DNA of 64,000 nucleotides from positions 1 through 64,000 of the forward strand of contig QPGO01000251.1 of NCBI GenBank assembly GCA_008632985.1, written 5' to 3'. Both the position numbers and the translations under genes were made by a program. How positions within the stretch are numbered: the stretch's first letter is position 1; the number at the start of each line of letters is the position of its first letter. The notes beneath the pieces are model-generated. The model did no database searches, had not been told where the DNA came from, and saw nothing but the letters and a program-made list of their open reading frames with translations. Below, in pieces: positions 1-64,000 of the stretch. This DNA is from Psammoneis japonica. Lineage: Eukaryota.

Positions 1-1770
1 TGGAACATCCAAGTTGCCTTCGCCAATAAGGTTTCCTTCATAACCTTGCTGGTGAGGGTCGGTGTGCCTTCGTTCGTCTTCCATTTCTCCGTGAAAAAGC
101 AGTGTTTTCCTCCCATTCGCTGTCTCGTACTTTGTTTCTGGGCGAGAATCTACACCAGTCTTCAGATCGAAAGAGAACGAGAAACTACCGGCTGCACTTG
201 TCGTTTCCGTAGTTTGCTCTGGCTGGTTTGGAGTGTCGACTGGATCGCTAGGGAAGAGTTGGAAGCCACTCGTTCCTTCGCCAGTCCTCGACTGCTGGAA
301 TATCTTCTCCAGCTTTTGTTGTTCATAAACCTCGCTGTTTTGAGAAGGTACCTCGGGCTCTGCCGACGGCTCATCCGATAAAGTGTCTGATGCCTTTGAT
401 TGGCTACCATCGTCCACGTACTCTTCTGTCTTTTCGGGTTGTACAACAAACTTTTTCGCTGACTCTTTTGTCGGGTCATACCTTTGCATCAAACTTGGCG
501 TTTCCCAGCCAGGTCGAGACGGACCATCGGTCGGTCCCTCGTCAGCTTCATCAGCTTCATCATCAGTAGTGTCCTGAACGTCTGAAAGCGAGTCGTTCTT
601 GGCAAACGCCGTCGGAACAGAGGACATGTCTGGGAATATTTCTGAAAGGATGCCCAGATTCGATGAAATGTCCTCTTTGATACTCCGGCTTTTGGATTCT
701 GTCTTGTCAAAAGGCGTGTCGATGCTTTTATGTTCAGAGTCGCTATCGCCTTCTCCGTCGATATCAATGGCAGAAGCAAACTCATCGGTAGTCGACGGAG
801 CGGAACGCTTCCTAGCTCCTACTTCATAAGCCTCTTCATCAGACGAATCTTCATCACTCGACCACGCATATGGTTTTGAGCTCTTCTCTTTCTTTTCTTC
901 ACGTAATTCATTATGTATGATGGACCCGGATGGAGCAGAGATAGCTCTGCTGTCGTCAGACTTGCTATCCACGTCGCTATCACTACTGCTACTCTCATCG
1001 TCTGACCATTTGTATGCACCAGATTGTGTGTGAATAACTTCTTCGCTACCAATCACTAGATCAGAATCTTCGCTGCTTTCACTTTCAGAAGAATTTGTAT
1101 AATCTTGTTCGTCAGCACTTCCTGAGTGTCGGTCGTCATCCTCTTCACGAAGTGACGCGCAAGTCGCTTCATTGAATGCAAGGTGCACTGCTCGATTTAA
1201 GAAGGGCTTTTGCCGAAACCCTTTTGCGTTGAGATCCGCATCTTTAGTTTCAACGACTTGCTTATTGGAATAATTTTCCCGTCGTTTCCGCATCCAACTA
1301 ATTGATTTGACAAATGCCGACCAATCATCGGCTCGGTATGGTTTCAAGTCGACGTGAAAAGCTTCTTCACCGTATCGTTGTCTGATGCGCAAGTGACGCG
1401 GTATCACATTTTGAAGCGATCTGTCCATTGGTGATTGTATCGCAGCGGTATCTTTGAGCTCTTGTTGTCTCGTTCGTTCGTCTCGCTCTATTGCAAGTCG
1501 TTCCAGAAAGTGAGGTTTTGCTTTTTCGACAATAAGTTTGCAGCCTTTCCATTTCACGTTATGATAGTGCTTTGAAATTATTTTCAATGCTGATAATTCG
1601 TTTTCATCGCTCTTTAATCGCCTGGCAGTAACGTAAAAGAACGACATGTCGGCCACGGCGCTGGTGGAGAGAATTTCGACACCGGACAATGCCCTCAGTC
1701 GACCACAAACGTCATCTGCTGTCAATCGCGGCGGATCTAATCCACCAATGTAAATTCTCTCTGTCTCCAT
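1..1770 (-). CDS. NOL8/Nop8-like nucleolar RRM protein, 3' end runs off the window
   Basis: Manual translation from the ATG at 1770 gives METERIYIGGLDPP...YHNVKWKGCKLIVEKAKPHFLERL, an RRM with a NOL8-like WKG...AK.FL.RL end, followed by long acidic/Ser-rich tracts. It is absent from the ORF track, apparently because no stop is reached before base 1. Confidence 0.7.
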   Translation of the reverse strand, partial: METERIYIGGLDPPRLTADDVCGRLRALSGVEILSTSAVADMSFFYVTARRLKSDENELSALKIISKHYHNVKWKGCKLIVEKAKPHFLERLAIERDERTRQQELKDTAAIQSPMDRSLQNVIPRHLRIRQRYGEEAFHVDLKPYRADDWSAFVKSISWMRKRRENYSNKQVVETKDADLNAKGFRQKPFLNRAVHLAFNEATCASLREEDDDRHSGSADEQDYTNSSESESSEDSDLVIGSEEVIHTQSGAYKWSDDESSSSDSDVDSKSDDSRAISAPSGSIIHNELREEKKEKSSKPYAWSSDEDSSDEEAYEVGARKRSAPSTTDEFASAIDIDGEGDSDSEHKSIDTPFDKTESKSRSIKEDISSNLGILSEIFPDMSSVPTAFAKNDSLSDVQDTTDDEADEADEGPTDGPSRPGWETPSLMQRYDPTKESAKKFVVQPEKTEEYVDDGSQSKASDTLSDEPSAEPEVPSQNSEVYEQQKLEKIFQQSRTGEGTSGFQLFPSDPVDTPNQPEQTTETTSAAGSFSFSFDLKTGVDSRPETKYETANGRKTLLFHGEMEDERRHTDPHQQGYEGNLIGEGNLDVP

Positions 1771-2388
1771 TTTCAATTTACGATTTCCTCGAGTTTAGAA
1801 TCTTTGCAGTCATTTGAGCAATGGTGATGATGTTCCGTTATTCATTCAGGGGTCACGACCATCCCATCACCGCTTGAATTGACAACATGCTAAGTATGCG
1901 TTCTGCTGTTCTGCTGCAGAACATGTTCAGTCAGCGTCGGTGGACTTTTTTGAGGACGAGCGGTTTTCTTCATAAAATAATAATGGTCTTCGCTACTGAG
2001 GAAAAGAATATTTTGCGAAAATTTTATTTAACAAACAGACAACTACAACGTCATTCTGCGTACGTACGTGCCCGTAGAACGGTGTAGGTTTTGTACGACA
2101 GTATTCTTTTCCGTAAACTTCAACGTTGTTTTTCTCGTTTCTCGTTGGTGGGCGTGCCAGCGCTTTTCGATGGTCGTGTCGCCGTGTCCGGTGTGTGCCA
2201 CTGTGGTGGACAAACTGCCGTTCGACTGACCAAGACACGACGGAAGCAAACGGTGTATTCTATTGAAGCAGCAGAGCGTTACTTGTTTCTTCATCTTGCA
2301 TTGTAGAGTAATAGACCCAAGGTTTCTTTATTGCAGCCCTGTTTTGAATTGAGGGACCGAAGAAACATAGAATTACAAAACTTTCACC

Positions 2389-3672
2389 ATGACTTCTCCG
2401 ATTCAGAGCAAGAATACCCAGAGCGAAGCAGGTGCTCTTCAGAGTAGCAAGAGCGATAAATTCGTTCCCGGCGGCCGTCCCCGCACTGGGAATGGCTCTC
2501 ATCAGGTTCCAGAGTTCCTTTATCAGCTCACCAAGATGCTCACAGACGATAACGATGAGATTATTGAGTGGTCACAAGCGCGCATCAAAGTGCATCACCC
2601 AGAACGTCTCGAGGCAGAAATTCTCCATAAGTATTTTCGACACTCCAAGTTCGCTTCATTTCAGCGTCAGCTCAATTATTTCGGATTCAGGAAGATCGCG
2701 GGCAAGGGCAAGATGTCGCCGTGCTCTTATGTCAACGATCATGCCACAGAAGATATACGTAGCTTGCTTCGCATAAAGCGAAAGACGAACGGGTCTGCCG
2801 CTCGCAAGGCCATGGGGATGAGGGAGGCTGCGGCCGCTGGCCGACGAAACGCAGCCAGCAGAAATGTCCTTTCTGCACCAGATGCGACGTTGAGTGGAAG
2901 ACCCGAAACCCAGTTCGCCAGGGGTGTCAATCACCAACCATTGAGCGCCCCTGCACGCCCTGGTAGTCTTCAAACTACGGCATCGTTGCTTCAAAACGGG
3001 GGGTCTATAGCCGGCTTGGGCCAACAGCAGCTGCAGCGCAAAGCATTAGGCGAAAGTCTGTTTTTCCCGAGTGAAAACGCTTTGGCAGCCCTTGCAGCGG
3101 AGCACAATAGACAGACGGCTGGCGAGCTTTCTAGGTTCAACCTTCAGCAACTCAGTGGTCAGTACGGTGGGATTGCTGCGATTCGGGACCCTGCAGCTGC
3201 GGCTGCTGCCTTGAGCCTGGCAGCGGCGGTGCCTCGTCCGGCAACCGCTGCTATGAATGCGGCGGTGGCGGCAGGTCAGAACACTAGTCTGTTTGAGTCG
3301 AGCCAGTTGAGCTCGCTTGTGAATGACGCTCCGGCCGCACCCGCTGCAAGAGCGCCACCGACCGTCTCGGGAGATGCTGTGGCGAGAAGGGTGTCGAGCC
3401 AGAATATTTTAAGCAGGCTTCCATCTTCCGGTACGATTTTTCCGGAAACTCTTAGTACGGCATCTCTCAGTCATTTGCTGGCTCCGAATAGAGTCTCTTC
3501 GTTGTTGAGTCTTGGAAACTTTTTGAGCCGGGACCCGTCGCTAGTCGATCTGTTGGGACAGCCCTCGGCGCCTCCGTATCCATTGGTGTCGTCGGCAGTG
3601 GGACTGGATCCGTCACAGCTTCAAGATGCTGCTAATCCTTATCGTCCTGCTAATGGAAGCAGCGGAAGTTAG
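2389..3672 (+). CDS. Heat shock transcription factor (HSF DNA-binding domain)
   Basis: [10 protein letters not shown]...IIEW...[22 protein letters not shown] is the HSF signature. Single exon with a low-complexity Ala/Ser/Gln tail. Confidence 0.95.
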
Positions 3673-4021
3673 TGTAGATAAATATTGCCAGTTTTGCTGT
3701 GGAGGGTTGTTAGAGTTTCTGCCCCGTCACTTTTTGTATAAAATATAATTTCAACATGGGGAGACCTGCTGCACTTCGTTTGTGCATGCAACAATGATAA
3801 TTGTAATAACGTTTTTGTTGCCTGGGAGCAATCTACCTCTCTACTAGAGTAGAGCATTATTGTGATTCTCGCTGCGAACGGATGTGGCTTCGGCATCATG
3901 CACGTGGCAAGGGACAGCGCAACTCGCTCGCGCCGCGAATTTTCAATTTGGTCTATTGAAACTTGTGGGCGGCGATCCGCGTGAACCATGACGATGTGAC
4001 GACGAGGTAGTGACGACAACA

Positions 4022-5296
4022 ATGGTGGTGGAAGAAGAACTGTTAAGATTAGGTGATCCTTCGGGCCACCAAGACGCCAAGTACTGGAATAAATGGTTCA
4101 AAGTTGTCTGCGGAGAGAAACATCAATCGTTTGAATGGTACTGCGGCACGAAAGAATTGTACAAGGTGCTTAAACACCATGGAGTTTCCGACACTGACGT
4201 TCGCGACCCTCGAATGATTCATCCAGGGTCTGGAAACTCCCTTGTTCCAATAGAGCTTCGAGACTCTTTCTATTTACCACATCGCCATGTTATTGTCGAT
4301 ATATCAGACGTCGCCTTACTAGAAATGCAACAGGTTCATGATGCGACTTCTTCATCATCGTCTGCTGCCGAGGACCATGCTCGAGTCATTGACTATATGG
4401 TCGGAGATGTGCTCCAGCCGCCTTTACCTATAGATGCTGATAGCTTTCACGTTTGGCTTGATAAAGGGCTCTTGGATGCTCTGTTTGACAATGCCGAATC
4501 GGAGAATGCTCGGCTGTGTTCAGAGCTCTTCGACGAAGCACATCGGGTTCTTCTTCCTGACCAAGGCATGATGTTGATTGTATCATTAGCAGAAGACCAT
4601 TCACTGCGCCTAATCGTGGACAACTGGACGCGTCAAGGTCCTAGAGCTATGTGGAAACCGACGCTTCATGTATGGGAGCTCGAACCTGTCAGTGGAGCCA
4701 TGCGCCCTTTTGCTTTTGTGATGGTGAAAAGCGAAAGGCGCCGACGTTGGAGGGAACAAAAGACAAGGAAATGAGAGCTGGATTCTCATTGGTATGGCAC
4801 AATGTCGGAGGTGAAACTTCTACGCATTCTATAGATGATTCCAATGACGTTTTCCGAGTTGTGAAGATTCGAGTGGATGAGTCTCGGCATAACTTTCAAA
4901 GCGGCAGGGTGACGGGATCGTTTGTCAAGTCGGAAGTGCCCCGTTATGTTCTGGTGACACTAGAAATAAAGCCAAGAGACACAGAAGTAGATTTGTCGGA
5001 TCTTGGCCGCAGAGTTGTAGAGTCACGATTGCGGTCGACAGTTGCATCCGCAATGGCGAAATATCCAAGGGAAAGGTCATCAAGAATCGAGTAAAGGCGA
5101 AGTTGTACCAATTGGCTATGGTATATCGAAGCTTCTCTTGAGATGCGTTATCGATTCCGAGGATCTTGGCGATTTGATTGAGTGCCTTATGGACTGGGGC
5201 GGTGGCGACGAGGAAGATGCAATCCAAAGCGTCGACGTTGATTGGGAAAGCGCTGTGCAAGTTGCGTTTCTTGAACCTTGTCGAACCAACGCATAA
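4022..5296 (+). CDS. Class I SAM methyltransferase (eEF1A-KMT4/METTL13 N-terminal-like) fused to a C-terminal EF1B GEF-like domain; two apparent frameshifts (~4735, ~5030)
   Basis: YWNKWF..FEWY, HPGSGNS, VDISDVAL and DKGLLDAL are methyltransferase motifs. Downstream, LEIKPRDTEVDL and VPIGYGISKL...IQSVDV match the EF1B GEF fold. The product is spread over three overlapping frames. Confidence 0.75.
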
Positions 5297-5365
5297 AAGG
5301 CTAGTAGTTCAACCCAATAATTAACCATGCAAATGAAATTCTTACAATATTATAATACTGTGAAG

Positions 5366-6819
5366 TTATGAAGTTTCTTCATCTCGCTTGTCTGCGTCAA
5401 GACCCTGTGGAAAGTCCACAAATGGCATCGGCGAGTTAGCTAGTTCGCTCACTGGTGTGGGATCGACTGACTGGACAGGCGGGAGCATAGCGAGGTCTAT
5501 GAGCGAGGAGTCGCGGCTAAGCATGCCAAGAACTAGCGGTGCATCCATTTCTTCGGCAGTCATGTTGCTTTCAGAACCAATTTTCTCTGACGTTGAAGAC
5601 AACGCGGCACCAAGAGAGTTTCGGAAGTTGTTTGTGAGCTCGGAGAGACTGCTTTGTACGTCACCGCTGAGTTGGGGTGGATCAGGAAACGATAATTCTG
5701 TCTTCTTGAGAGCAGCTGTCGCGTTGCCGGTGGATGATATGTTAGTGTTAGTAGGAGTCTGTGGTGAATATCCGTGCCGTATGCCTTTCCCAATTGTCCC
5801 AGAGATTGACTGCGCTGGAGGATGCTTGAGATAGCCATTCAATTGGTGTTTCACACCTTTTCCAACGGCAATTCTAGCAACGTTAGAGGGGTTGGTACAA
5901 GACCTCTTGGAAGGGGGAGAAACGCTTTGCTGGAGGATCCCGGCTAACACAGGGTTAACAGCTGCGGCAGGCACACCATTTCTTCCACTGTTGCCAGCCG
6001 ACAAGGTATCGGCTTTAGAGTCACTTCGTTCGCGCTTCCGTCCATTCTTGTCTCTCGAGGTGGACACGCTGGTTTTTCTCTAGAGTAAAGTGGTGGGACA
6101 AGACGTGCATATTAGTTGTAAGCGACAGGTGTTCAGCGAGAGCGATGAATTCTGACACAACTGGACATACCTTTATCAACAACAAGCTTCGAAGATCTGA
6201 AGTCGTGGCGTCATTTACGTACGAGCACGGAGCCATTTTCCCCTTGCCAGCTAACTTCTTAAACCCGAAGTAGTTGAGCTGGCGTTGAAAGGATGCGAAT
6301 TTCGAATGCCTGAAGTACTTGTGTAAAACATCGCTAGCGAGCCGATAAGGGTCGTGAACCTCGATCTTCCCGTTAGTCCATTCGATCACCTCTCTATTGT
6401 CGTCGGTTAACATTTTCGTGAGCTGGTAGAGAAACTCAGCGACAGTATTGTTGTTTGCGACCGGAGTGGGAGCCGCGGCTGACTCACGGTCGAAGGAAGA
6501 GATGGCATTATCGGAACGGGGGCATTGTGCATAAGCATTGAAGCAGACGGAACAGTTGACACCGTCCTGCCAGTGGATTAGTAACAACAGGTCTAGGGTC
6601 AACTTCTGTCGCAATTAGAGGTGTCGGAGCCGGAGATACCGAGGCAGGTGCGGGCGAGGGCTCAAATGTACTCGTGAAAGGTAGAACTGAAAGTGGATCT
6701 GCTGTTGCTGGCAGCAAACTCAAACTATCCACATCTTCCAGTGACGACGAGGAAGACACTGTAGCTGGGCCCTTGCCCAGGCTGGTTCCACAGGAAGAAT
6801 CTATCCCCGAATTCGTCAT
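5366..6819 (-). CDS. Second heat shock transcription factor; intron 6080-6170; apparent frameshift(s) near 6480-6570
   Basis: [20 protein letters not shown]...[22 protein letters not shown]. Removing the GT..AG intron restores IKRKT as in the first HSF. Confidence 0.9.
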
Positions 6820-9399
6820 GTTTAATCGAATTCTGAATTTTCTGAGTCAACAAGTCCAATTCAAAGATACACTAAATTGATGGGTATGTGAGGGTGTAAC
6901 TGGAAAGTATCGTTTCGGCCACGATGGGCGATTTCAATGCTCTATCTTGGGGAGGAAGAGTGAAAAGGGGATGCGTTAGGGCTCAAACAGATAACGTTCA
7001 TACAGGTGTTGATTTCCGACCGGACTGAACACGTGATATGGTGACCTCTTCACTATCTTATGATTTGAGTTGCAAGACGAGTTACCAGCACATCATCGCA
7101 GCTACAAGCGGGAGAAATCAACAATGAGAAAGATCCTTACAAGATGACGACAACAGTTACCTTTCCAACTTTTTTCAAGAACTTCCTTCTAGCGACAAAA
7201 CTCCACCCCACTGCAGAAAAGCACTCCTCAGTAAGCTCTGTCTCGGTTAATAGCGATACATCTGTCCGTTGCGTTGCACCAAAACTGTTTCCCTCCGCTA
7301 TTTCCATTTCTGATGTGGAGACTTGCACAGGTGGCGCGATTTATGACGAAGGACACGTAACTATAATTTTTATCGGTATACAAAAGTTCTTATTCATGAA
7401 TAAAATACTCGTCAATTAATTTAGTGTATATTACGCGACACGTCAGCAAGAGTTTTTGAGTCACTCCCACATGGAAACGCCACCAACCCCCTCGGAGTCC
7501 TGTCGTAGATACGACTCGAGCTCTCGTTGGCGCGTGCACACAATGCAAACCGACACGCAAGAACTGACCCAACCTGAAACATTGTAGGTCCAGTCCTTCA
7601 CACATAAATGAATCCATTCTTCGTTCATGATGTGGCAGTTGCAGGTCAAGTGACCACATCATAGATTGCTGGAGACAACAATGTGGGCATGCATCGTGCT
7701 GCTGGTGAGGGTCTCTTCACAACAAGAACACGTGCCTGCATCAGCCACGCGCACTTCCTGGGGAGCAAGAAGAAGAATGTGGCAGCACAAATGGAACACA
7801 TGCACTCATTGTTCTTGTGTGGTGCTTTGTGTCTTCTGAAAGTGCCTGTTTGTCTTTAAAAGCTGCTGCTTGCTTCTCTCGACAAGGCAAGCTTGGTTTG
7901 TTCTTTTTTGTGTGAGCTTCGTCGTGGGCCCAGGGTTTTCGATCACAGAGAATTCCTTGTTCGACCCTGAATTTACTTGGATGAGGAAAGACAAGGGAAC
8001 CAGATGAGGAAAAACTAATTGTCATGATTTGCTGCATGGTTGCAACTGACATGATCATTTCATCTGGCGGTCAGCTCACATCCAGAGCAGCCTTTGGCTG
8101 CCAGCTCACTTCAGCACACCACATTCAACGTGCAAGGCAGACACCATTGGGCACCACATTCTTGAGGACAAAGAGACAACATGCTCCTGTTTCTCTCCAA
8201 TCTAGTCCACAAAAGCTCAAGTTAGGAGAAGCGTCATTCAGCAGATGCTCTCATCCATGAGGAGCTCCTTTTGAGCTTTCTCTGGCTGCCCGCATTGTCC
8301 ATTGTTGATGATGGCTGTCACAACCAGCTGTGTTCCGTGTGATGATGATGCTTGGCTGGCAGCTTGGGATCTTCTTGCTTTGGTGGTCATGCACCAAAAG
8401 CACGCACATCACCACTGCTGACATCATGTTCTGCACAGGACATTCTGCGTCAGATCTCAGCACAAAGATTTTTCCTTGTCTTCTTCCTTGTCTTGGACTG
8501 ACCACTTTGTTGCAATCAAAACCCCTGTGTGGGCCCTGTGCACACATTGGGACCTCTCTGTGGAGGTCTGCATGCACTTTGTGCCAGATTCTGTCTTGCA
8601 AACTGGGCTGTTTTTGGATTTTTGTTGTGGGGAAACTTTGCCAGTTTTGTGCATGTGGGCTGCATGCTTCAGAGCCACATGCAAAAATGTGCACGGAGCT
8701 CTGCAGAGGGGCCCCCATGCATGGAGCTGTCATGAGATGAGCAACAAAGGGCTCAGCTGAGTCAGCTGTTGTCTCAAAAATCGCAGTGCAAGTGCCAAGC
8801 CATCAAACAGAGGGCGTTGTGTGTGCAGGAGCCACAAACAACAACCAGCCAGACTCTTGGGTGGCACAGGTGCCAGGCTTTCACAGGAGACAACCATTGT
8901 TTGTCTCTTAACCCCACACACACCCAGCATTTTTTCTCTGCTCACATGCTCTCTGCTCTGTGGCAGAATTCTCCTGGGTTGTTGGCGGGGCTGTCCATTT
9001 TGTGATCCTCAGTCAGAGAGAAAAAGAGCATCTGAGGGGGGAACAATTTGTGCAGGGCCAAATCAAACAACATGTGGGTGTTGGTTGTTCATTTTCCCAG
9101 TTGGTTTTAGGTTCATTGTAATTTGGCTCCCATTGCATTTAATGGGGGCAGCCACACCGGCATGCTGCGTGAATGTGCAGGTCAATTGTTGCACCCCATT
9201 CTGTTCTGCAGCATGAACAATTCTGAGGCCATCACATTTTCCCTCTGTCCTCCATCAATGCATCCCTTTCTTGTTGATTTCTCCCATCTGTCCATGGCTG
9301 CTTCTGTTGTTGCTTTTTACAAATCACTGCCAAGTGTCAATTTAAACTGCTGCCTGTTGCTGCTGTGCATCTGGGAGCCACAAATCTGGCTCTTCAATG

Positions 9400-10250
9400 T
9401 TTTTGTTGTCCTTGTCCTTTCCCTTCCTCTGGCTGCCGTTGTCTTTTCAAGCTTCTTCTCTGCTGTTCATGCACTCCCAGAACTTTTTCAGCCCAACTTT
9501 GTTGCACTTGTCTGATGCCTTGCTCAACCTGTGCTTGTGAATCTGTTTCCCAATTCTTTGCACCTCTCCAATCCTTTCTTCTTCCAACCATGATTCCTTT
9601 TCACTTTGCCACCTGTCCCATTGCTCCATTTCACATTTGGATGAGCCCCTTGTCTCTGGCCTCCTTCAACTCTTCCTTCATTTTTCCATGCACATGTGCA
9701 CCCACTTGTTTCAATTGTTCTCTGCAACTGGCAGGTCAAATGCCTTGTTGCTTGCAGATGCCAACTTGTTCAAGCAACATCTTGATTTAAGCCAATGCTT
9801 CCACATTGTTTTTCCCACCACAATCAGCAGGAGGTGCACCATGGTGAAATGGCTTTGTGCCATTGTGTTGTTCCTCCCCTCCAGCATGTCCTCCAGAGAT
9901 GGCATCTTGGCATTTTCATCTGCTTGTGGGTTCCTCTTTGCATGATCCATGTGACCTGTGCACTTGCCAAACACCAAGCAACGCGTGTCAGCAATGTGTC
10001 AGTTTCCTGCATGCGGCACATTTTGTTTTGATGCAGCACTTGAGGAAGAGTTCTTTCTTCAGCTCCTCACTTGCATTGCTCCCATTTCTTGTCATTTGAT
10101 TTTGCACCTTGTCCTTTGATGTGCCCCAAATGTGTGCACTCTCTATTCTTGGGGTGTTGAGCTTGGACAGCACTCTCTTTGCAACCCTTCCATTGCTGTT
10201 GTACAGAAACTTGCACTGTCCAAACAATGCATTCTTGGAGCAGCTCTCCA
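9400..10250 (-). pseudogene. Fragmented coding relic of unknown, probably transposon-borne protein
   Basis: Protein-like fragments across frames (SEELKKELFLK, LASASNKAFDLPVAENNWNKW, GWKKKGLERCKEL, KVGLKKFWECMN) broken by frameshifts and TGA stops. Confidence 0.35.
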
Positions 10251-12139
10251 AAACAATCTTGTCCCTGTCACTTGTTTCATTGCTGCATCACTTTTTCTTT
10301 TGGTTCTTGCTCATGATTTTGTCTTGCTTTTCCATTGCAGATGTGGAGAGAGTCCCACCCATGACCACCAATGCGCCACTTTGGTGCATCACAGTTGTTG
10401 CTGGTGCATTGTTCTGGGTCTCAGCAACACGTCTCATCCCTGATCCATTCAGGACAAGCTGCAACTGCGGTGAGTCCAGAGTGCAATTGACTTGCATCTC
10501 ACTCAGTTGTCTTTCACCTCATTTCGCTCTGCAGGCTTTGAAATGGCACAGTCCCTGTCACTCAGCTCTGCATGGTGATGGATGCAAGTTGACTTGTTCA
10601 TGAAAAAGTGACTTTTGCACATGGTGGTGCAATGCAAATCAAGCGCCAGGCCACACGATGGTCCACTGACATGCCTGCCCCCCCACTCACACCTGCTCCA
10701 TGCATTTCTGCACACACACCTGATGTTCAAATTTCTGGCACAAGCTCTGATTGGTTCAAAGCCTCTGAAGATTTTGCAAGCTCAAATGAACATCTGTCAG
10801 TGTGATGCATGTCTCTCTCATGTGTGTGCACCGCATGCCACAAGCTTCGATGCCATCTGTCCTCCCCCCACACCCAGCAAGTGTCAGTGTCCACAGCTTT
10901 TCTGGTTCTTGACAAAAAGCATGTGCTGTGTCTGCAAAAGCAGCAACAACATTCAACAATGTGCTCCAGTGTCCACTTTCATGCCATGAAAACATTTGCC
11001 ATGCAACACAATCTCTGTTTTGTCCTTCTGCAACATTCTCTGACCTTGCCGGAGCTGTGGCCTTTTTTGCTTCAGAGCTTTCCTCACATTGCTTGTCCTT
11101 GTGGTCAAGAATTGTGTGCAGCCACTCAAATCAACATTTTGTTGGGTGGGTCATCATTGGGGTTGCCCTCTTGAATGTGAGTCATGATTTGAACTTGCAC
11201 TGGAGACATCAAAAGAAAATTCATCCAACCCTTCATGTCTTTTTTGTCTTGTTCCACTGAGACAGCATGCTTGGTTGGGTCCCCTTTTTTCTTTTCATCC
11301 AGCCAACTGTGGATGGTGTTTTTGTTTTGTTCCCAACCCGCAACTCATTTGGAGCCAACACCCTCTTGCAATGCAACCAAGATGAGGTGGCCCAGTGTTG
11401 TCTGGTTTCACAATGATTGGCCTGTCCATGCTCTGACACCATGACCTGGTGTAAGAACCTTTCTTGAGACAATCCTTTTCAGTCGCAGGCAACCATTTTG
11501 CACCCCATTTTTCAGTGCCAATGCACACTTTTTTAACAATCCTCTTTGCTCCATCTGTCTTCCAGCCCTGCAGAGCAGTGTTTGTGTTCAGCAAAGCATT
11601 GACAACCTCTTTTTCCTTTGCTGGAGACAACTTCTTGACCAACTTTTGAAGGTTTGGATCATCTTCACATGGAACCCCCTTTGTGTCTTCATTTGACTTT
11701 TCCATCAAACTGTCCTCATCTGGCATGTGCCCAACTGAACCAGTTGATGCTTTGGCCTTTGAATGGCTGTGGTCATCCACTGCTGCCCTGGTTGTTTCTT
11801 CTCCATTCTGAAAAGACACTTGAGCTGCACTGATGCACTTGGAACTTTGGCACAGCATGCACTCTGCCCACACAAACTGGCTCAAGTTGCTGACGTGGAT
11901 TGGAAGAAATGTGCAGTCTGCTCCTCCACACAAAATTGTTCTCCCACCTTGACGAGCCCCAGACATGCACCCAAATCTTCGTCAACTGCAATGCCATCAC
12001 AACAATGCCCTTCCAGAAGAGGTGGAGGAGCACATTTGCCCAAACCCTTGTTGCGTCAATCTGCCTGGAGTCATGTTCCCCAGCAAATTTGCTCCAAAGT
12101 GTCGCCCAAATTGCTGCAGTGCCGCAATTGACAAGTTGA

Positions 12140-13270
12140 GTGTTGCATCAGAAGCATCTTCTCCTGCTCCACCCACAAGGCATGTGGGGCAAGATGTTGC
12201 CTCTGATGAAGGCAACAAGGAAAATGATTTCCCCCAGATGTGACCTTCATGGAAGGGACCTCTTTTGTGGATGCAGACAAGGATGGCAACAATGGGACAC
12301 TTGGTTCTGAGTTCATTGACAATGACAACAAGAGTGGCGCAGCATCCCGTCACTTGCAACACAGTTCTTTGCTGCTGCAGCCAGGGCTTTGTTGCTCAAG
12401 AAGAGTCACATCCAACAAAAGAGGCAAAGATGAACCATGTGGCATTTTCAATGCAGGTGAAGAACAGAGGCCCAGCAGCATGTCATCCATGTCCTCTGGA
12501 GAGGACTCCGACAGTCACTCAGAAAGCACTTCAACGGCCATTGAGCTCCTTCCTGTCCCCTCTGACAGTGAAAGCAGCGACAACAATGATGAGGAAGATT
12601 AGAGTCTGCCTGCATGTTCTGATGATGCAGTGCATGACTCGATGTTTTTGCCGCCCAACAGCTCAGAAGAGGTGGGTTGGTCCTCCCCACCTCAAATGGA
12701 CAACATGGCGGGTCATTGCATGACACACTGCAAGCAACCTGGGTTGACTGCAACAACAACAAAGACTGTTCACAAACAACTGGGCACAACTGATGGAAAT
12801 GTTGTTGCGCTTTCATGTGCAGTCAAAGAGGAAAGATGGCTTCTGGAGCACCAACAACAAGACAGAAAGGGAGAGACAAGGGAGGCTTCCAAGTCAATTT
12901 CCATTGTGATCAAAAGCATTCTTGGAATGGCCCCACTGACCAAAGTCACCCAAAAGATGGGAAAATTGAAGATGCGTGGAAACAGATGGGATCTTAAAAA
13001 ACTGAATGCCTTGTGCATTTGCCTGGAAGCATGTCCTGGCATGGATCCCGAATGGATGCCCAGCTGATCAGATGGAGAGCAATCACAAGCACTTTGCAAA
13101 GGACCCCGGGTTCCAAGCCCAAAAACAACATTCGTTGTTTGCAATGCAGACAGCAAACAACCTGCAAGGAAAGATGCTGCCACAACTGCAAGGTTGGCTT
13201 TTGGCCTCTGCTTGAACCAAGTTCCAGCTTGTTTTCCTGGAGCCTGTTTACACAGCACTGGTCAAATGTT
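12140..13270 (+). pseudogene. Relic ORF with acidic N-terminus and C-terminal Cys-rich zinc-finger-like segment (possibly piggyBac-like)
   Basis: SDSESSDNNDEED acidic tract, then RCLQC...K..CCHNCKVGF...ACF. No catalytic core is recognisable, and some Cys may be edited Tyr/Arg. Confidence 0.25.
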
Positions 13271-16200
13271 GCATTGGTGCATCTGGGGAGGCAGAGACTT
13301 GAGCTCATGTCACTCAGGAGTGGTTCTTCAAAACACAGGGACTCTGGAACTTCCACCCACAGTGACAAAACATTTGTGCCACACCATCAGAAGGTGTTGT
13401 CCCACAGCAAAGGATGCCATTGAAGCCACAGAGGTGAACATTGAAGGCATTGGCAAAGCAAGGGCCCACACCCCAGGCATCATTCTGGAAAACCTGTTTG
13501 CAATTGGGTCAAGTTTGCTCAAACATGTCAAGAGAGAGTCACATTTTGGGCATGGTGTGTTTCTTGATCAACACAGGAGGTGACAAACTGAATGATCCTC
13601 TGGCCTTGGTTTGCCAATGCAGCCATCATTTTACAGAGAGATGCCAATCACTTCAAGTCAACCATTTTGGAATGACATGCCAAGGCACAACACTGGTCAG
13701 GGATCCCATGTTGATCCATGCACAGTCTCCTTGATGAAAAAGAGGTGCTTGTGTTTAAAGACAACCCTGCCCTCAAGGAAGAGGAGCCAAGATGGGCTGT
13801 CAAAACTCAAAAAAACAAGTTGGCACCCAGGCTGCAAATTGTTGGAGCAAAATCTGCCAGCATTGCATGAAGGCATGCATTGAGCCAAGAATGTGCACTC
13901 TCAGAAGCCACAAGACAAAACTGCTGTTGAGAGACAAGCAATGTTGCAAGACTGGGTGCATGAAGTGCATGATCACACGGATTGGATGGAACTGTTCTCA
14001 CAGATGCCCATGTGCCAGCAGAGCAGATCCCAGCTCAGACTGAGTGGTTTTTAAAAAATGGAGTGGCAGTCTAAATGATGAGAACAGAGAACAAGTTCAT
14101 TTTCTGCCTGACAAAAGCAACACTGCAGCCACCTGTTCAGCCTGCCAATGGCCAGCATCAATCATTGACAAACCATTGTGCCATTCCTTTTGAGATTGTC
14201 AAGTTTTTTGCAGAACTCATTGTCAAATTTTCCAGTGTGGCCAGCTCCCTGTCTTCCATTGGAATGTGCCTTTTTCAAATCAGCAATCAAGATGCATTCT
14301 CCACCAAACAGCACAGTCTCTGATGAGTGCCACCTTTCACCCTGACAACTTGTCCAGTGTCACTTTCATTGGTGGAAATGACTTCAAAGAAGGCTTCTTT
14401 AGAGACAAAAAGGTTTTGATCAACATGAGCTGTGTCAACAAAGTGATGATCCAAGCTGCAGATTTGGTTTTTGTCACCACGGCCGCTGACAATTTCTCCT
14501 GATTGGTTTGTGAAGGGGCAGCACAAATGTTTTTCATTGCACTCTCTCTGCTGTTTCATTGTCTGTCTTCAATGGATCACATGGAAGCATGGGAAGCATC
14601 CAAGATTTCATCATCTTTGTGTTCTAGATGCATGAAGCAGAAAGGCAAGTGTCCAGTTGTCACCATGAACCCCGCCAGATGGTCAGCACCCAAGTCTTTG
14701 AAGTTTGGGACAGTGAGTGCCACTTCTGAAATGACAGTGCAACACTCTCCCACCCCAGCTCTGTGAGAGCATCCTGCTGTGTCGTCAGATTCTTGGCTGC
14801 ATGGAATGACATCGCACGTGTGGGAACACTCATTGTGCCATTCCTTGCAGGTTGGGAGGACAAACAAGTGGTCCCAGGCATGACGCTCCAGGGGCAGGTT
14901 CCTGTTCTCACACAGAAGCTCAGAGTTGATTTTCACAATGGCCAAGTGCACCAAGCAACTGAGGCAAAAATCCTGAGGTGGCAGGGGTTCAAATTGTGGT
15001 GCTGCTGCAACACTGTGCTGTGCACGCAGCAACAAAATGGCATGGCTGGGAAAATGCACTAACTCCCAAAGCATGGAACAGCAAGATGGTTGAAAGGAAA
15101 AAGAGGGAGTGCATTTGCATCAACTCATCCAAGGCACTGATGTTGATGTCAGAAGATGCCCAAATTTGTCAAGGTTGCACTTCATCTTCAATGCTTTGAA
15201 CAGAGTGATGCAGTTGTGAACCATTGCACTGCTTCTCACATGATCCAAACCAATGGATTTGCAAGAATCTGGCAAAGAGTTGCAAACTGACGAGACAGTG
15301 TTCACACAAGGTGAGTGAATGCTTTCACCAACACCTGTTCATCATGTTCATTTTGCATGTGTTCCACAACTGCTGTCCATTGAGGCACTCCCACATCACT
15401 GACAGTCTCTCAAGAAAGAGCGACAACATTTTTCTTGGTTTTCTTGAGGCCATTGTGTTTGTTAAAGTGACAGTCAAGGGGATTGGAAAGGTTGGTGCTG
15501 GCCACATGCATCAACAGAATGCATCAGCCAGGAGCCATTTTGTTGGTTGCCTTTCTCAGTGTGGATGTTGGTTGGGTTGTTGTGACAAAACAATGCTTCT
15601 CCTGGAGAAAACCAAGGGACATCTTCCACTCCTTGCTTGGTGCAGTTAGATGAGTGCAGAAAGCACCACGAGATTGCACACTGGGCAGACATGGCCAATG
15701 GACACAACACACCAGAAGTGCTGCCATGGTCCTTGCACATGCCCAGCAACTGTTGCCAGCAGAGGAGGAAGAATCACAGATGTCAAAATTTGCTGGCTTT
15801 CTCAGATGCAGCCTTAAAATCCAATTGGCCAAGGATGGGTTGGCCTTCATTGACAACATGAGGGCTGGCTTTGTGGTGATTTTTATTTGGACAATGCACA
15901 TCAAACAAGATGCTGTTTTTACAACAAAAGTGTCAACAACAGCCTTGCAAATGTGTCTGAATGCACCATCATGCAATGAAAATGCTTCCGTCAACACAAA
16001 TGGATGCCCGACCCCAGTCAAGATCAGGCAGCACAAAATGAATGTAAGCAATCTGCATCCAGCACTTGTGGCTGGCCCAACCAAGTGTGCAAAGTGAGGA
16101 GATGCTCTTCCGGTGTGACTCTTTGGGGTCTTTGTGCACCATCCCAACATTCTTGAGTCCTCTCATCCATTGGGTGGTGCCAACTGGGGGGTGGTTGATG

Positions 16201-16644
16201 ATGCCACAGGAACCACACCAATGGGAGATTGGGTGGCACAGCTGGGATGTTTGGGGCCTTGCACAACTGGGCCATTCATGACAGGATCCATTGCAGGCAA
16301 ACCAATTGATGAGTCACGGTGGAGCAAGAGAAGGAGGGAGTGGGTGCTTGAGGAAGCACTGCCTGGACAGTGACGGATTTGCTGGGGGCAGGGTGCAGAC
16401 ACCAACACTCCTTCAAAGGCTGTGGCAGTGGGAGGCAAGAAACGTGCAGTCGAGATTGCAGGGAAAAGATGAGGTGAGTGCAGTGGATCCATCACCAAAA
16501 AGAAGGGGAGATGTGGGATGAACCACAACAAAGCAAGCAAAGTGGTCCATGGAGAAAATGTGCCGCAGATGTCAAAACCATCTCCAAAACCATGGCAATG
16601 ATGCATCACGGCAGTTGTCCACACAAACAATGGGAAATCCAACA

Positions 16645-16955
16645 ACAACAGCTGTGCCCCCAGCAAGGGTGGGAGTCATGGGATGAACGCTGGCAGCACA
16701 CTCTCTGCTGGCTTGCAAGCCCAAAAAGTGGCATCTGGCGGCTGTTCCCCCAAAGCAAGGAGTGAGAGGGTGGGGCACACCGCAACACAATCATTGAAGG
16801 GCATGTCCACTGACATCACTGTGCCCCCTGTGGAAAAGGGGGGCATGGGATGAACCCTGGCAGCAATGTCAGAAAACCCTCAAAAAGCAAAGAAAACCCA
16901 GCTGTGCCCTTTGCAAACATGGGGGGCATGGGATGAACCCTGGCAGCACACTGGT
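16645..16955 (+). repeat. Three dispersed copies of a ~50-bp motif CTGTGCCC..GGGGCATGGGATGAACCCTGGCAGCA
   Basis: Copies start near 16649, 16817 and 16899. A partial GGGATGAACC occurs at ~16515. Confidence 0.75.
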
Positions 16956-18562
16956 GGACGTCTCCAGTGCCAACCCCATGAGGCAGCACTGCAAAACCTC
17001 CACAACAAGATGAAGTGGTTTTCCACATGGAGGCTTTGCAGCCACGTCCTTTGCTGCTTTCTGCCACTGCTTCTTTGATGGATGAGAGCGGCGGCATCCC
17101 CTGAACTCCTTTGAATGGCCGGCAGGGGACAAACAGTGAACCATGGCACAGCTGGTGTGTGGAGATATGTTGCTGTGGTCACAAAATGAAGCTGCAATCA
17201 AGCCAAAAAGCAAAAAGTTGCAAAAAAATGTTGTCATGCAGATCCAACTGAACAAAATGAAAATTTGAGAACAACCAAACTTCCACGCTGAGCAGGACAT
17301 TGACACGATTGGACGAGATGCAGGTTGAAATTTTTGTCATGGTTGGAAAACAGCACTGCCATTTAAAAACAAAGAGGAGGCAATTTGCCAAAAAAAACAG
17401 CATCAACCAAAAAGAGCTTGTGTTTTGTGCAGTGCATCCGTGTGGAGAACACGTGGGGAGGATGTCTGCTGGGAGAATTTAGAACAATGTGTCTGTTTCC
17501 TGCAGAGCTGGACAAATTGAAAATCAAGGAAGTGTCAATTGGAAATCAACAGGCTGCAGGATTGATGCAGACACCATGGGAGTCAGGCAGGGTTGTGTGA
17601 GAAAAATGTGTGTGTGTGTGTCGCATCAAATGAGGGTCGCCCCCTGTTCAATGCGAGACCTGCATCAACCCCAACTCTGATTGGAGAGAAAGAAGGGCTT
17701 GTGGGACATGTCATTTGCACAACATCCTGACACACACAAAAGCTGGGTGAGTGGCTGTGGGGCTCTTCTTTCTTCAACAACTGCCCCCATGCTCTGTGCA
17801 CTGCACAGTGCAAAGCAAAAGCTCTGGGAGCAAAGTGCCCGGCATTTTGTCCCAGGTGTTTTTGTTGGTGCTGCACAGGGCATTGTGGAATTCAACAAGA
17901 TGCCTGGCCTCCTCTGTTGGAACAAAAAGTGTGACAAAAAATCTTCTGTGACTGGGCCACGCTTTTTTGAGCAGCTGGTGCACTTTTTTTTGTCAGAGAG
18001 AGGTCTCTCTTGTGGAGTGTGGGGTGCTGATTGGTGGCTCAGTGATGATGGGGGGTCTCAATGGGGCAGAAGTTGATGAGGCACAGTGCGTCAAAGATGG
18101 CCCTGTGAATGAAGGACTGCAGTTTGTGTGAGACCTCGGCGGGCAAGCTCTCCATCTTTGTTAGTTCATCAGTGGCTGGGGAAACCACCGGCAGCCCACC
18201 GCACCTGGAAAAAGAGGTTTACGTCGCTGCATGCAGAATTTGTCAATCGAACTGTTCGTCTCGTGCGTGTGTGCCTCAGCGTCATTGCGTCGAGCAACCC
18301 TGTCCACAACGCACAGACATACAGCGGCAAGCGGCAACGTATCATCCGTCGATCGATCGCACCCTGCCCAAGCTTTCTTTCATTTTTTCGCATTCTTCTA
18401 TGTTCACCTCTCGGACATCACGGAAACTGTAGCTTCGCATCATTTCACCGAGGGACACGAGCGCTTTGGGTCATGCGCATAATCTTTAACTTTACTCATA
18501 TTCGCTGTTTCCTTTTCGCACTTCACGTTCTTGAATTCTTTTGTGAAGGCTTCACGTTAAGA

Positions 18563-21500
18563 ATGGGTGAGTGTGAGATAGTTGGTACTTGCGTTGGATG
18601 ATGTCGTCGTATTCCGATGGGAATGGCGAAAAACCTTACCAGCAGTGTCCTTGTTCTTTCAGGTCTTCTGAAAGTCGGTGTACCTCAAACATGGGACAAG
18701 TCGAAAAACAATCTGAACTATGTTAGAAAGGCAGGTGTTCGTCAGTTTGTCTCTACGTACAACAGGGTGAAAGATCTAAAGGGAGACGAGCTACTGTGGG
18801 GAGATGAGATCGAGTACGGGATATTTTGCCTCGACGAGCAGAATAAGAAGATTAGGCTCAGTCTTCGCGCGAAGGAGGTAAGCGTCATTTCTCTTGGCCG
18901 CATCTGTTCACAACGAACGTGTAGTGGCTGAGCTTTCATGTCCTGGACTACGATGATAAACAATGAACAGGTGATGGACGAGCTCAATCGCAAGGAAAGT
19001 CTGAACGCGGAGGCTGTCGAGGGTTGCAATTGGGTCCCAGAGTACGGATCATGGATGGTTGAAGCAACACCAAGTCGTCCATACACAGGGTACACAACGG
19101 ATCTTTTACGTGTGGAGAGAAACATGCGCTTGAGGCGAAAACGAATGCTGACAGTCCTGAGGGAAGATGAGATTGCGCCAACTGTTGCTGCTTTTCCTAT
19201 GTTAGGTGCAATGGGTAATGATGGAACGGTCCCAGCTAGTACGATTGGTGGGCCTCGGACAGAAAGCGAGTACATCGGCGATGCTGTCATTAACCCTCAT
19301 CCTCGTTTCGGAACTCTGACGGCTAACATCAGACAGCGTCGCGGAGAAAAAGTCAACATTCGAGTCCCCCTCTTTCGCGATACAAATACACCTGAATACG
19401 AAGAGTATGAATCGCCCGCTGGCGAAGGCGATGGTTGTTGTGGTGGCGATTCTCAACAGGTAAGGCAGTCGCCACAGAGCAAATATCTGTGACATTGGTG
19501 ACTTTTGCACACTGAGGTTCATTGACACCTTTTTCCTCGTGACAGCTCTGGCGCTATGGTAAAGGAGATGGATCTCGCGAAAAGTATGGAAATGACGAAG
19601 TCGTTGTTGGCTGTTCCAAGTCTTCCAAAGACGAGGAATTTCAGGACCAAGGCGGAGATCCAATAACTCTTCAAAAGTGGCTCGTGGATGTTCGATGCGA
19701 AGGTTGCCGCGGACTGTTCTACCGTAGCTCGCCGGGAGTTATCGTCCCAGATGCGGACTGGCCAAGAAACGGGGGTAAGAATGTTTGAACTTGTTGATTT
19801 GCCTGCATTTTAAATATACTGGCGTGACGTCGTACTGTTGACTCACTCAAGCGCCCACCTTGTTTCGAAGAAATCGTAATTGGACACGAGATATCTGACG
19901 TTCCAGGTATGTCACACTAAATGCAAGTTGGCTCATATTCTGGCATTTCATTCGTTTTATATAATCCGGAATTTTTGTTTATCGTAGGTTGGATTAGACT
20001 GCAGAACGGTTATTATCTGCCCATGTGTAGTGATGATGGGTCAGATGTAAAGTTCTTGCACAAAGTATCGACGAGGTCTGAATCTTCGAAGTCCGAGAAA
20101 ATGACTGTTGGTTCCGGCACACCTCTCTTCCGTGGTGGTGCGGTAGCTGCTGACTCACTCGCTGATGGCGCCGCTTTCGCTGACCTCGTGGAAGGAAAGC
20201 TCGCACTTGCGTCTCCTCCGGTCCGAAGTGCCAGCACGTCCACGGCGCAATCTACCGAGGAAGAGGCGGAAGAAAACGTCCGAGCTGCAATCCATATGGA
20301 TGCAATGGCATTTGGGATGGGCTGCTGCTGTCTTCAGATAACCTTCCAGGCAAAAGACATTGACGAAAGCCGTTTCATTTACGATCAGCTCGCGGTCCTT
20401 GCTCCCATAATGATGGCTTTGACAGCCTCAACACCAGTGCTTCGTGGTCGCCTTGCCGACACAGACTGTCGATGGGGCATCATTAGTGAGAGTGTAGACG
20501 ACAGAACTCTCGCAGAACGTGGTCGACCAGATCCATCCGCTCCACAAGAAGAGCTTGCGGGGAAAGGCCAACGGAGGCTGTACAAGAGCCGTTATGATTG
20601 CATTAGCACTTATATTTACCAAGGGGCGTTCTACCCCGACGACGAGAAGGCTGTGAACGGTGTAGACTCGACGCGGATGGCAAATCGTGTCTTGAACCTC
20701 TACAATGATATCCCAGTCCCGATTGATGAAGAGAGCTACCAACTTCTTCGAGATTCTGGTGTCGATCCGGCACTGTCCAGCATATTGCTCACTTATTCGT
20801 CCGAGACCCTCTTGTTATTTTTGAAGGCGCAGTAGAAGAAGTAGATGATGATACACAGACGGAACATTTCGAAAGTATCCAGAGTACGAATTGGTGAGTC
20901 CAATGTTACGTTGTATCTTTGGTAGTGGCATATCTTGAGCGCAGGTGTGTTCCTCACAAACAGTGTTCTTCCGCTTTGTAGGCAAACGGTGCGCTGGAAG
21001 CCACCTCCTCCTAGAAACGATCCGAATGACCCACACATTGGGTGGCGCACGGAATTTCGAAGCATGGAGATGCAGCTAACGGACTTTGAAAACGCCGCGT
21101 TCACTGTTTTTATCGTCCTACTCACCCGGGTCATTTTAACGTTCGATCTGAATCTGTACATTCCGTTGAGCCGTGTCGATGCAAACATGCAGCGAGCACA
21201 TAGCAGAAATGCCGCGGCGAAAGGAAAGTTCTTTTTCCGTCGGCACATGGCGCCCCTTGAAGAAGGAGACGACGGCTTTGGAAATGAGTACAAGTCTATG
21301 TTTACGATGGCCGCCAACAACGAGAGCAGCACACGGAGCCAGTCAGATAGCGACCCGATTGACGACGAAGTTTTCGAGAATGGGGTGAGTCGAAAAAGGC
21401 GAGTCGCTCCATGCGCTCCTGGTAGCGACGAGGAAAACTCATACGAAGAGATGACAATCGCAGAGATTATGACGGGAAAAGGTGACTATTTCCCAGGACT

Positions 21501-22005
21501 CATTCCGTTGGTGCTGGCGTACGTTGACTTTATCAATTGTGACTCGATCACTCTTGAGCGTATCACCAAGTACCTGGAGTTCATCGAAAAGAGAGCTACA
21601 GGGGAACTGGTGACGCCTGCGACGTGGATTCGTAATTTCGTTCGGAGCCACGAGGCCTACAAGGGCGACTCGGTAGTGTCGGACGAGATTGCGTAAGTTT
21701 CTTCGAAACTATTTTGTTTGAGTTTATGACTCGACACCCAACTAACTGAGCTTTGTGTTTGATCCTTAATCACTGTTTATTGCAGTTATGACCTCATGGT
21801 TGCATGCAAGGATATTGGTGAAGGCAAACTTCACATCCCCGAATTGTTGGGTGACGTGAAAATCAAGCCAATCACAACAGAAGGAGCATATGGCATCAAG
21901 CTCGACTCCAAGACTGTTCGCAATGAGAAGTTGCTGGAATTGCTCCAGCGCTACTCACACCGCAAGTCTTTTTCAAAGTCGAATGCACCGAATGTATCTA
22001 TTTAG
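18563..22005 (+). CDS. GCLC: Glutamate-cysteine ligase catalytic subunit (gamma-glutamylcysteine synthetase), multi-exon
   Basis: A 4-nt first exon ATGG plus intron 18567-18662 gives MGLLKVG. Motifs [77 protein letters not shown]. One 1-bp frameshift at ~20778. Confidence 0.95.
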
Positions 22006-22064
22006 ACAATGTAACATTATCTTAAAAATTAAAAGAAAACTGCATGTTGTGAGAGTCGGCGACC

Positions 22065-23279
22065 TTACGTGGACGTTTTAGTCATGGGCAAAACTGGTGT
22101 ACGTCGTTTACGACGAGGCGGTTGCGAATACATCACAGTTGCCAAGACCACGAGCGAAGCGCCAAAAGTAAAGGTGGCGTTTGCATGGAAGTCGAACAAA
22201 ATAGCAGATATGATGCAGGACACCACTATGCTGAACGAGGTCGCAAACACTTTAAGAATGTTGTCGGCGTACTTGACCACGACGGCAACAATCAAACCTC
22301 CGGCAGCCTGCAGCGTAACGACAGTCCACACACTTGTTGTGTAGCCTCCAAAAAAGCCTTGCTCTGCAACAGCCGCTGCATCGTTGACTTGAACCGTGAT
22401 GTACGCGATAATCACTGAAGGCAGACCCATTTGAACGTTTCGGATCCACAAAGAAGTTTTGCTCCCCTTGAGGATTTTCTCAAAGTAGACACCAGAGAAA
22501 CCAGAGGTGCATGCTGCGCAAAGAACAGCAACGAGTCCCACCAGCCTGTTGTTTGTATCTTTGGCGCTATGTGCGTGTTGGTCGCCACTGCCCGAAACTT
22601 GAACAATCGCGACACCAATCGTTAACATGATCAGCGACATCCATTTGACGCGAGAAAACTTCCGATTGAGCAGCACAGCACTAAACAGTGCGGTCGTAAG
22701 AATCTTGAGCTGGTAGCACACCTGATAAGTAGCAGCGTCAAGATTCGTCAAAGCGAGATACAGCAAGTTGTTCTGCACAGTGTAGAGAAACGACGGCAAG
22801 CAGAGCTTGATCATTTCGTCCGGCGATTTCCATACGTGCAAGTAGAGCTCTTGTAGGAGAGCGCCATTCGACTGGTATGCAATCACACCGCAACAAATGA
22901 GGAATTTCATTACTTCCATGACAAACACAGCGGTCGACGCGAGATAGAGCGGCTGGTCAGGCGGGCGATGGGTTCGCGTGTACCGCATCAACAAGACCAA
23001 TCCGACCATCTGGGCGACCAGCAGAAAAACAGCTAACTTCTTGATAATTTGAGAGTCAGTGGCCTCTTTTTGTGCAGGCCTGCGTTTCCGAACCTTCCTC
23101 TTCATCAACAAGTCTGAGCTAGAACCCGACGTACGGGTCACGCTGCTTCGTTTCTTTGTTGCTCCGTTGGAAGCTGCCGCGGAGGAGGACGGGATTTCGG
23201 AATCCACGCTCACACCTTCGTTCACCAACTTCGCCGTTTCTCCATCTCCGTCCGTAGAGTTAGCGTCTGGGTCGTCCAT
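22065..23279 (-). CDS. Nucleotide-sugar transporter, SLC35A (UDP-Gal/UDP-GlcNAc/CMP-Sia) family
   Basis: PSFLYTVQNNLLYLAL, YQLKILTTALF, GFSGVYFEKILK, VVKYADNILK; multiple TM helices. Confidence 0.93.
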   Translation of the reverse strand: MDDPDANSTDGDGETAKLVNEGVSVDSEIPSSSAAASNGATKKRSSVTRTSGSSSDLLMKRKVRKRRPAQKEATDSQIIKKLAVFLLVAQMVGLVLLMRYTRTHRPPDQPLYLASTAVFVMEVMKFLICCGVIAYQSNGALLQELYLHVWKSPDEMIKLCLPSFLYTVQNNLLYLALTNLDAATYQVCYQLKILTTALFSAVLLNRKFSRVKWMSLIMLTIGVAIVQVSGSGDQHAHSAKDTNNRLVGLVAVLCAACTSGFSGVYFEKILKGSKTSLWIRNVQMGLPSVIIAYITVQVNDAAAVAEQGFFGGYTTSVWTVVTLQAAGGLIVAVVVKYADNILKVFATSFSIVVSCIISAILFDFHANATFTFGASLVVLATVMYSQPPRRKRRTPVLPMTKTST

Positions 23280-23599
23280 TGTGCTTGATGTCGACAAATG
23301 ACGATATGGGTCGCGGTCATTGCCTCACTTTGCTTGTGCCGTTGAACGATCAACTCGAACTTTCTCTTGAATACCTCGATTACTCAGTTTTTCAGTTACA
23401 CAATTCTACATACGTGTTCTCAACGGGCTTCTTTCATACTTTGGAGTCATAGTAGCAGGTTCTACTTACGTAATTCGTAGTACTAAACTCTGTAGCCTCC
23501 GTCTTGGCGGCAGTTTTTTCATTTCAAAATTACCGTAGGACAGACAAACTTCGTCTAATTATCGTGTCTTCTTTACAGTACAGATCCCTCCGAACAAAG

Positions 23600-25276
23600 C
23601 TATCTAGCAAATTCAATTGCTCTCTCTTTCTTTATCATGTGTTCCAGATAAAATTCCCCGGCCTTGTAGCTGGATCTGACCATCGGTCCGCTCGCCACGT
23701 ATTTGAAGCCCATTTCCTCTCCCTTTTCTCGAAAGAAATCAAATTTCTCAGGTTTGACATACTCTACTACTGCCAGATGATTCTCGGTCGGCCGCAGATA
23801 CTGTCCAAAAGTGACGACATCGACGTCAATCTCACGAAGATCCTAGAGCGATTATCATTACACGGGGATTCACAAGATAATGCAATTGCATCAGCTTCGT
23901 ACGACAATGGTCGCTTTGATTCAACGCCCGCCAAACGTACCTTCATTGTTTGAAGCACCTCTTCATCTGTCTCGCCAAGACCAAGCATCAAGCTGGTTTT
24001 CGTGTACAGGCCAGGGACAGCCTTTTTTGCGTGCTCCAACGTCGACAAGCTCTGCTTGTAACCAGCTCGTGGATCACGGACGAACTAGATAAGTGCGAAA
24101 GGAAACGAACTACCATTAAATTTCCCTCCACAAAACATCACGATTATCGTCAGCATGCAAAAGTGCAGTTGTAGTACCTACCTTCTGAAGCCGTTCGACA
24201 GTTTCGACATTGTGGGCGTACACATCCAAACCAGATTTGGCCAGTGTCTCCACAGAGTCCAGATTTCCCTGGAAGTCCGATACGAGACATTCCACCAGCA
24301 GTTCCGGTTTCTTGTGTTTCAGCAGTTCAACTGTATTAGCAAAATGCGACGCTCCACCATCGGGGATATCATCTCGATCAACAGAAGTCAGCACAATGTA
24401 GTCAACCCCCCACTGTGTAACAGCTTCCGCCGTCTGATTCACCGACATCATGTTAGAAGACGTTATCTAACGCATCATCTCTATGACATCATCGCAAATG
24501 GACCTACCTTGAATGGTTCAAACGGATCGGGTGGCGGCGGAGTGGAAGCAGTATTGACGGCACAGAACATGCAACCACGCGTACAAGTGTCGCCAAGGAG
24601 CATGATAGTTCCGGTTCCTCCGCTCCAACATTCCCCGATATTCGGACACTGAGCTTCCTCGCAAACGGTATGCAAATTCAGATCAGCGAGTGATTCTTTG
24701 ACTTCCACGTACCGGGAATCCTTTCCTGAAGACAAGAAACAGTTGACAGAAGAATGAAAAAAGTTCAGCGAATGCGCCTACACTGAAAAGCGGAAGCGTG
24801 AACGGACTAGTCCACAATGATTTGGCTTACCTTGAGAGGGTGCAGGTACTCGAAACCAATCTGGACGACCATCTGGCATCGCTGCTCCAACCTAAAATTA
24901 TCCGTAGTCAGAACTTTTAGAAAGGATAGTACTAAAACGACCAACGACAGTAGAAATGATGGCAAGATGCACTCACCTTGGGCCGGACCAAGCCTTCCTC
25001 ATATTCTTCAGAATCACTTTTCGGCATGGGAAGGCCACCACCACCCGTGGATCCGTCACCTCTCGAAATGGCTTTCAGTTGCATATGTCTACCAAAAGCG
25101 GTTTCGTCGGAGGGTATTCCAGTGACGGTTCTCCGCGGTGTGATCACAGAATCTCTTCCTGAAGCAACGTGAGAAAAAGTAAACCCATCTGAAAGAAAAA
25201 GTACTTCAGGGGAAACGATTGATAGCAGCAGAAGACCCTGCACGTAACCAGACATCGTCCTGACAAGTTGCGCCAT
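23600..25276 (-). CDS. lipA: Lipoyl synthase (radical SAM), probably plastid-targeted, multi-exon
   Basis: [65 protein letters not shown]-terminal hydrophobic segment followed by DG-F. Confidence 0.93.
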
Positions 25277-25519
25277 TGCTACAGATTACGATGCCCTCTT
25301 TCTTATCTCGACAAAAAGAAAGAAAATGACAAGCGTGATGTCGAAAGTTGGTGCGTAGTGGCCAGAAACCAGGAAACGGGACGTGTTGGCTGACGTATCG
25401 GACGTCTCACAGGAAAAGCCTATTTCGTTCAGGCGAGCGAACTAACTATTGCTCGATTCATTCATATCATTCGACATTCGATCGATCGCTTCTGCATTCC
25501 AATGCAGGAGGTTACCGAG

Positions 25520-25605
25520 GCTACTCTCTACTCTCTACTCTCTCTCTCTAGCTAGAGAGTAGAGACTACTAGAGAGTAACTACTAAAGCTACTAGCTAGA
25601 GCCAT
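25520..25605. repeat. CTAG/CTCT low-complexity tract containing the palindrome CTCTCTAGCTAGAGAG
   Basis: Read directly from the sequence. Similar tracts at ~51865-51930 and ~55349-55362. Confidence 0.6.
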
Positions 25606-25875
25606 GCTTGGACCTTAGCCAATGCGGTTTAGATTTCGTGCCTGAGGTATCTACTGCTTTCACTGGACAACGCATTGCATAGCACTAATTCCGTCACACG
25701 AGGTGCTGCAGTCTGATACCGGTACGGCAGGAATGAATTGAAAAATGTTTAATGCGTCGTCAAATTTTTCAAATTTTTAACCGAATTGAGGTTACAATGC
25801 AAAGCGACCTTGCTTTTACGACTCCTTCACTCGCACGTGGATACCACTTAACGAGAATGCGGTACATACATCTCC

Positions 25876-28800
25876 CTATTTATCGATCGCGGCATCGCCT
25901 GAAAACATTCTGTTCCAGATGTTGTCTCCGTCCTTCACTGATCTACCTTGTTGCGGCGAAGAAAATGGCTCGCCGCACAAATCCTCGGACTTACGTGCAT
26001 CCATGATTCGCAGCAAAGACCCAGAGAGTTCCGACCGAATACCACTCTCCATTCCACGAAGTAGCGACCGACGGAGGTATGTCAAAAGGTTTGGAGACAC
26101 CTTGCGGGAGCGCGCCCAGAGTGCGAGCATGGGCAAACAGTGATGGGGGTCCGTGCTTTCAACGAGGATATCGATTAACTCAATCTCAGCATCAGTTGGT
26201 TTCAACGTGTCGCGACATCGATGCGACGACATGAGCAAAGAAAAGAGCTCATCCGAGAACACGAACGATTGTCGGGACGAAACTAGCGGGTTCTTGGCCA
26301 TGCAATCATACAAACGAAGTGTCGTTCGCAACCTGGGAATATCAATGCCTGATGGGGCCAAAGCAGCTACATTAACTGATGCACGTGAAATTGATCGAAG
26401 ATGAGACAATACCTGTAGCAGCAACTCGTCCTCTTTGGGAAACGCGTCGTCCTGTATCATTTCTCCGGCTAACAATCACACACAAACAAGAATGCAATGA
26501 GGATTCGATGCTGCTTGAAAGTGCCAAGCCTCGACCAGCACTCCTTACCAATCTCTAGTGCTATATCGAATTCTCCGGTTCTCATGCTTAAGTTAAGGAG
26601 GAAAGTCAAATCGCGAAAATACAGTTGGTGGTCACTGGAAGTTGTCGAAGCAACACCGATGAAATTGTCCCTTCGTTTGTCACTTGAAGTCTTGGTTGTG
26701 GAGTCATCGTCATCAGTATCCAAAGGAACCATAGACATGGTGCACCATTCCTAATGAAAAATGCCAGCGACAACAACAAAATGAGAAAAATACTAGAGGC
26801 CTCGGTAATTCCAAACCGTGAGGCAAAATTCGCACCTCGACTAAAGCAGGATCGCGCCTCGCCCCTTCGTGACCCTCCACTGGATGCATTAACAACGAGA
26901 GATAACGGTAGTACAGAGCTTCCAAAGGCTGCTCTTCGGATCTTTCCTTTTCGGCGTTCTCTTGGTCCAGTTCCGGTGTGTCCTCGAGCAAAGCAGAGCG
27001 GACCTGCCAAGGTCTCAAGTCTGGAAACGCAGACGCGCAGAGCGTAAGCAGACGAAGGATGTCGTCGGCATTCATGTCCTTCCTCACATTGCGCAAATTC
27101 CTTAGAAGCGCAGAAAGCGTTGTCTGCAAGGAAAGAAGATCATCACAAAGTGAGAACAAGCCAGAGGAGACTTTATAAATAACAAATGGCCGCCTCCATG
27201 TAACGCACAGGTTCGTACAGCAACAAACCAGACGTCTTCGATAACGCCTTCATTGCATCCTGGTGGCATGGATCATGTTTTGCTACCCTGAGCAACGACT
27301 TCACGACCCTATCAGCTCCGACCACCGCTGCACAGGCAAGGCATGTGTGCAACGTTAGGTAGACTCCGTAATGGTCAACAAAATTGGCTGCGTCCTTCTC
27401 CGTGAAAGTTTCAGAAGTAGTCGCCGACGGCGGGCCTTGAAGCTTCGGAAGCAGCACCTGGGTGAGGTAAATCGTAGCCAAATAGCACCTGTGGGGTAGC
27501 AGGACGACGATGCAAATAAGCCCGGACGTCGAAAACAGGAAAACAAGTTGATTGAAAGTACTTACGTCTCTTCCCTCGTCTCAGAATCAAGCTCCATGTC
27601 TTCAATTCTCTCTTGGAGGCTTTTGCTCTTCTTGGAAGACGGGAGATTCCCTGTGCTCTCGCTGTCCAGAGTTAGACTGTCTTCCGATAGTGCTTGGCTG
27701 TAGCTTGATATCGTATGCGAATCACCGACGACTGTCCTTGACCGAGGCCACAGAATTCGACGTTGCTCTCGCGGCAGGGGACGAAATGACTTCAACCATG
27801 CTGGCAGCGCTTCGTTTGCCACAAATTGAGTAGCCAATCGAACGTTACGATCGAGGTGTGACTGCTTCGACTTCACGAAAGAAGGCAAACTTGATTTCAA
27901 CGGTCCGTGATCCAATGAGCCCTGCGAAACAATTTGATCCGGCATTACGCTCGCAAGATTTGTCGTCAAATCGAACAAGACAGATGTAACCTCTGCTGGA
28001 GGCAAAGCCAAGGGTCTCTTTTTCTTTGTTATTATTCTTGACATTTGCGCACCAAATAGAAGACTTCCAAGTTCGATTGACATGGCGGTATCCAGATTAG
28101 TAGTAGCTGCATTCTTTGACTCACGCGAATCTGCATCGACTTCTTCTCGGTCCGGGTCGACTTCTCTTGCAGCCTGTTGCAACGTCTCGATTACTTGCCG
28201 GCGCCAGATTTCATCGTGAGCAGCAAGGCCAAGAAGCATGTCGTCACCATCCATTCCGTCAAGAAGTTCATCAGAAATGCTAGACCCCGCACTGGCGACA
28301 CTAGACGAACAACTTTCTTTATTGGATTCTGCGCGAGACGTTGTTTCCAGCAAGTGCTTCCGTCGACTACTTGCTCTGCTTCTTAGGCTTATCTGAGAAT
28401 TCCACTTTCGAAATGATCGATTATCGCTCCCTTTATCACGGTCTTCCATGCTATAGAACAAGGCCTTTGCTCCCTCCATGGCACGTTGACCGTTTTCCAA
28501 CATTTCCGCCAGTGTAAACACTGCATCGTAACTCCCTTGAGTTGAATCGAGAGATATCACAGTAGGCCGCAAGAGATCTGAACAGTGATCTTCTGATGCA
28601 AAGAAGGTGCTCGTCAGCCTTTGTCTTTCCCATTCGCGGCCTTTGGCAACTTGCAATGCCATCTGCGGATATCCGGTGAGTGGCTCAATCATCTTGTTCA
28701 TAGGATCGTTCTGTTTTCGTTTTGGTGTTGCCACTACTGGCTCGTCTATTTTCTCCTTCCTACCAATTACTTCCTTACCATTAGAAACATGATCCAATAT

Positions 28801-29810
28801 GGGTAAACCACTCAAGTTGTCTACCATTGGGACATCTCTGGCATGAAGTTTGAGATCGAGAACATGTCGGTTGCCGAATCCGCTGAGGATGCCTTTTTCA
28901 GCATCTGGGCCTCCCTTTTGTTCAACACTGCTAAACCTTGACCCGCTGCAAATCTTAGGTGTACCATCCTCTGGTAAGATGATCCATTTAGTGGAGTGCT
29001 CAAAGGTTTTAGCCCTTCGACCAACTGGTTCAGAGGCATGTTTACCAACGACACGTTATCAACAGACAAAAGGACATCTCCACGTTGAATCAGCCCTGTC
29101 AATTGTGCGGGTGAAGCACGGCCATCTGAAAGAGCATTAAGCCCTTCTACAATGACTTTACCACCGACGCTGTAGAAAACAACGAAAAGCAAGAAATAGT
29201 TGAATTATGAGCAGGTCCACCTGTCAGGGTCATGCACAGGGATTCCAACAAAGTTGAGACAACGTAACAACACGTACATTGTCAATTTCATCCCTAAGGC
29301 AACATCTCCATACTGTTCAAGGGTCTGTTGTGGCTCTTCTACTGAGGTACTTTCCTCTGGATTTTTCGGTGTCGTCGCGGTATTGTCAACATAGAATTTT
29401 GCAGAATCATCTGACTGCGCCTTCATGGATTCTAAGACTGACAATGGCGATTTTGGGCGTACGGATACTTCTTTCTTTCTAATGGCACGCCTTTGTAATT
29501 CTGTTTCGAATTGATGAGGAGGCAGCCGCGAACATCTTGGTATAGTGGCATCGTCTTCAATGTTCACCGCCCACACATGTCTGCCCCGCTTCTTCACCTT
29601 TCGACTCGTTGTGCCCGTGCTGTGTCCTGTACTCTTTGCAGGTGCGTATTTGTCACTACCAGTATTAACATATCTATCACCATCTCCTTTGGGTTCCTCT
29701 TCTTCCGTGGAAGGCGTCGATGCTTCCTGAGGATTGACTCCTTCCCTTTCTGACATGGAGTTTGTCTCGCCACTCACCGCGGCCGAATTCATACCGCTAG
29801 TTTCAGCCAT
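25876..29810 (-). CDS. Large multi-exon protein with an N-terminal PDZ domain
   Basis: YGDVALGMKL / VGGKVIVEGL..DGRASPAQLTGLIQRGDVLLSVDNVSL is PDZ-like. A chain of minus-strand ORFs runs to the stop at 25876. Exon structure and frameshifts are not fully resolved. Confidence 0.7.
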
Positions 29811-30509
29811 TTCGGCCGAAAATTCTTCAGTAAATATGACAAAACCTTGCTACTGCTGCATAAAGTGTGGTACTATCAATGCAAAAGGAGACAATCCGTG
29901 AATGCTGAATGCTGTTGATACAGTACAACAGCCAGCACAAGACGTTGCCAGACGCCGGACGCCGAATTTTCCGAAGAGAATGAGAAGGCGAAGTAGGGGA
30001 CGACTCTGGACAGCATCTGTCCAATTCAGTTCTGTCCTCCAGTGCGTTTCTGGTGTTGCAATGGCAATTTTTTGATGCTACGTACGTGCGAAAAATGAGA
30101 AGAGTCTGTCCAGCGTTCACCGAAAACTCCCTACGCACTGATTAACGGGCTGTTTGGTACCAATTCTACGCAAGATTCTTTGGACAGAAGCGGTCCAGAT
30201 CCGTAGCGCCCACGTCCCACATCCACATCCCTCATTCATTCGAGCCAACTCGATTATGTTGGTGTTGTTTGTTGGTCAATGTGCTGCGTGCTACAGCTTC
30301 AGTTTGTTTGATAAGCACTCGTTTCTCCCTCCTCTGTTTGCTCTGGTGATCCGGAAATCGGTTGCTGCAGCCAGGCTGTCATTTGTGGAAATGCACTTTT
30401 TTTCACCTGTACATATCGCAGTAGCATCTGAAAAGACAGAGTGAAATCAATGCGAGAGCAAGAACGTGTGAGTTACTGGTGCGCGGTGGTCTTTCCGCGT
30501 TGATTGACC

Positions 30510-30937
30510 AGGCACTCCCTGCCCCATTCATTGACATCGTGAAACTGCCCAGCCATGCATATGCGATCGAGGACGGCCAGTATTGCCATTTTTGAAGAAC
30601 AAAGACCTACTTGGCCACTCGTGACCGTCAACTCCAGCATATCTACTTCTACCAGACCATCAATAAACATGCTGATTTGTTGAGAACCAAACTTGTTGGA
30701 TATGTCGATGCATGGGATAAACAACATGGCACATATAGCAATGGTGCTACTGTGGATAGTCAGCCCAATCCCATGTTGGCGGCACATACGCGATTCTCAG
30801 ATTGTGCTAAGGATGATCGGCAGTGCAACAAGGGAGTTTGGAAGACACTGGATATACAGATTGTTGGAAATGAGTCCTTCGGATATGATTCTATCGAAAG
30901 AGATCTGTTTTCGTGTCGAATCACTTCGGTCTATTGA
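30510..30937 (+). pseudogene. Possible decayed coding fragment
   Basis: Protein-like frame (ALPAPFIDIVKLP...F*RTKTYLATRDRQLQHIYFYQ...) with one internal TGA; no family recognised. Confidence 0.2.
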
Positions 30938-31758
30938 TGCGGCTTGTATCTCAGTGAAAGAGGCTGCCGTACTGTAGGTCATTAAATCGATGTGGTAACG
31001 AAGGAACGACTCAAATTACTATGCTGTTATTCCTTGAAGACTGCAGTGAGCGTGCGCGGGGATATATAAATATCACTGATTTCTTGCTTCGAGACAAATC
31101 ATCGTTGGTGATAACCGATTCAAATTGATTTTTCCTAATCAAGAAAATGTTAAGTGCTCTCATTGATGACGAGAACCTGATGTCTCCGAGCTACCCGGCC
31201 ATCTAAGAAACTTGAGGGCGCACTCCAGTATTTCCCGGGTTACGATCAGAGGTCTCCGGGGTTCTCAAGGTCGTTGGATCGAAGGATCTCTCGTACAGTG
31301 CAACGTCGTAGGAATCGACAAGGAGAACTCTCACTCTTGATAGAAGTAGCTTCCGGTTGAAAATAGCTTGGGTTGCGGTTCTCCTCCCTCCGGGTGCTGG
31401 CCTTCCATTCTCTGGAGTCGGTAGAGATATCGGAAGCAAGTCCTGGTAGAATGCATATAGGTGAAGAGTTTGAGATATCGGGAATCGGCTAGCTAGAGTC
31501 AACTTATGGTAGGTCGTTGGATACCGGTAGATCCGATGGCGCGCATTCAAAGTACGGCTCAGCTACTTCATTCTCTCGGTAGACATCACTATCGATCGAT
31601 CGAATACATCCAGCTCGTCAGTTCGAGAGAGGCTGAAGTGCGCAACGGAGCATTCCATTAAAGATGAGATACCGTTTCGAGTGCCATGGAAGTGGATCAG
31701 CACAACGGTATTGCAACTACACCTCTCTAAAGTTTCTTACTTCTACGACAGACTCTAG

Positions 31759-33434
31759 CTAGATGCCTGCGCCACCTTGGCGACCCATGTGCGCATAAAA
31801 CGCAGAATCCTCCTCACTTGTTTTTCGCTTCTTTACCACATTCTCTTCGTACCGTTCTCGACGTTTCTGCGATTTGTTCAGCGCGCTAATCTTCTCTTCA
31901 TATGTTGTGCCCCGTGACCGTTGCAACAATGGCACATACGCCATCTCTCTCGCTCCCAACGGGTCTGCCTCAAGCTTTCTTTTTTCCATCCAAGTAAGGG
32001 CTTCTCCCCATGTAACTAAAGAACTCGAGGATAACGTAGAGGTACTCGTTGAATTTTGCATATCTCTATCGCCAACATCGTTCTTAGAGCTGAATTGCCT
32101 TTGCTTCTTCTTGCGTTCTTGGAGCCTCGCCTCAACAAATGACTGGACATCTTCATTGGTGACAGACTCGTTTCTCAGGTCCTGGATGCTGTTTCGAACA
32201 CGTGCAGCGGCTAAAGCTAACTCCTCCCATTGCTGCTCCAACTGACAAGTAACTTTCCACAAGTTCTCAACGTTGAATCCGAATTTGAGATTTGGATAAC
32301 CACAAGCATGTAAAACCAAGGGTCGTTCGTCTGCAAGGTGGTAACTCGGCTTTCCGGGATTCTCCTCGACGTTCAATAACTCCTTGATAATCGATGGGCT
32401 TTCCAACCCTTGGCCCACGAGAAACAAGACGCTCGCAATGCATCGGATCTGATGCCACAGAAACGCTTGCCCTTTTATCTCTAAATAGCACACGTCATTA
32501 TTCTGCTGGCCACTAGAAGGCAATACAATATCAGCAGAGAGTATTTCTCGCTCAAAATTGTAAACTTTCTCCACGTCCATTTTGCAGAAATTACGAAAGT
32601 CGTGTTTTCCGATCATCAACTTGAGAGCTTCTTCCATCTTTTCGATGTTTAAACTCCTGCGCACAAAAAAGTATCTGTAGGTACGAGTACTCGCTGAGAA
32701 TCGAGCTGAAAACTCTTCTGATACAGGCGACCATCCAAGGATCCGAATGGTGCCAGGCAAAACATTGTTGAGAATCTTGGCGTAGGAGTATTCCGTGATT
32801 GTTTTCTTTATTCTGGGTCCGTCTCCCTTTTTGGGGGGCACCCAAATCGTGATTTTGTCGAGAGAATTGCGTGGCAACCTGTCGTTGTCTACTAGCAATT
32901 GACCTTCTTCGTCCCATGAAGCTTCCTGATGAATAGCACTTTTCAGTTGGAACGCGACTACTTGCCCAGCCGCACTCACTCCTTTATCTGTCCGACCACA
33001 ACGTGAATATCCACTTGACGCTCGTGACTGAACCAATCTCGTCTTCATGAGCGCTTCAAAAAGTGCCTTCTCAACTGATTGATCGCTCTCCATCCCTACA
33101 TTTTGAGCTAGCCCGGTGTAATTGCCGCCGTCGTAGTAAAACTTTAGCGCCACGTGCCTGGTTCTATAAGGAGCGAGATCAGTGGTACGGGATTGATTTG
33201 CCTTCTTCTTATCTGGAGAGGTCGACTCTGAACTTTTAGGGCTTTTCTCCCCGCCGCGCTTTCCGGCTTTGCTAACTCTGTGAGCACCGACTGGTATGCT
33301 GACTTGACACTTTCTGGCGACACCACCTTTGTTTCCAACAGGTGATTCAACAGTTGCAACGGTGATGGCACGTCATCGTCCTTTCCGTTTGCGGACAAAC
33401 CCAACTCCACAATCAGAGAGTGATATTGAGTCAT
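31759..33434 (-). CDS. PUS3: tRNA pseudouridine(38/39) synthase, TruA family (PUS3/DEG1-like); apparent frameshift near 33170
   Basis: RHVALKFYYDG..Y.GLA, YSRCGRTDKGVSAAGQV, FSARFS..RTYRY, GKHDFRNFCKMD, GQAFLWHQIRCI. Confidence 0.9.
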
Positions 33435-33857
33435 GCTTGCTAGAGGAGAGACTTGGGACGTGGCAAGCAGCAGAAGATACCGTAAAGAGATAAGGCGATG
33501 AGCGATGATATAGAAGTAGTAAGCGACGCCCCACGCACTGGCCTCTCACTAACTGAATAACACCGGTCTCAGAAAGTTGGAGGGCAGCAGGGTACAGCCA
33601 AGCTGTTGTCTGTCTTGTCAATACAGACTGTACCAGTATTGTGCTTCGTGTGTGGCGCGGCGTTGGCATCAGTGTGCTTTCGCGCGAGAAATCGCACGCA
33701 GTGTAAGTTTATGAAATTTTGAAACAGGATTTCTCCCTCCGAGCTCTAACAATAGTGAACCGGTTTCGTTTCTCGCTCATGTAACCCTATTGTACATACA
33801 ATTCATTACTTCGAATTATCGCAGTACTGTAGAGTCAAACCATAAAACATAGAGGCT

Positions 33858-34981
33858 TTAATCCGTCCAATCGATGCGAATCGGTCTACCAAGCAAGTTT
33901 TTCCCGTTCAACGTTGCTCCTTTGTCGCAGGCTTCCGAATTCCAGAACTCAACAAAACCACTTATCGGGAAAGCACAGAGAATGGGTAAGACGAGGCCAC
34001 CATCCGAAAGAAAAATGCTAACATTGAAGAAACTTACCAACCCTTAAAGTCCCCTGTATCCTTGTGATGCAACCACCGAACTGCTTTCACTTCCGCGTCT
34101 ACGTTGGCAAAGAACTTCGTGATTGCATCGTCGTCAATGTCATACGAAAGGTTCCCAATAAAAAGCTTTACGCAGTTTTCTGGCTTGGCACTCATGGCTT
34201 TCACTCCACTACCACCGGCTTGCCCTCCACCACTTACAACTTTTTTCTCTGGCGGCCAAACATCTCCGGGACGAGAAGGAGCAAAGTTGATCTTGATCGG
34301 TCTTCCCATGAGCTGTGAACCCGCCTTGGCAACAGCTTCGGCAGCACTAGCGGTCGTATCCATTTCACAAAATGCTGAACCATAAAATTTTCCGGTTTCT
34401 TTGTCCGTGATCCATTTGATGTGCGTGACATTTCCGGGAAGAAATGCTCCCAAGCTCGATTCATCAACAGCAAACGGAAGGTTACCTAAGAAAAGACGTG
34501 TAATGCCTTGAGGGTTACCTTTGCAAGGCTTACGATCAGCTTCGCCACCATCTTCTTCATCTGATTTTTTAGGTCGAACTACCGTATCATCATTTTCGGC
34601 GTCCTCCTGTTTAGCTTCGTCGAAGTCGTGATTTTCTTTCGGCGTGTCGTCGTCCTGCTTCTTTCTCTTTTTCTTCTTGTGTTTTTCTTCTTTGTCTGCC
34701 TTTCTCTTCTTCTTCTTTTTTAATGTAACAATACCATCTTCGCTTAAAGATACGAGTCCCTCCTCTTCAAGAGCCTGAAAACTCTTCTTGAATTGCTTCT
34801 TTGCTTTTTTGTCTGTTTCATCATGTTGAAGTGACAGCAGCGCCACCTTTCGCAACTTCTTCACGGGTAGCGATCTCTTTTTTGTAGGAGTAGAACCATC
34901 CTCTTCGACTTGAGCTCCTTGTAACGAGGATATGATGGTGCTCTTCCAATCGACAGTACCATTTCCATTCTCTCCACCCAT
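33858..34981 (-). CDS. Nucleolin/NSR1-like protein with Lys-rich region and two RRMs; intron 33961-34037
   Basis: RLFLGNLPF...FYGSAFCEM and KLFIGNLSY...FKGCGFVEF after splicing. Start taken at MGGENG because the upstream ORF extension lies in TA-poor non-coding DNA. Confidence 0.88.
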
Positions 34982-36124
34982 TGCATCGCAGTGATTTTGG
35001 CAACAGATAAGATGTCGGCGTGACGCGTGACGATGGCTTCTTCTTTCGTTGTGATCCGATTTGTGGACATGGTCGTGTGGACCAAGGTGCGCGGATTGGT
35101 GATGCGATTCAATGTGCGAGAGTTGCACGATGGAAGGACGAACGCATCGCATCAGGTTGCTTGTTAGCTTGTTAGCTTGGCTCTGCCATGCCGTAGATGA
35201 GTTAGGACAGGGCCCGCTCCACAGCCACCACTCTAGAACAGATGCCTCCAAATCCAAAGCTAGCTTAGAACCGGTGCTTCCCAGTGTGTTTGTCTGTCCT
35301 GGTGTGAAGACTTCCTCCTCTCTCCAAGCTGGAAGTGGAAACACACAGAGCTGAAGATGGGACGAAATTTCAACCAAAAGAAGGCAGCGCCCTGACTGTG
35401 GGGTGGGAGCTGGGTGCTTCGAGCAAGAAATTGCTTGGAAATGTTGATGCTGAATGTTGTTTTTTCCTTCTTGGCACCTCAACTTGCTGGTGCAGAGTGC
35501 ACCAAAAAGGAGCCACTTGATTGTGGCTCTCAAATTGTGGCTCCAACAAGCTGCCAGAAAGTGAGAGCAGCAAACACCTCAAGATCGAAGAAAGACAGCC
35601 CTTCTTTTTGTTGACCCTGCCAGCAGCAGAGAGACTCTGACATTTTCTGGAAGCAAGACAACAACCCTTGGTGGCATCACAACAAGAACATGCTGCTGAT
35701 TCAACACTCTGGAAACACCCCAGATGAAGCTCTGAATGAGCAAACTCACTTGGCACACCCAAGCACAGAGCTTTGAAAATGTCCGCTGTGCCAAGGACAG
35801 AGTTGCAGCACACAATTGAGTTTGCATTTTTCTCTCATTGTGCTTCTTTGCCAACCAGAGTGGATTTGTTGCAAATCAAATTTTTGCAACAATGTGTGGG
35901 AGCAACTGCGCTTCACACATGGACACGATCAACGCAAGCAAGCAATGTCTCTGGCCGCAATGACACCCACACAATTTTTCTGGAGAATGGACAAAAGCAA
36001 TTCTGGCAAACTTGACTTCTTTCTTTGTGCCTTTGCCATTTTCCTTGTTGTTGTTTTCTTGTTTTTCTTGACAAGCTGTGACACAAGCCATGGGGCCTTG
36101 TGTGCTCTGGCTTCATTTGCCCAG

Positions 36125-36690
36125 CACTTGATGCTGTTGACAACACCCTGAATTGCAGCCAGTTGTTTGATGTTTGACTCACCTCAGCTCATTGATGTTT
36201 GCTCAATGCTTGATGCTGCAAATGATGTCCTGATGACTTGCTGTTGTTTGCTTGAAGCTTGACACTGATGACAACACCCGAACTCATCTCTGCTTGCCCA
36301 ATGCCTGGCACTGTTGACAACACCCCAACTCCTTGCTGTTTGCCCGGTGCTTGTGCAGCACTGGCACAGCACCTCAACATTGATGACACCCCCACTCATT
36401 GCTGTTTGCCTGATGCTCAATGCCGTTGACGATGCCCTGGCTCATGACCACCATTTGCCAGACACTCGATGCTGTTGACAATGCCCCAGCTTCTTGTTGC
36501 TGTTTGCCTCTGACACTTGGTGCTGTTGAAGATGCCCCAACTCCTTGCCATTTGCTTGGTGCTTCTTGACAGTGCTGACAATGCCCCAGCTCATTGCTGT
36601 TTGTGCCTGGTGCTTGGTGCCATTGACAATGCCTGACATTGATGACACTGGGGCCAGTTGCCATTTGCCTGATGCTTGGTGCCACTGGTG
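36125..36690 (+). repeat. Degenerate ~48-bp minisatellite, about 11 units
   Basis: Approximate consensus TGCTGTTGACAATGCCCCAGCTCATTGCTGTTTGCCTGATGCTTGA. Units differ largely by TG/CA/CG alternation. Confidence 0.8.
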
Positions 36691-38249
36691 CCAGACAAAA
36701 CATGCTCAGATCTTGCGCACCCAGGCTGTTCAATGATGCATCCAAACCTCACAAACCTTGCCACTCAATGACATTTCTGTTGCTCTTGGTTGCAAATGAC
36801 AGCACTGGAGAGGGTGCTTCATTCATTGGGCAAAATGACCCAAGTCTTTGACAAGAACTGCTGGTTCTTGTTGCTTTTTTCAAGGCTTTCAGCAGAGGCA
36901 GTGATGCAAAAAGCACAAGGGGGTGCCCTCAGGAGGACAAACTTTTCTCAGATCCATGCTGTTGGTTGACAAGGTCTTGTCCAGCAAAAATTTTCCTTTG
37001 GGTTGTTGCCCCCACACTGTGAGCCCACCAGAGAGCTTGCTCAAAACAACAAGCAACAGATGTGGCAGATCTGCACTGCCATCAATGAAAGACCCAGCCC
37101 AACCAAACCCACCCAAAAAACATGCCCATCATTCTCACCCATCAGCCTTGCCCCTGCCTGGTCATGCATGTTGTTGGCATCTGGTCTGAGCTTGCAACAA
37201 GACAAAATGACACTCTGAACATTTGCTTTGTGAGCATCACTCTCATTGTCATGAAACCACTGCAATTGACAGAGCAAGAGACTGTCAATGCAAATGATGT
37301 GAGAGCCTCTCCCTCATGTCATTTGCATGCTCAAAGGGCAGTTTCAGCATTCTGACAAAACAGCAAAGCAAACAGTCTCTGTCTCCAGGGGAATCATCAA
37401 AGTGGCACATCTGAATGTCAGCATCACCAGGAAGCCACACACTGAGGCATAAAATGCTGAACAAATCCTCAGACATGGCCAGAGCTCATGTTGAGATTTT
37501 CTTCTGTCTGCAAAGGCAGCAACATCAATTTCTTTTTGTTCAGCCACATTTGGAGCTGCCAAGTGGTCAAGGATCCTGCACCCAAATCTTCAAGAATGTG
37601 AGCCCACTCAGGAGGCCAGCTTGGAGTTTTGCAAAATCTTCATGGAGCAGCTTCATGCACCCCATCATGTTGAAGCAACATCTTCTCTCATTCATGACAC
37701 ACCTTCTTGTCTGCAAGGCCCCACCACTCTGACTTGAGGTGCTCTTTTCAGCATCAATCTTGACATGCACTTTTCCTCAACATCATGAAGGGGCAGCCAC
37801 ACTCAGCAGCACAGATGGCACAAGAAACCCAGGGACTTTGACAGAAAGAATGAGGTGGACAAAGACCACATGATGAACATTTGTGTCATGTTGGCAGCAA
37901 CAAACAGTGCAACACAAGAGGGCTCTCACCAGTGCTCACCAAGATGTTGCCACCCTTGAGAGGGAGATGTGACATGAGCTCCTTTTGTCCACCAATGACA
38001 CACCTTCCATGCCGCATCTGGTGGTGCCTGCACAGCCTGTTTGCAGCTGCAATGAAATCATCCCCTTGTGCTCCGTGCAGTTTTTGAATGTGTGCCTTGC
38101 AACACCCACAAAACTCACTGCTGCCATTGCAGCCACACCTCAAAATGGGAGCTTTTTCTCATGCTGATGATGCTGCTCTTGTGGCCAAAGCTTCTGCAAA
38201 AGCCAGCCATTGGAAGATGAAGCTTCTGATTGGCCCCTTCACAGTCTGG

Positions 38250-39050
38250 AAGACTGCTGCAGTTGTGCTTTTGGACCAGCTTCCAATGTGCTCATCAGAC
38301 AAAGTGGAAAACCCCATGACCTTGTGCTGGAGCTTTGCTGTGTGCTCTCTCTCTTTCCCATTTCTCTTGTTTGGTGCCCAAATGTCTGGTTTGGTTGCTG
38401 GCAAATCTGGGCACAAAAGTGCTTCTTGAGGTCTGGCAGAGACATGCTCTAGTTTCCTTTTGGCGTGGGGGGCTGTGCTTGGAGCACTTCATTTTGTGCT
38501 TGGCTGACAGCAAGTGGTGCAAAAGAAGATGGGAGCATCAAAAATGCCACAGCCAGTTGCCCCCTGCATGCTGCCAGGGCTGTCTTTTCTGACTGTGTTC
38601 CACATCTTGTCAGTTGGGCTCCTTGTGATCTTCCATGTCTTGCCAGCTTGGCTCCCTTGTCCTCTTTCTCTTCTTTTTTTTGCCTTTCTGCTCAACAAGC
38701 TCTGGAGTGCTGCTGTGGCTGTGCTTTTGGACCAGCTCCTGTTGCTCATCAGACAAAGCAGCAAATTCTGTGTTGTTCTTGTGTTGGAACCTTGTCCACC
38801 TTTTCCCATTTTTCTTGTCCATCTCAGTCCACTGTTCTGGCACAAACATGTCTGGACACAAGTGCTCTTCTTGAGGTCCATCAGAGACATTCTCCAACTT
38901 TCTTTCAGCAACCCATGCAAGGGCTCTGGTGCTTGAGGCACTTCCTTAAGGTGACTGGCCAACAGCAAGTGTGGTGCCCCAAAGATGGGAGTGTCAACCC
39001 ATGTGGGATGTTGGGTCTGGCATGCCAGGGTTCTCTTTTCCAGCAGCTGC
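38250..39050 (+). repeat. Diverged tandem duplication with ~455-bp period (38255-38600 vs 38708-39050)
   Basis: Colinear shared anchors: TGTGCTTTTGGACCAGCT, GCTCATCAGACAAAG, CTTCTTGAGGTC, ACAGCAAGTG, AAGATGGGAG, TGCCAGGG. Confidence 0.75.
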
Positions 39051-41019
39051 AGTCAATGTCTTGTCAGTGTGCCCATCCTCATGCATGGCAGTGTTTGTCT
39101 TCTTTTTCTTCTTTGTTGTGGGTTTCATTTTTGGCTCTTCCTCTTCCTCCTCCAGCACTTGTTTGCCTGTTTTTCCTTCTGAAAGTGAGTGGAGAGCACC
39201 AAGCATGCATCAGCTTGACAAGCTGCAAAACAGCACAAAGACAATCTCTTTCCTTGATGCACCACATCTGTTGGATTTGGCAACTGGCTTGTTGACCTCT
39301 TTGTCTTTATTGTCCTCATCTGTTAGTTCAATGCCAAGGACAAAAAGAGACAAAAGCATCAGTCTGGCACACCACAATGTGCAATGTTGTGGTGCACCAC
39401 ATTTGCTGGGTTCCTGTGAACAACAAGTGGGGCTGCCATTCATTGCCTTGTTTTTGGTGTTGGAGCTGCTGCTTGTTTGTCTGCAGAGCAGCACAATTTT
39501 GTTCTGAGCTTTTGCCTTGATTTGATTTGCTCAACAGCATTGAGCAATGTGGCCGTGCCATTTGCACTCACATTGTTTCATCATCATCAGCAAGCCCTGC
39601 ACATTTCTGCATGTTTCATTGGCATCAGTTGATTCATGCCATGCAACAACTCTTGCAAAATCCTTGTGTCCATTGAGACCAGATTTTGTGCTCTCCAATG
39701 AGCAATTTAAACACCACAAGCTCTGGCACCAAAACAAATTTCCTTTGCCCAGCCCACCAGCATGATGAGTGTTGATGTGCATTCAAACAATTTTTAAATT
39801 TTGCTGTGCAGCTCAACAAATTTGAGAAAGACTGAAAGAAGTTGGCAGAAGAGCTCACATTGTTTGCTGCCCAACTGCATGAGATGACACACAGAGGTGT
39901 GCCAGGAAAAACCTGGATTTGACCTTGTGGCACCCAACACATGCCCAGTGCTGGACTCAAGGTTCTTGCAGTCCACTTGTGCCAGCCCAACACATGCTGG
40001 GTCAGCACATGACACAGAGAGGGCACAACATGTCATCATTCCTTGCACATGAGTGTGCACACTCATTGTGCACATGAAAATGGCAACACCAGTGCACACA
40101 TGGTGGTTGAGATCTTGCACTTTTTTCTCTTGCCCCAGACTCCAAAAAAGAGCATCTGTCACCACTGCTGTGCGGAGCATGGAGCATTGTTGCCAAAGAG
40201 ACAAAGGGTGCCACACAAGGTGCAGCAAGGGGTTTGCATTGACTTGCACATTTGTGCAGCAGTGCTGTTCATCTCCTGCTGCAGAATTGCATTGCTCATC
40301 ACCAGCTCTGTTGCTGAAATGAGGAGTTTGCTTCTTGTCTCTGTTGTTTCTCTCATGACATTGCACCTTGCTGCCCCATTCTTGCGGGGCCTTGCTTGCC
40401 AAAGTTCTGGGGGAAGTTTCAGCTGAAGCACAGGTGTCATGTTGGACAAGCAAGGCACAGCCACCCATGATGCAGGGTTGTGCCTGCATCTTTGGTGATG
40501 ACCTGGCAGTTTGCAACAATGGGCTTGGCTGCAAGAAGTGCTCACCATTGAACACTGCTGAGAACCAAGATGCAGCAGCAGGTGTGACAAAACTGCCAGC
40601 ACTCCACCCTTTCCCCACATAACCTGCTGCCAAGTTGCAGTCACTGAAGGTCCTCCTGATGACCCACATCTCCAAAGAAGGAGACCAGAGTGGAGGTCAA
40701 ACCCAATGGGCTGAAAAAAAGCATCACAGCTGGCACAACAGCCAATGTGCACAAGACTCTGGCAGACTGGTGCCGTGCTTGTGACAAATTTTTGGGAACA
40801 CTTGTAGAACAAGACAGTGGCTGGCAAGGCTTTTTTGATGTTGTGTTTTTCAGCAGCAAGCATTTTGATGGGAAGTGCTGAAGAAGTGTGGCAAAAGTCA
40901 CTTGAAGCCATTGGCTGAAAAGCACAAACATGACACAAAATGAAAAGGAGTGTGGAAGAGAAACTGACCACACATCTTGATCTGTGTGCAAAGCTTCATT
41001 GTGGGAAAGGAAATGGCCT

Positions 41020-41470
41020 TGGAGCATCTTGGCTGTTGATGCCAGAGAAATGTTTGGAGTGTGTGAGGGAATTGTCAATGGTTTCAAGGCGTCTCCTGGT
41101 TGGGTTGTGAGCACCCTTGAGAGTCATGGCAAGATTGGTGCTGATTTTCATGGAAAACAGAGGAAGAGGCAGCTGAGGCAATGAGATGATGACAAGTGAA
41201 GCTTTGCCAGCTCATTGAGGGAAAGGGACATGCAGCCAGAAAGTGCAAATGCAGTGCAAATCAGACAAGACTGTTCCTGTCAGAAGCTCCCAAGCTGCTT
41301 GCATGTGGACAAAGCTGCAAAGAAAGACTTTGTCATTGTCAAGAAAATGAAGGACAAGACCCAAATCGTGATGCTCCTGGTTTGTACATCAGCTGCTGGC
41401 AGGAAAGTTCCTTTGGCACTCTGCAATTGGGAAAGCTGAGAAGCTGGTTTGCCTCTGTGTTTGAGCTCTG
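41020..41470 (+). mobile_element. pogo/Tigger-like (Tc1/mariner superfamily) transposase relic: end of CENP-B HTH and start of DDE_1 domain
   Basis: GFKASPGW...HG....FHG, then across frameshifts CSANQTRLF-CQKLPSCLHV...KMKDKTQI.MLLVCTSAAGRKVPLAL..GKAEKLVC. This follows the pogo pattern FKAS.GW / YN.D.TGLFY..LP.R.YV / K.R.T...C.NA.G.K.P...GK..KP.CF. Confidence 0.8.
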
Positions 41471-41559
41471 ACCGGCAAACCAGGCATGCTCGAAACTTGC
41501 CCCCACTCAAACCGCATTCTCAGAAGCAAAAGAGAAACATGTGGACATGTGACAGTGCT

Positions 41560-42006
41560 GGAGTTGCAGACCTCGACAGATTTGATAAAGAGACTGTGGA
41601 CTGTTTGTTCGAGTTGAGCTTGACCACGACTTTTGTGCTCAATTCACGAAATGATAAGAAGCTCGCCCGAATGGCACGCGCCTTCGTTGAGGGAGATGAG
41701 AATTTCTTGTTCAAAAATTCAGCGTCAAAAACCATCTTTGGGGCACTGGTGCGGACCTTCATCAATCCCGCTGGTTTGGCTTTAATCCAGCATGTAATGT
41801 TGTGTCACTATTCCGATACGTTGTCAGCGCAAGAAAAGGAAAAAAGTGCGCTCTGGGGTCAATGAGGAGATGGAGCATGTTCTGGGACTCATCAGCTGGC
41901 CACGATCCTACCTTAAACGAACTCGCAACCATAATGGAGGATACTCCGGGATGGCCGTGTCAGTGGTAGCATCAAGACAATGGTGATTGAGGATGATTTA
42001 GATTAA
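41560..42006 (+). pseudogene. Possible 3' remnant of an unknown gene abutting the transposon block
   Basis: Protein-like frame DLDRFDKETVDCLFEL...; after a frameshift it can run to ...MVIEDDLD*. No start or family recognised. Confidence 0.25.
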
Positions 42007-42159
42007 AAAGGCAGCATCCGATTTTGGCCTACTATAAAATGTGAAGAAGATAGGATGGAATTGAATATCGAATGACGCTCGTATGCATAATCGCATTCAA
42101 TCTAGAATCTTCTACCAGCATGTTATATCGCAGGACGGGAAATGACAAGACGAGATACA

Positions 42160-43178
42160 CTACATTCCCAGAGCCGGCGATCCTTGAAACCACTTGCGAA
42201 TCGTATATATCTGAAACCCAGTAACAGCCATGAAGAGCACGGTCTCCAACAACGACGTCAACACCATGCGAGAATGTGAGTGCTCATTTGTGGCCGCATG
42301 TACCGCTAGTCGATGTCGCTCGTTCAGTTGCCTAGACTGGATATCCGCCATCAGCTTACGAAGTCTTCCAAGCTGGTTTCGCGTCGTTTCAAAGTCTTCA
42401 TCCTGCACGCCTTCTTCTTGCGATGCCGTATCTTCCTCTAGCATCTTTTCTTCATCCATAACAACCCTCTGTTCATAAGATAACACATGACCCGTATCTC
42501 TGTCAATCCCCCCCAGGCTTTTCTCCGTCCGAAGTTCCATCTCTACTCCAATCTGAGAAAACGAAAGCCAGGAACTGATTACGACCACGAATCATCTGGT
42601 GCTGTACGCAGAGCTAAGAGTGGCAAACTTACCTGATACCACGTCCCGCGCACGCAGAGGCGATACCAACCGGAAGACTCTGCCCGAAGGGTCTTCTGAA
42701 ATGGTTCACCCTCGCTGAGAACATTCTTCTTGGGTCCCTTCTGGTGCTTAACAGGCCTTTCGTGTGGTCGACGCTCAGTCATTCTACGTCTGGCTTCCGC
42801 TTTTTCATCCTCGTATTCATCATCAACAAAATCTTCGAAATCGTCGTCGTCATCATCATCCCATTCTTCGTTTAAGCTCTCGTAATCAATAACCTCGGTG
42901 AAAGAAATGAACTTTCCATAGTGGTCGTCGTTCCGAAATTTTTCGATAGCTCGATCGAGCTCATACCCGGTGTTGGCGTCAAGGGGAGCCACGGGGCCCT
43001 CCATGATTGCCGTCGCCTTGAGTTCCGATCCAGACAGCACGAAAACACTCATTGTCAGAAACTCGCCTTTCTCAACTTTTTCGTACAAGCATTCTGTCGA
43101 CCTCTGATTGACTACCAGCTGGAGAGGCAACCCAGAGGCCAGGGGCATCAACAGGCACAGTACAGCGAGCGGCGTCAT
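42160..43178 (-). CDS. p24/emp24 (GOLD domain) cargo receptor; intron 42553-42632
   Basis: Signal peptide, ECLYE, GWYRLC, coiled coil, TNE...R, TM helix and short tail QIYTIRKWF. Confidence 0.9.
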
Positions 43179-43374
43179 GGTGTCGGGTTGCGGGTAGCGG
43201 CGAAATGACTTGCCAAAGCGACCCCGAAGGGTCAGGCACCCAAAAATGCGCGTGAAGCGCGCGAAGAACGCGGGAACAGTACGCCAGAGTGGTGTTTTCG
43301 ACATTTCAGCCAGAGCTGGCTCAGATAGATGAACGGAGAGACACACTGTGGTGCATCCACTTTCGGATTTAGAC

Positions 43375-44880
43375 ATTGTGTGGTGTGTTGAACATCAAAG
43401 AGAATCCCATTTTCCACATCCATTTGCTGCACTTAAGTCCTGTCCACTGGCACAAGAACCAAAGCAACCAGCAAGAGCCAGCACATTTCCACACCCCCTT
43501 GATGAGTGGCTTTCTTGGTTTCCTTGCTCTGTCCTTCTCCTGTCTGTCAGTTTGGCACCTCTCTCAACACCAAACACCTGAAGCTCCATTGTCATCTTCT
43601 GATGCTTCCATTGAGTGCAAGAATGTTGAGAAAAAACAGCCTTCTTGTTGGCAAATGTGGTTGAGAAAATTGGCCTCAGCTTTGGGTGACAAAAGTGCAA
43701 ATCCACGCAAATTTTTCAGAAAGGTGTTCTCCTTCGGTGCTGTTGGTGGTCATCCTCAGACAAAAGGACAGTGACTCACCATGCTTGCCACACTTCTTGA
43801 TTGCTTCAAACAGCGCCTGCAAAGTGTTTGCAGACCAGCAGCTCTGCCACACAACCCAGCTGTCAGCAATGTGCTCACTCTTGCTGCAGTTTTTGATGGC
43901 ACAAGGTGAGTGAACAGAAACTGCAGAGTTTTGAGTCTCTCTCTTGCAAAATCACCACCCACTTCACTTGCTCTTTTTTCTCAACACTGCTGTCAAATTG
44001 AAGCTTTGCTGCATGAAGCGATCTTGCCAAATCGCTGTTCCTCCAAACTCACTTTCTCTTCTTCTGCACTCCACCCCGCACTTCATTCATTCTTTTTGCA
44101 AGATCAGCTTTTGTCCCAGCTCAAACTCAACACCTTTTGACCTTGGTCGGAGCTTGACCTTTGTTGCTCTCAGTGTGCTCCCAGAGAGTCTGCAGCTTTC
44201 AACAAAGTGTGCCAGCAGCAGAGCAAAACCTTTGTTGCTGCTGGCAAACTCATGTCATGAAAGAGGGCTGCAAGCAAGGTGTGTGTCTTGTGAGCATGCT
44301 TCACTGCGGCTTTTCTGGCTTGATTTGGTGCTGCAACAGCCACAGCAAAAAAGCCAGACAAACCAAAATTGCAGACAGCAGCAATTGTGTGCCATTGCTT
44401 TGACATCATGTTGCTCTGTTGTGTGCAAGACTTTCAAGGGTGGGTCAGTGGGAAGAGAGGTCATTTTTTAACAGCAAACATTTTTTGCCATTGCCCAACA
44501 TTTTGCCCTGTGTGCTGTGGTTTTGAGATGACTCAGAGGATGCCCAGAGAGCACCCAAAACACTTGTGAGCATTTCTCTGCTGCATGTCAGAGCTGTCAG
44601 ACATGCACAAAAGGTGTGCATGCTGTCAATCTTAAAACGTCAATTGCTGCTGGCTTCTGGTGACCAAGAGGTGTGCACCTCAAAAGCAGCCGCGTGTTGC
44701 CAGAGCCGCACTTCTCATGGTGCGTCATTGTTCCAGCACTTTCTGGGAAATGCTGGCAATCAATTGGTGTTCGTTGACCGGTCATGTACATGTTGTCTCC
44801 AGTCACTGAGCCAAGACCCCGCATTGGTCTTCATTCAAAACGCATTCTGTGTTTTTTCGTGTGGAAGGACACATGAAACC
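43375..44880. mobile_element. Block C: decayed repeat DNA, TpA- and CpG-depleted
   Basis: Only a handful of TpA in 1.5 kb; same composition as blocks A and B; family not recognised. Confidence 0.65.
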
Positions 44881-45132
44881 CGGATGTTACGCACAACATG
44901 CGTGATGGACTGACAAGGCCTACCGGTACCATCTTTCTGCATGTTTGCACCCAGGGCCTGGCTCGGATTACAATCGTCGCGATTGAGGCTACCCAAGTCC
45001 CTCTCTCGGTTAAGGTCAGAATATATTTTGTATTTTAGAAGAAGTAGTTACAACTGCAACGAATAGTGTCTGTCTCGATCGTCCTTGATCTCGCAGCGTC
45101 TGCAAACCGAATGAGTTGCACCCCACCCAATT

Positions 45133-45936
45133 TCACCAGGAATCGTCATCACTACTGTCTTCCTCCATGATTCCATTCATACCTAGGCGAAATGTTGCAT
45201 GGCTATGAAGACCGAGCTTGTTTGTCATTCGAGACGAAAGCATGGAGGTTCCATGTGCCCGAGGGAACCACTGACGCGCATACCTCGGTCTGGACCAATG
45301 GCTTTTGCAAAATTCGTTGCAAGTGTGGTTGCTGAAAAAGGAATCAATTCCTTTTTCTCCCAAGTCTGTAGGACCGTATTGCCGCGTTCGAGAACAGATG
45401 GCTGGATCGGACAGCTCAAAGCGGCTCTTTGACCTTGCGTACCGGTTGTAGCGGTATCGGCCTTGCAGGTCACAGACAAGAAGACTCCCACCCGAGGCGT
45501 GGTAGGTGAAATGACTGAATGCCTCCATTTCAAGTACATTTGGTTCCGCATTCTCATCAGCGATCCATCCACTGTTGGAAGTATACTTTGTATAATACCG
45601 AATCAAGGGTTCCACCAAATAGGAAATCCCAGAGTTGGACTGCTGAATGTGGCCGCGAGACACCAAAATTTCCAGTCCAGCCGGGCAGAATTCATTCCAC
45701 TGTTCAGCAAATTGGATAGTCTTGTCAGCGATACGAAAGTCTGACGCAAAGTACTCTTGTTCCATTTGACGAAAGTGAGGTTTGAAGCGTTTGCAAGCGG
45801 CGGCTTGTTGATTGCGATTGCCTCCGATGTACGTGCCCTCCAAACACACGCGAAAAGTCCCTTCTCCAAGTTTATTGTTTGATATCCTTACATCGTAAGA
45901 GGTCAAGTTGGTCCGAGCAGCAGACGAATTAGACAT
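45133..45936 (-). CDS. Stand-alone alpha-kinase (eEF2K/MHCK family)
   Basis: LGEGTFR, YLVEP, KYTSNSGW, AFSHFTY, LVCDLQG, LSDPAI, GPTDLGEKGI..FF.NHTCNEFC. Confidence 0.93.
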   Translation of the reverse strand: MSNSSAARTNLTSYDVRISNNKLGEGTFRVCLEGTYIGGNRNQQAAACKRFKPHFRQMEQEYFASDFRIADKTIQFAEQWNEFCPAGLEILVSRGHIQQSNSGISYLVEPLIRYYTKYTSNSGWIADENAEPNVLEMEAFSHFTYHASGGSLLVCDLQGRYRYNRYARSKSRFELSDPAICSRTRQYGPTDLGEKGIDSFFSNHTCNEFCKSHWSRPRYARQWFPRAHGTSMLSSRMTNKLGLHSHATFRLGMNGIMEEDSSDDDSW

Positions 45937-46267
45937 GGCGGTGGATTACATTACCGGTAAGGTTACGGGTAGTGGGCGGGGCATTGTCAAAATGCGTGAT
46001 GTGTGATGTTGTATGGAGATACCTCTAGCTAGCTTGAAGGTACTGTATCATACCGGTAGGTGAGAGCCCCCCGCCCGCCGCGCCCGCCCCCGCCCCCCCG
46101 CCGCGCCCCGAGTATGAATACACAGACGCTTCAAGTTGCCAACGTGGAACCACGTCACCAGTTCGTCGCACCTCTATCCCACTCACTTACTTTTTGGCGG
46201 GCTTTTCCCATTCTTGGTAGGTCCACAAAAAAAGGAAGTTGTGCGGAAAGCAAATCCAAACAATCCG

Positions 46268-47213
46268 ATGCGGTGTGTGTCGTTGTTATTAGCTCTACAT
46301 GCCAGTCATGCGTTCGTCTACCCGAGTATGAAAACTCCCTCCTCTCTCCGAGCTAGAAGCAGAAACGCCGAGTTGAAGATTGCGAATTTCGACCAAGAAG
46401 GCATCTTGACTCTGGGGGAGGAACTGGATGCCCTGTCTCGACGTAAATTGCTTGGAAGTGTAGCTGCTGCATCGTTCTCCTTCTTGGTACCTCAACTTGC
46501 TAATGCAGAGAGCATCAAGTTGGAGCCACTGGATGTCAGCAAGTATGGCTTTCAAATTATGGTGCCAAATAGCTGGGAGAAAAGTGAGCAGACGCTTCAA
46601 GATCGAAGAAAGATAACCCTTTTCATTGACCCCGCCAGTGACAGAAAGACTCTCATGTTTCTGGCTTTCACTCCTATTAGAGATGACTTTACTCAGCTTT
46701 CATCTTTTGGAAATGTTGAACAAGTGGTATGTACAGAATGGATGGCATTGCGATGCGAATTACATGTTGTGACCCCTCATGCCGATCTCTTCTGCGCTTT
46801 TGCGTTTCGAAACCCGTACCGGTATGGCCGGTAGGCACAAACTACCATTCTTCCTAAAGGTGAAATTGCCGGGGAAGAGACTGCCAGCCGTATGATAAAA
46901 TCGGAGAGTAAGAAAAACGCCTACTTCTTTGACTACGTTGCGGACGTTCCAGGTCAACCCGAGGTGCGTATTCAAACCGCTGACACGATAATAAATTGAG
47001 GATTCTTTGATAATCGCCCCCTTTACAACTAACGTGCCCTTGTATCAACAATCTTAGACGCACTACCGTACGATCTTTGCTATCGCCCCAAATGATGGAG
47101 CCGCGGGTTCCACGCTGGTAACTATTACGGTGCAGACACCAGAAGATGGATACAGCGAATTGAAGGGAACTTTTGATGACATCATTTCCTCTTACGGCAC
47201 AAGTGGCAAGTAA
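46268..47213 (+). CDS. PsbP-domain thylakoid lumen protein; introns 46727-46834 and 46964-47057
   Basis: Signal peptide ending SHA-F, twin-Arg SRRKLL, ANA cleavage site, YGFQIMVPNSW, DFTQLSSFG; spliced frame is open to TAA at 47213. Confidence 0.85.
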
Positions 47214-47320
47214 GGCGTCGGTTTGCAGTGACTAAAACGAATGGTGTTTCAGCGCCAAATGAACTCCTTCTTAGCTAGAGGAACTAACTCGGTGAAACGA
47301 GCAGCTATTTTAAAAACGGA

Positions 47321-50300
47321 TCAACCAGATGACAGTTCTGCAAGCTCTTTCGCATCCATATCCACCTCAGTGACGTTGCCGCCACCTTCCTCCTTGCCCC
47401 CTACCGGTACAACAAATGACGGTGACACCAACTGGAAATACCTCACAAAACAAGGGTTTTCCAATAGATCTGGACTAAGCGACGCATCTGCATCTGTCGC
47501 AAACGTTTGGAAAAATTTCTGGACTTCGTCTCCGTCGACCGTGCATGGAAATCTGCACCAAAGACCACTTGTATCGTCTTCTTTCGGAACGCGGACGTTC
47601 GGATCGTCCTTTGTTTTTTGGAGCGCTTCCACAACTTTATGAGTAAAAGTGTGAACCAGAATTTCATTCCCTCCGACCAACACCCGAATGATCGCTTTGA
47701 AAGCAGAGTTCACAATCATATCAATTTTAATGCCAGGACAAGACTGGAGTATCTCCTCCACCACAGTTGTCGCATACGTCAAATCGAAAGAATTACCTTT
47801 GCATGACTCCACATGTTTTCGGATAGACTCGGCGGTCGACGAGTTCTCAAATGAAATGGACCCAGCAGCGCGGAGCTCAATCGGAACCATGCGACAGCGC
47901 TGGCACGTGAAGCAACCTGAAGCACTCCTCATGAAACCAAATCTGGCGAGAGTTGTGGCATCTACTGTGTCAGCCTTATTAGATGACAGCGGCGTCTCAT
48001 GTGGGTCACTGACGTCAATATCCTCCACCTCGACGTTGGATAATCTCGAGAACAGTAGATTGAAAAAACGACGTTGCGAGCCAAAACGTAGGTGGGAGAG
48101 CTGCACAGAATGAATTTTCTTGAGGTTATCGAGAGCCCGCTTCATGTCATCGGGCACAAAGCGACACTTCTGCATATGTTGATGCAGTGAAGTATTTAGC
48201 GACGACGCTAGATTATCCGGCTGGGATGGAAAGGAACGACCTGAAGCACCAGGGAGCTGCTGTTGATCCATGCAATACTTGCAGCACAAACCTGCTTGAC
48301 CGCTTTGTAGCACCGTGCTTCTCCTTCCTCTGCAGAAATCATCTCTTTTTGGATGCGCTACTCTTAACTGCTTCATTATGAGAAAGACGAAGTCGGTGAC
48401 CAGGTTTCTGTCACTTGCAAGAAAAAGTACATCGCTATCACCGTCGTTCTCTCGCTCTTCTTTCGCAGCGTTGAGGACGCGTTGTGTTCCTTCATCATTG
48501 CAAATAGGAAACGACTCAGGGCGGGATACGGCGCAGTTCTTATCTTTCAAATGTGCTGCAGACGTAATGATATCGGGCGCTCCAGAATTATTCGAGGGCT
48601 GATATTGCGTGCTGTTCAAATCCGACGAATTTCCATTGGTTGATGCACTTTCCGTCGAAGCCGGATCGATCTTTCCTACGCCGCCTGCTTCCATCTCCGC
48701 TTCTGTGCGATCAGCTGCCCTGAGACGACACCAAATGAGTTGAAATAACTTTCTCTGGGAGCCGTGAGGCATTTGACTCAGCTGACGAGAATGAAGCCGC
48801 TTGTAGACCGCGAGAGCTTTCTTCATGCGATCTGGAACCAAAAAGCACTTCTGAAGATGAGTGTAGAAGGAGCTGGATATTGCAGATGCGAGGTTGTCGG
48901 GAGCCGATGCGAAAGAACGACAAGAGAAGTCAATGTTATGAACAAAGCCGGTACTTTCAATATGTGAACAGTGGCGGCAACAGAATCCTGCAAACCCGAG
49001 TCTCATCATTTTCGTTTTCTTCCCCCTTGTCCGAAAGTCGGCCTCTGTAGCATTGCAGATGGCCATTTGGTTGATGCATAAGAAAATAAAGTCAGAAACC
49101 AAGGCTCGATCACCTGGTTTTGCCAGTTCCTTCTTGTCACTGTCTGTCTCCGTCACCGCCTCGGCTAGAACGACCTCCGAGTCCTGGTCAACGTTGATTC
49201 CCGAGGCACTCGAAGCAGCAAATGCCGACTTGACAGGAGTAGGGCTCGCTGCTTTTCTAGTTGCTGCACGTTTCTCCTCCACATGAGCTCTCACAGCTCC
49301 CATGGATAGCGGTTCCAATTTGAGATCTCGACTGAAACGTATTCCTCCCTTCGAGTCGATCAACCCCAGCCGCTTCGCTGCAACTTCATAGTACATGACC
49401 GCACTGATGGGTTCACCGTCAGGTCCGTCGCCTTTCCGTTGTCGCTTGCTGTTTCCGTTGAGAGTAGAACTGACTCTAGCTAAGTCCGTCTTGGCAGCCA
49501 GTGAAAGATTGGGACAATTTTCAAAGTGAAGTGCCGGCTTTTGTGAAATGAGAGAATACAACGCAGCGATATCTCTTGGATAGGATATCGAACCTGCTGG
49601 CCACGGCTTTGGTTGTTGTGAAAGAGCACGAGAATCTGAGCCCTGTTTCATTGCCATTGCAGCTTTTGCGCAGTGGATGCAACGAACGCCCACTTTACCA
49701 AGAACTACAGGGGTCCTTCGACCAGCTTGACTCATGGTCACGTCCTCCATTGTCGCGCTGAAGAACTCAAGATTTGATCGAATGACGTAGTGGAACTCGT
49801 TCAGGTATCGCTTTTCGTCCGGCAAAACCACAGGACAGACGCCTTCATACCAACCTTCAAGGGCAATCGGGTTTGGTGTGGATTGTTTCGAAAGAGGCGC
49901 GTTCACATTGCTACTTGCCGCACCGGGCTTTTTCAATTCCAAGTACTCGTCGACGTCGATAACGATCTGGACCGGCTCGTTTGTTTTGATTTTGCTATTT
50001 GAATCATCCTCAGGAGAAATGAGAGCTACAAAAGACGGAATCACACCGGGTCGGAGCAATCTATTGACTCGGCTCTTTCGTTTCTCTCTTTCTTTCTGCT
50101 CGCCATCCATGTCTGGCGCGGTTCGCCCAACGGGAGCCTTCGGCTCTTTTTGCGTTTCATCGCAGTCGAAAGGACGGTGAGTGTCAGTTGTGTTTTCAGA
50201 TAATTTCATGAGATTCTCATTATCAAGCATATCTATGCTTTCCTGCAGGGCCAACTCTCCGTTCCGCTCGTAAGTGTTATGGATATTGGTATGCGTAAAA

Positions 50301-50617
50301 CCACCACCGGTTTCTGACATGTTGTTGTTCTTGTTTGCGGGTTGAATGCATTGATCATTCAAGCTATTCTTTTCATGCCTGGTTATTGCATTTATTGCTG
50401 GCTTCACTCCCAAAACTACAACTTCATCGTCGCTGTCGTCAGGACTGGCAGTTGCATCGGAAGGGTTGAGATTGGCAACATGATTGACGCTCTCTAATAA
50501 TTGTGAATCGTCACCATTGAAACCCAACAGCTCAGGAAATGGTTTCTCGCCTTCTTCCAAAGTAGAACTGTCGTTTTCCAACGCATCGTGAATAGTACTT
50601 TCGTTAAAGGACGCCAT
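47321..50617 (-). CDS. Uncharacterised ~1100-aa protein with three repeated G.C.HC...H...C putative zinc-binding modules
   Basis: Long single ORF with VGVRCIHC..HFENC, AGFCCRHC..HLQKC, AGLCCKYC..HMQKC and a fourth CQRC..HVESC. First ATG at 50617. Confidence 0.85.
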   Translation of the reverse strand: MASFNESTIHDALENDSSTLEEGEKPFPELLGFNGDDSQLLESVNHVANLNPSDATASPDDSDDEVVVLGVKPAINAITRHEKNSLNDQCIQPANKNNNMSETGGGFTHTNIHNTYERNGELALQESIDMLDNENLMKLSENTTDTHRPFDCDETQKEPKAPVGRTAPDMDGEQKEREKRKSRVNRLLRPGVIPSFVALISPEDDSNSKIKTNEPVQIVIDVDEYLELKKPGAASSNVNAPLSKQSTPNPIALEGWYEGVCPVVLPDEKRYLNEFHYVIRSNLEFFSATMEDVTMSQAGRRTPVVLGKVGVRCIHCAKAAMAMKQGSDSRALSQQPKPWPAGSISYPRDIAALYSLISQKPALHFENCPNLSLAAKTDLARVSSTLNGNSKRQRKGDGPDGEPISAVMYYEVAAKRLGLIDSKGGIRFSRDLKLEPLSMGAVRAHVEEKRAATRKAASPTPVKSAFAASSASGINVDQDSEVVLAEAVTETDSDKKELAKPGDRALVSDFIFLCINQMAICNATEADFRTRGKKTKMMRLGFAGFCCRHCSHIESTGFVHNIDFSCRSFASAPDNLASAISSSFYTHLQKCFLVPDRMKKALAVYKRLHSRQLSQMPHGSQRKLFQLIWCRLRAADRTEAEMEAGGVGKIDPASTESASTNGNSSDLNSTQYQPSNNSGAPDIITSAAHLKDKNCAVSRPESFPICNDEGTQRVLNAAKEERENDGDSDVLFLASDRNLVTDFVFLIMKQLRVAHPKRDDFCRGRRSTVLQSGQAGLCCKYCMDQQQLPGASGRSFPSQPDNLASSLNTSLHQHMQKCRFVPDDMKRALDNLKKIHSVQLSHLRFGSQRRFFNLLFSRLSNVEVEDIDVSDPHETPLSSNKADTVDATTLARFGFMRSASGCFTCQRCRMVPIELRAAGSISFENSSTAESIRKHVESCKGNSFDLTYATTVVEEILQSCPGIKIDMIVNSAFKAIIRVLVGGNEILVHTFTHKVVEALQKTKDDPNVRVPKEDDTSGLWCRFPCTVDGDEVQKFFQTFATDADASLSPDLLENPCFVRYFQLVSPSFVVPVGGKEEGGGNVTEVDMDAKELAELSSG

Positions 50618-50771
50618 TGTCGATGATTGTGACAAAACCGCGTTGGTGATTGGTGATGTGAATGTGACGCGTTCGGGTCTGTCAGTCGTCAGCCGCCCCC
50701 CCCAATGCTGTAAGTCTGTCTCGTGTTGTCATTTTTTATTTTTTTTTGTTTTATATCAACGCCATTGCTTA

Positions 50772-52101
50772 GGCACGTTCCCACCCCGATAATTTCGGCC
50801 GTAAAATAAATATAATTTCGTTCTACACAAAATTCCTGTAGAAACTCTCGTACAAGAAAAATCGCACGTCTGTTTTCCATCCTTCAATTTACAGCCGTAA
50901 TTATCAGCAAATTACGACGACAGGTGTCGGTCGTCGTAAATTCTCTCCCGTAAATATAATTTTCACGGTAAATTCGGCGTTTTGGGAGCTCGAACGTGCC
51001 ACGTCACAAGCTCCCCATTTTTCTTTCTCCGCTCCGATCGCACAACAACCATGATGGCTGCTGCGATGAACGGACCCGTTCATACACGAACGACCGTCCT
51101 GTCTACGAAGGTAAGAATATAGAGACAGGTTAATAATACTACGCTTGATGCGATCAAGTTGTCAGAATTATGATTTTTCGTTGTTGTTGTGGCTTATGAC
51201 GACCGTGTCGACTAACAGTATTTTTGATGTCTTTGTTTCTCTTGTTCAGATTTCGCGTTGGGATTCTTCACAAACCATAAGTCTACAGACTTGAGGCCGA
51301 ATCTTCATAGCAACATATGATCTGATGTTACATTGAGGGGGTTCTTTGGTGCATGCTCGAGGTTGTTACTTGATGGACTGTCAAGAGTCAAGAATGCAAG
51401 AATTTTGGTCACGTCGACGACAACAGCAAGGCTTGTGCTCCGTTTTGATGGAACATGACTATGAAGAAGGCTGTGTGCACTCATTTCATTAATCTTGTAG
51501 TAAGTTTGGACAATGATGCTGGTGGGGGTCAATGTTTTGCACACGTCGTTGGCTCCATTGTCTGCAGCCCTTCTGTTGCTCTTTGAAATGGATTTAGGCC
51601 ATTGGTAAACCGCAAGAGTTAAGAACAGTGCCTTTTAGCACCTAACATTCTGTAGAAATTTCATTTAATAGTTTTGCATGCTGTGGTCTTACTGCATGCC
51701 AATGTTTCGTGCTTTTTCATGCTCGCTCTGCAACTCTTGCTATCAACAGAGGATTGAATGTTGGTGTGTTTCTTCTGTCCTTCACTGGTGTTATCATTGG
51801 TCTTGGGTTGCCGCAGAGCAATCGCAAAATGGACAACGATTGTCCCTGACAATGTCATGGTGACTCTCTAGTCCTAATAGCTAGCAGCTCTCTAGAGCTA
51901 GCTACTACTAGCAATAGAGAGTAGTAGTGTAAACAGTGCTGTAGCGTGGTACTGTAGCGTGTAGCGTCCTCACCGAGCTCGACATGAGATTTTGATCTTT
52001 TTTACCGATCGAATCCGTTCCCAGCCTGACGCCCGTAAATACGTAAATTTGGCCAAATTATATTTATTTTACGGCCGAAATTATCAGGGTGGGAACGTGC
52101 C
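50772..52101. mobile_element. Non-autonomous TIR DNA transposon, 1330 bp, with 47-bp terminal inverted repeats
   Basis: 50772-50818 GGCACGTTCCCACCCCGATAATTTCGGCCGTAAAATAAATATAATTT is the reverse complement of 52055-52101 with one mismatch. Subterminal CGTAAA(T) repeats. Flanks TTA / TTT form an imperfect 3-bp TSD (PIF/Harbinger-like, tentative). Confidence 0.85.
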
Positions 52102-52160
52102 TTTTGGAGCTTTAATGGCAGATGCTTGCACGACAGCTTTCGTGGCATTGTTGACGTCGG

Positions 52161-55100
52161 ATGCCGCAGTCGGTTTCTTCACAGTCTGTTGGAGGTGCCA
52201 TCATTCAGAAATGGAATTCTTTTCTGGCCAGCAAGCAAGACTTTAGCGTGGATCGGTTGCGTTCTCTGTACGCTGACCTGTTGCGTTCTATAGATGTTAC
52301 TAACGACGATGTTGGGAGACGGAATTTCGCTGAAAACGAAAAATCTTTTGCTAATGACGGCAGAATAGGATTTCGAAAGTTCTTTCATGGGCTCTCCTTT
52401 CTTGACCGAGTAGTAATCATTCAAATTCTGATCGAAAACCAGAGTTGGTTACACCGAGACGCGATCTGTCTGCAGCCTTTGAAATTCTCTCCGCGACACC
52501 TTCGGCACAAAAGGAAGGTGACAATGGCGGTGCTATAGCAGTGCGATATAATTTGGCGGTTACATCGCTTCAGCTGGCAAGAGCACGCGAAGCACACGTT
52601 GCGCAACTCATTCGCTCCATTGGAGAGATTGTTGTTCATGGAGAGCAGACGTCAGGAAGTCGTGTTGGGGTGCAATTGAGAAGCGATGGCGTGTTTGAGT
52701 ACTTTTGTGAAAAGAGTATCATATCCCTATTTGTCGATATTGCAACAGCAAAACCACCAAACGCTAAGGAGAATGTACCAAGCCCGTGCTTTCACGCTGT
52801 AACTTGGACCGCAGTGGTCAAGGCCCAAGTCTTGAAGACAGTTTCAATGTTGATATCAAACAGTCAAGAGCCGACATTGTACTATCTCCTATCGAATAAC
52901 CACGTAATGATCTCATTGCATGTATGCTGCCCATGCGGCAGTGGTCAGACCCGGCGTTGGAACAAATGATGCCCGTCTACGTTAGATTTCTCGAGACACT
53001 TGCATCGAAGCTCTCAAATAATCCAAACTTGTTTCCATTCTTGAAGAAAGAGGTTGGAGACTCTTCCATTGCAAGCTTCCCGCTGTTCACGGCAGCCCAA
53101 GAAGTGTCCATGAGCTCGTTTGCGCAATCAAACTCCTCGATCTATTTCACGTGCACCAATTTGGTTGTGAACATTCTTCAAATATTGAATCCCCAAGTAC
53201 GATTCTGGATGGGGTCTGCCGAAACAGAACAACAATTATTGGTTTCTCACTTGTGTCAGAGACTTCTAGACCGGTACGAAAGGTTGGCTCGTCTTGTAAC
53301 GGGCCCCGTCATTGATCCTGTCAGATCATCCGCCATTATTGGACAGCTCAAAAACTTGCAAGATCAATATGAATACTTGAACGAAGTTCTATGGTGTGGC
53401 ATCAGAACACTGAATGTCCGAGTATGCGAGTTTCTGTTGCAACGTGTCGTTTTGACGTTGCTGAGGAATCTGATTGGTGGCAACAAAGAAAAACGACTTT
53501 GCGTGGGTGTGACGGATGGCGACACAATACCAAAATCGGAAGCTCTTGCTCATGTGTCAGCAATGTTGCTTGCACAGTTGTTTCTTTCTGTGGAGTACCC
53601 GCCATTTTTACGTATGCTAGCTGTCGCAATACTACATCCTCAATCACCAGAAACTTTGACCGCAGCTATCCCCAATTCTGAATCTCAAGAATATGTGTTA
53701 ACGCCAGCGCTGAATTTCATTGTTCAGGAAAAGTCTGAGAATGAGGAATCCTCAAATGACAGCTCGATAAAACTTGTTTCTAATCCATTCAGAGAGGAGC
53801 TTATGGCAGTGCTACGTGGTGACGAGGGAGACTGGCGTTTCATACCGGTAGCTATGCTCGTGGAGAGCATTTGGTGTCTGATGCATTAGATTTGGACACA
53901 TCCAGTGCCTAAAAGTCGTTCCTTCATTCAAAGAAGCTGATGAAGGGTATCCTGAATCTCCCTGGGAAAGTGCGATAAAGGTATTTTATGTCGCAAGCGT
54001 AATAAGGCCTCGTCGGTATCCACCTTGGCTTTGGAATGCGCCGGCTCTCTTTCACTGGCCACACTCTCCCATGTTGTAAATGCCATGAGAAAAGGTGGAG
54101 AGTTTGTGATTAGCCCCGAAACTCTTTGTTATTCGCCGATAGTACATGGACTGTTAGAAACCCGCTCCATGTTCTACTCCTTGGCACGGGAGATGCATCA
54201 TGCTACGGGGGTGTCGGAGCACTTTGTGGACCTTCTTGAGCTGGCCATAAACAGTCGTTACGCATTGAAAGACGAACGTTACTTTTGTCCTTTGTCGAAA
54301 TACGCTTGTACTGCATACTCTCATAATCCCGAAATACTGGTACGTCGATATCGAGATGTCAGCTCCAATGACATTGAGGACACTCGCTTCGTCTTGAATA
54401 TGGCGTTACATTTTCGAGGGATTTGTAATGCGATTGAAAAGCTTTTGGAAGAAGTTGGACGCGGCCTCGATAAACCGGAGTCAACGCCGAGACGGGCTGG
54501 AGGTAGCGTGTATTTGGACATGGATGATGTCGCAGACTCCCTTATACAGACCATTGGTGGATTGAAAGCGAAACCGGCTTTAGGGACCGATCTTGACGTC
54601 CGCGGCCGAACAACCTTTCACTTCTCCACATCGGCGGGCCGTGGCGAGTTTTCAACGCCAAGTCGTCATTCACCCGATTACAACTCCTCGGACACTGCCC
54701 GAAAAAGAAAACTCTCTGAGGAGCTACGGCGGTCGCCGTCATCGGGTCTGTTACTCGTGATGGATCCTACGGATATCTTCGTACTTAATCCTTCTGTCAG
54801 TGGTGATGAGAATCGAGGAAGAATCCTTTGCAGCACCCCCTTGACCAGCGTCATTGCCTTCGCACCTGATGGTGCATGGTTGCATCTCGCGGTTCGGAAT
54901 ATGGAAAATATCGGTAGTTTGGTAAAAAACGGTAAGTTTCAGAAAGAGAGTATTGCAGTGCAGAGTTTGAGAATTGGTGTAAAGTATGAACTTACAATGT
55001 TTCCATGGTGATTTCGCTCGTAGGAAACATGGCACTAAGGTTCGACAGCGTTGGGACCTGTCTGGTCGTCCGAGAATACCTAGAGCGAGCTCAGAATAAG

Positions 55101-55193
55101 CTCCAGAAGGAGCTGGAAATGCAAATAAGATCGCTCTTTGATGAGAAAACAAGAAGTTCTTTCGTCGCTGATGCCGATGAAGCCAAAGAATAG
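52161..55193 (+). CDS. CLEC16A/TT9/GOP-1-like FPL-domain protein; several 1-bp frameshifts and one intron (~54932-55023)
   Basis: VFEYFCEK, QVLKTVSMLISN, LYYLLSNNHV, SFPLF. Frame breaks at ~52408, ~52907 and ~53870-53990. Confidence 0.8.
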
Positions 55194-56075
55194 TTTTAAT
55201 TGTTTGCCCGACTTGGTGCAGTTAAGACCTTTTTTTGCATAATGGCGTGACTCAAAGAATGCAACCATATGGAACGTTCAGCATTTTAGTTCAGAATGAA
55301 GCTAGCACAGCATGCATGGAGGCACACTCTTCCTCTCTTTGAGAGAACAGCTAGCTAGAGAGATCGATGATGCCACTCTAGACAGGGGCGTTGGCAACGA
55401 GACAAATGAAATCAGAGCGTGACGGACAGACAACAACACGCGTTCTTCTCCTCGGCTCCGGTGGGAAGCGAGGGAATCGAAAGCTTGCTGGCGGCGTGCA
55501 ACTTTCTACAGGCCACGAGAAAATGACGCAAATGAGATGGAATCTCCTCGGGAGGCGACCTTGCAACCAGAACGTACAAACTCTGGGCCTGCAGGTGGCG
55601 AGTCACAAAAATGTGACACCCACAAAGCACAGCACGCAACTCCGCAGATCTCTTTTCTCATTTTCTTCTTGATCTCGTTTCATGGTTCTGAGATGGCACA
55701 GGAGCGTGAAGGTGGCTGTGGATTCAATCACACCACGCAATCCAATGCAATTGAGGCTGCACTTTTTGTCTGGCCTGGACACCAGCCAAAATGGATGTCC
55801 CCATGAATCCACCTGACTTTGCTTGTTTCCAGTGCATTTGAGCAAACCACATTGTTGTTTGCATTGCCCCAGTGAAAAGTTCAAAGCACCAAGAAGTGTG
55901 TGAGCTGCTTTGGGCTGTGCATTGTGTCAGCTGCCATGCACATTGTGGATCTTGGTCATTGAGGAGCTGTGCCGCATTGACACCACACCATTCTTTGCAG
56001 ATTCAAAATGAAGCAGAAGCCATCCAGTGCTGTCTGTCATTTCCAACAGGTGTCTTCCAATGAAATTGCAACATC

Positions 56076-56583
56076 CAGCTACTAATGAGAGTTAATGTAT
56101 CACGGCGACGTGTTACAGCCTTTAAGGCGGGCCGTCGGCTTATTTTTTTCGCACGTCTTTTCCGGGTTTTTACGCGTTTTTGACGGGTCGCGACAGAAAA
56201 TAACACGACAAAAGCACGAGCGACAATGATGATGTTCGCGACGAGCGGTGAGTTGCAAAGTATCACCTCACGAGGGATACTCATTGGTTTTATTATCGTC
56301 ATACAGTGCAGATTGATTTATGTGCTTTCGTCCCTCGTGCCACTGGGCCAATTTTGAGAGATAGCGTAATTGCCGTCATCGTCGTGCTTCGATCGCGGTG
56401 CCTGATGTTCTCGTTTTCGTGGGCGATCGAACAATTCTTGTATTTAAAATTAATAATTATAAATAAACGTATTCAAACACATTGCTAATTTTAGGATAAA
56501 CGCGGAAAAAATGGGTCGGCGGTCCCCCTTAAATGTCACAAAGGGCGTGACAAAAATAACCTTTTGTCTGCATGCATGCTGCA
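56076..56583 (+). repeat. ~508-bp direct repeat, copy 1 (TpA intact)
   Basis: Aligns almost gap-free to 56820-57328; 30 TpA counted. Confidence 0.95.
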
Positions 56584-56587
56584 TTAT

Positions 56588-56657
56588 GAATTCATAGCGG
56601 AGTGGTTCATCGTAACCATCAGGCAGGAGGCCAGGGGTTCGAAACCCTGAGTGGGAG
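56588..56657 (+). other. tRNA-derived segment (Pol III A and B boxes); SINE head or tRNA pseudogene
   Basis: A-box-like TAGCGGAGTGG at 56595 and B-box GGTTCGAAACC at 56636, with tRNA-like spacing and a CAGGG/CCCTG stem. Acceptor and anticodon arms do not fold. Confidence 0.5.
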
Positions 56658-56819
56658 TTGTCTGCAGCAACGTTGATCACTGTCGAACGCGCAAAACTCT
56701 GTGCAGTTCTGTGTGTTCCTTCGTGCGCACCCACACTGTTCCGCCAAAAACGTGCAGTGTCAGCACACGTCAGCAAAGAGCCGCATGGACGTGTGATGCA
56801 TGGGGAGGAGTGCAATGCA

Positions 56820-57328
56820 CAGCCACCAATGAGAGTCAATGCACCACGACGACGTGTTGCAGCCTTTAAGGCGGGCCATCGGCTTGTTTTTTTCGCACGT
56901 CTTTTCCGGGTTTTTGCGCGTTTTTGACGGGTCGCGACAGAAAATGACACGACAAAAGCACGAGCGACAATGATGATGTTCGCGACGAGTGGTGAGTTGC
57001 AAAGTGTCACCTCACGAGGGACACTCATTGGTTTTGTCATCGTCACACAGCTCAGATTGATTTGTGTGCTTTCGTCCCTCGCGCCACTGGGCCAATTTTG
57101 AGAGACAGCGCAGTTGCCCTCATCGTCTTGCTTCGATCGCGGGTGCATGATGTTCTCGTTTTCGTGGGCGATCGAACAACTCTTGCACTTGAAGTTGATG
57201 ATTGCAAACAAACGCATTCAAACACATTGCCAATTTTAGGATGAACACGGAAAAAATGGGTCGGCGGCCCCCCTCAAATGTCACAAAGGGCGTGACAAAA
57301 ATGACCTTTTGTCTGCGCGCATGCTGCA
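56820..57328 (+). repeat. ~509-bp direct repeat, copy 2 (TpA converted to CpA/TpG)
   Basis: Same sequence as copy 1 but only 2 TpA remain, both in TTTA context. Confidence 0.95.
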
Positions 57329-60300
57329 AAATGTTCTGCAATCTCAGAGCTGGATTTGTGCATCACATTCTCTTGATTGCCCACATGAGCAGCCTTCTTG
57401 TGACTTGAGCATTGACGCCAAATGTTGCTGTGAGGCTGTTCTGCCATGGAGGCTGAGAGTTTGAGAAACATTTTGCAGGCATGTTGTGGTTTCTTCCATT
57501 GATTCAAGTGCAATTTTTGACACTTCATTCAGCCCTGAAATTTGAGCCAACACCTTTGTGGCAATTGCAAAACCTCACCCTGTCAACCATGAAATTGGCC
57601 ATGTTTTGGAAGTCCTGCAGCATCTGTGCATTCCTGGTGTGCAGCTGGCCATGATGGCCAGTGGGGATGTCCCTCACTGTGGCCACAATTCATCAAAATG
57701 GAAGATTGCTGTGGTTGTTTTGGGGACAAGAATGAAGGCCTGTGCTTGGCATTGTGTGCTTTGCTGACAGCATGCCCAAGCCAGAGAAAATGACTCGTGC
57801 ATCATGCCTGCCTCCACCACATCACCATCAGCTCAAAAAAGTGGCTCTGTTTGTTTTGTTGCTGTGAGCTTGTTCATCATGGGCTCTAAGCAGCATTTCT
57901 TCAGAGCTCATGCTTGACTTTCAGAATGTCCATGGTGCAAGAAGATTGAGGGTTTTGCATCAACAATCTGACACCCTGGCTGGTTGTGGTGGAGCACTGT
58001 GCCATCCATCCAATTGGCTGTTTTCACATTCATCTGAGGAAAAAAGAAAACAAAACTTTGCAAAATGGTGCAAAAAGTGAGCTCAGCAGTGTCCCTCCTC
58101 TCCTTGGGCATGGCTGCCTTGGCTCAGGTCACCAACAAACAAGCAAGCTCTCCTCCAAAACCCAGGACAAAAGACCCCTTTGCAACAGCCGCCAAGCTCA
58201 CGGCTTTTCTCACGCATCAGGCACAGCATTGTTTCCTTTGTTTTTCAGCAGCTTGCAGGCTCAAACTGGGCAACAACCTTGCAGCTTTTTCTCACTGGTT
58301 CTTTGGTCTGTTGCTGATGCCGTTTGCATTGCTCATGCCTTGTCAACAATGGCTGTTTTGTTGTGTTTGCTCTTGAAGTGAGCGACTGCAAAATGCAGCA
58401 GCACACCTCACCTCAACAACCAGTGGTGGAGATGAGAGAAAATTTTGACCCATTTCAAGTGGACAATGGGCTCATGAAAACAGGGGGCACTTGAACACAC
58501 CATGACAGATGCTTTGTGGCATTGTCAAAAGGAGCTGCTTGCAATTTGTTGTGTTGCTGCGCCGTTGCTGCTGGTTCTCAAGTGTGAACACTCATTGGAA
58601 AACAAAGCCATGTCATTTTTCCCTTGAAGTTGGGTGCTGCTTAAAAGCATGATTTGTTGTCTCATCTTTTGACGTGCAGGGGGGGGCGGCAGACATTGGG
58701 GGGTGGCTTGTGGCTGCTCTCCAAAAAAACTGAGAAGCACCCAGGTTTGCCAGAACTTGTTTTGAGCCAAAGTGCGCAGCTGGTGCAGTGAGAAAGAAGT
58801 GAGCAACTCCAAGATCAGCTCTTTCTGCCGGGCTGGCAAAATCAGCATGCTGGCAGAAACCAGCCAGTGCAGGCTCAGAGCAAACCTGGGCGGGACACTG
58901 TCTGTCTGGCCGGGAGACATTTGACGGATGTGAGCTGCTGCTTTGTGCCCAATGTCAATGGTTTGAGTCCAACACAAAATGTTGATTGCCAAACACACGT
59001 GGCCTCCTGACAATGGAAATTGCAACTTTTTTCGAAAACAGATTTGCTGCAGCCAACCACAACACAGATCGCTTTCTCAAAAATGATGTGATGACTCGTC
59101 TGCAATTTTGGAACGCCGTTGCGGCCATTGTGATGCCAACAGCAACCGATGCCAAAAATAGAAGCTCTGATGTCTCTAACAATGCATCTACCATGTCAAC
59201 TGACTCTCTAGTTGTAGAGAACTCGAAACAGTGCTTTTCTCTCTTTTGCCGTGCTTGACTGTGTAACAGCCAGGGATTGCTGGCACCAACCCGTTTTCGT
59301 GCGTGTGTGTGCGTGCGTGCGTGAACAACCCTTGCGAGGTCTGAAGGTCTGAGGTCGGGACATGATATTCGTGTAAAAATAAAGCATGATTTTTTGATTT
59401 CTGTATTTATGCGGCGATTCTGGAAAAATCTTGAAACAACACGACAATGGCCGAAATGCCGTTCATTCTCGAAAATTGAACATCGAGGCTGGCAAATTTC
59501 ATCATAAGGCCTAAGTTCATTGTTCATATCAAAATCGATAAACTTACGACGAAATTTTCCAGCCCCCACGTTCAGTTTTCGAGAATGAACGGCATTTCGG
59601 CCATTGTCGGCGTTGTTTGCACGATGATGCGCAGAACTCGCGGACAAGCCGTTTGTGATCTTTTCAATAAATCTTGTTAATTTTGCAAAACAAATTCTAA
59701 AATACTCAAAAAATGGCGAAAACAAGAGGGATAGTGGGAAAATCAAATTTCCGCCTGTCCTACGTGGGGAGGAGGAATAATGGAATCTGAATATTCTACT
59801 CAACCGGTTGAATGGAATATTTGTTGTACCAGACGATTTCGTAGCTTCTACGTGGGTCTTGAGTTAGAGGATGAAGCGTTGGAAGGAAGGCTGAAACTAC
59901 TGGGTGCCAGGTGCCATCCGATCCTTTTTGTTTTGTTCTCGAGGCGGGAAGAGAATGATATTATCTGCAATGTTGGGTATGAATTAGAAGTACATTTTAT
60001 ATTATGTTGCTGCAAGCTGTGTGGTAGGTACCGGTATGGATTGAAGCTATGGACGACATCAGCGACAGAAAGTGCAACAAGAAAATGCATGGTTTTGTAC
60101 ACCACACCAACTCGACAACGACGACTGGACAGCAACTCCTTGTATTATCTAAAAGATGCAATGGAAAGGCCGCGCCGTGCTATCTATCCTAGCAATAGGT
60201 CAATAAAGTACGAGCAAAATCCTTGTTTCACGGGTCCTTCTCAGTACTTTTCCTCCCGATGCGGTTATTCGCCGCGAGAACCTCGCGACCGCAGTTCGCG

Positions 60301-60566
60301 TATTGCCGATCCATAACATGGAACATAATCGACGAATTGATGCATTCCACCCTTCACCCCAAAGAGATTGTTTGGATATATAAAAGAATTTGGCAAGAGC
60401 ACCCTTTTGTCGGAGTCACGAGTGCCGAAAGCTGACGTAGCGGCGGAAGCCACCGCCGGAATTTTCTTCAACACCTTGGGAGCGGAGACGATGACATTGA
60501 ATCGACAGCAAAGCCACTAGAAGAACATACGTTGGGAATTCCGCTGCGACTTGAATTGTTTCCTAG

Positions 60567-61781
60567 ATGAAGAGAGCATCCGTTTCTGCCACGTCGAGAG
60601 TTTCAAGTAGTGAACTAAGCACGACCACCAACACTTCACGGAGACACGTTAACGAGAGATCTCTTCCACTCAAGAACACACCGAAGAATACCATCAAGAC
60701 CAGTGGCGTCATCAAAATGGCATTGACAAGTGCCTATTTCAATGCGGGCTTCTATGTATTGTCTGGGTGCGTTCAACCGATTCTCATGACGGTTTGTAAA
60801 GACGCTGGATTAGGCCATCCAATCGCTCAAGTGTATATGTTCTTCTATTCCTTTGGACCTGTCATTGTTATTGTGCCATTGTTGTTGAAGCAACAAGAAA
60901 ATGCGTGGCCGTCTCGAGCTACTATATACAAGGCTATGGGAATTGCGTTGTTTGATGTGGTGGCTACATGCATCAATTATCTCGGAGCGGCGTATGCAGG
61001 TCCCACAATTTTTTCCATAATTTATTCGTCCGTGACGGTGTGGACGGCGGTGTATTCTCATTGTATCTTGAAACGCATCATGAATCGATCGCAATGGCTG
61101 GCGGTACTCGTCGTCTTTGGAGGACTCGCCCTAACGGCAGCAGACTCGCTTCAGTTGGGTCATGCCGTAATAAAAGGTCTACTCATGGTCACGTTTGGTT
61201 CTGCCATGCATGCCTTGACCTATGTGGCCAGTGAACGTGTCATGGATATGGGACAAGATAGTTTGACTGTTCAACAAAATTGTGCCGTCCAATCCACCGT
61301 GGGATGTCTTGTCTTTTTGATTTGGCAATTGTGTTATACCTGGCCACGGTACAGTGAGGTTCTTGGTACTCCCATGCAACAGGCTCGGACGAGTCCTTGG
61401 ATGGCACTCTTCATTTTGGGTTGTTTTGGACTGGCCAATTTGATTCATTCCTTGACATTTTTTCATACCCTCTTGCATTTTCCAGGAGGTGCTACCAGCG
61501 CTGGGGTCATGAAGGGATTGCAAGCCGTCTTGGTCTTTGTCGTTACGCATGTTGCCTTTTGTGGCAAGACGGGAGGAGATGAAATGTGCTTTTCTCAAAC
61601 AAAATTGCTTTCCTTGCTAACCGTATTCAGTGGTGTCTTTTGGTACGGCAGGGCGACACAGCTCGCCAGAGACAGTGGCGCTACTACTAGTGGCAATAGC
61701 AAGGCGACGCTCAAGCACAAGGATAGTAATGGATACGAACCCATTCGAGACATGGCTCCAATGGAGGTGGAGTCTCCTTGA
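60567..61781 (+). CDS. DMT/EamA-like (SLC35-type) multi-pass transporter
   Basis: About 10 hydrophobic helices; AGPTIFSIIYSSVTVWTA...ILKR....QWLAV. The true start may be the ATG at 60717. Confidence 0.8.
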   Translation: MKRASVSATSRVSSSELSTTTNTSRRHVNERSLPLKNTPKNTIKTSGVIKMALTSAYFNAGFYVLSGCVQPILMTVCKDAGLGHPIAQVYMFFYSFGPVIVIVPLLLKQQENAWPSRATIYKAMGIALFDVVATCINYLGAAYAGPTIFSIIYSSVTVWTAVYSHCILKRIMNRSQWLAVLVVFGGLALTAADSLQLGHAVIKGLLMVTFGSAMHALTYVASERVMDMGQDSLTVQQNCAVQSTVGCLVFLIWQLCYTWPRYSEVLGTPMQQARTSPWMALFILGCFGLANLIHSLTFFHTLLHFPGGATSAGVMKGLQAVLVFVVTHVAFCGKTGGDEMCFSQTKLLSLLTVFSGVFWYGRATQLARDSGATTSGNSKATLKHKDSNGYEPIRDMAPMEVESP

Positions 61782-62419
61782 TAAGTACCTTGATTAGTAG
61801 TCATCCACACTGCAAGAACCAGAGTTGGTGCTCGTCTCGCGCAAGAGTGTGCTATTCGTAAAACGTCGTCTCAAACACTCGCTATCTAAGTGGTGTTGAG
61901 AGAGACACACAAGTTTTGGATACCGAAACTGTTCCCGAAATGACAATGTAGATCGTTGCCAACTGCACGTAAAAGCAAACGCCTCCCTCGAGGAACAACA
62001 AGAGTAGGAATACCAGTGAAATCATTGAAATGGTTGCGATGCTGTAAAAATAGTGGCATGTGCTTCGCGCGATTTCAGATTGAATTGAAATCGAAAACTA
62101 ACTTTATCTTACGGACTGGATCGTTGTAAATTGTTCTCAACGGTCGTTTGGTTATCATAAATATTCAAAACCTTTTAAAAAATAATTGAGTAGATTTGGT
62201 ATTCCACTTACATTCATTATTGAATAGCATTATGCTTTTCAACGGTCACGGCGTGCCTTTCGCATGGCCATTCCGATGGCATTTTCGGCCTCAAAACCAC
62301 TTCGCCATTGCGTTGTTTGCAGTGCGTGGTGCGTGGTGTGAGTCTTTACTTACTGTTGCTGTCGACTGCACATCGACCGACACAAATAGCCGCACCTTAC
62401 TGAAATCGTGTCAAAGGTC

Positions 62420-64000
62420 ATGGCTGATTGGGCTACCGAGTCGTCGAGCAAGGACCTCGTCGGTGGCGCTGGTGGTGTTGGAGGTGGCGACGCAAGTGAC
62501 CGCACGGCTGTCGTCTCTGCCAAGCTTAAGAAAATTTATCGCAAGTCTGTGCTTCCCGTGGAGAAGCGTTACCGCTATGATTACTTTTATGAAAGCCCGC
62601 TCTTGACAGATGTGGAGTTTGATGGTGCGTTTGTTGTTATTCTTCTTGTGTGCGGTCGTTTTCGTTTGTTTGTGTTTCTCACACGCATACCGTGGTACGA
62701 CTCGTGCTCGTTTACTCCCACTCACGAACCGGTTCTTATGTTATGTAACAGCCAAGCCTCAGGTACTCCTGGTTGGGCAATACAGTGTAGGAAAGACGTC
62801 GTTCATTCGCTACCTGTTGGGTAGAGATTTTCCTGGTCAAAGGATTGGACCGGAACCCACCACGGATAGGTTCACAGTCCTTATCAACGGGCCAGAGGAA
62901 CGCACTATTCCCGGAAACGCCTTGTCGGTCCATCCGGATCTGCCCTTTCGGGGTTTGGAACGGTTCGGTGTGTCGTTTCTAAGTCGCTTTGAGGGCAGTC
63001 AATTGCCTTCTTCGGTGCTCAGATCAATCACTCTTGTGGATACGCCTGGTATTCTTTCGGGTGAAAAGCAGCGTGTGAACCGTGGGTATGATTTCACCAA
63101 GGTCGTTTCTTGGTTTGCAGAGGTACGTTATGGGAAAGTGGAGGATGTATGTAGAAGTCTTTTGTTTTCAACTCAATACTGGGTGCTTTCTCCTGTTTCT
63201 TGCGTTGTCTATTTCAGAGAGCAGACCTGATCATTCTCCTCTTTGATGCCCACAAGCTCGACATCTCTGACGAGCTAAAGGGAGCTATTGACGTGCTCAA
63301 AGGACATGAGGACAAGATTCGCTGTATTCTCAACAAAGCTGATCAGATTGATCGACAGCAGCTCATGCGTGGTGCGTGTGCGGGAGGAATCGATTTGTAT
63401 GAATTCGTTGGTTGGAGTTTTTTCTCTCTCAACCGGTTGCTTCTCGTTTCTCACATATTTCTATGATTTCAGTGTACGGCGCTCTATTGTGGTCTTTGGG
63501 TAAAACCATGACGTCTCCCGAGGTAGCTCGCGTTTATGTTGGCTCTTTCTGGCAAGAACCGCTGCACACGCTGGATAATGCAGAGCTGTTCGAAGCAGAG
63601 GAAAAGGACCTTATGCGTGACCTTGCCATTCTTCCGCGACAGTCGGCTGTTCGAAAGATCAATGAGGTAAGATATCTTTCGGAAAGGTAGGGACAAGGTG
63701 CAATGTTTCCTGTCGAACGATTTCTTATTGAAGCGGCTCGTTTTGGTTTTATTCCTATTCAGCTGGTGAAACGGATTAGGAAAGTCAAAACCCTCGCGTA
63801 CATTATTGGATACTTGAAGGCGCAGATGCCTTCACTTATGGGCAAGGAGAAGAAGCAGCAGAAGCTCATTAATGATTTACCAAACGTTTTCCGGTCTATT
63901 TTGAAGAAGTATAATCTTTCACCCGGTGACTTTCCCGTGAGTTACCAACGTTGTCGGCTTTGTTGCTGTTCTAGTTGTGCTCTACAGTGGGCTCACCTTT
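62420..64000 (+). CDS. EHD: EH-domain-containing dynamin-like ATPase (EHD family), multi-exon, 3' end outside the window
   Basis: [91 protein letters not shown]. Confidence 0.95.

Follow-up and report, generated by a model that had tools for sequence, protein, structure and literature searches.

A TpA-erased, CpG-decayed domain in a diatom-like genome points to two directional mutation processes acting on non-coding DNA

The 64-kb window (the whole stretch of DNA analysed here) carries five blocks in which TpA is nearly erased and CpG has decayed to a variable extent, the largest being a domain of 10,556 nt, hereafter domain A. From its composition, from pairs of mutated and unmutated copies nearby, and from differences to a second public run, we consider it probable (roughly 0.8) that two directional mutation processes operating at the DNA level drove silent non-coding DNA to a compositional end state. 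The blocks are as follows (o/e, observed/expected).

7606..18161, no strand: domain A, TpA-erased and CpG-decayed, 10,556 nt; 36 TA (o/e 0.051), 99 CG (0.162), CA+TG o/e 1.80
35262..41700, no strand: block B; 13 TA (o/e 0.03), 37 CG (0.10)
43330..44860, no strand: block C; 5 TA (o/e 0.047), 20 CG (0.235)
55380..56079, no strand: block D1; 2 TA (o/e 0.046), 24 CG (0.55)
56614..59158, no strand: block D2; 4 TA (o/e 0.024), 76 CG (0.49)

Composition of domain A and of the other TpA-poor blocks

Compositionally, positions 7620-18150 (10,531 nt) hold 36 TpA (o/e 0.05) and 99 CpG (o/e 0.16), together with 1178 CpA (o/e 1.82) and 1186 TpG (o/e 1.78). At the rates of the 41,950 nt of normal DNA in the same 64-kb window, which served as baseline (40.4 TpA and 58.9 CpG per kb), about 426 TpA and 620 CpG would be expected, giving Poisson log10 P values of -132 and -149, respectively. 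The preliminary description of this DNA had estimated by eye about three dozen TpA where several hundred were expected, and had noted CpG loss; its estimate proved exact, and both its expectation and the CpG loss are borne out by these counts. The depletion concerns TpA and CpG alone, since neither ApT (57.0 per kb in domain A versus 62.8 in normal DNA) nor AA/TT (80.2/85.5 versus 72.7/85.0 per kb) is depleted. Relative to normal DNA, TA fell by 37.0 and CG by 49.5 per kb and CA rose by 44.5 and TG by 40.0, so that the 86.5 TA+CG lost per kb are nearly matched by the 84.5 CA+TG gained. GC content is the same inside and out (0.482 in domain A, 0.476 in normal DNA), and domain A is therefore invisible in GC plots, as had been anticipated.

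Together the five blocks make up 21,771 nt, or 34% of the window, in line with the earlier figure of about a third. TpA o/e lies at 0.02-0.05 in five of five blocks, compared with 0.42-0.77 in normal 1-kb windows, which agrees with the view that the process runs close to saturation, while CpG o/e varies from 0.10 to 0.55. TpA loss and CpG decay are confined to identical blocks; in block D2, however, TA is wholly erased but for the few survivors listed above while half of the CpG persist. TpA loss precedes CpG decay, is the faster of the two and is separable from it.

Borders and flanking genes

The borders of domain A, their surroundings and the genes on either side are listed below.

7606..7661, no strand: left border of domain A; 11 TA in 205 nt (7401-7605), then 1 in 250 nt
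7620..7999, no strand: left edge zone, TA erased and CpG partly retained; 18 CG in 7500-7999, the centre having 1-5 per 500 nt
18090..18161, no strand: right border of domain A; CpG dense again from 18137, TA from 18162
5369..6941, minus strand: left flanking gene, HSF-type DNA-binding protein; intron 6080-6170 (CT..AC on the plus strand); TA and CpG normal
18383..21693, plus strand: right flanking gene, glutamate-cysteine ligase; four GT..AG introns in a spliced contig that starts at 18383; TA and CpG normal

At the left border, TA is dense until 7605, with 7662 and 7857 as the next positions; at the right border, no TA of the domain lies beyond 17480, and normal TA density is back at 18162, about 220 nt upstream of position 18383, the end of the right-hand gene's spliced contig. 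The borders are about 60-70 nt wide, and the right edge resembles the left, with 9 CG in 17000-17499. Both borders are spanned by single contigs (7452-8173 and 17090-20000) of X1, the contigs of one other public run, whose library type is not on record and which may share its sample with the assembly. The left flanking gene points away from domain A, because its intron reads CT..AC on the plus strand, and the right one is also oriented away, so that the domain sits between two divergently transcribed genes. That these genes have normal TpA and CpG had been noticed before and is true of both.

Content of the blocks

Six-frame scans of all blocks against Pfam families gave no real match, no period-3 coding signal was detected and the longest open reading frame is at chance level, and searches for LTR or TIR pairs found none; the Pfam scans and coding-signal tests revealed no transposon or viral protein remnant in any block. 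Two features inside domain A do reflect repetition.

7868..8801, no strand: segment with many extra contigs 90-95% alike; summed contig depth ~320 versus ~56 in the flanks (not copy number)
16649..16952, no strand: three degenerate copies of a 54-nt unit

The first of these is a repeated family, and weaker contig pile-ups occur at 9269-10669 and 12538-13471. Domain A is non-coding and in part repeated; the look-alike contigs that pile up on some of its segments, the sole basis for a foreign or repeat origin, give a hint of one. The preliminary description had proposed a process working regionally, in the manner of a chromatin domain, across nested, unrelated elements: regional action is supported by the sharp edges and by the coverage of both look-alike-contig segments and flank-depth segments, whereas the chromatin domain is putative and the nested elements are unproven, there being no Pfam match, period-3 signal, or LTR or TIR pair behind them.

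Direction, targeting and context of the changes

Two pairs of related sequences within the window, each with one mutated and one unmutated member, bear on the direction of change.

56067..56588, plus strand: copy A of a 0.5-kb element, unmutated, between two mutated blocks; 30 TA, 42 CG
56811..57333, plus strand: copy B of the 0.5-kb element, mutated; 2 TA, 40 CG
35285..35650, plus strand: decayed, mutated gene-fragment copy in block B; 0 TA, 4 CG; 72% identity, with indels, to its parent
46309-46664: corresponding part of the parent gene, unmutated, 11 kb from the copy; 11 TA, 14 CG

Copies A and B are 91% identical and lie 744 bp apart, and 28 of their 46 differences are TA in copy A read as CA (15) or TG (13) in copy B. 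Thus 28 of the 30 TA of copy A are changed, with no transversion at those sites, and CpG is near intact (40 versus 42). Outside TpA, six further differences are T-to-C or A-to-G, and a few such secondary A-to-G changes fall in AAT or GAT contexts. Between the fragment copy and its parent gene, TA to TG/CA accounts for 13 of 70 substitutions and CG to TG/CA for 12. Judged by sequence comparison, these pairs establish the direction as TA to TG/CA and CG to TG/CA. Because copy B is mutated with copy A spared, and the fragment copy with the parent gene spared, the changes would be directed by place and not by homology, which supports targeting by location or silent state rather than by sequence homology. 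A 1.3-kb inverted-repeat element at 50771-52102 is also unmutated, and since both it and copy A escaped, either some repeats are spared or the process is episodic.

This targeting sets the blocks apart from repeat-induced point mutation (RIP), a process of ascomycetes such as Neurospora that needs duplicated sequence, mutates both copies and turns CpA into TpA, making the DNA AT-rich. The likeness lies in the dinucleotide-specific, transitions-only and near-saturated mutational disabling of unwanted DNA in sharp-edged blocks. The direction, however, is opposite, with TpA destroyed (o/e 0.05), CpA/TpG raised to 1.8 and GC unchanged, and the duplication trigger does not fit a copy A with 30 TA spared beside a copy B with 2, or a spared parent gene.

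Both strands are struck evenly and in fine interleaving. In domain A, CA and TG are balanced (1178 versus 1186), TG-versus-CA overdispersion is 0.62 against 0.98 +/- 0.21 in 200 shuffles, with no strand patches, and TG/CA runs number 1215 against 1194 +/- 24; between copies A and B, the CA-versus-TG outcomes form 12 runs against 14.9 +/- 2.6.

With respect to sequence context, TTAA accounts for 20 of the 53 TA surviving in the low blocks compared with 72 of 1693 TA in normal DNA, and the base 3' of the A is A at 60% of survivors compared with 23%, the baseline here being gene-rich normal DNA that may differ from the ancestral sequence of domain A. Within domain A, 30 of the 36 surviving TA contain TTA or TAA. 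Where ancestors are known, the fraction changed by 3' base was 10/30 for A, 4/9 for G, 8/14 for C and 13/21 for T, and A differed from C+T in this small set of 40 TA sites (Fisher's test, p = 0.046). These sequences indicate a context bias in which 5'-TA followed by T or C is preferred, TAA is spared and TTAA survives.

Persistence and recent change in a second run

X1 contigs cover all of 7620-18150 at flank-like depth (~56x) with the same TA-poor sequence; the TpA-poor state, which was to be looked for in another assembly, is kept in this separate contig set, possibly from the same sample. The window and X1 differ at 66 positions, 40 of which are listed, 32 of these 40 being in domain A. Among those 32, 10 set CpG against TpG/CpA and 9 touch TpA sites. 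At least 4 of the 36 TA of domain A differ among the differences listed. Two further sites have CA in the window where X1 has TG, each pair being separate outcomes of one ancestral TA. Among the listed differences, leftover TA are affected at 4 of 72 bases and all other positions at 28 of 10,459, a proxy rather than a real-time rate, and the excess stays at least 10-fold even with all 26 remaining differences assigned to other bases. Since the listed differences between the window and X1 concentrate on leftover TA and CpG, the process looks recent, and seems to have been active after the split of the two sampled haplotypes or strains.

Mechanism and comparison with known systems

Mechanistically, the fast process would convert TpA into TpG or CpA by an A:T-to-G:C transition on either strand with equal chance, and would be TpA-specific and targeted by location. 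A slower one would act on top of it, turning CpG into TpG/CpA as expected of 5-methylcytosine deamination in methylated silent DNA. The two would share TG/CA as their sink, keeping GC content constant. The chemistry of the fast process is most likely enzymatic adenine deamination, as proposed for the chlorarachniophyte Bigelowiella natans, in which a TadA/ADAT-like or other deaminase-fold protein would convert adenine to hypoxanthine in DNA. The targeting signal is likely silent chromatin or cytosine methylation. In diatoms, transposons are described as major targets of CG methylation (PMC9998398), and the CpG-to-TpG/CpA half of the pattern, in the same blocks (CpG o/e 0.10-0.55), is like the decay of methylated transposons; that decay, in contrast, cannot account for TpA loss, which proceeds faster and has run to completion even in DNA that keeps nearly all its CpG.

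The published case, in B. natans, concerns TpA hypermutation of giant-virus and virophage DNA integrated in the genome. Of 231 mutations that mutation-accumulation lines gained in two such viral regions, 230 were A-to-G or T-to-C, all 230 at TpA, and elsewhere in the genome clustered 1-kb windows were TpA-poor and CpA+TpG-rich, some with transposon domains (Mettrop et al., bioRxiv 10.64898/2026.01.13.699255). As there, the changes seen here are near-exclusively A:T-to-G:C transitions (28 of 30 TA in copy B; CA+TG gain equal to TA+CG loss in domain A), are restricted to TpA, yield TpG or CpA by strand (13 TG and 15 CA), affect particular regions with neighbouring DNA at baseline, and run against the usual GC-to-AT bias. 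The differences are that the host is a diatom-like stramenopile and not a rhizarian, that the target consists of gene-fragment copies and of non-coding DNA, some of it repeated, in which no viral genes were found, and that TpA o/e is 0.02-0.05 compared with the 0.45 given for the viral region. CpG decay is superimposed here, whereas the words 'CpG' and 'diatom' are absent from the preprint's main text; the context bias reported above likewise has no counterpart in that text, which is silent on trinucleotides and flanking bases. In B. natans, de novo events could be followed in real time, whereas ours are inferred from polymorphism. Enzymatic deamination against selfish nucleic acids, as proposed here, is also the business of APOBEC3 (C-to-U on cDNA) and ADAR (A-to-I on dsRNA), but these are described as acting on single-stranded cDNA or RNA in strand-biased clusters, unlike the even change on both strands of resident chromosomal DNA.

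Alternative explanations

Sequence does not separate adenine- from thymine-directed chemistry, TpA being palindromic: T-to-C on one strand is A-to-G on the other, and all counts fit equally a TET/JBP-type oxygenase that makes 5-hydroxymethyl- or 5-formyluracil at TpA in silent DNA, mispairing with G to give T-to-C. 5-formyluracil causes such transitions, and T at TpA is modified in some protists; the context would become 5'-[A/G]TA favoured and 5'-TTA spared. We nevertheless regard this as unlikely, as our analysis offers no support for a TET/JBP-type enzyme or oxidised T in diatoms, and the sole experimental precedent, as its authors present it, reads the pattern as adenine deamination, itself unproven.

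Considerably less probable is error-prone patch repair, in which the T:G mismatch from 5-methylcytosine deamination would recruit polymerase-eta-like synthesis that wrongly places G across from T within WA motifs, the mode of phase 2 in antibody somatic hypermutation. It would account for TpA loss and CpG decay in exactly the same blocks and for the few secondary changes in AAT or GAT. Polymerase eta prefers WA and its spectra include many transversions, so both TA and AA should be struck; AA/TT are instead undepleted in domain A while 28 of 30 TA are gone from copy B without a single transversion, and TpA is fully erased where 40 of 42 CpG remain.

Hyper-editing of retroelement transcripts by an ADAR-like A-to-I enzyme, with retro-copying and insertion of the edited copies, would share the 5' U/T preference that the preprint's discussion describes as common to ADARs (bioRxiv 10.64898/2026.01.13.699255). 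The changes, however, lie finely interleaved on both strands, with neither the one-strand clustering per copy that ADARs would leave (12 runs against 14.9 +/- 2.6) nor TG/CA overdispersion. A mutated gene fragment and a mutated small-element copy stand beside unmutated relatives, entire blocks with sharp borders are affected, and six-frame Pfam scans of the blocks found no reverse-transcriptase remnant. ADARs moreover prefer G 3' of the edited A, unlike the order T/C > G > A seen here, and we hold this route to be very improbable. Just as little weight goes to a sequencing or assembly artefact, such as G or C being called in error at modified bases of silent DNA: the unrecorded library type and possibly shared sample of X1 leave it some room, but the separate X1 contigs carry the same TA-poor sequence at ~56x and bridge both borders, the older pair (35285..35650 and its parent) also shows indels and other substitutions, and the same signature was, according to the preprint, called from Illumina data in B. 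natans. Foreign or special DNA intrinsically avoiding TA and CG, or selection, with no mutator at all, is scarcely credible: domain A has no alignable unmutated ancestor within the window, but in the copy pairs TA and CG are the starting state, losses and gains almost cancel out, selection would have no coding signal to act on, and the listed differences between window and X1 fall most often on leftover TA and CpG.

Significance

By analogy, the footprint matches the TpA hypermutation of B. natans, of which there is one prior description, the 2026 preprint. The same footprint, at saturation, in a diatom-like genome would place TpA hypermutation in a second major lineage, and in an ecologically dominant and genetically tractable group. 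It would also add testable traits: the process is faster than and separable from CpG decay, strikes both strands evenly, spares TAA, comes to a halt over <100 nt, upstream of active genes by a few hundred bases, spares some young repeats, and may still be making differences between haplotypes or strains. Being GC-neutral and without recognisable protein remnants, such domains would be missed by standard GC plots and homology-based repeat annotation, with consequences for the reading of repeat content and of 'dark' intergenic DNA in genomes of this kind. More tentatively, and with the odds somewhat against it, we posit an old, still active genome defence common to diatoms and chlorarachniophytes, in which a location-guided enzyme would act on double-stranded chromosomal DNA, turning the A of 5'-TA(T/C/G) into G. 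It would work separately from cytosine-methylation decay, at a much higher speed, and would erase silent DNA in a GC-neutral manner. If true, the enzyme of this shared defence would be a natural A-to-G DNA editor.

Composition and borders of the TpA-poor domain

A dinucleotide count over positions 7620-18150 (10,531 nt; domain A) found 36 TpA, matching the roughly three dozen estimated by eye in the preliminary description (observed/expected, o/e, 0.05), and 99 CpG (o/e 0.16), together with 1178 CpA (o/e 1.82) and 1186 TpG (o/e 1.78). The rest of the window, 41,950 nt lying in no low-TpA block (hereafter baseline), has 40.4 TpA and 58.9 CpG per kb, rates at which ~426 TpA and ~620 CpG would be expected in domain A (Poisson log10 P of −132 and −149, respectively). 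The TpA-poor domain is thus real. Per kb, it lacks 37.0 TA and 49.5 CG relative to baseline and carries an extra 44.5 CA and 40.0 TG, with ApT, AA, and TT the same as in baseline DNA. The GC content is 0.482 versus 0.476 at baseline, the GC-neutrality that had been anticipated from two opposing losses.

Domain A has sharp borders in its TA positions. On the left, TA is dense through 7605 and then occurs only at 7662 and 7857, while on the right the final domain TA lies at 17480 and the usual density returns from 18162, giving an extent of 7606-18161. More CpG survives toward the two ends (18 in 7500-7999, 9 in 17000-17499) than in the centre (1-5 per 500 nt). Four further low-TpA blocks share this state:

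35262-41700, block B
43330-44860, block C
55380-56079, block D1
56614-59158, block D2

TpA o/e is 0.02-0.05 in all five blocks, and CpG o/e varies between 0.10 and 0.55 across them. Together they total 21,771 nt, or 34% of the window, in agreement with the one third first proposed.

Content of the low-TpA blocks

To look for protein remnants, every low block was translated in six frames, reading through stops (as X), and searched against Pfam; this returned no family at E ≤ 1 in domain A, none in blocks C and D, and none in block B, where a single sub-threshold match (CSN7a_helixI, E = 0.052) is at chance level. Period-3 power exceeded 4 in 0 of 133 low-block windows, compared with 14.8% of 263 normal windows. 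At 228 aa, the low blocks' longest ORF is as long as a Markov-1 model predicts (227 ± 50), and a long ORF at chance level is expected because TAA and TAG are gone, leaving TGA as the sole stop. Domain A held no tRNA, no Rfam family, no internal LTR or TIR pair, and no tandem array beyond one trivial 23-nt tandem repeat. In block B, 36129-36613 contains seven degenerate copies of a 47-nt unit (62-79% identity to the reference) at irregular spacing.

Contigs from another public run, X1, were aligned to the window; of the 147 that matched, 67 were just 90-95% alike. The latter stack on 7868-8801, where summed depth (which is not copy number) reaches ~320, compared with ~56 in flanking DNA. Weaker stacks occur at 9269-10669 and 12538-13471, and depth over other segments, e.g., 11137-12537 and 17208-18141, matches that of the flanks. 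Parts of domain A are repeated elsewhere, and this uneven stacking shows it to be non-coding DNA in which repeated segments are mixed with others that seem unique. Neither Pfam families nor LTR/TIR pairs were found to support the nested, unrelated elements proposed in the preliminary description.

Direction, order, and strandedness of the changes

Two pairs of related sequences lie within the window:

56076-56583 as aligned (56067-56613 by wider bounds), copy A of a 0.5-kb element, between two TA-erased blocks; 30 TA, 42 CG
56820-57328 as aligned, copy B of the same element; 2 TA, 40 CG
35285-35650, decayed gene-fragment copy at the left edge of block B; 0 TA, 4 CG
46309-46664, parent of the fragment copy, part of a gene; 11 TA, 14 CG

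Copies A and B, 744 nt apart and 91% identical, differ at 46 positions, including 15 TA-to-CA and 13 TA-to-TG changes with no transversion at those sites, and the 70 substitutions between fragment copy and parent include 13 from TA and 12 from CG to TG/CA. TA and CG are thus the ancestral states, and TG/CA the sink. The loss of TpA is far faster than that of CpG and separable from it; in copy B, TpA erasure is complete and CpG intact. The sole match of the parent ORF (46118-46831), PsbP-like, is below threshold (E = 0.0076), and a long minus-strand ORF running through the fragment copy is probably spurious.

CA and TG counts are nearly equal in domain A, and the two outcomes are finely interleaved: they alternate as by chance in copy B (12 runs versus 14.9 ± 2.6 expected) and are evenly mixed in domain A (overdispersion 0.62 versus 0.98 ± 0.21, and 1215 runs versus 1194 ± 24, in 200 dinucleotide-preserving shuffles). 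By these runs and overdispersion tests, neither copy B nor domain A contains strand patches, i.e., long TG-only or CA-only runs. The interleaving rules out a single pass along one strand, the mode expected if an RNA or cDNA intermediate had been edited, and the strand symmetry likewise contradicts ADAR/APOBEC-type RNA or cDNA editing. The pattern fits repeated hits, on either strand, to resident double-stranded DNA.

Sequence context

Among the 53 TA surviving in the low blocks, 20 are TTAA (versus 72/1693 in normal DNA), 12 are CTAA/TTAG, and none is ATAC; counting both strands, the A is followed 3' by another A in 60% of cases versus 23% in normal DNA. For domain A alone, TTAA accounts for 12 of 36 survivors, and TTA or TAA is present in 30 of 36 (versus 704/1693 in normal DNA). 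Where the ancestor of a TA site is known (40 sites), the hit strand by 3' base was A in 10/30, G in 4/9, C in 8/14, and T in 13/21 (Fisher, A versus C+T, p = 0.046). Trinucleotide gains per kb (TGA 8.4 versus CAA 25.5; TGC 31.8 versus CAC 20.9) agree with such a preference. The mutator likely prefers 5'-T-A-(T/C > G > A), graded as likely rather than certain because the survivor baseline is gene-rich and the ancestor-based test small. The few A-to-G changes off TpA in copy B are mostly at AAT or GAT. Between X1 and the window, two adjacent A-to-G changes occur at 8910-8911 (TAA to TGG) and again at 13870-13871 (GAAG to GGGG), hinting that an A beside a hit site is convertible too.

Evidence of recent activity

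X1 contains 78% of sampled words of the stretch, and its contigs span 6000-20000 at ~56×, with both domain borders bridged by single contigs (7452-8173 and 17090-20000). These contigs argue against an assembler artefact, though X1 is not fully independent, since it is possibly the sample behind the assembly and its library type is unrecorded.

X1 differs from the window at 66 positions, and 32 of the 40 listed lie in the domain. Of these listed domain differences, 10 set CpG against TpG/CpA (CG in X1 at 8, in the window at 2), 9 touch TpA sites, and the remaining 13 are of other kinds. Among those listed, a window TA is TG or CA in X1 three times and TT once, and a window CA is TA in X1 once; at 10950/1 and 14800/1, the window has CA and X1 has TG, which is the expected trace of independent opposite-strand hits on one ancestral TA. 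Differing bases among those listed make up 4/72 in leftover TA versus 28/10,459 elsewhere, an excess of at least 10-fold even with all 26 unlisted differences assigned to other bases. Therefore, the process was active after the split of the two haplotypes or strains.

Genes around the domain

The genes around domain A are eukaryotic, encoding HSF-type DNA-binding proteins, glutamate-cysteine ligase, a nucleotide-sugar transporter, pseudouridine synthase, and alpha-kinase. Named relatives of the transporter are nearly all diatoms (Epithemia, Bacillariaceae, Seminavis, Nitzschia, Cylindrotheca, and Thalassiosira; 59-76% identity), and the best-scoring record is a 727-aa sea-anemone protein at 48% identity. 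Both bordering genes are oriented outward:

left neighbour, minus strand, HSF gene with an intron at 6080-6170 (CT..AC on the plus strand)
right neighbour, plus strand, glutamate-cysteine ligase gene, covered by a spliced contig with four GT..AG introns

The latter contig, from a spliced-looking public run (X2), terminates at 18383, ~220 nt from the domain border, and the low blocks end upstream of transcribed genes, at a distance of a few hundred bases. No RNA data set is listed as containing the stretch, and X2 contigs are absent on 7401-18141, both of which are uninformative on silence.

In the normal left flank, two of the eight differences listed there (6926 and 7027) have TG in the window and TA in X1, and may reflect slight leakage of the mutator past the border, or chance. 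Elsewhere in normal DNA, three long minus-strand ORFs are Pfam-negative at E ≤ 0.001 (47324-50728, 1135 aa; 1-1794, 598 aa; 27565-29055, 497 aa), and a near-perfect palindrome at 59442-59609 (67-nt arms, 90% complementary, 34-nt loop) lies ~300 nt right of block D2.

Targeting

Homology is not the trigger, judging from copy A, intact beside mutated copy B, and from the parent gene, intact while its fragment copy is mutated. The unrelated flanks of copies A and B rule out a 744-nt tandem unit and mark the copies as two insertions of different age; lying amid mutated blocks with flanks unlike those of copy B, copy A looks like the younger insertion, still unhit. Fungal RIP is duplication-dependent; here that dependence was tested and not found, and the direction of change in domain A is the opposite. 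At 50771-52102, 48-nt terminal inverted repeats (98% complementary) surround 1236 nt of TA-rich, normal-state DNA; this unmutated 1.3-kb element is a candidate non-autonomous DNA transposon spared by the TpA mutator.

The closest known case to domain A comes from Bigelowiella natans, in which giant-virus and virophage DNA integrated into the genome is hypermutated (bioRxiv 10.64898/2026.01.13.699255). As that preprint describes, 230 of 231 mutations in two regions of mutation-accumulation lines were A-to-G or T-to-C, all 230 on TpA, at ~1000 times the background rate and in some lines only; elsewhere, the genome has TpA-poor, CpA+TpG-rich clusters and coding sequences with transposon domains. 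As a putative agent, its authors suggest an ADAT2-like adenine deaminase acting on DNA. The preprint's main text does not use the words diatom, CpG, trinucleotide, context, or flanking, and flanking-base data may be given in its Table S2 and Figure 2B. The position of the block ends, close upstream of transcribed genes, fits targeting that depends on location or silent state and that may be episodic, as it is in B. natans.

Alternative readings and the CpG component

Sequence alone does not separate thymine-directed oxidation from adenine deamination, since the reverse complement of TpA is again TpA. N6-methyladenine, which in surveyed eukaryotes is located at ApT in active genes and not in transposons (PMC12695648), was set aside as a trigger on that account. 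Polymerase-eta-type WA mutagenesis was rejected, with AA/TT untouched and transversions absent, and GC-biased gene conversion was set aside on the basis of untouched ApT, AA, and TT.

For the CpG half, 5mC deamination is the natural reading, given that transposons in other diatoms are the main targets of CG methylation (PMC9998398) and bear H3K9me2/3 and H3K27me3 (PMC4504042). Our full-text literature search found no description of TpA-directed mutation in diatoms; a "TpA" match in PMC4504042 was the word "Tpase". A survey of other diatoms through 80 metagenome loci near homologues of the flanking sugar transporter (324 kb, 520 one-kb windows) found no TpA o/e below 0.25 (lowest 0.30) and is uninformative because these are mostly short gene or transcript contigs.

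Taken together, the reading that best accounts for domain A is A:T-to-G:C hypermutation that is specific to TpA, targeted by location, and directed at silent non-coding DNA, overlaid by a slower decay of CpG; its enzyme and targeting signal are inferred. Such a process has been described once (2026, in B. natans), and domain A puts it in a diatom-like genome. To that description the window adds the mass balance, the order in which the two processes act, the interleaving of strands, the anatomy of borders between divergent genes, the absence of coding remnants, and polymorphism evidence of recent activity.

Follow-up and report, generated by a model that had tools for sequence, protein, structure and literature searches.

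The window analysed here comprises the first 64,000 nucleotides of contig QPGO01000251.1 of the diatom Psammoneis japonica (GenBank assembly GCA_008632985.1, forward strand). Its ordinary parts carry host genes, including those for HSF-type, glutamate-cysteine ligase, nucleotide-sugar transporter, pseudouridine synthase, RRM and alpha-kinase proteins; the named nearest relatives of the nucleotide-sugar transporter are all diatoms, at 62–73% identity, which places the host with the diatoms and not with Bigelowiella. A 500-base sliding count along the window delimits, in addition, five blocks (approximately 7500–18200, 35270–41470, 43300–44800, 55500–56000 and 56800–59150) in which the observed/expected ratio is 0.0–0.1 for TA, mostly 0.0–0.3 for CG and about 1.7–2.3 for both TG and CA. 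The G+C content of the blocks, near 0.48, is the same as that of the rest of the window, and their boundaries, which adjoin normal genes, are sharp to about 100 bases. Counted over 35300–41470, the block of main concern here has 10 TA and 24 CG, where 414.5 and 356.5 are expected, together with 747 TG (392.2 expected) and 682 CA (376.9 expected), whereas the 42,245 bases outside the blocks have 1690 TA (2887.8 expected) and 2491 CG (2399.2 expected). Since neither TAA nor TAG survives the loss of TA, the blocks contain long open frames that are false. The largest block, 7500–18200, contains 36 stop-to-stop frames with 110 or more codons; 31 of these were scanned (all but 8422–8760, 10913–11260, 14730–15062, 15969–16313 and 18113–18601), and none has a Pfam match at E ≤ 0.01. 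Apart from the relic described below, no transposon protein could be recognised in the TA-free blocks of the window.

Close to the right edge of the 6.2-kb block, at 40925–41461 on the forward strand, lies what is very likely, judging by its alignment with transposases from other sources, the dead N-terminal part, about 40 percent, of a gene for a pogo/Tc5-type DDE transposase (Table 1). The relic has at least four frame changes and three in-path stops. It extends over a DNA-binding region of Tc5 type and through the first catalytic motif, but lacks the second and third catalytic residues. The codons listed by an earlier reading of the sequence alone (hereafter, the sequence-only reading) for 41250–41307 are identical to ours letter for letter, as are their translations: TGC AGT GCA AAT CAG ACA AGA CTG TTC at 41250–41276 reads CSANQTRLF in frame 3, and TGT CAG AAG CTC CCA AGC TGC TTG CAT GTG at 41278–41307 reads CQKLPSCLHV in frame 1. 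The catalytic acidic triad is incomplete, as expected of a dead fragment: the first Asp is replaced by Asn and the similarity stops at column 269 of the 626 columns of our family profile, ahead of the LDNCxAH motif of the relatives. The element lacks its 3′ half, and the window has no second copy of the relic. Past 41461 no transposase similarity is supported: some tblastn alignments extend to 41544–41589, a piece that the aligner left unplaced, and a profile search of 41462–42300 returned negative-bit matches only, at 42077–42118 and 42193–42292, which were treated as chance. The end of the relic coincides with the end of the block, the first regular CG being found at 41473 and the next TA at 41586.

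Table 1. Positions of the block, the parts and diagnostic codons of the transposase relic, and the copies discussed in the text
Feature	Positions	Strand	State in relatives, or basis
Decayed copy of 46309–46664 at the edge of the relic's block	35285..35650	+	72% identity
TA- and CG-free block enclosing the relic, 6.2 kb	35300..41470	.	Composition counts
Relic piece, frame 2, upstream of the Tc5-type DNA-binding region	40925..41074	+	Profile columns ~93–140; Tyr replaced by His (40973, 40997) and Arg by Cys (40985)
CAT (His) in profile column 108	40973	+	Tyr in 27/27 ordinary relatives
CAT (His) in profile column 116	40997	+	Tyr in 22/28 ordinary relatives
Relic piece, frame 1, HTH_Tnp_Tc5-like region	41020..41172	+	FKASPGW...LHG-like motif; profile columns ~125–172
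Relic piece, frame 3, linker and first catalytic motif	41157..41276	+	C-S-A-N-Q-T-R-L-F in the relic, Y-N-A-D-Q-T-G-L-F/Y in relatives
TGC (Cys) in profile column 205	41250..41252	+	Tyr in 31/36; one-step ancestor TAC (TA to TG)
AAT (Asn) in the column of the first catalytic Asp; catalytic residue lost	41259..41261	+	Asp in 35/36
Extra base C, shifting frame 3 to frame 1	41277..41277	+	
Relic piece, frame 1, C-QKLPSCLHVDK...KKMKDKTQIVMLLVCTSAAGRKVPLAL	41278..41421	+	Start of the Pfam DDE_1 region in relatives
TGT (Cys) in profile column 214	41278..41280	+	Tyr in 29/36, His in 5, Phe in 2
CAT (His) in profile column 222	41302..41304	+	Tyr in 36/37; one-step ancestor TAT (TA to CA)
Final supported relic piece, frame 2, AIGKAEKLVC	41423..41461	+	VGKxKKPxC in relatives; profile columns 261–269
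TA-erased copy of the direct repeat 56076–56583	56820..57328	+	90.8% identity; internal comparator

The assignment to this family is transitive. The frame-1 reading of 41029–41436 (136 residues, with TGA read as X) was searched with phmmer against 1.84 billion representative proteins, and produced 44 matches at E ≤ 1e-3, 6 of them at E ≤ 1e-10; the best (1.4e-13, 67.6 bits) is 41% identical across query residues 18–131. The longer matches, 22 of the 44, were scanned with Pfam at E ≤ 0.001 (a few of the hits falling below the curated cut-off); DDE_1 is present in 19 and HTH_Tnp_Tc5 in 11, with at least one of them in 21 and neither in 1. Placed back on the window with tblastn, all 44 matches fall at 40886–41589 and nowhere else, on the forward strand and in frames 2 and 1. 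Moreover, a profile of 626 columns, built from 12 long relatives that are not poor in tyrosine, was searched against all 127,996 residues of the six-frame translation of the window and matches frame +1 at 40696–41424 over columns 10–261 (66.4 bits, E 6e-22); pieces in frames +2 (columns 93–140) and +3 (columns 175–228) are colinear with this match but individually weak, and outside the relic the profile does not score above zero bits anywhere in the six-frame window. The pogo identity advanced by the sequence-only reading is thus upheld through relatives that carry DDE_1, HTH_Tnp_Tc5 or both, and the consensus that it gave, Y-N-x-D-x-T-G-L-F-Y-x-x-L-P-x-R-x-Y-V, agrees with the YNADQTGLFYQKLPNRxYV of the relatives. 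In contrast, the relic itself does not match the two Pfam models: neither DDE_1 nor HTH_Tnp_Tc5 was detected in the three frames of 40651–41520 at E ≤ 1, no transposase family of Pfam was detected in the six frames of 35001–41600 at E ≤ 0.1, and a word-indexed protein search of the relic gave 81 candidates, none at E ≤ 10. Only the beginning of DDE_1 is represented in the relic, and substitutions in it are numerous, which is the context of the failed direct Pfam match. The nearest relatives have the architecture of pogo/Tigger/Tc5-type transposases (DDE_1, PF03184, plus HTH_Tnp_Tc5, PF03221), and the relic aligns over HTH_Tnp_Tc5, the first catalytic motif and early DDE_1; it differs from such transposases in being a fragment without a direct Pfam match, in which the first catalytic Asp is Asn and the remaining catalytic domain is absent.

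Tyrosine is the sole amino acid whose codons must all contain TA. The relic therefore records the direction in which the block DNA changed. For this comparison seven of the 44 relatives were set aside as tyrosine-poor (less than 2.1% Tyr overall: P0121, P0126, P0128, P0157, P0158, P0160 and P0162), and conservation was defined by the other 37, here called ordinary relatives; 72 columns on the frame path of the relic show at least 60% agreement. Column 214, at 41278, was placed by its adjacency directly before QKLP and not by hmmalign. None of the five conserved Tyr is kept in the relic (they read His, His, Cys, Cys and His, each one transition away from TAY), as against 46 of 68 other conserved columns (Fisher p = 0.0054). 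Of 12 columns with residues whose codons necessarily contain TG or CA (Cys, Trp, Met, His and Gln), 9 are unchanged (p = 0.009), and since these columns are mostly kept, TG and CA are the sinks of the process and not its sources. The same picture emerges from composition: the 177 codons of the relic include no Tyr, 11 Cys and 7 His, the frequencies in the relatives over the same span being 4.45% for Tyr, 2.59% for Cys and 2.17% for His. The three replacements of Tyr that the sequence-only reading had named (at 41250, 41278 and 41302) are therefore borne out by the columns concerned (Table 1), and so is the direction that it deduced, from TA to TG/CA.

With good confidence, then, the DNA of the block was rewritten from TA to TG/CA, and not in reverse, with CpG decay on top. 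The test comprises five Tyr columns only, one of them placed by adjacency as described above, and any transition-biased decay would likewise turn Tyr into Cys or His.

The relatives that carry Cys or His in the Tyr columns are mostly tyrosine-poor themselves (P0121, P0126, P0128, P0157, P0158 and P0160); the exception among the ordinary relatives is the His found in 5 of 36 at the 41278 column. Apart from that minority of His, the relatives thus offer no counter-evidence of the kind that the sequence-only reading had named, intact relatives with Cys or His in these columns. The seven tyrosine-poor database relatives have C, C, C, C, H, C and Y in column 205 and C, H, H, H, H, H and Y in column 222. 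The occurrence of Cys in some and of His in others, in the same column, is what a single TAY codon should give when it is hit independently each time. A second set of relatives, 34 metagenomic loci available as DNA, has TAT or TAC in 133 of the 156 cells of the five Tyr columns and Cys or His in 2 (L004 in column 116 and L006 in column 214); the pattern used in the metagenome search restricted column 205 (41250) to Y, C or F, so that these loci are biased for that column. The clusters of relatives come from JGI/IMG, ENA and Logan.

A scenario in which TG and CA were ancestral, and in which ordinary DNA and the relatives gained TA, as happens in fungal RIP, draws on the fact that differences between copies carry no polarity by themselves. 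It is, however, already contradicted by the conserved Tyr columns: Tyr predominates in all five among relatives of many sources (Table 1), and the metagenomic cells agree. Moreover, the relic is a broken copy, and 10 TA in 6.2 kb are implausible as an ancestral state. We regard this reversal as extremely improbable. Another possibility is that the element never had TA or CG, its composition having come with it from a donor genome or being maintained by selection against these dinucleotides; it seems to us just as hard to credit. A lowish TA does occur in some metagenomic relatives (observed/expected 0.22–0.26 in L003, L020 and L026), but the same three loci still have TAY at the Tyr columns; the relic, with its stops and frame changes, is not under selection; and unrelated sequences in the five blocks are all alike in composition, including a copy of a sequence that has a counterpart with normal TA in the window.

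The rewriting from TA to TG/CA is not the only change that the relic has undergone. The 27 changed conserved columns are accounted for by 6 TA steps, 3 CpG steps, 2 A-to-G changes outside TA, 5 G-to-A changes (every one after an A) and 11 transversions or multi-step changes. The TA steps include one that crosses a codon boundary (T|AAG to T|GAG at 41438), and the CpG decay products are CGT to TGT at 40985 (Arg to Cys), CGA to CAA at 41362 (Arg to Gln) and CCG to CTG at 41444 (Pro to Leu). Both A-to-G changes outside TA turn Asn into Ser; AAT to AGT at 41253 is an ApT step and AAC to AGC at 41293 is not. The former had been taken by the sequence-only reading for an ApT edit, which is plausible inasmuch as the column is Asn in 36 of 36 relatives and ApT is also hit, to a minor extent, in the tandem repeat of the window (see below). 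The same reading attributed CGC to TGC at 41296 to CpG decay; this too is plausible, but it is not secure, since Arg occupies that column in only 19 of 37 relatives. In this old relic, much ordinary decay accompanies the two dinucleotide processes.

The block is not an assembly error. A contig re-assembled from a public sequencing run (X1; 9266 letters, word depth 65.5) spans 34000–43184 and reproduces it, departing from the window by 26 letters and 10 gaps. The sample behind run X1 may be the one that was assembled, and the independent support that it lends is correspondingly weak. Among the 22 single-letter differences listed between the window and run X1, 7 oppose CpG to TpG/CpA, two pairs form doublets that are TG in one sequence and CA in the other, and none opposes TA to TG/CA. 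Thus, TA was lost from the block before the two sequences diverged, while CpG decay remains polymorphic. The doublets, at 36052/3 and 41190/1, were considered as proof of an ancestral TA and rejected, because an ancestral CG gives the same doublet. Contigs from a second run, X2, cover 34154–35046, 41986–43077 and 45019–45998; none lies on the block and no conclusion was drawn from them.

Modified bases can be miscalled systematically. A sequencing or base-calling artefact at such bases is, on that ground, conceivable as the origin of the TA-free composition, but the odds on it are very long: the re-assembly from run X1 reproduces the block at a depth of 65, the relic has the indels and transversions typical of age, and tyrosine-poor relatives are present in other public data sets.

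Two copy pairs within the window bear on how the rewriting proceeds. The first is a direct repeat, 56076–56583, whose second copy (56820–57328) differs at 46 aligned positions. The 30 TA of the first copy are read in the second as CA (15), TG (13) or TA (2), and 36 of its 41 CpG, 30 of its 33 TG and 28 of its 29 CA are kept. As TA was lost and CpG kept in the same copy, TA erasure is separable from, and faster than, CpG decay. There is no strand bias in the erasure, and one of the two copies is affected. The second pair consists of 46309–46664 and a decayed copy at the left edge of the block with the relic. For the 11 TA of 46309–46664, the block copy has TG/CA in 8 cases and TA in none; for its 14 CG, it has TG/CA in 7 and has kept 2. 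The source segment lies within an open frame of 238 codons with a sub-threshold match to PsbP (E 0.0076; 16.7 bits, cut-off 23.5), so that the block of the relic also contains a decayed copy of what is probably a host gene fragment. Differences between paired copies do not on their own give a direction; this comes from the tyrosine columns. Beyond the relic, no domain was found in the blocks. The view of the sequence-only reading that transposons are the targets holds in that the relic is transposon-derived, but it is too narrow, given the copy of a probable host gene fragment in the same block. The unit affected would appear to be a repeated or silenced domain.

How did such a domain arise? 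Across the 6.2 kb, and within sharp boundaries, nearly every TpA has become TpG or CpA by A:T to G:C transitions on both strands, and most CpG has also become TpG or CpA; conserved TAY codons now read TGY (Cys) or CAY (His). Since a T-to-C change is impossible by deamination, the simplest primary lesion would be an adenine, on one strand or the other of the palindromic TpA, that is deaminated to hypoxanthine and then taken for G at replication. The activity may be confined to silenced or repeat DNA. The loss of CpG is a separate process, slower and probably due to the deamination of 5-methylcytosine. By the genetic code, a change from TA to TG/CA never makes a stop from a sense codon. Because no new stops can be made, genes exposed to it would be killed by missense changes. 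The enzymatic part of this mechanism is an inference from the end state.

The bias could instead be a passive by-product of silenced, late-replicating or poorly repaired chromatin, requiring no targeted enzyme. Such an origin fits with a change that is domain-wide and that includes the probable host gene fragment copy at the edge of the block, with the many other substitutions mixed in, and with a milder loss of ApT (313 AT against 414.5 expected in the block and 2649 against 2887.8 in the rest of the window). It is less easily reconciled with a TA depletion of about 40-fold at unchanged G+C and with sharp boundaries beside normal genes, or with a repeat copy that lost 28 of its 30 TA, kept most of its CpG and is otherwise little different. 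In addition, the rate of the comparable process in Bigelowiella natans jumps more than 1000-fold in some lines only (bioRxiv 10.64898/2026.01.13.699255). All in all, we consider a passive origin unlikely. A pogo/Tc5 relic lying in a diatom domain rewritten from TA to TG/CA is, overall, the explanation that we hold to be best and highly probable. Whether this rewriting amounts to a dedicated defence is a further step: an adenine-editing system of diatoms, targeted to chromatin or repeats and working as a mirror image of RIP. It would act over entire silenced domains and faster than CpG decay, would disable transposases by missense changes (Tyr to Cys or His) without stops, and would share its origin with the B. 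natans system and be an old trait of SAR. We advance this proposal tentatively, giving it a little less than an even chance.

The conserved Tyr columns of a coding relic are what distinguishes a TA-to-TG/CA process from the RIP-like reverse, and this relic is the sole such witness in the window. It links islands that lack TA and CG in a diatom genome to a directional A:T to G:C process whose one report to date concerns an unrelated alga. Should this process be a defence driven by an enzyme, eukaryotes would have a second kind of mutational genome defence, based on the chemistry of adenine and not of cytosine, in an ecologically dominant group. There is also a practical side. Islands devoid of TAA and TAG produce false long open frames, and standard domain models miss the transposons in them, as Pfam did here; both effects distort the gene and repeat annotation of diatom genomes. 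A full-text literature search found no description of TpA erasure in diatoms, and the sole co-occurrence of "pogo" in diatom genome papers was the name of an author.

In RIP, as it operates in Neurospora and other fungi, C is changed to T mainly at CpA, which enriches TpA and creates stop codons. The outcome in the diatom is similar, in that dense, local, dinucleotide-specific transitions wreck repeated or mobile DNA and leave the adjoining genes intact. In contrast, chemistry and direction are opposite: TpA is erased and not enriched, G+C is not lowered and no change from sense to stop can occur. Moreover, the tandem pair described here is mutated in one copy only. Decay of methylated CpG is the other familiar process to be considered; diatom transposons are CpG-methylated (PMC9998398). 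The block resembles methylated transposons that have decayed, with an observed/expected ratio for CG of about 0.07 and with CpG decay products in place of conserved Arg and Pro codons. CpG decay alone, however, can neither remove TA nor replace Tyr. The young repeat copy has lost its TA and still has CpG, so that the two processes are separable.

The signature matches the TpA hypermutation already reported in B. natans, where integrated giant-virus and virophage DNA is the target (Mettrop et al., bioRxiv 10.64898/2026.01.13.699255). Mutation-accumulation lines acquired new mutations in two integrated viral regions, of which 210 of 211 in one and 20 of 20 in the other were A-to-G or T-to-C changes, always at TpA; a lesion of adenine to hypoxanthine is proposed, with ADAT/TadA-like and other proteins of the cytidine-deaminase fold as candidate deaminases; and DDE-superfamily endonuclease and reverse-transcriptase domains are enriched in TpA-poor coding sequences (bioRxiv 10.64898/2026.01.13.699255). 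The words CpG, diatom, stramenopile and tyrosine do not occur in the preprint's text. As in B. natans, the diatom changes are A:T to G:C at TpA, yielding TpG or CpA according to the strand, and the loss of TpA is coupled to a gain of CpA and TpG, here in five clustered blocks. There are also differences. The diatom process is deduced from its end state, whereas the mutations of B. natans were seen arising de novo; the TA observed/expected ratio is about 0.02 in the diatom block and 0.45 in a B. natans viral region (bioRxiv 10.64898/2026.01.13.699255); and a loss of CpG accompanies the erasure in the diatom. In B. natans the change is confined to DNA of foreign origin; the diatom block contains a transposon relic and a copy of a probable host gene fragment. 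Finally, the hosts belong to different lineages, B. natans being a chlorarachniophyte (Rhizaria) and P. japonica a diatom (Stramenopiles), and the target recognised in the diatom is the relic of a DNA transposon.

TA erasure (the change of TA to TG or CA) comes before CpG decay, the separate loss of CpG to TpG or CpA, and a young snapshot of this order is preserved in a pair of direct repeats, only one of whose two copies was affected by TA erasure (see the table). At 30 sites where one copy has kept TA, the other carries CA (15 sites), TG (13) or TA (2), and CpG retention in the TA-erased copy is 36 of 41. The two depletions also end at not exactly one point, since CpG returns about 100 bases ahead of TA just beyond the relic, the decayed N-terminal fragment of a pogo/Tc5-type transposase gene; past the relic (41470-41600) CpG is first met at 41473, 41491, 41513 and 41574, and TA at 41586 and 41655. 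The adjacent double differences at 36052-36053 and 41190-41191, TG in the window versus CA in the re-assembled contig of public sequencing run X1, show the pattern expected if a single palindromic step in the ancestor, either TA or CG, was resolved differently between two alleles or strains.

Repeated segments with TA-depleted copies in the window
Feature	Position	Counterpart	Identity
Direct repeat pair	56076-56583	56820-57328	90.8%
TA-/CG-stripped copy at the edge of the relic's block	35285-35650	46309-46664	72%

Stripping of TA and CG probably also struck a host gene fragment, because the counterpart of the stripped copy at the block's edge lies within an open frame of 238 codons (46118-46834), with a sub-threshold match to PsbP. 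In the conserved columns of the relic, G has become A at the first position of five codons in all (41012, 41155, 41259, 41268 and 41426), each time after an A (ApG to ApA); these changes are accounted for by neither TA erasure nor CpG decay. Both strands of the TA-free blocks (at 7500-18200 and 39794-40911) carry numerous overlapping frames, each 110-290 codons long from stop to stop, for which no family match was found; these are false open frames, which arise because TAA and TAG are missing.

The contigs of a second public run, X2, are confined to the genic parts of the window, and this run may therefore contain cDNA despite being recorded, with a question mark, as DNA. The 80 bases at 42553-42632, absent from an X2 contig (depth 317), end in CT..AC, or GT..AG on the minus strand, and resemble an intron that was spliced out of the gene with the ORF at 42579-43376 (minus strand).

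Seven relatives of the relic in public databases (P0121, P0126, P0128, P0157, P0158, P0160 and P0162) are tyrosine-poor (0-2% Tyr), with Cys and His raised; one of them, which matches DDE_1, is an open frame of 604 residues. Thus, TA-erased pogo copies are present in other public data sets. Three metagenomic pogo relatives (loci L003, L020 and L026) have match regions in which the observed/expected ratio is 0.22-0.26 for TA and 0.32-0.36 for CG, and they retain Tyr at the five conserved columns covered by the relic; they may be lightly mutated pogo copies, or host composition may be the cause.

Follow-up and report, generated by a model that had tools for sequence, protein, structure and literature searches.

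RIP, as described in Neurospora and other ascomycetes, produces dense dinucleotide-specific transitions on both strands in sharply bounded tracts and disables mobile DNA, and the process that we describe here in the diatom Psammoneis japonica is like it in all of these respects. The diatom process runs opposite to RIP in chemistry and direction, destroying TpA where RIP converts CpA to TpA. Nor does it show any sign of the dependence on duplication seen in RIP: single-copy blocks are affected, whereas abundant repeats that lie in normal DNA escape. Only one LTR of a pair is hit, and G+C is not lowered. Diatoms encode DNMT4, a relative of fungal RID, according to the excerpted text of PMC9998398. 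Basidiomycetes show RIP-like TCG hypermutation (PMC3318451), which the diatom blocks resemble in losing CpG most strongly in TCG/CGA contexts; unlike the blocks, the basidiomycete process is not known to have a TpA component. APOBEC3 editing of retroelements (PMC4866542) and ADAR editing share with our locus clustered transitions with a neighbour preference in LTR elements. Such edits fall on one strand, of RNA or cDNA, whereas here both strands and non-mobile chromosomal DNA are changed.

The decay of methylated CpG is matched in part, as the blocks have a CpG o/e of 0.15 with a matching gain of CA/TG, and a copied gene fragment differs from its gene by 10 CG>CA/TG changes. Deamination of 5-methylcytosine cannot remove TpA, however, and here TpA goes first and its loss extends past that of CpG. 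The first-pass annotation had held that neither fungal RIP nor 5-methylcytosine decay fits this DNA, and that judgement stands. Polymerase eta makes WA>WG errors in antibody somatic hypermutation, and the likeness lies in A>G at TA on both strands beside C>T at a deaminase target. Its targets would include AA as well as TA and its products many A:T transversions, whereas here AA is undepleted, change is near-saturating and the LTR pair differs by 45 transitions and 5 transversions (50 differences). Very-short-patch repair, which depletes CTAG in E. coli, offers an earlier example of biased repair by which TA is changed to CA/TG; it is bacterial, acts on one pentanucleotide, and is genome-wide and weak, unlike what is seen in the diatom blocks. 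A limited word search of the literature found no published TpA>CpA/TpG domains or hypermutation.

An LTR-type insertion with unequal ends

The window (the whole 64-kb stretch of DNA that was analysed) contains direct repeats at 56067-56366/56811-57110 and 56397-56588/57142-57333, spaced 744-745 bp apart and 90.8% identical over 509 bp by BLAST. The first-pass annotation reported them as two direct copies; the copies are real, and they are in addition the LTRs of one insertion, a point that it missed. The true limits place the 5' LTR (copy 1) at 56067..56583 and the 3' LTR (copy 2) at 56811..57328, both on the plus strand with a TG start and a CA end. Between them lies a short internal region (56584..56810, plus strand, 227 bp) that closes with a polypurine tract, GGGGAGGAG (56802-56810), directly before the 3' LTR. 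The 1,262-bp insertion is flanked by a target-site duplication, AAAT, at 56063..56066 (plus strand, reading ccaatgAAAT and then TGCAAC) and at 57329..57332 (plus strand). An empty site was found in contig record 7 of read run X1 (2,002 bp), which joins 56062 to 57329 with a single AAAT. Terminal direct repeats with TG..CA ends, a short target duplication with an empty site, and a polypurine tract are thus all present, as in LTR retrotransposons. Because both LTRs are missing together from the empty-site allele, with one AAAT left, the whole element is a single arrival that is young relative to the alleles, which differ at 10 positions in 2,002 bp of flanking DNA.

Many read contigs have loose ends at 56067 and 56583. 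No primer-binding site was recognised by eye after 56583, with no tRNA gene in the 64-kb window for comparison (0 by ARAGORN), and an Rfam search over 55000-59500 returned one chance-level match (E = 0.48) and no tRNA in the internal region. The internal region does hold a putative tRNA-like T-arm. An exact 28-mer common to both LTRs had 0 matches in metagenome contigs.

Global alignment of 56076-56588 with 56820-57333 covered 31 TpA of copy 1, which read in copy 2 as CA (15), TG (13), TA (2) and AA (1). The count inside the repeat is 30, because the AA case falls just past the true repeat end, and the hand count in the first-pass annotation (15 CA, 13 TG, 2 unchanged, none new) is reproduced exactly. 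Both TpA in copy 2 align to TpA of copy 1; they survive in CTTTAAGG and ATTTTAGG, one as TTAA and one as TTAG. The 48 substitutions in the alignment comprise 22 T>C, 16 A>G, 3 G>A, 1 C>T and 6 transversions, plus 1 indel. The net change is therefore A:T>G:C (38 of 48, against 4 G:C>A:T; p = 6e-8) and not the TpA-creating C:G>T:A of RIP. Of 46 substitutions, 28 fall at TpA, which takes up 12% of the bases (chance P of 28 or more, 6e-15), in line with the strong TpA specificity claimed earlier, and when coded as purines and pyrimidines the LTR copies are 98.7% identical over 523 bp. CpG was largely left alone: copy 1 has 42 and copy 2 has 40, of which 36 are shared, and the changes are balanced, with 3 CpG of copy 1 reading CA/TG in copy 2 and 3 of copy 2 reading TG/CA in copy 1.

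The even strand split that had been noted also held, as the outcomes (15 T>C, 13 A>G) are interleaved, which is not the one-strand, one-type pattern of cDNA or RNA deaminase editing. Sites only a few bases apart switch between CA and TG (TTATAAAT to TTGCAAAC), the double change TA>CG was seen at 0 of 30 sites, and a hand calculation gave no significant strand clustering (13 runs among the 28, about 15 expected). We also considered a rule in which a 5' T steers the outcome (TTA>TTG, TAA>CAA); it accounted for 11 of 16 decidable sites by hand count, which is not significant.

Conversion is limited to the 3' half of the element. The 5' LTR and the sequence up to 56614 have 0 of 33 TpA converted; the internal region keeps three TpA at 56585-56614 and has none from 56615 to 56810. 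The TpA-free tract of the element (56615..57328, no strand) runs into the block on its right. In the 3' LTR TpA is reduced to an o/e of 0.06 while CpG is retained (o/e 1.22); the 5' LTR has a TpA o/e of 0.76, against 0.58 in normal DNA of the window, and a TpA/ApT of 0.72, near the rest of the genome. The first 9 LTR bases differ oddly, reading TGCAACATC in one copy and TGCAATGCA in the other.

These values support the direction first proposed, that TpA was lost in copy 2 rather than gained in copy 1, as do the polarised gene copy and CA<->TG doublets described below. The 5' LTR has a TATA box, TATAAATA, at 56458-56465 that reads TGCAAACA in the 3' LTR. Contig depth for this abundant family was 14,727 at 56402, about 12,500 over the first 150 bp of the 5' LTR and about 5,000 over the 3' LTR, and in run X2, which behaves like RNA, the 5' LTR bin was at 66.9 and the 3' LTR bin at 0. 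No RNA dataset carrying the stretch was listed. The depth argument is soft, as the peak of 46,056 (bin 56216-56849) may represent a short sub-repeat or tRNA-like piece.

TpA loss in chromosomal blocks and at their rims

The signature is restricted to domains of the chromosome. Five block pieces, together 20,351 bp or about a third of the window, are TpA/CpG-free: block 1 (7958..18220), block 2 (35335..41683), block 3 (43427..44821) and block 4, which lies left (55480..56062) and right (57329..59089) of the insertion. Contig record 2 of X1 spans 43405-44280 in block 3 with 0 differences, and record 7 covers the left piece of block 4, with 7 differences across 54476-56062. In the blocks the o/e values are 0.04 for TpA, 0.15 for CpG, 1.80 for CA and 1.82 for TG; in 42,383 bp of normal DNA, with equal G+C, they are 0.58, 1.02, 1.14 and 1.12, respectively. 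Turning the missing TA and CG into CA/TG predicts about 1.84 for CA and 1.81 for TG, so the composition of the blocks is that expected had every TA and CG of normal DNA become CA or TG. Introns and short spacers retain both TA and CG. AA/TT are undepleted (o/e 1.28/1.24 in blocks, 1.16/1.14 in normal DNA), which counts against the Pol eta-type WA>WG errors raised in the first-pass annotation. GC-biased gene conversion was rejected on the equal G+C of blocks and normal DNA together with undepleted AA/TT. The skew between CA and TG did not vary more along the blocks than along normal DNA (variance 1.65 versus 1.58).

It had been suggested that the mutator acts on repeats. The blocks are single-copy (read depth about 65-77, against 55-65 for genes) and are hit, as are rims and a copied gene fragment, whereas a TIR element at 50771-52104 with about 25-fold depth lies in normal DNA and keeps 82 TpA. 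With the 5' LTR untouched as well, mutation of both duplicates, as in RIP, is not what is seen. Domain position fits the targets better than copy number does, and "repeat-induced" is unsupported because the target looks like a chromosomal domain. Among all 132 stop-to-stop ORFs of at least 110 aa in the window, no ORF inside a block matched Pfam at E<=0.001. A scan of 96 block ORFs (91 of 75-109 aa and the 5 longest) at E<=0.05 gave no mobile-element domain and nine weak matches, all under the curated cut-offs. Elsewhere, 0 of 80 loci of diatom-like metagenome DNA (337,467 bp) had a 500-bp window with as few as 2 TpA; as a survey of other diatoms this is weak, since most of the contigs are short and centred on genes.

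At the rims TpA is removed first and CpG after. Position lists were read at 8 borders, and at 7 of them TA stays absent for roughly 100-400 bp past the end of the CpG-free zone. Among 1,275 windows of 300 bp, 15 were TA-free with at least 8 CpG and 0 were CpG-free with at least 6 TpA. The tract in the element belongs to the longest stretch of the window that lacks TA but has normal CpG (merged windows 56651-57500, with 2 TpA and 52 CpG). The earlier statement that CpG is spared thus applies to copy 2 and fails in the block cores, where CpG is nearly gone too, so copy 2 represents an early or rim state. Loss also follows a tetranucleotide preference. TpA survival in blocks is 0.55 for TTAA, 0.17 for TTAG/CTAA and 0-0.02 for ATAC/GTAT, ATAT and ATAG, and the survivors in the 3' LTR agree with it. 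CpG survival is 0.06-0.10 in TCG/CGA contexts and 0.15-0.30 in others.

Block 2 carries a second before/after pair. A decayed copy of a host-gene exon (35284..35647, plus strand) corresponds to 46308-46662 within the unconverted, conserved exon (46268..46726, plus strand), which has 152 homologs at E<=0.001 and no Pfam family. The copy has stop codons in every frame and differs from the gene by 10 TA>TG/CA and 10 CG>CA/TG changes, with 0 in reverse. When sites were polarised with 60 aligned homologs, four informative columns backed the gene state (A 39/0, R 55/0, I 56/0, N 7/0; the I column is an ATA>ACA site), and one opposed it (gene TAT, Y, in 3 homologs; copy TGT, C, in 34). Two sets of old repeats also lie in block 2, one tandem-like (36106..36690) with 20 CA<->TG doublets in 284 aligned bp and a second pair (38245..38910) with 8 in 207 aligned bp; HSF paralogs in normal DNA have 0 in 228 bp. 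Since either copy of a CA<->TG doublet is one transition from an ancestral TA or CG, such doublets indicate loss of TpA and not gain.

Origin of the converted tract

We put the probability at about 60% that a young, non-autonomous LTR element entered an existing TpA/CpG-free domain and had its 3' half converted in place. The element, absent from the second allele in the reads, would have inserted into such a domain of the diatom chromosome, after which the 3' LTR and adjoining internal part would have undergone near-saturating TpA to CpA/TpG conversion, about equally on both strands. Conversion in place is suggested because the converted half now sits in the rim of the domain. The domains would shed both self-complementary pyrimidine-purine steps, with CA/TG as the sink: TpA quickly, by A:T>G:C, and CpG more slowly, by C:G>T:A, as expected of methylated DNA. 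Several points weigh against this explanation, among them the one opposing polarised site and the origin of all reads in a single sample. The 5' LTR is wholly unconverted between flanks of old block DNA, so the chromatin explanation requires that an abrupt boundary fall within an element of 1.3 kb. Outside TpA the LTRs have 5 transversions and about 13 further transitions between them (3.5% in all). Set against the 10 differences in 2,002 bp between alleles, a simple young insertion would not have accumulated so many, unless the process makes errors or another sequence has taken the place of the 5' LTR. Such replacement belongs to an alternative that we consider unlikely, in which the signature is genuine and yet the two LTRs do not show one insertion before and after conversion. 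Either an unconverted family member recently overwrote the 5' LTR and about 30-50 bp, through ectopic gene conversion or because reads of the abundant family were used in consensus polishing, or the 3' half derives from a converted copy of greater age. Loss of TpA might in that case be slow decay and not a fast process. The step from 0/33 to 28/30 TpA converted within one element speaks for this alternative, as do the surplus of differences outside TpA (5 transversions within 517 bp) over the allelic divergence, the odd start of the LTRs, and the great abundance of the family, which makes donors and mis-mapped reads plentiful. It is opposed by the empty-site allele, which lacks both LTRs and keeps one AAAT, as left by a single young arrival. 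Even then, 93% of the TpA in the 3' LTR is gone as against only about 7% of the CpG, placing the TpA rate far above the CpG rate, and at the other borders the rim pattern can be explained without any conversion event.

Conversion of the retroelement's DNA copy during reverse transcription, in APOBEC-like fashion, appears improbable. Only the part with its first strand left single-stranded would be hit, and the 5' LTR, copied late from plus-strand strong-stop DNA, would be spared. In the reverse-transcription model the strong-stop product is the LTR plus the primer-binding site, roughly the extent of the unconverted part (5' LTR and about 30 nt), and the internal region and 3' LTR are the converted part. 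However, editing of single strands should give one type of change where we find both in near-equal, interleaved numbers, and the signature is also present in non-mobile DNA, in rims beside genes and in the copied host-gene exon. A sequencing, base-calling or assembly artefact, for example misread modified bases at TpA and CpG, is very improbable, although all three read runs come from one sample of one study and may be the assembly's own source, 71% of sampled words of 55300-59300 are present in X1, and among the matches listed there was no contig with the 3' LTR or filled junctions. Against it, contigs of accurate, short-read-like origin reproduce the blocks (876 bp with 0 differences; 2,002 bp with 10). 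Strand-specific misreading of a symmetric site would not yield the close alternation of CA and TG in 31-mer contigs, and independent miscalls per position would be expected to give TA>CG doubles. The stop-codon-bearing gene copy and the target duplication are ordinary biology. Scarcely credible is a classical RIP-like C>T at CpA/TpG on copy 1, with copy 2 as the ancestral TA-poor state. Only 28 of 91 CA/TG sites would need to change, a typical RIP dose, and the DNMT4 relative of RID noted above is present in diatoms according to its excerpted source, but copy 1 fails the RIP indices (TpA/ApT 0.72 and (CpA+TpG)/(ApC+GpT) 1.06; copy 2 has a TpA/ApT of 0.07). The ancestor would lack a TATA box and have just 2 TpA over its 517 bp, copy 1 is the likelier family state by contig and RNA depth, and the polarised sites and block doublets record TpA loss.

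Under the preferred reading of conversion in place, the target of the process would be chromosomal DNA that is double-stranded and sits in a silent chromatin domain, and an enzyme would probably drive it. The likeliest chemistry would be adenine deamination at TpA beside cytosine deamination at (T)CpG, with thymine oxidation as the alternative. A 5' U/T is the preferred neighbour for adenine deaminases of the ADAR and TadA types. A further reading, which we offer tentatively, is that an enzyme system aimed at chromatin domains rewrites double-stranded DNA and erases palindromic TpA and CpG as a defence, the chemical mirror image of RIP. In such a system TpA would be removed by a natural A:T>G:C editor with a preference for purine-TA-pyrimidine that leaves TTAA alone, and CpG by C>T with a TCG preference. 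Within silenced DNA, promoters and reading frames would be permanently scrambled and repeats would lose their identity.

Meaning for diatom genomes

If an enzyme is responsible and its substrate is double-stranded DNA, nature would have supplied an adenine (or thymine) base editor with a defined four-base preference, of direct interest for genome editing. The pattern would also give a sequence-only marker of silent domains in diatoms, in which TA-free DNA with CpG is young or rim and DNA free of both TA and CpG is old. If TpA in chromosomal DNA undergoes directed A:T>G:C change, this would amount to mutagenesis of a new kind, programmed or bound to domains. TpA loss abolishes TATA boxes and two of the three stop codons, and the diverged copies are hard to recognise, with no mobile-element protein domain detectable in 20 kb of blocks. 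Such a process would account for how this alga disables mobile and junk DNA without loss of G+C.

The LTR insertion and its two repeats

The two direct copies, spaced by about 744 bp and 90.8% identical by repeat search and BLAST, are the long terminal repeats (LTRs) of an insertion on the forward strand: the 5' LTR at 56067-56583 and the 3' LTR at 56811-57328. Each starts with TG and ends with CA, the target duplication AAAT lies on both sides of the repeats, and the 227-bp internal region ends in a polypurine tract, GGGGAGGAG, abutting the second repeat. Many loose ends of contigs from X1, a short-read-like run, fall precisely at 56067 and 56583. X1 depth reaches thousands over the LTR repeat compared with about 55-65 over genes, and one 2,002-bp X1 contig links 56062 straight to 57329. 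These features mark the element as a small, non-autonomous insertion of LTR type that belongs to a very abundant family; the same sample also contains the empty-site allele. No primer-binding site was found in the LTR element.

In a global alignment, the 31 TpA of the 5' copy within 56076-56588 read CA (15), TG (13), TA (2), or AA (1) in the 3' copy. The AA case falls just past the true repeat end, so the count within the repeat is 30 (15, 13, and 2), exactly the tally of the first-pass annotation, and both TpA of the 3' copy are common to the 5' copy, so that no new ones appear there. The same alignment gave 48 substitutions (22 T>C, 16 A>G, 4 in the reverse direction, and 6 transversions). 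Their concentration on TpA (P = 6e-15) and their A:T>G:C bias over the reverse (38:4, p = 6e-8) are far beyond chance, and purine/pyrimidine coding raises the identity of the copies to 98.7%. Seven of the 10 A:T>G:C changes outside TpA, read from the alignment, are in ApT context. CpG numbers 42 and 40 in the 5' and 3' copies, with 36 in common and 3 missing from each that are kept in the other.

Several further features of the element and of another insertion were noted. A sense-strand stretch at 56620-56660 of the internal region resembles a tRNA T-arm (GGGGTTCGAAACCC), has no ARAGORN or Rfam call, and may explain why contig depth is so high in bin 56216-56849. Each LTR contains an internal inverted repeat of about 42 nt (56113-56154/56500-56541 and the same places of the 3' LTR; 95% in purine/pyrimidine coding), which several X1 contigs bridge, suggesting shorter deletion variants of the family. 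A 1.3-kb TIR element at 50771-52104 (48-bp TIRs at 50771-50818 and 52055-52102, 98% identical) has about 25-fold read depth and is a second insertion polymorphism, since an X1 contig links 50771 to 52104 with 4 intervening letters. The DNA around this element is normal, and so are the element's TpA and CpG counts (82 and 70 in 50729-52154).

Extent, borders, and specificity of the depleted blocks

Sliding counts in the window identified five stretches without TpA and CpG and rich in CA/TG, which we call blocks: 7958-18220, 35335-41683 (block 2), 43427-44821 (block 3), and 55480-56062 and 57329-59089 (block 4, split by the insertion). Between the blocks (20,351 bp) and the rest of the window (42,383 bp), observed/expected ratios were 0.04 vs 0.58 for TpA, 0.15 vs 1.02 for CpG, 1.80 vs 1.14 for CA, and 1.82 vs 1.12 for TG, at a G+C content of 48% in both. 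Recasting the missing TA and CG as CA/TG predicts about 1.84 for CA and 1.81 for TG, matching the observed values. The blocks are single-copy (depth about 65-77 in four block bins, about 55-65 over genes) and complex in sequence, with no tandem repeats and no mobile-element protein domains in a Pfam scan of ORFs. They occupy long intergenic gaps; introns and short spacers retain normal TA and CG, so the signature is not general to non-coding DNA. Genes in the normal part include two HSF genes, a glutamate-cysteine ligase, and a nucleotide-sugar transporter, with pennate diatoms as their closest named relatives (63-73% identity over the matched part). Among 80 diatom-like metagenome loci (337 kb), no 500-bp window had ≤2 TpA, although these loci are gene-centred and thus carry little information on other species.

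At seven of the eight block borders, position lists showed that TpA absence extends about 100-400 bp beyond CpG absence; the remaining border had zero offset. Of 1,275 windows (300 bp each) judged by strict thresholds, 15 were TA-free with at least 8 CpG, and none was CpG-free with at least 6 TpA. The largest TA-free, CpG-normal tract, 56651-57500, spans the element's 3' half, so the 3' LTR shares the state of these rims. It has lost 28 of 30 TpA and about 3 of 42 CpG, leaving CpG almost intact as the first-pass annotation had described. The loss of TpA must either far outpace that of CpG or reach further; from the fractions lost, we estimate a rate at least about 30 times higher.

Within the blocks, TpA survival (relative to normal DNA) followed a four-base specificity: 0.55 for TTAA, 0.17 for TTAG/CTAA, 0.08 for CTAG and for GTAA/TTAC, 0.065 for GTAC, 0.05 for ATAA/TTAT, about 0.015 for ATAT, GTAG/CTAC, and ATAG/CTAT, and 0 for ATAC/GTAT (about 107 expected in the blocks from the 223 of normal DNA). 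Exposure is greatest for purine-TA-pyrimidine and protection for TTAA, and the two TpA surviving in the 3' LTR are one TTAA and one TTAG. ApT is slightly depleted in the blocks (0.80 vs 0.91 in normal DNA), with no AA/TT depletion there. CpG loss in the blocks is strongest at TCG/CGA (survival 0.06-0.10 vs 0.15-0.30 in other contexts), a bias that recalls basidiomycete TCG hypermutation or a 5' T-preferring deaminase. The CA/TG outcomes formed 13 strand runs, not significantly different from the roughly 15 that a hand calculation predicts, and no strand skew was seen along the blocks. The process removes TpA, is strand-symmetric, makes transitions only, has acted on a young insertion, and is restricted to chromosomal stretches with sharp limits, from which CpG is lost as well.

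Two further sequences were noted. At 41682-41814, one contig has 28 differences in about 130 bp, including many transversions, at a depth half that of its surroundings; this form, also carried by the RNA-like run X2, represents either a diverged allele of the region upstream of the emp24-like gene or a paralog of it. Just beyond block 4, a near-perfect palindrome at 59434-59618, whose 67-nt arms are 90% complementary and enclose 34 nt, reaches a read depth of 200-500 and is probably a small foldback-type repeat.

Direction of the change

Five lines of evidence point to TpA loss and not to RIP-like gain, supporting the direction originally read from the pair. The 5' LTR has a composition normal for the genome (TpA o/e 0.76, TpA/ApT 0.72), and the 3' LTR is an outlier (0.06 and 0.07). 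A TATA box, TATAAATA, in the 5' LTR reads TGCAAACA at the matching place of the 3' LTR. The read-depth line is soft: among the matches listed, family contig depth is greater on the 5' LTR, but depths are sums over contigs. X2, which behaves like RNA in that it contains a spliced joint and leaves the blocks uncovered, covers the 5' LTR bin and not the 3' LTR bin among the matches listed.

A conserved-gene exon at 46268-46726 (152 homologs) has a decayed copy at 35284-35647 within block 2, 73% identical and with stop codons. At 20 sites the gene has TA/CG and the copy CA/TG; the opposite arrangement occurs at none. At informative columns among 60 aligned homologs, the gene state was favoured over the copy at A (39/0), R (55/0), I (56/0, an ATA>ACA site), and N (7/0), with one opposing site (gene Y in 3 homologs, copy C in 34). 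Old repeats in block 2, detectable only in purine/pyrimidine coding, differ by CA<->TG doublets (20 in 284 bp; 8 in 207 bp). None occurred in 228 bp of similarly diverged HSF-type DNA-binding paralogs in normal DNA, an old inverted duplication at 2512-2739 and 6210-6437 in opposite orientation. With either state ancestral, a doublet costs two adjacent transitions, but from a TA/CG ancestor each copy needs a single one, so the block 2 copies were converted independently after duplication.

Proposed mechanism and known systems

It is very improbable that the signature is a sequencing, base-calling, or assembly artefact. Accurate-read contigs match block sequence (no differences in 876 bp; 10 in 2,002 bp over block 4), CA and TG outcomes switch within a few bases, TA>CG double changes are absent, and the target duplication and decayed gene copy are ordinary biology. 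The three runs all come from one sample and study, possibly the assembly's own, and the 3' LTR and filled junctions have no contig among the matches listed, which limits this check.

We propose that the process acts on double-stranded DNA in the chromosome, within a domain that is silent and probably methylated; methylation of silent repeats in diatoms is reported in PMC9998398. The speed and specificity would come from an enzyme, and the simplest chemistry for both halves would be hydrolytic deamination: adenine to hypoxanthine, read as G, at TpA, and (methyl)cytosine to T/U at (T)CpG. TadA- and APOBEC-type enzymes prefer a 5' T, as do both halves here. Alternatively, thymine may be oxidised to a mispairing base, or a repair bias may fix T:G errors. 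The converted/unconverted geometry of the element would follow from editing during reverse transcription, but such editing leaves unexplained the equal use of both strands and the signature in non-mobile DNA. For the escape of the 5' LTR, we prefer that the insertion divided an old domain, whose mark would now enter the element solely from the larger right part. Overwriting of the 5' LTR, either through gene conversion or through polishing with abundant-family reads, also fits and would account for the other differences that the LTRs show in excess (5 transversions; 3.5% non-TpA divergence vs 0.5% between flank alleles).

RIP has a comparable effect on mobile DNA but was rejected as the identity of the process: its direction is opposite, it depends on duplication, and it mutates both copies, whereas only one copy is hit here. 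The first-pass view that the process acts on repeats is not supported, since the signature also fills single-copy blocks. Methylated genomes share CpG decay with the blocks, and basidiomycete RIP-like mutation, as reported in PMC3318451, shares the TCG bias. The single-strand pattern of APOBEC/ADAR editing was not seen. Polymerase eta, suggested earlier, fits poorly, given the sparing of AA and the scarcity of transversions. A limited word search of the literature found no description of TpA>CpA/TpG domains, and we know of none.

Within block 3, two X1 contigs overlap at 43633-44280 at a depth of about 40 each; one equals the window sequence and the other has 75 differing and 38 gap letters. 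The latter may be a strongly diverged second allele or a paralog, and if it is a second allele, it would suggest ongoing, independent conversion.
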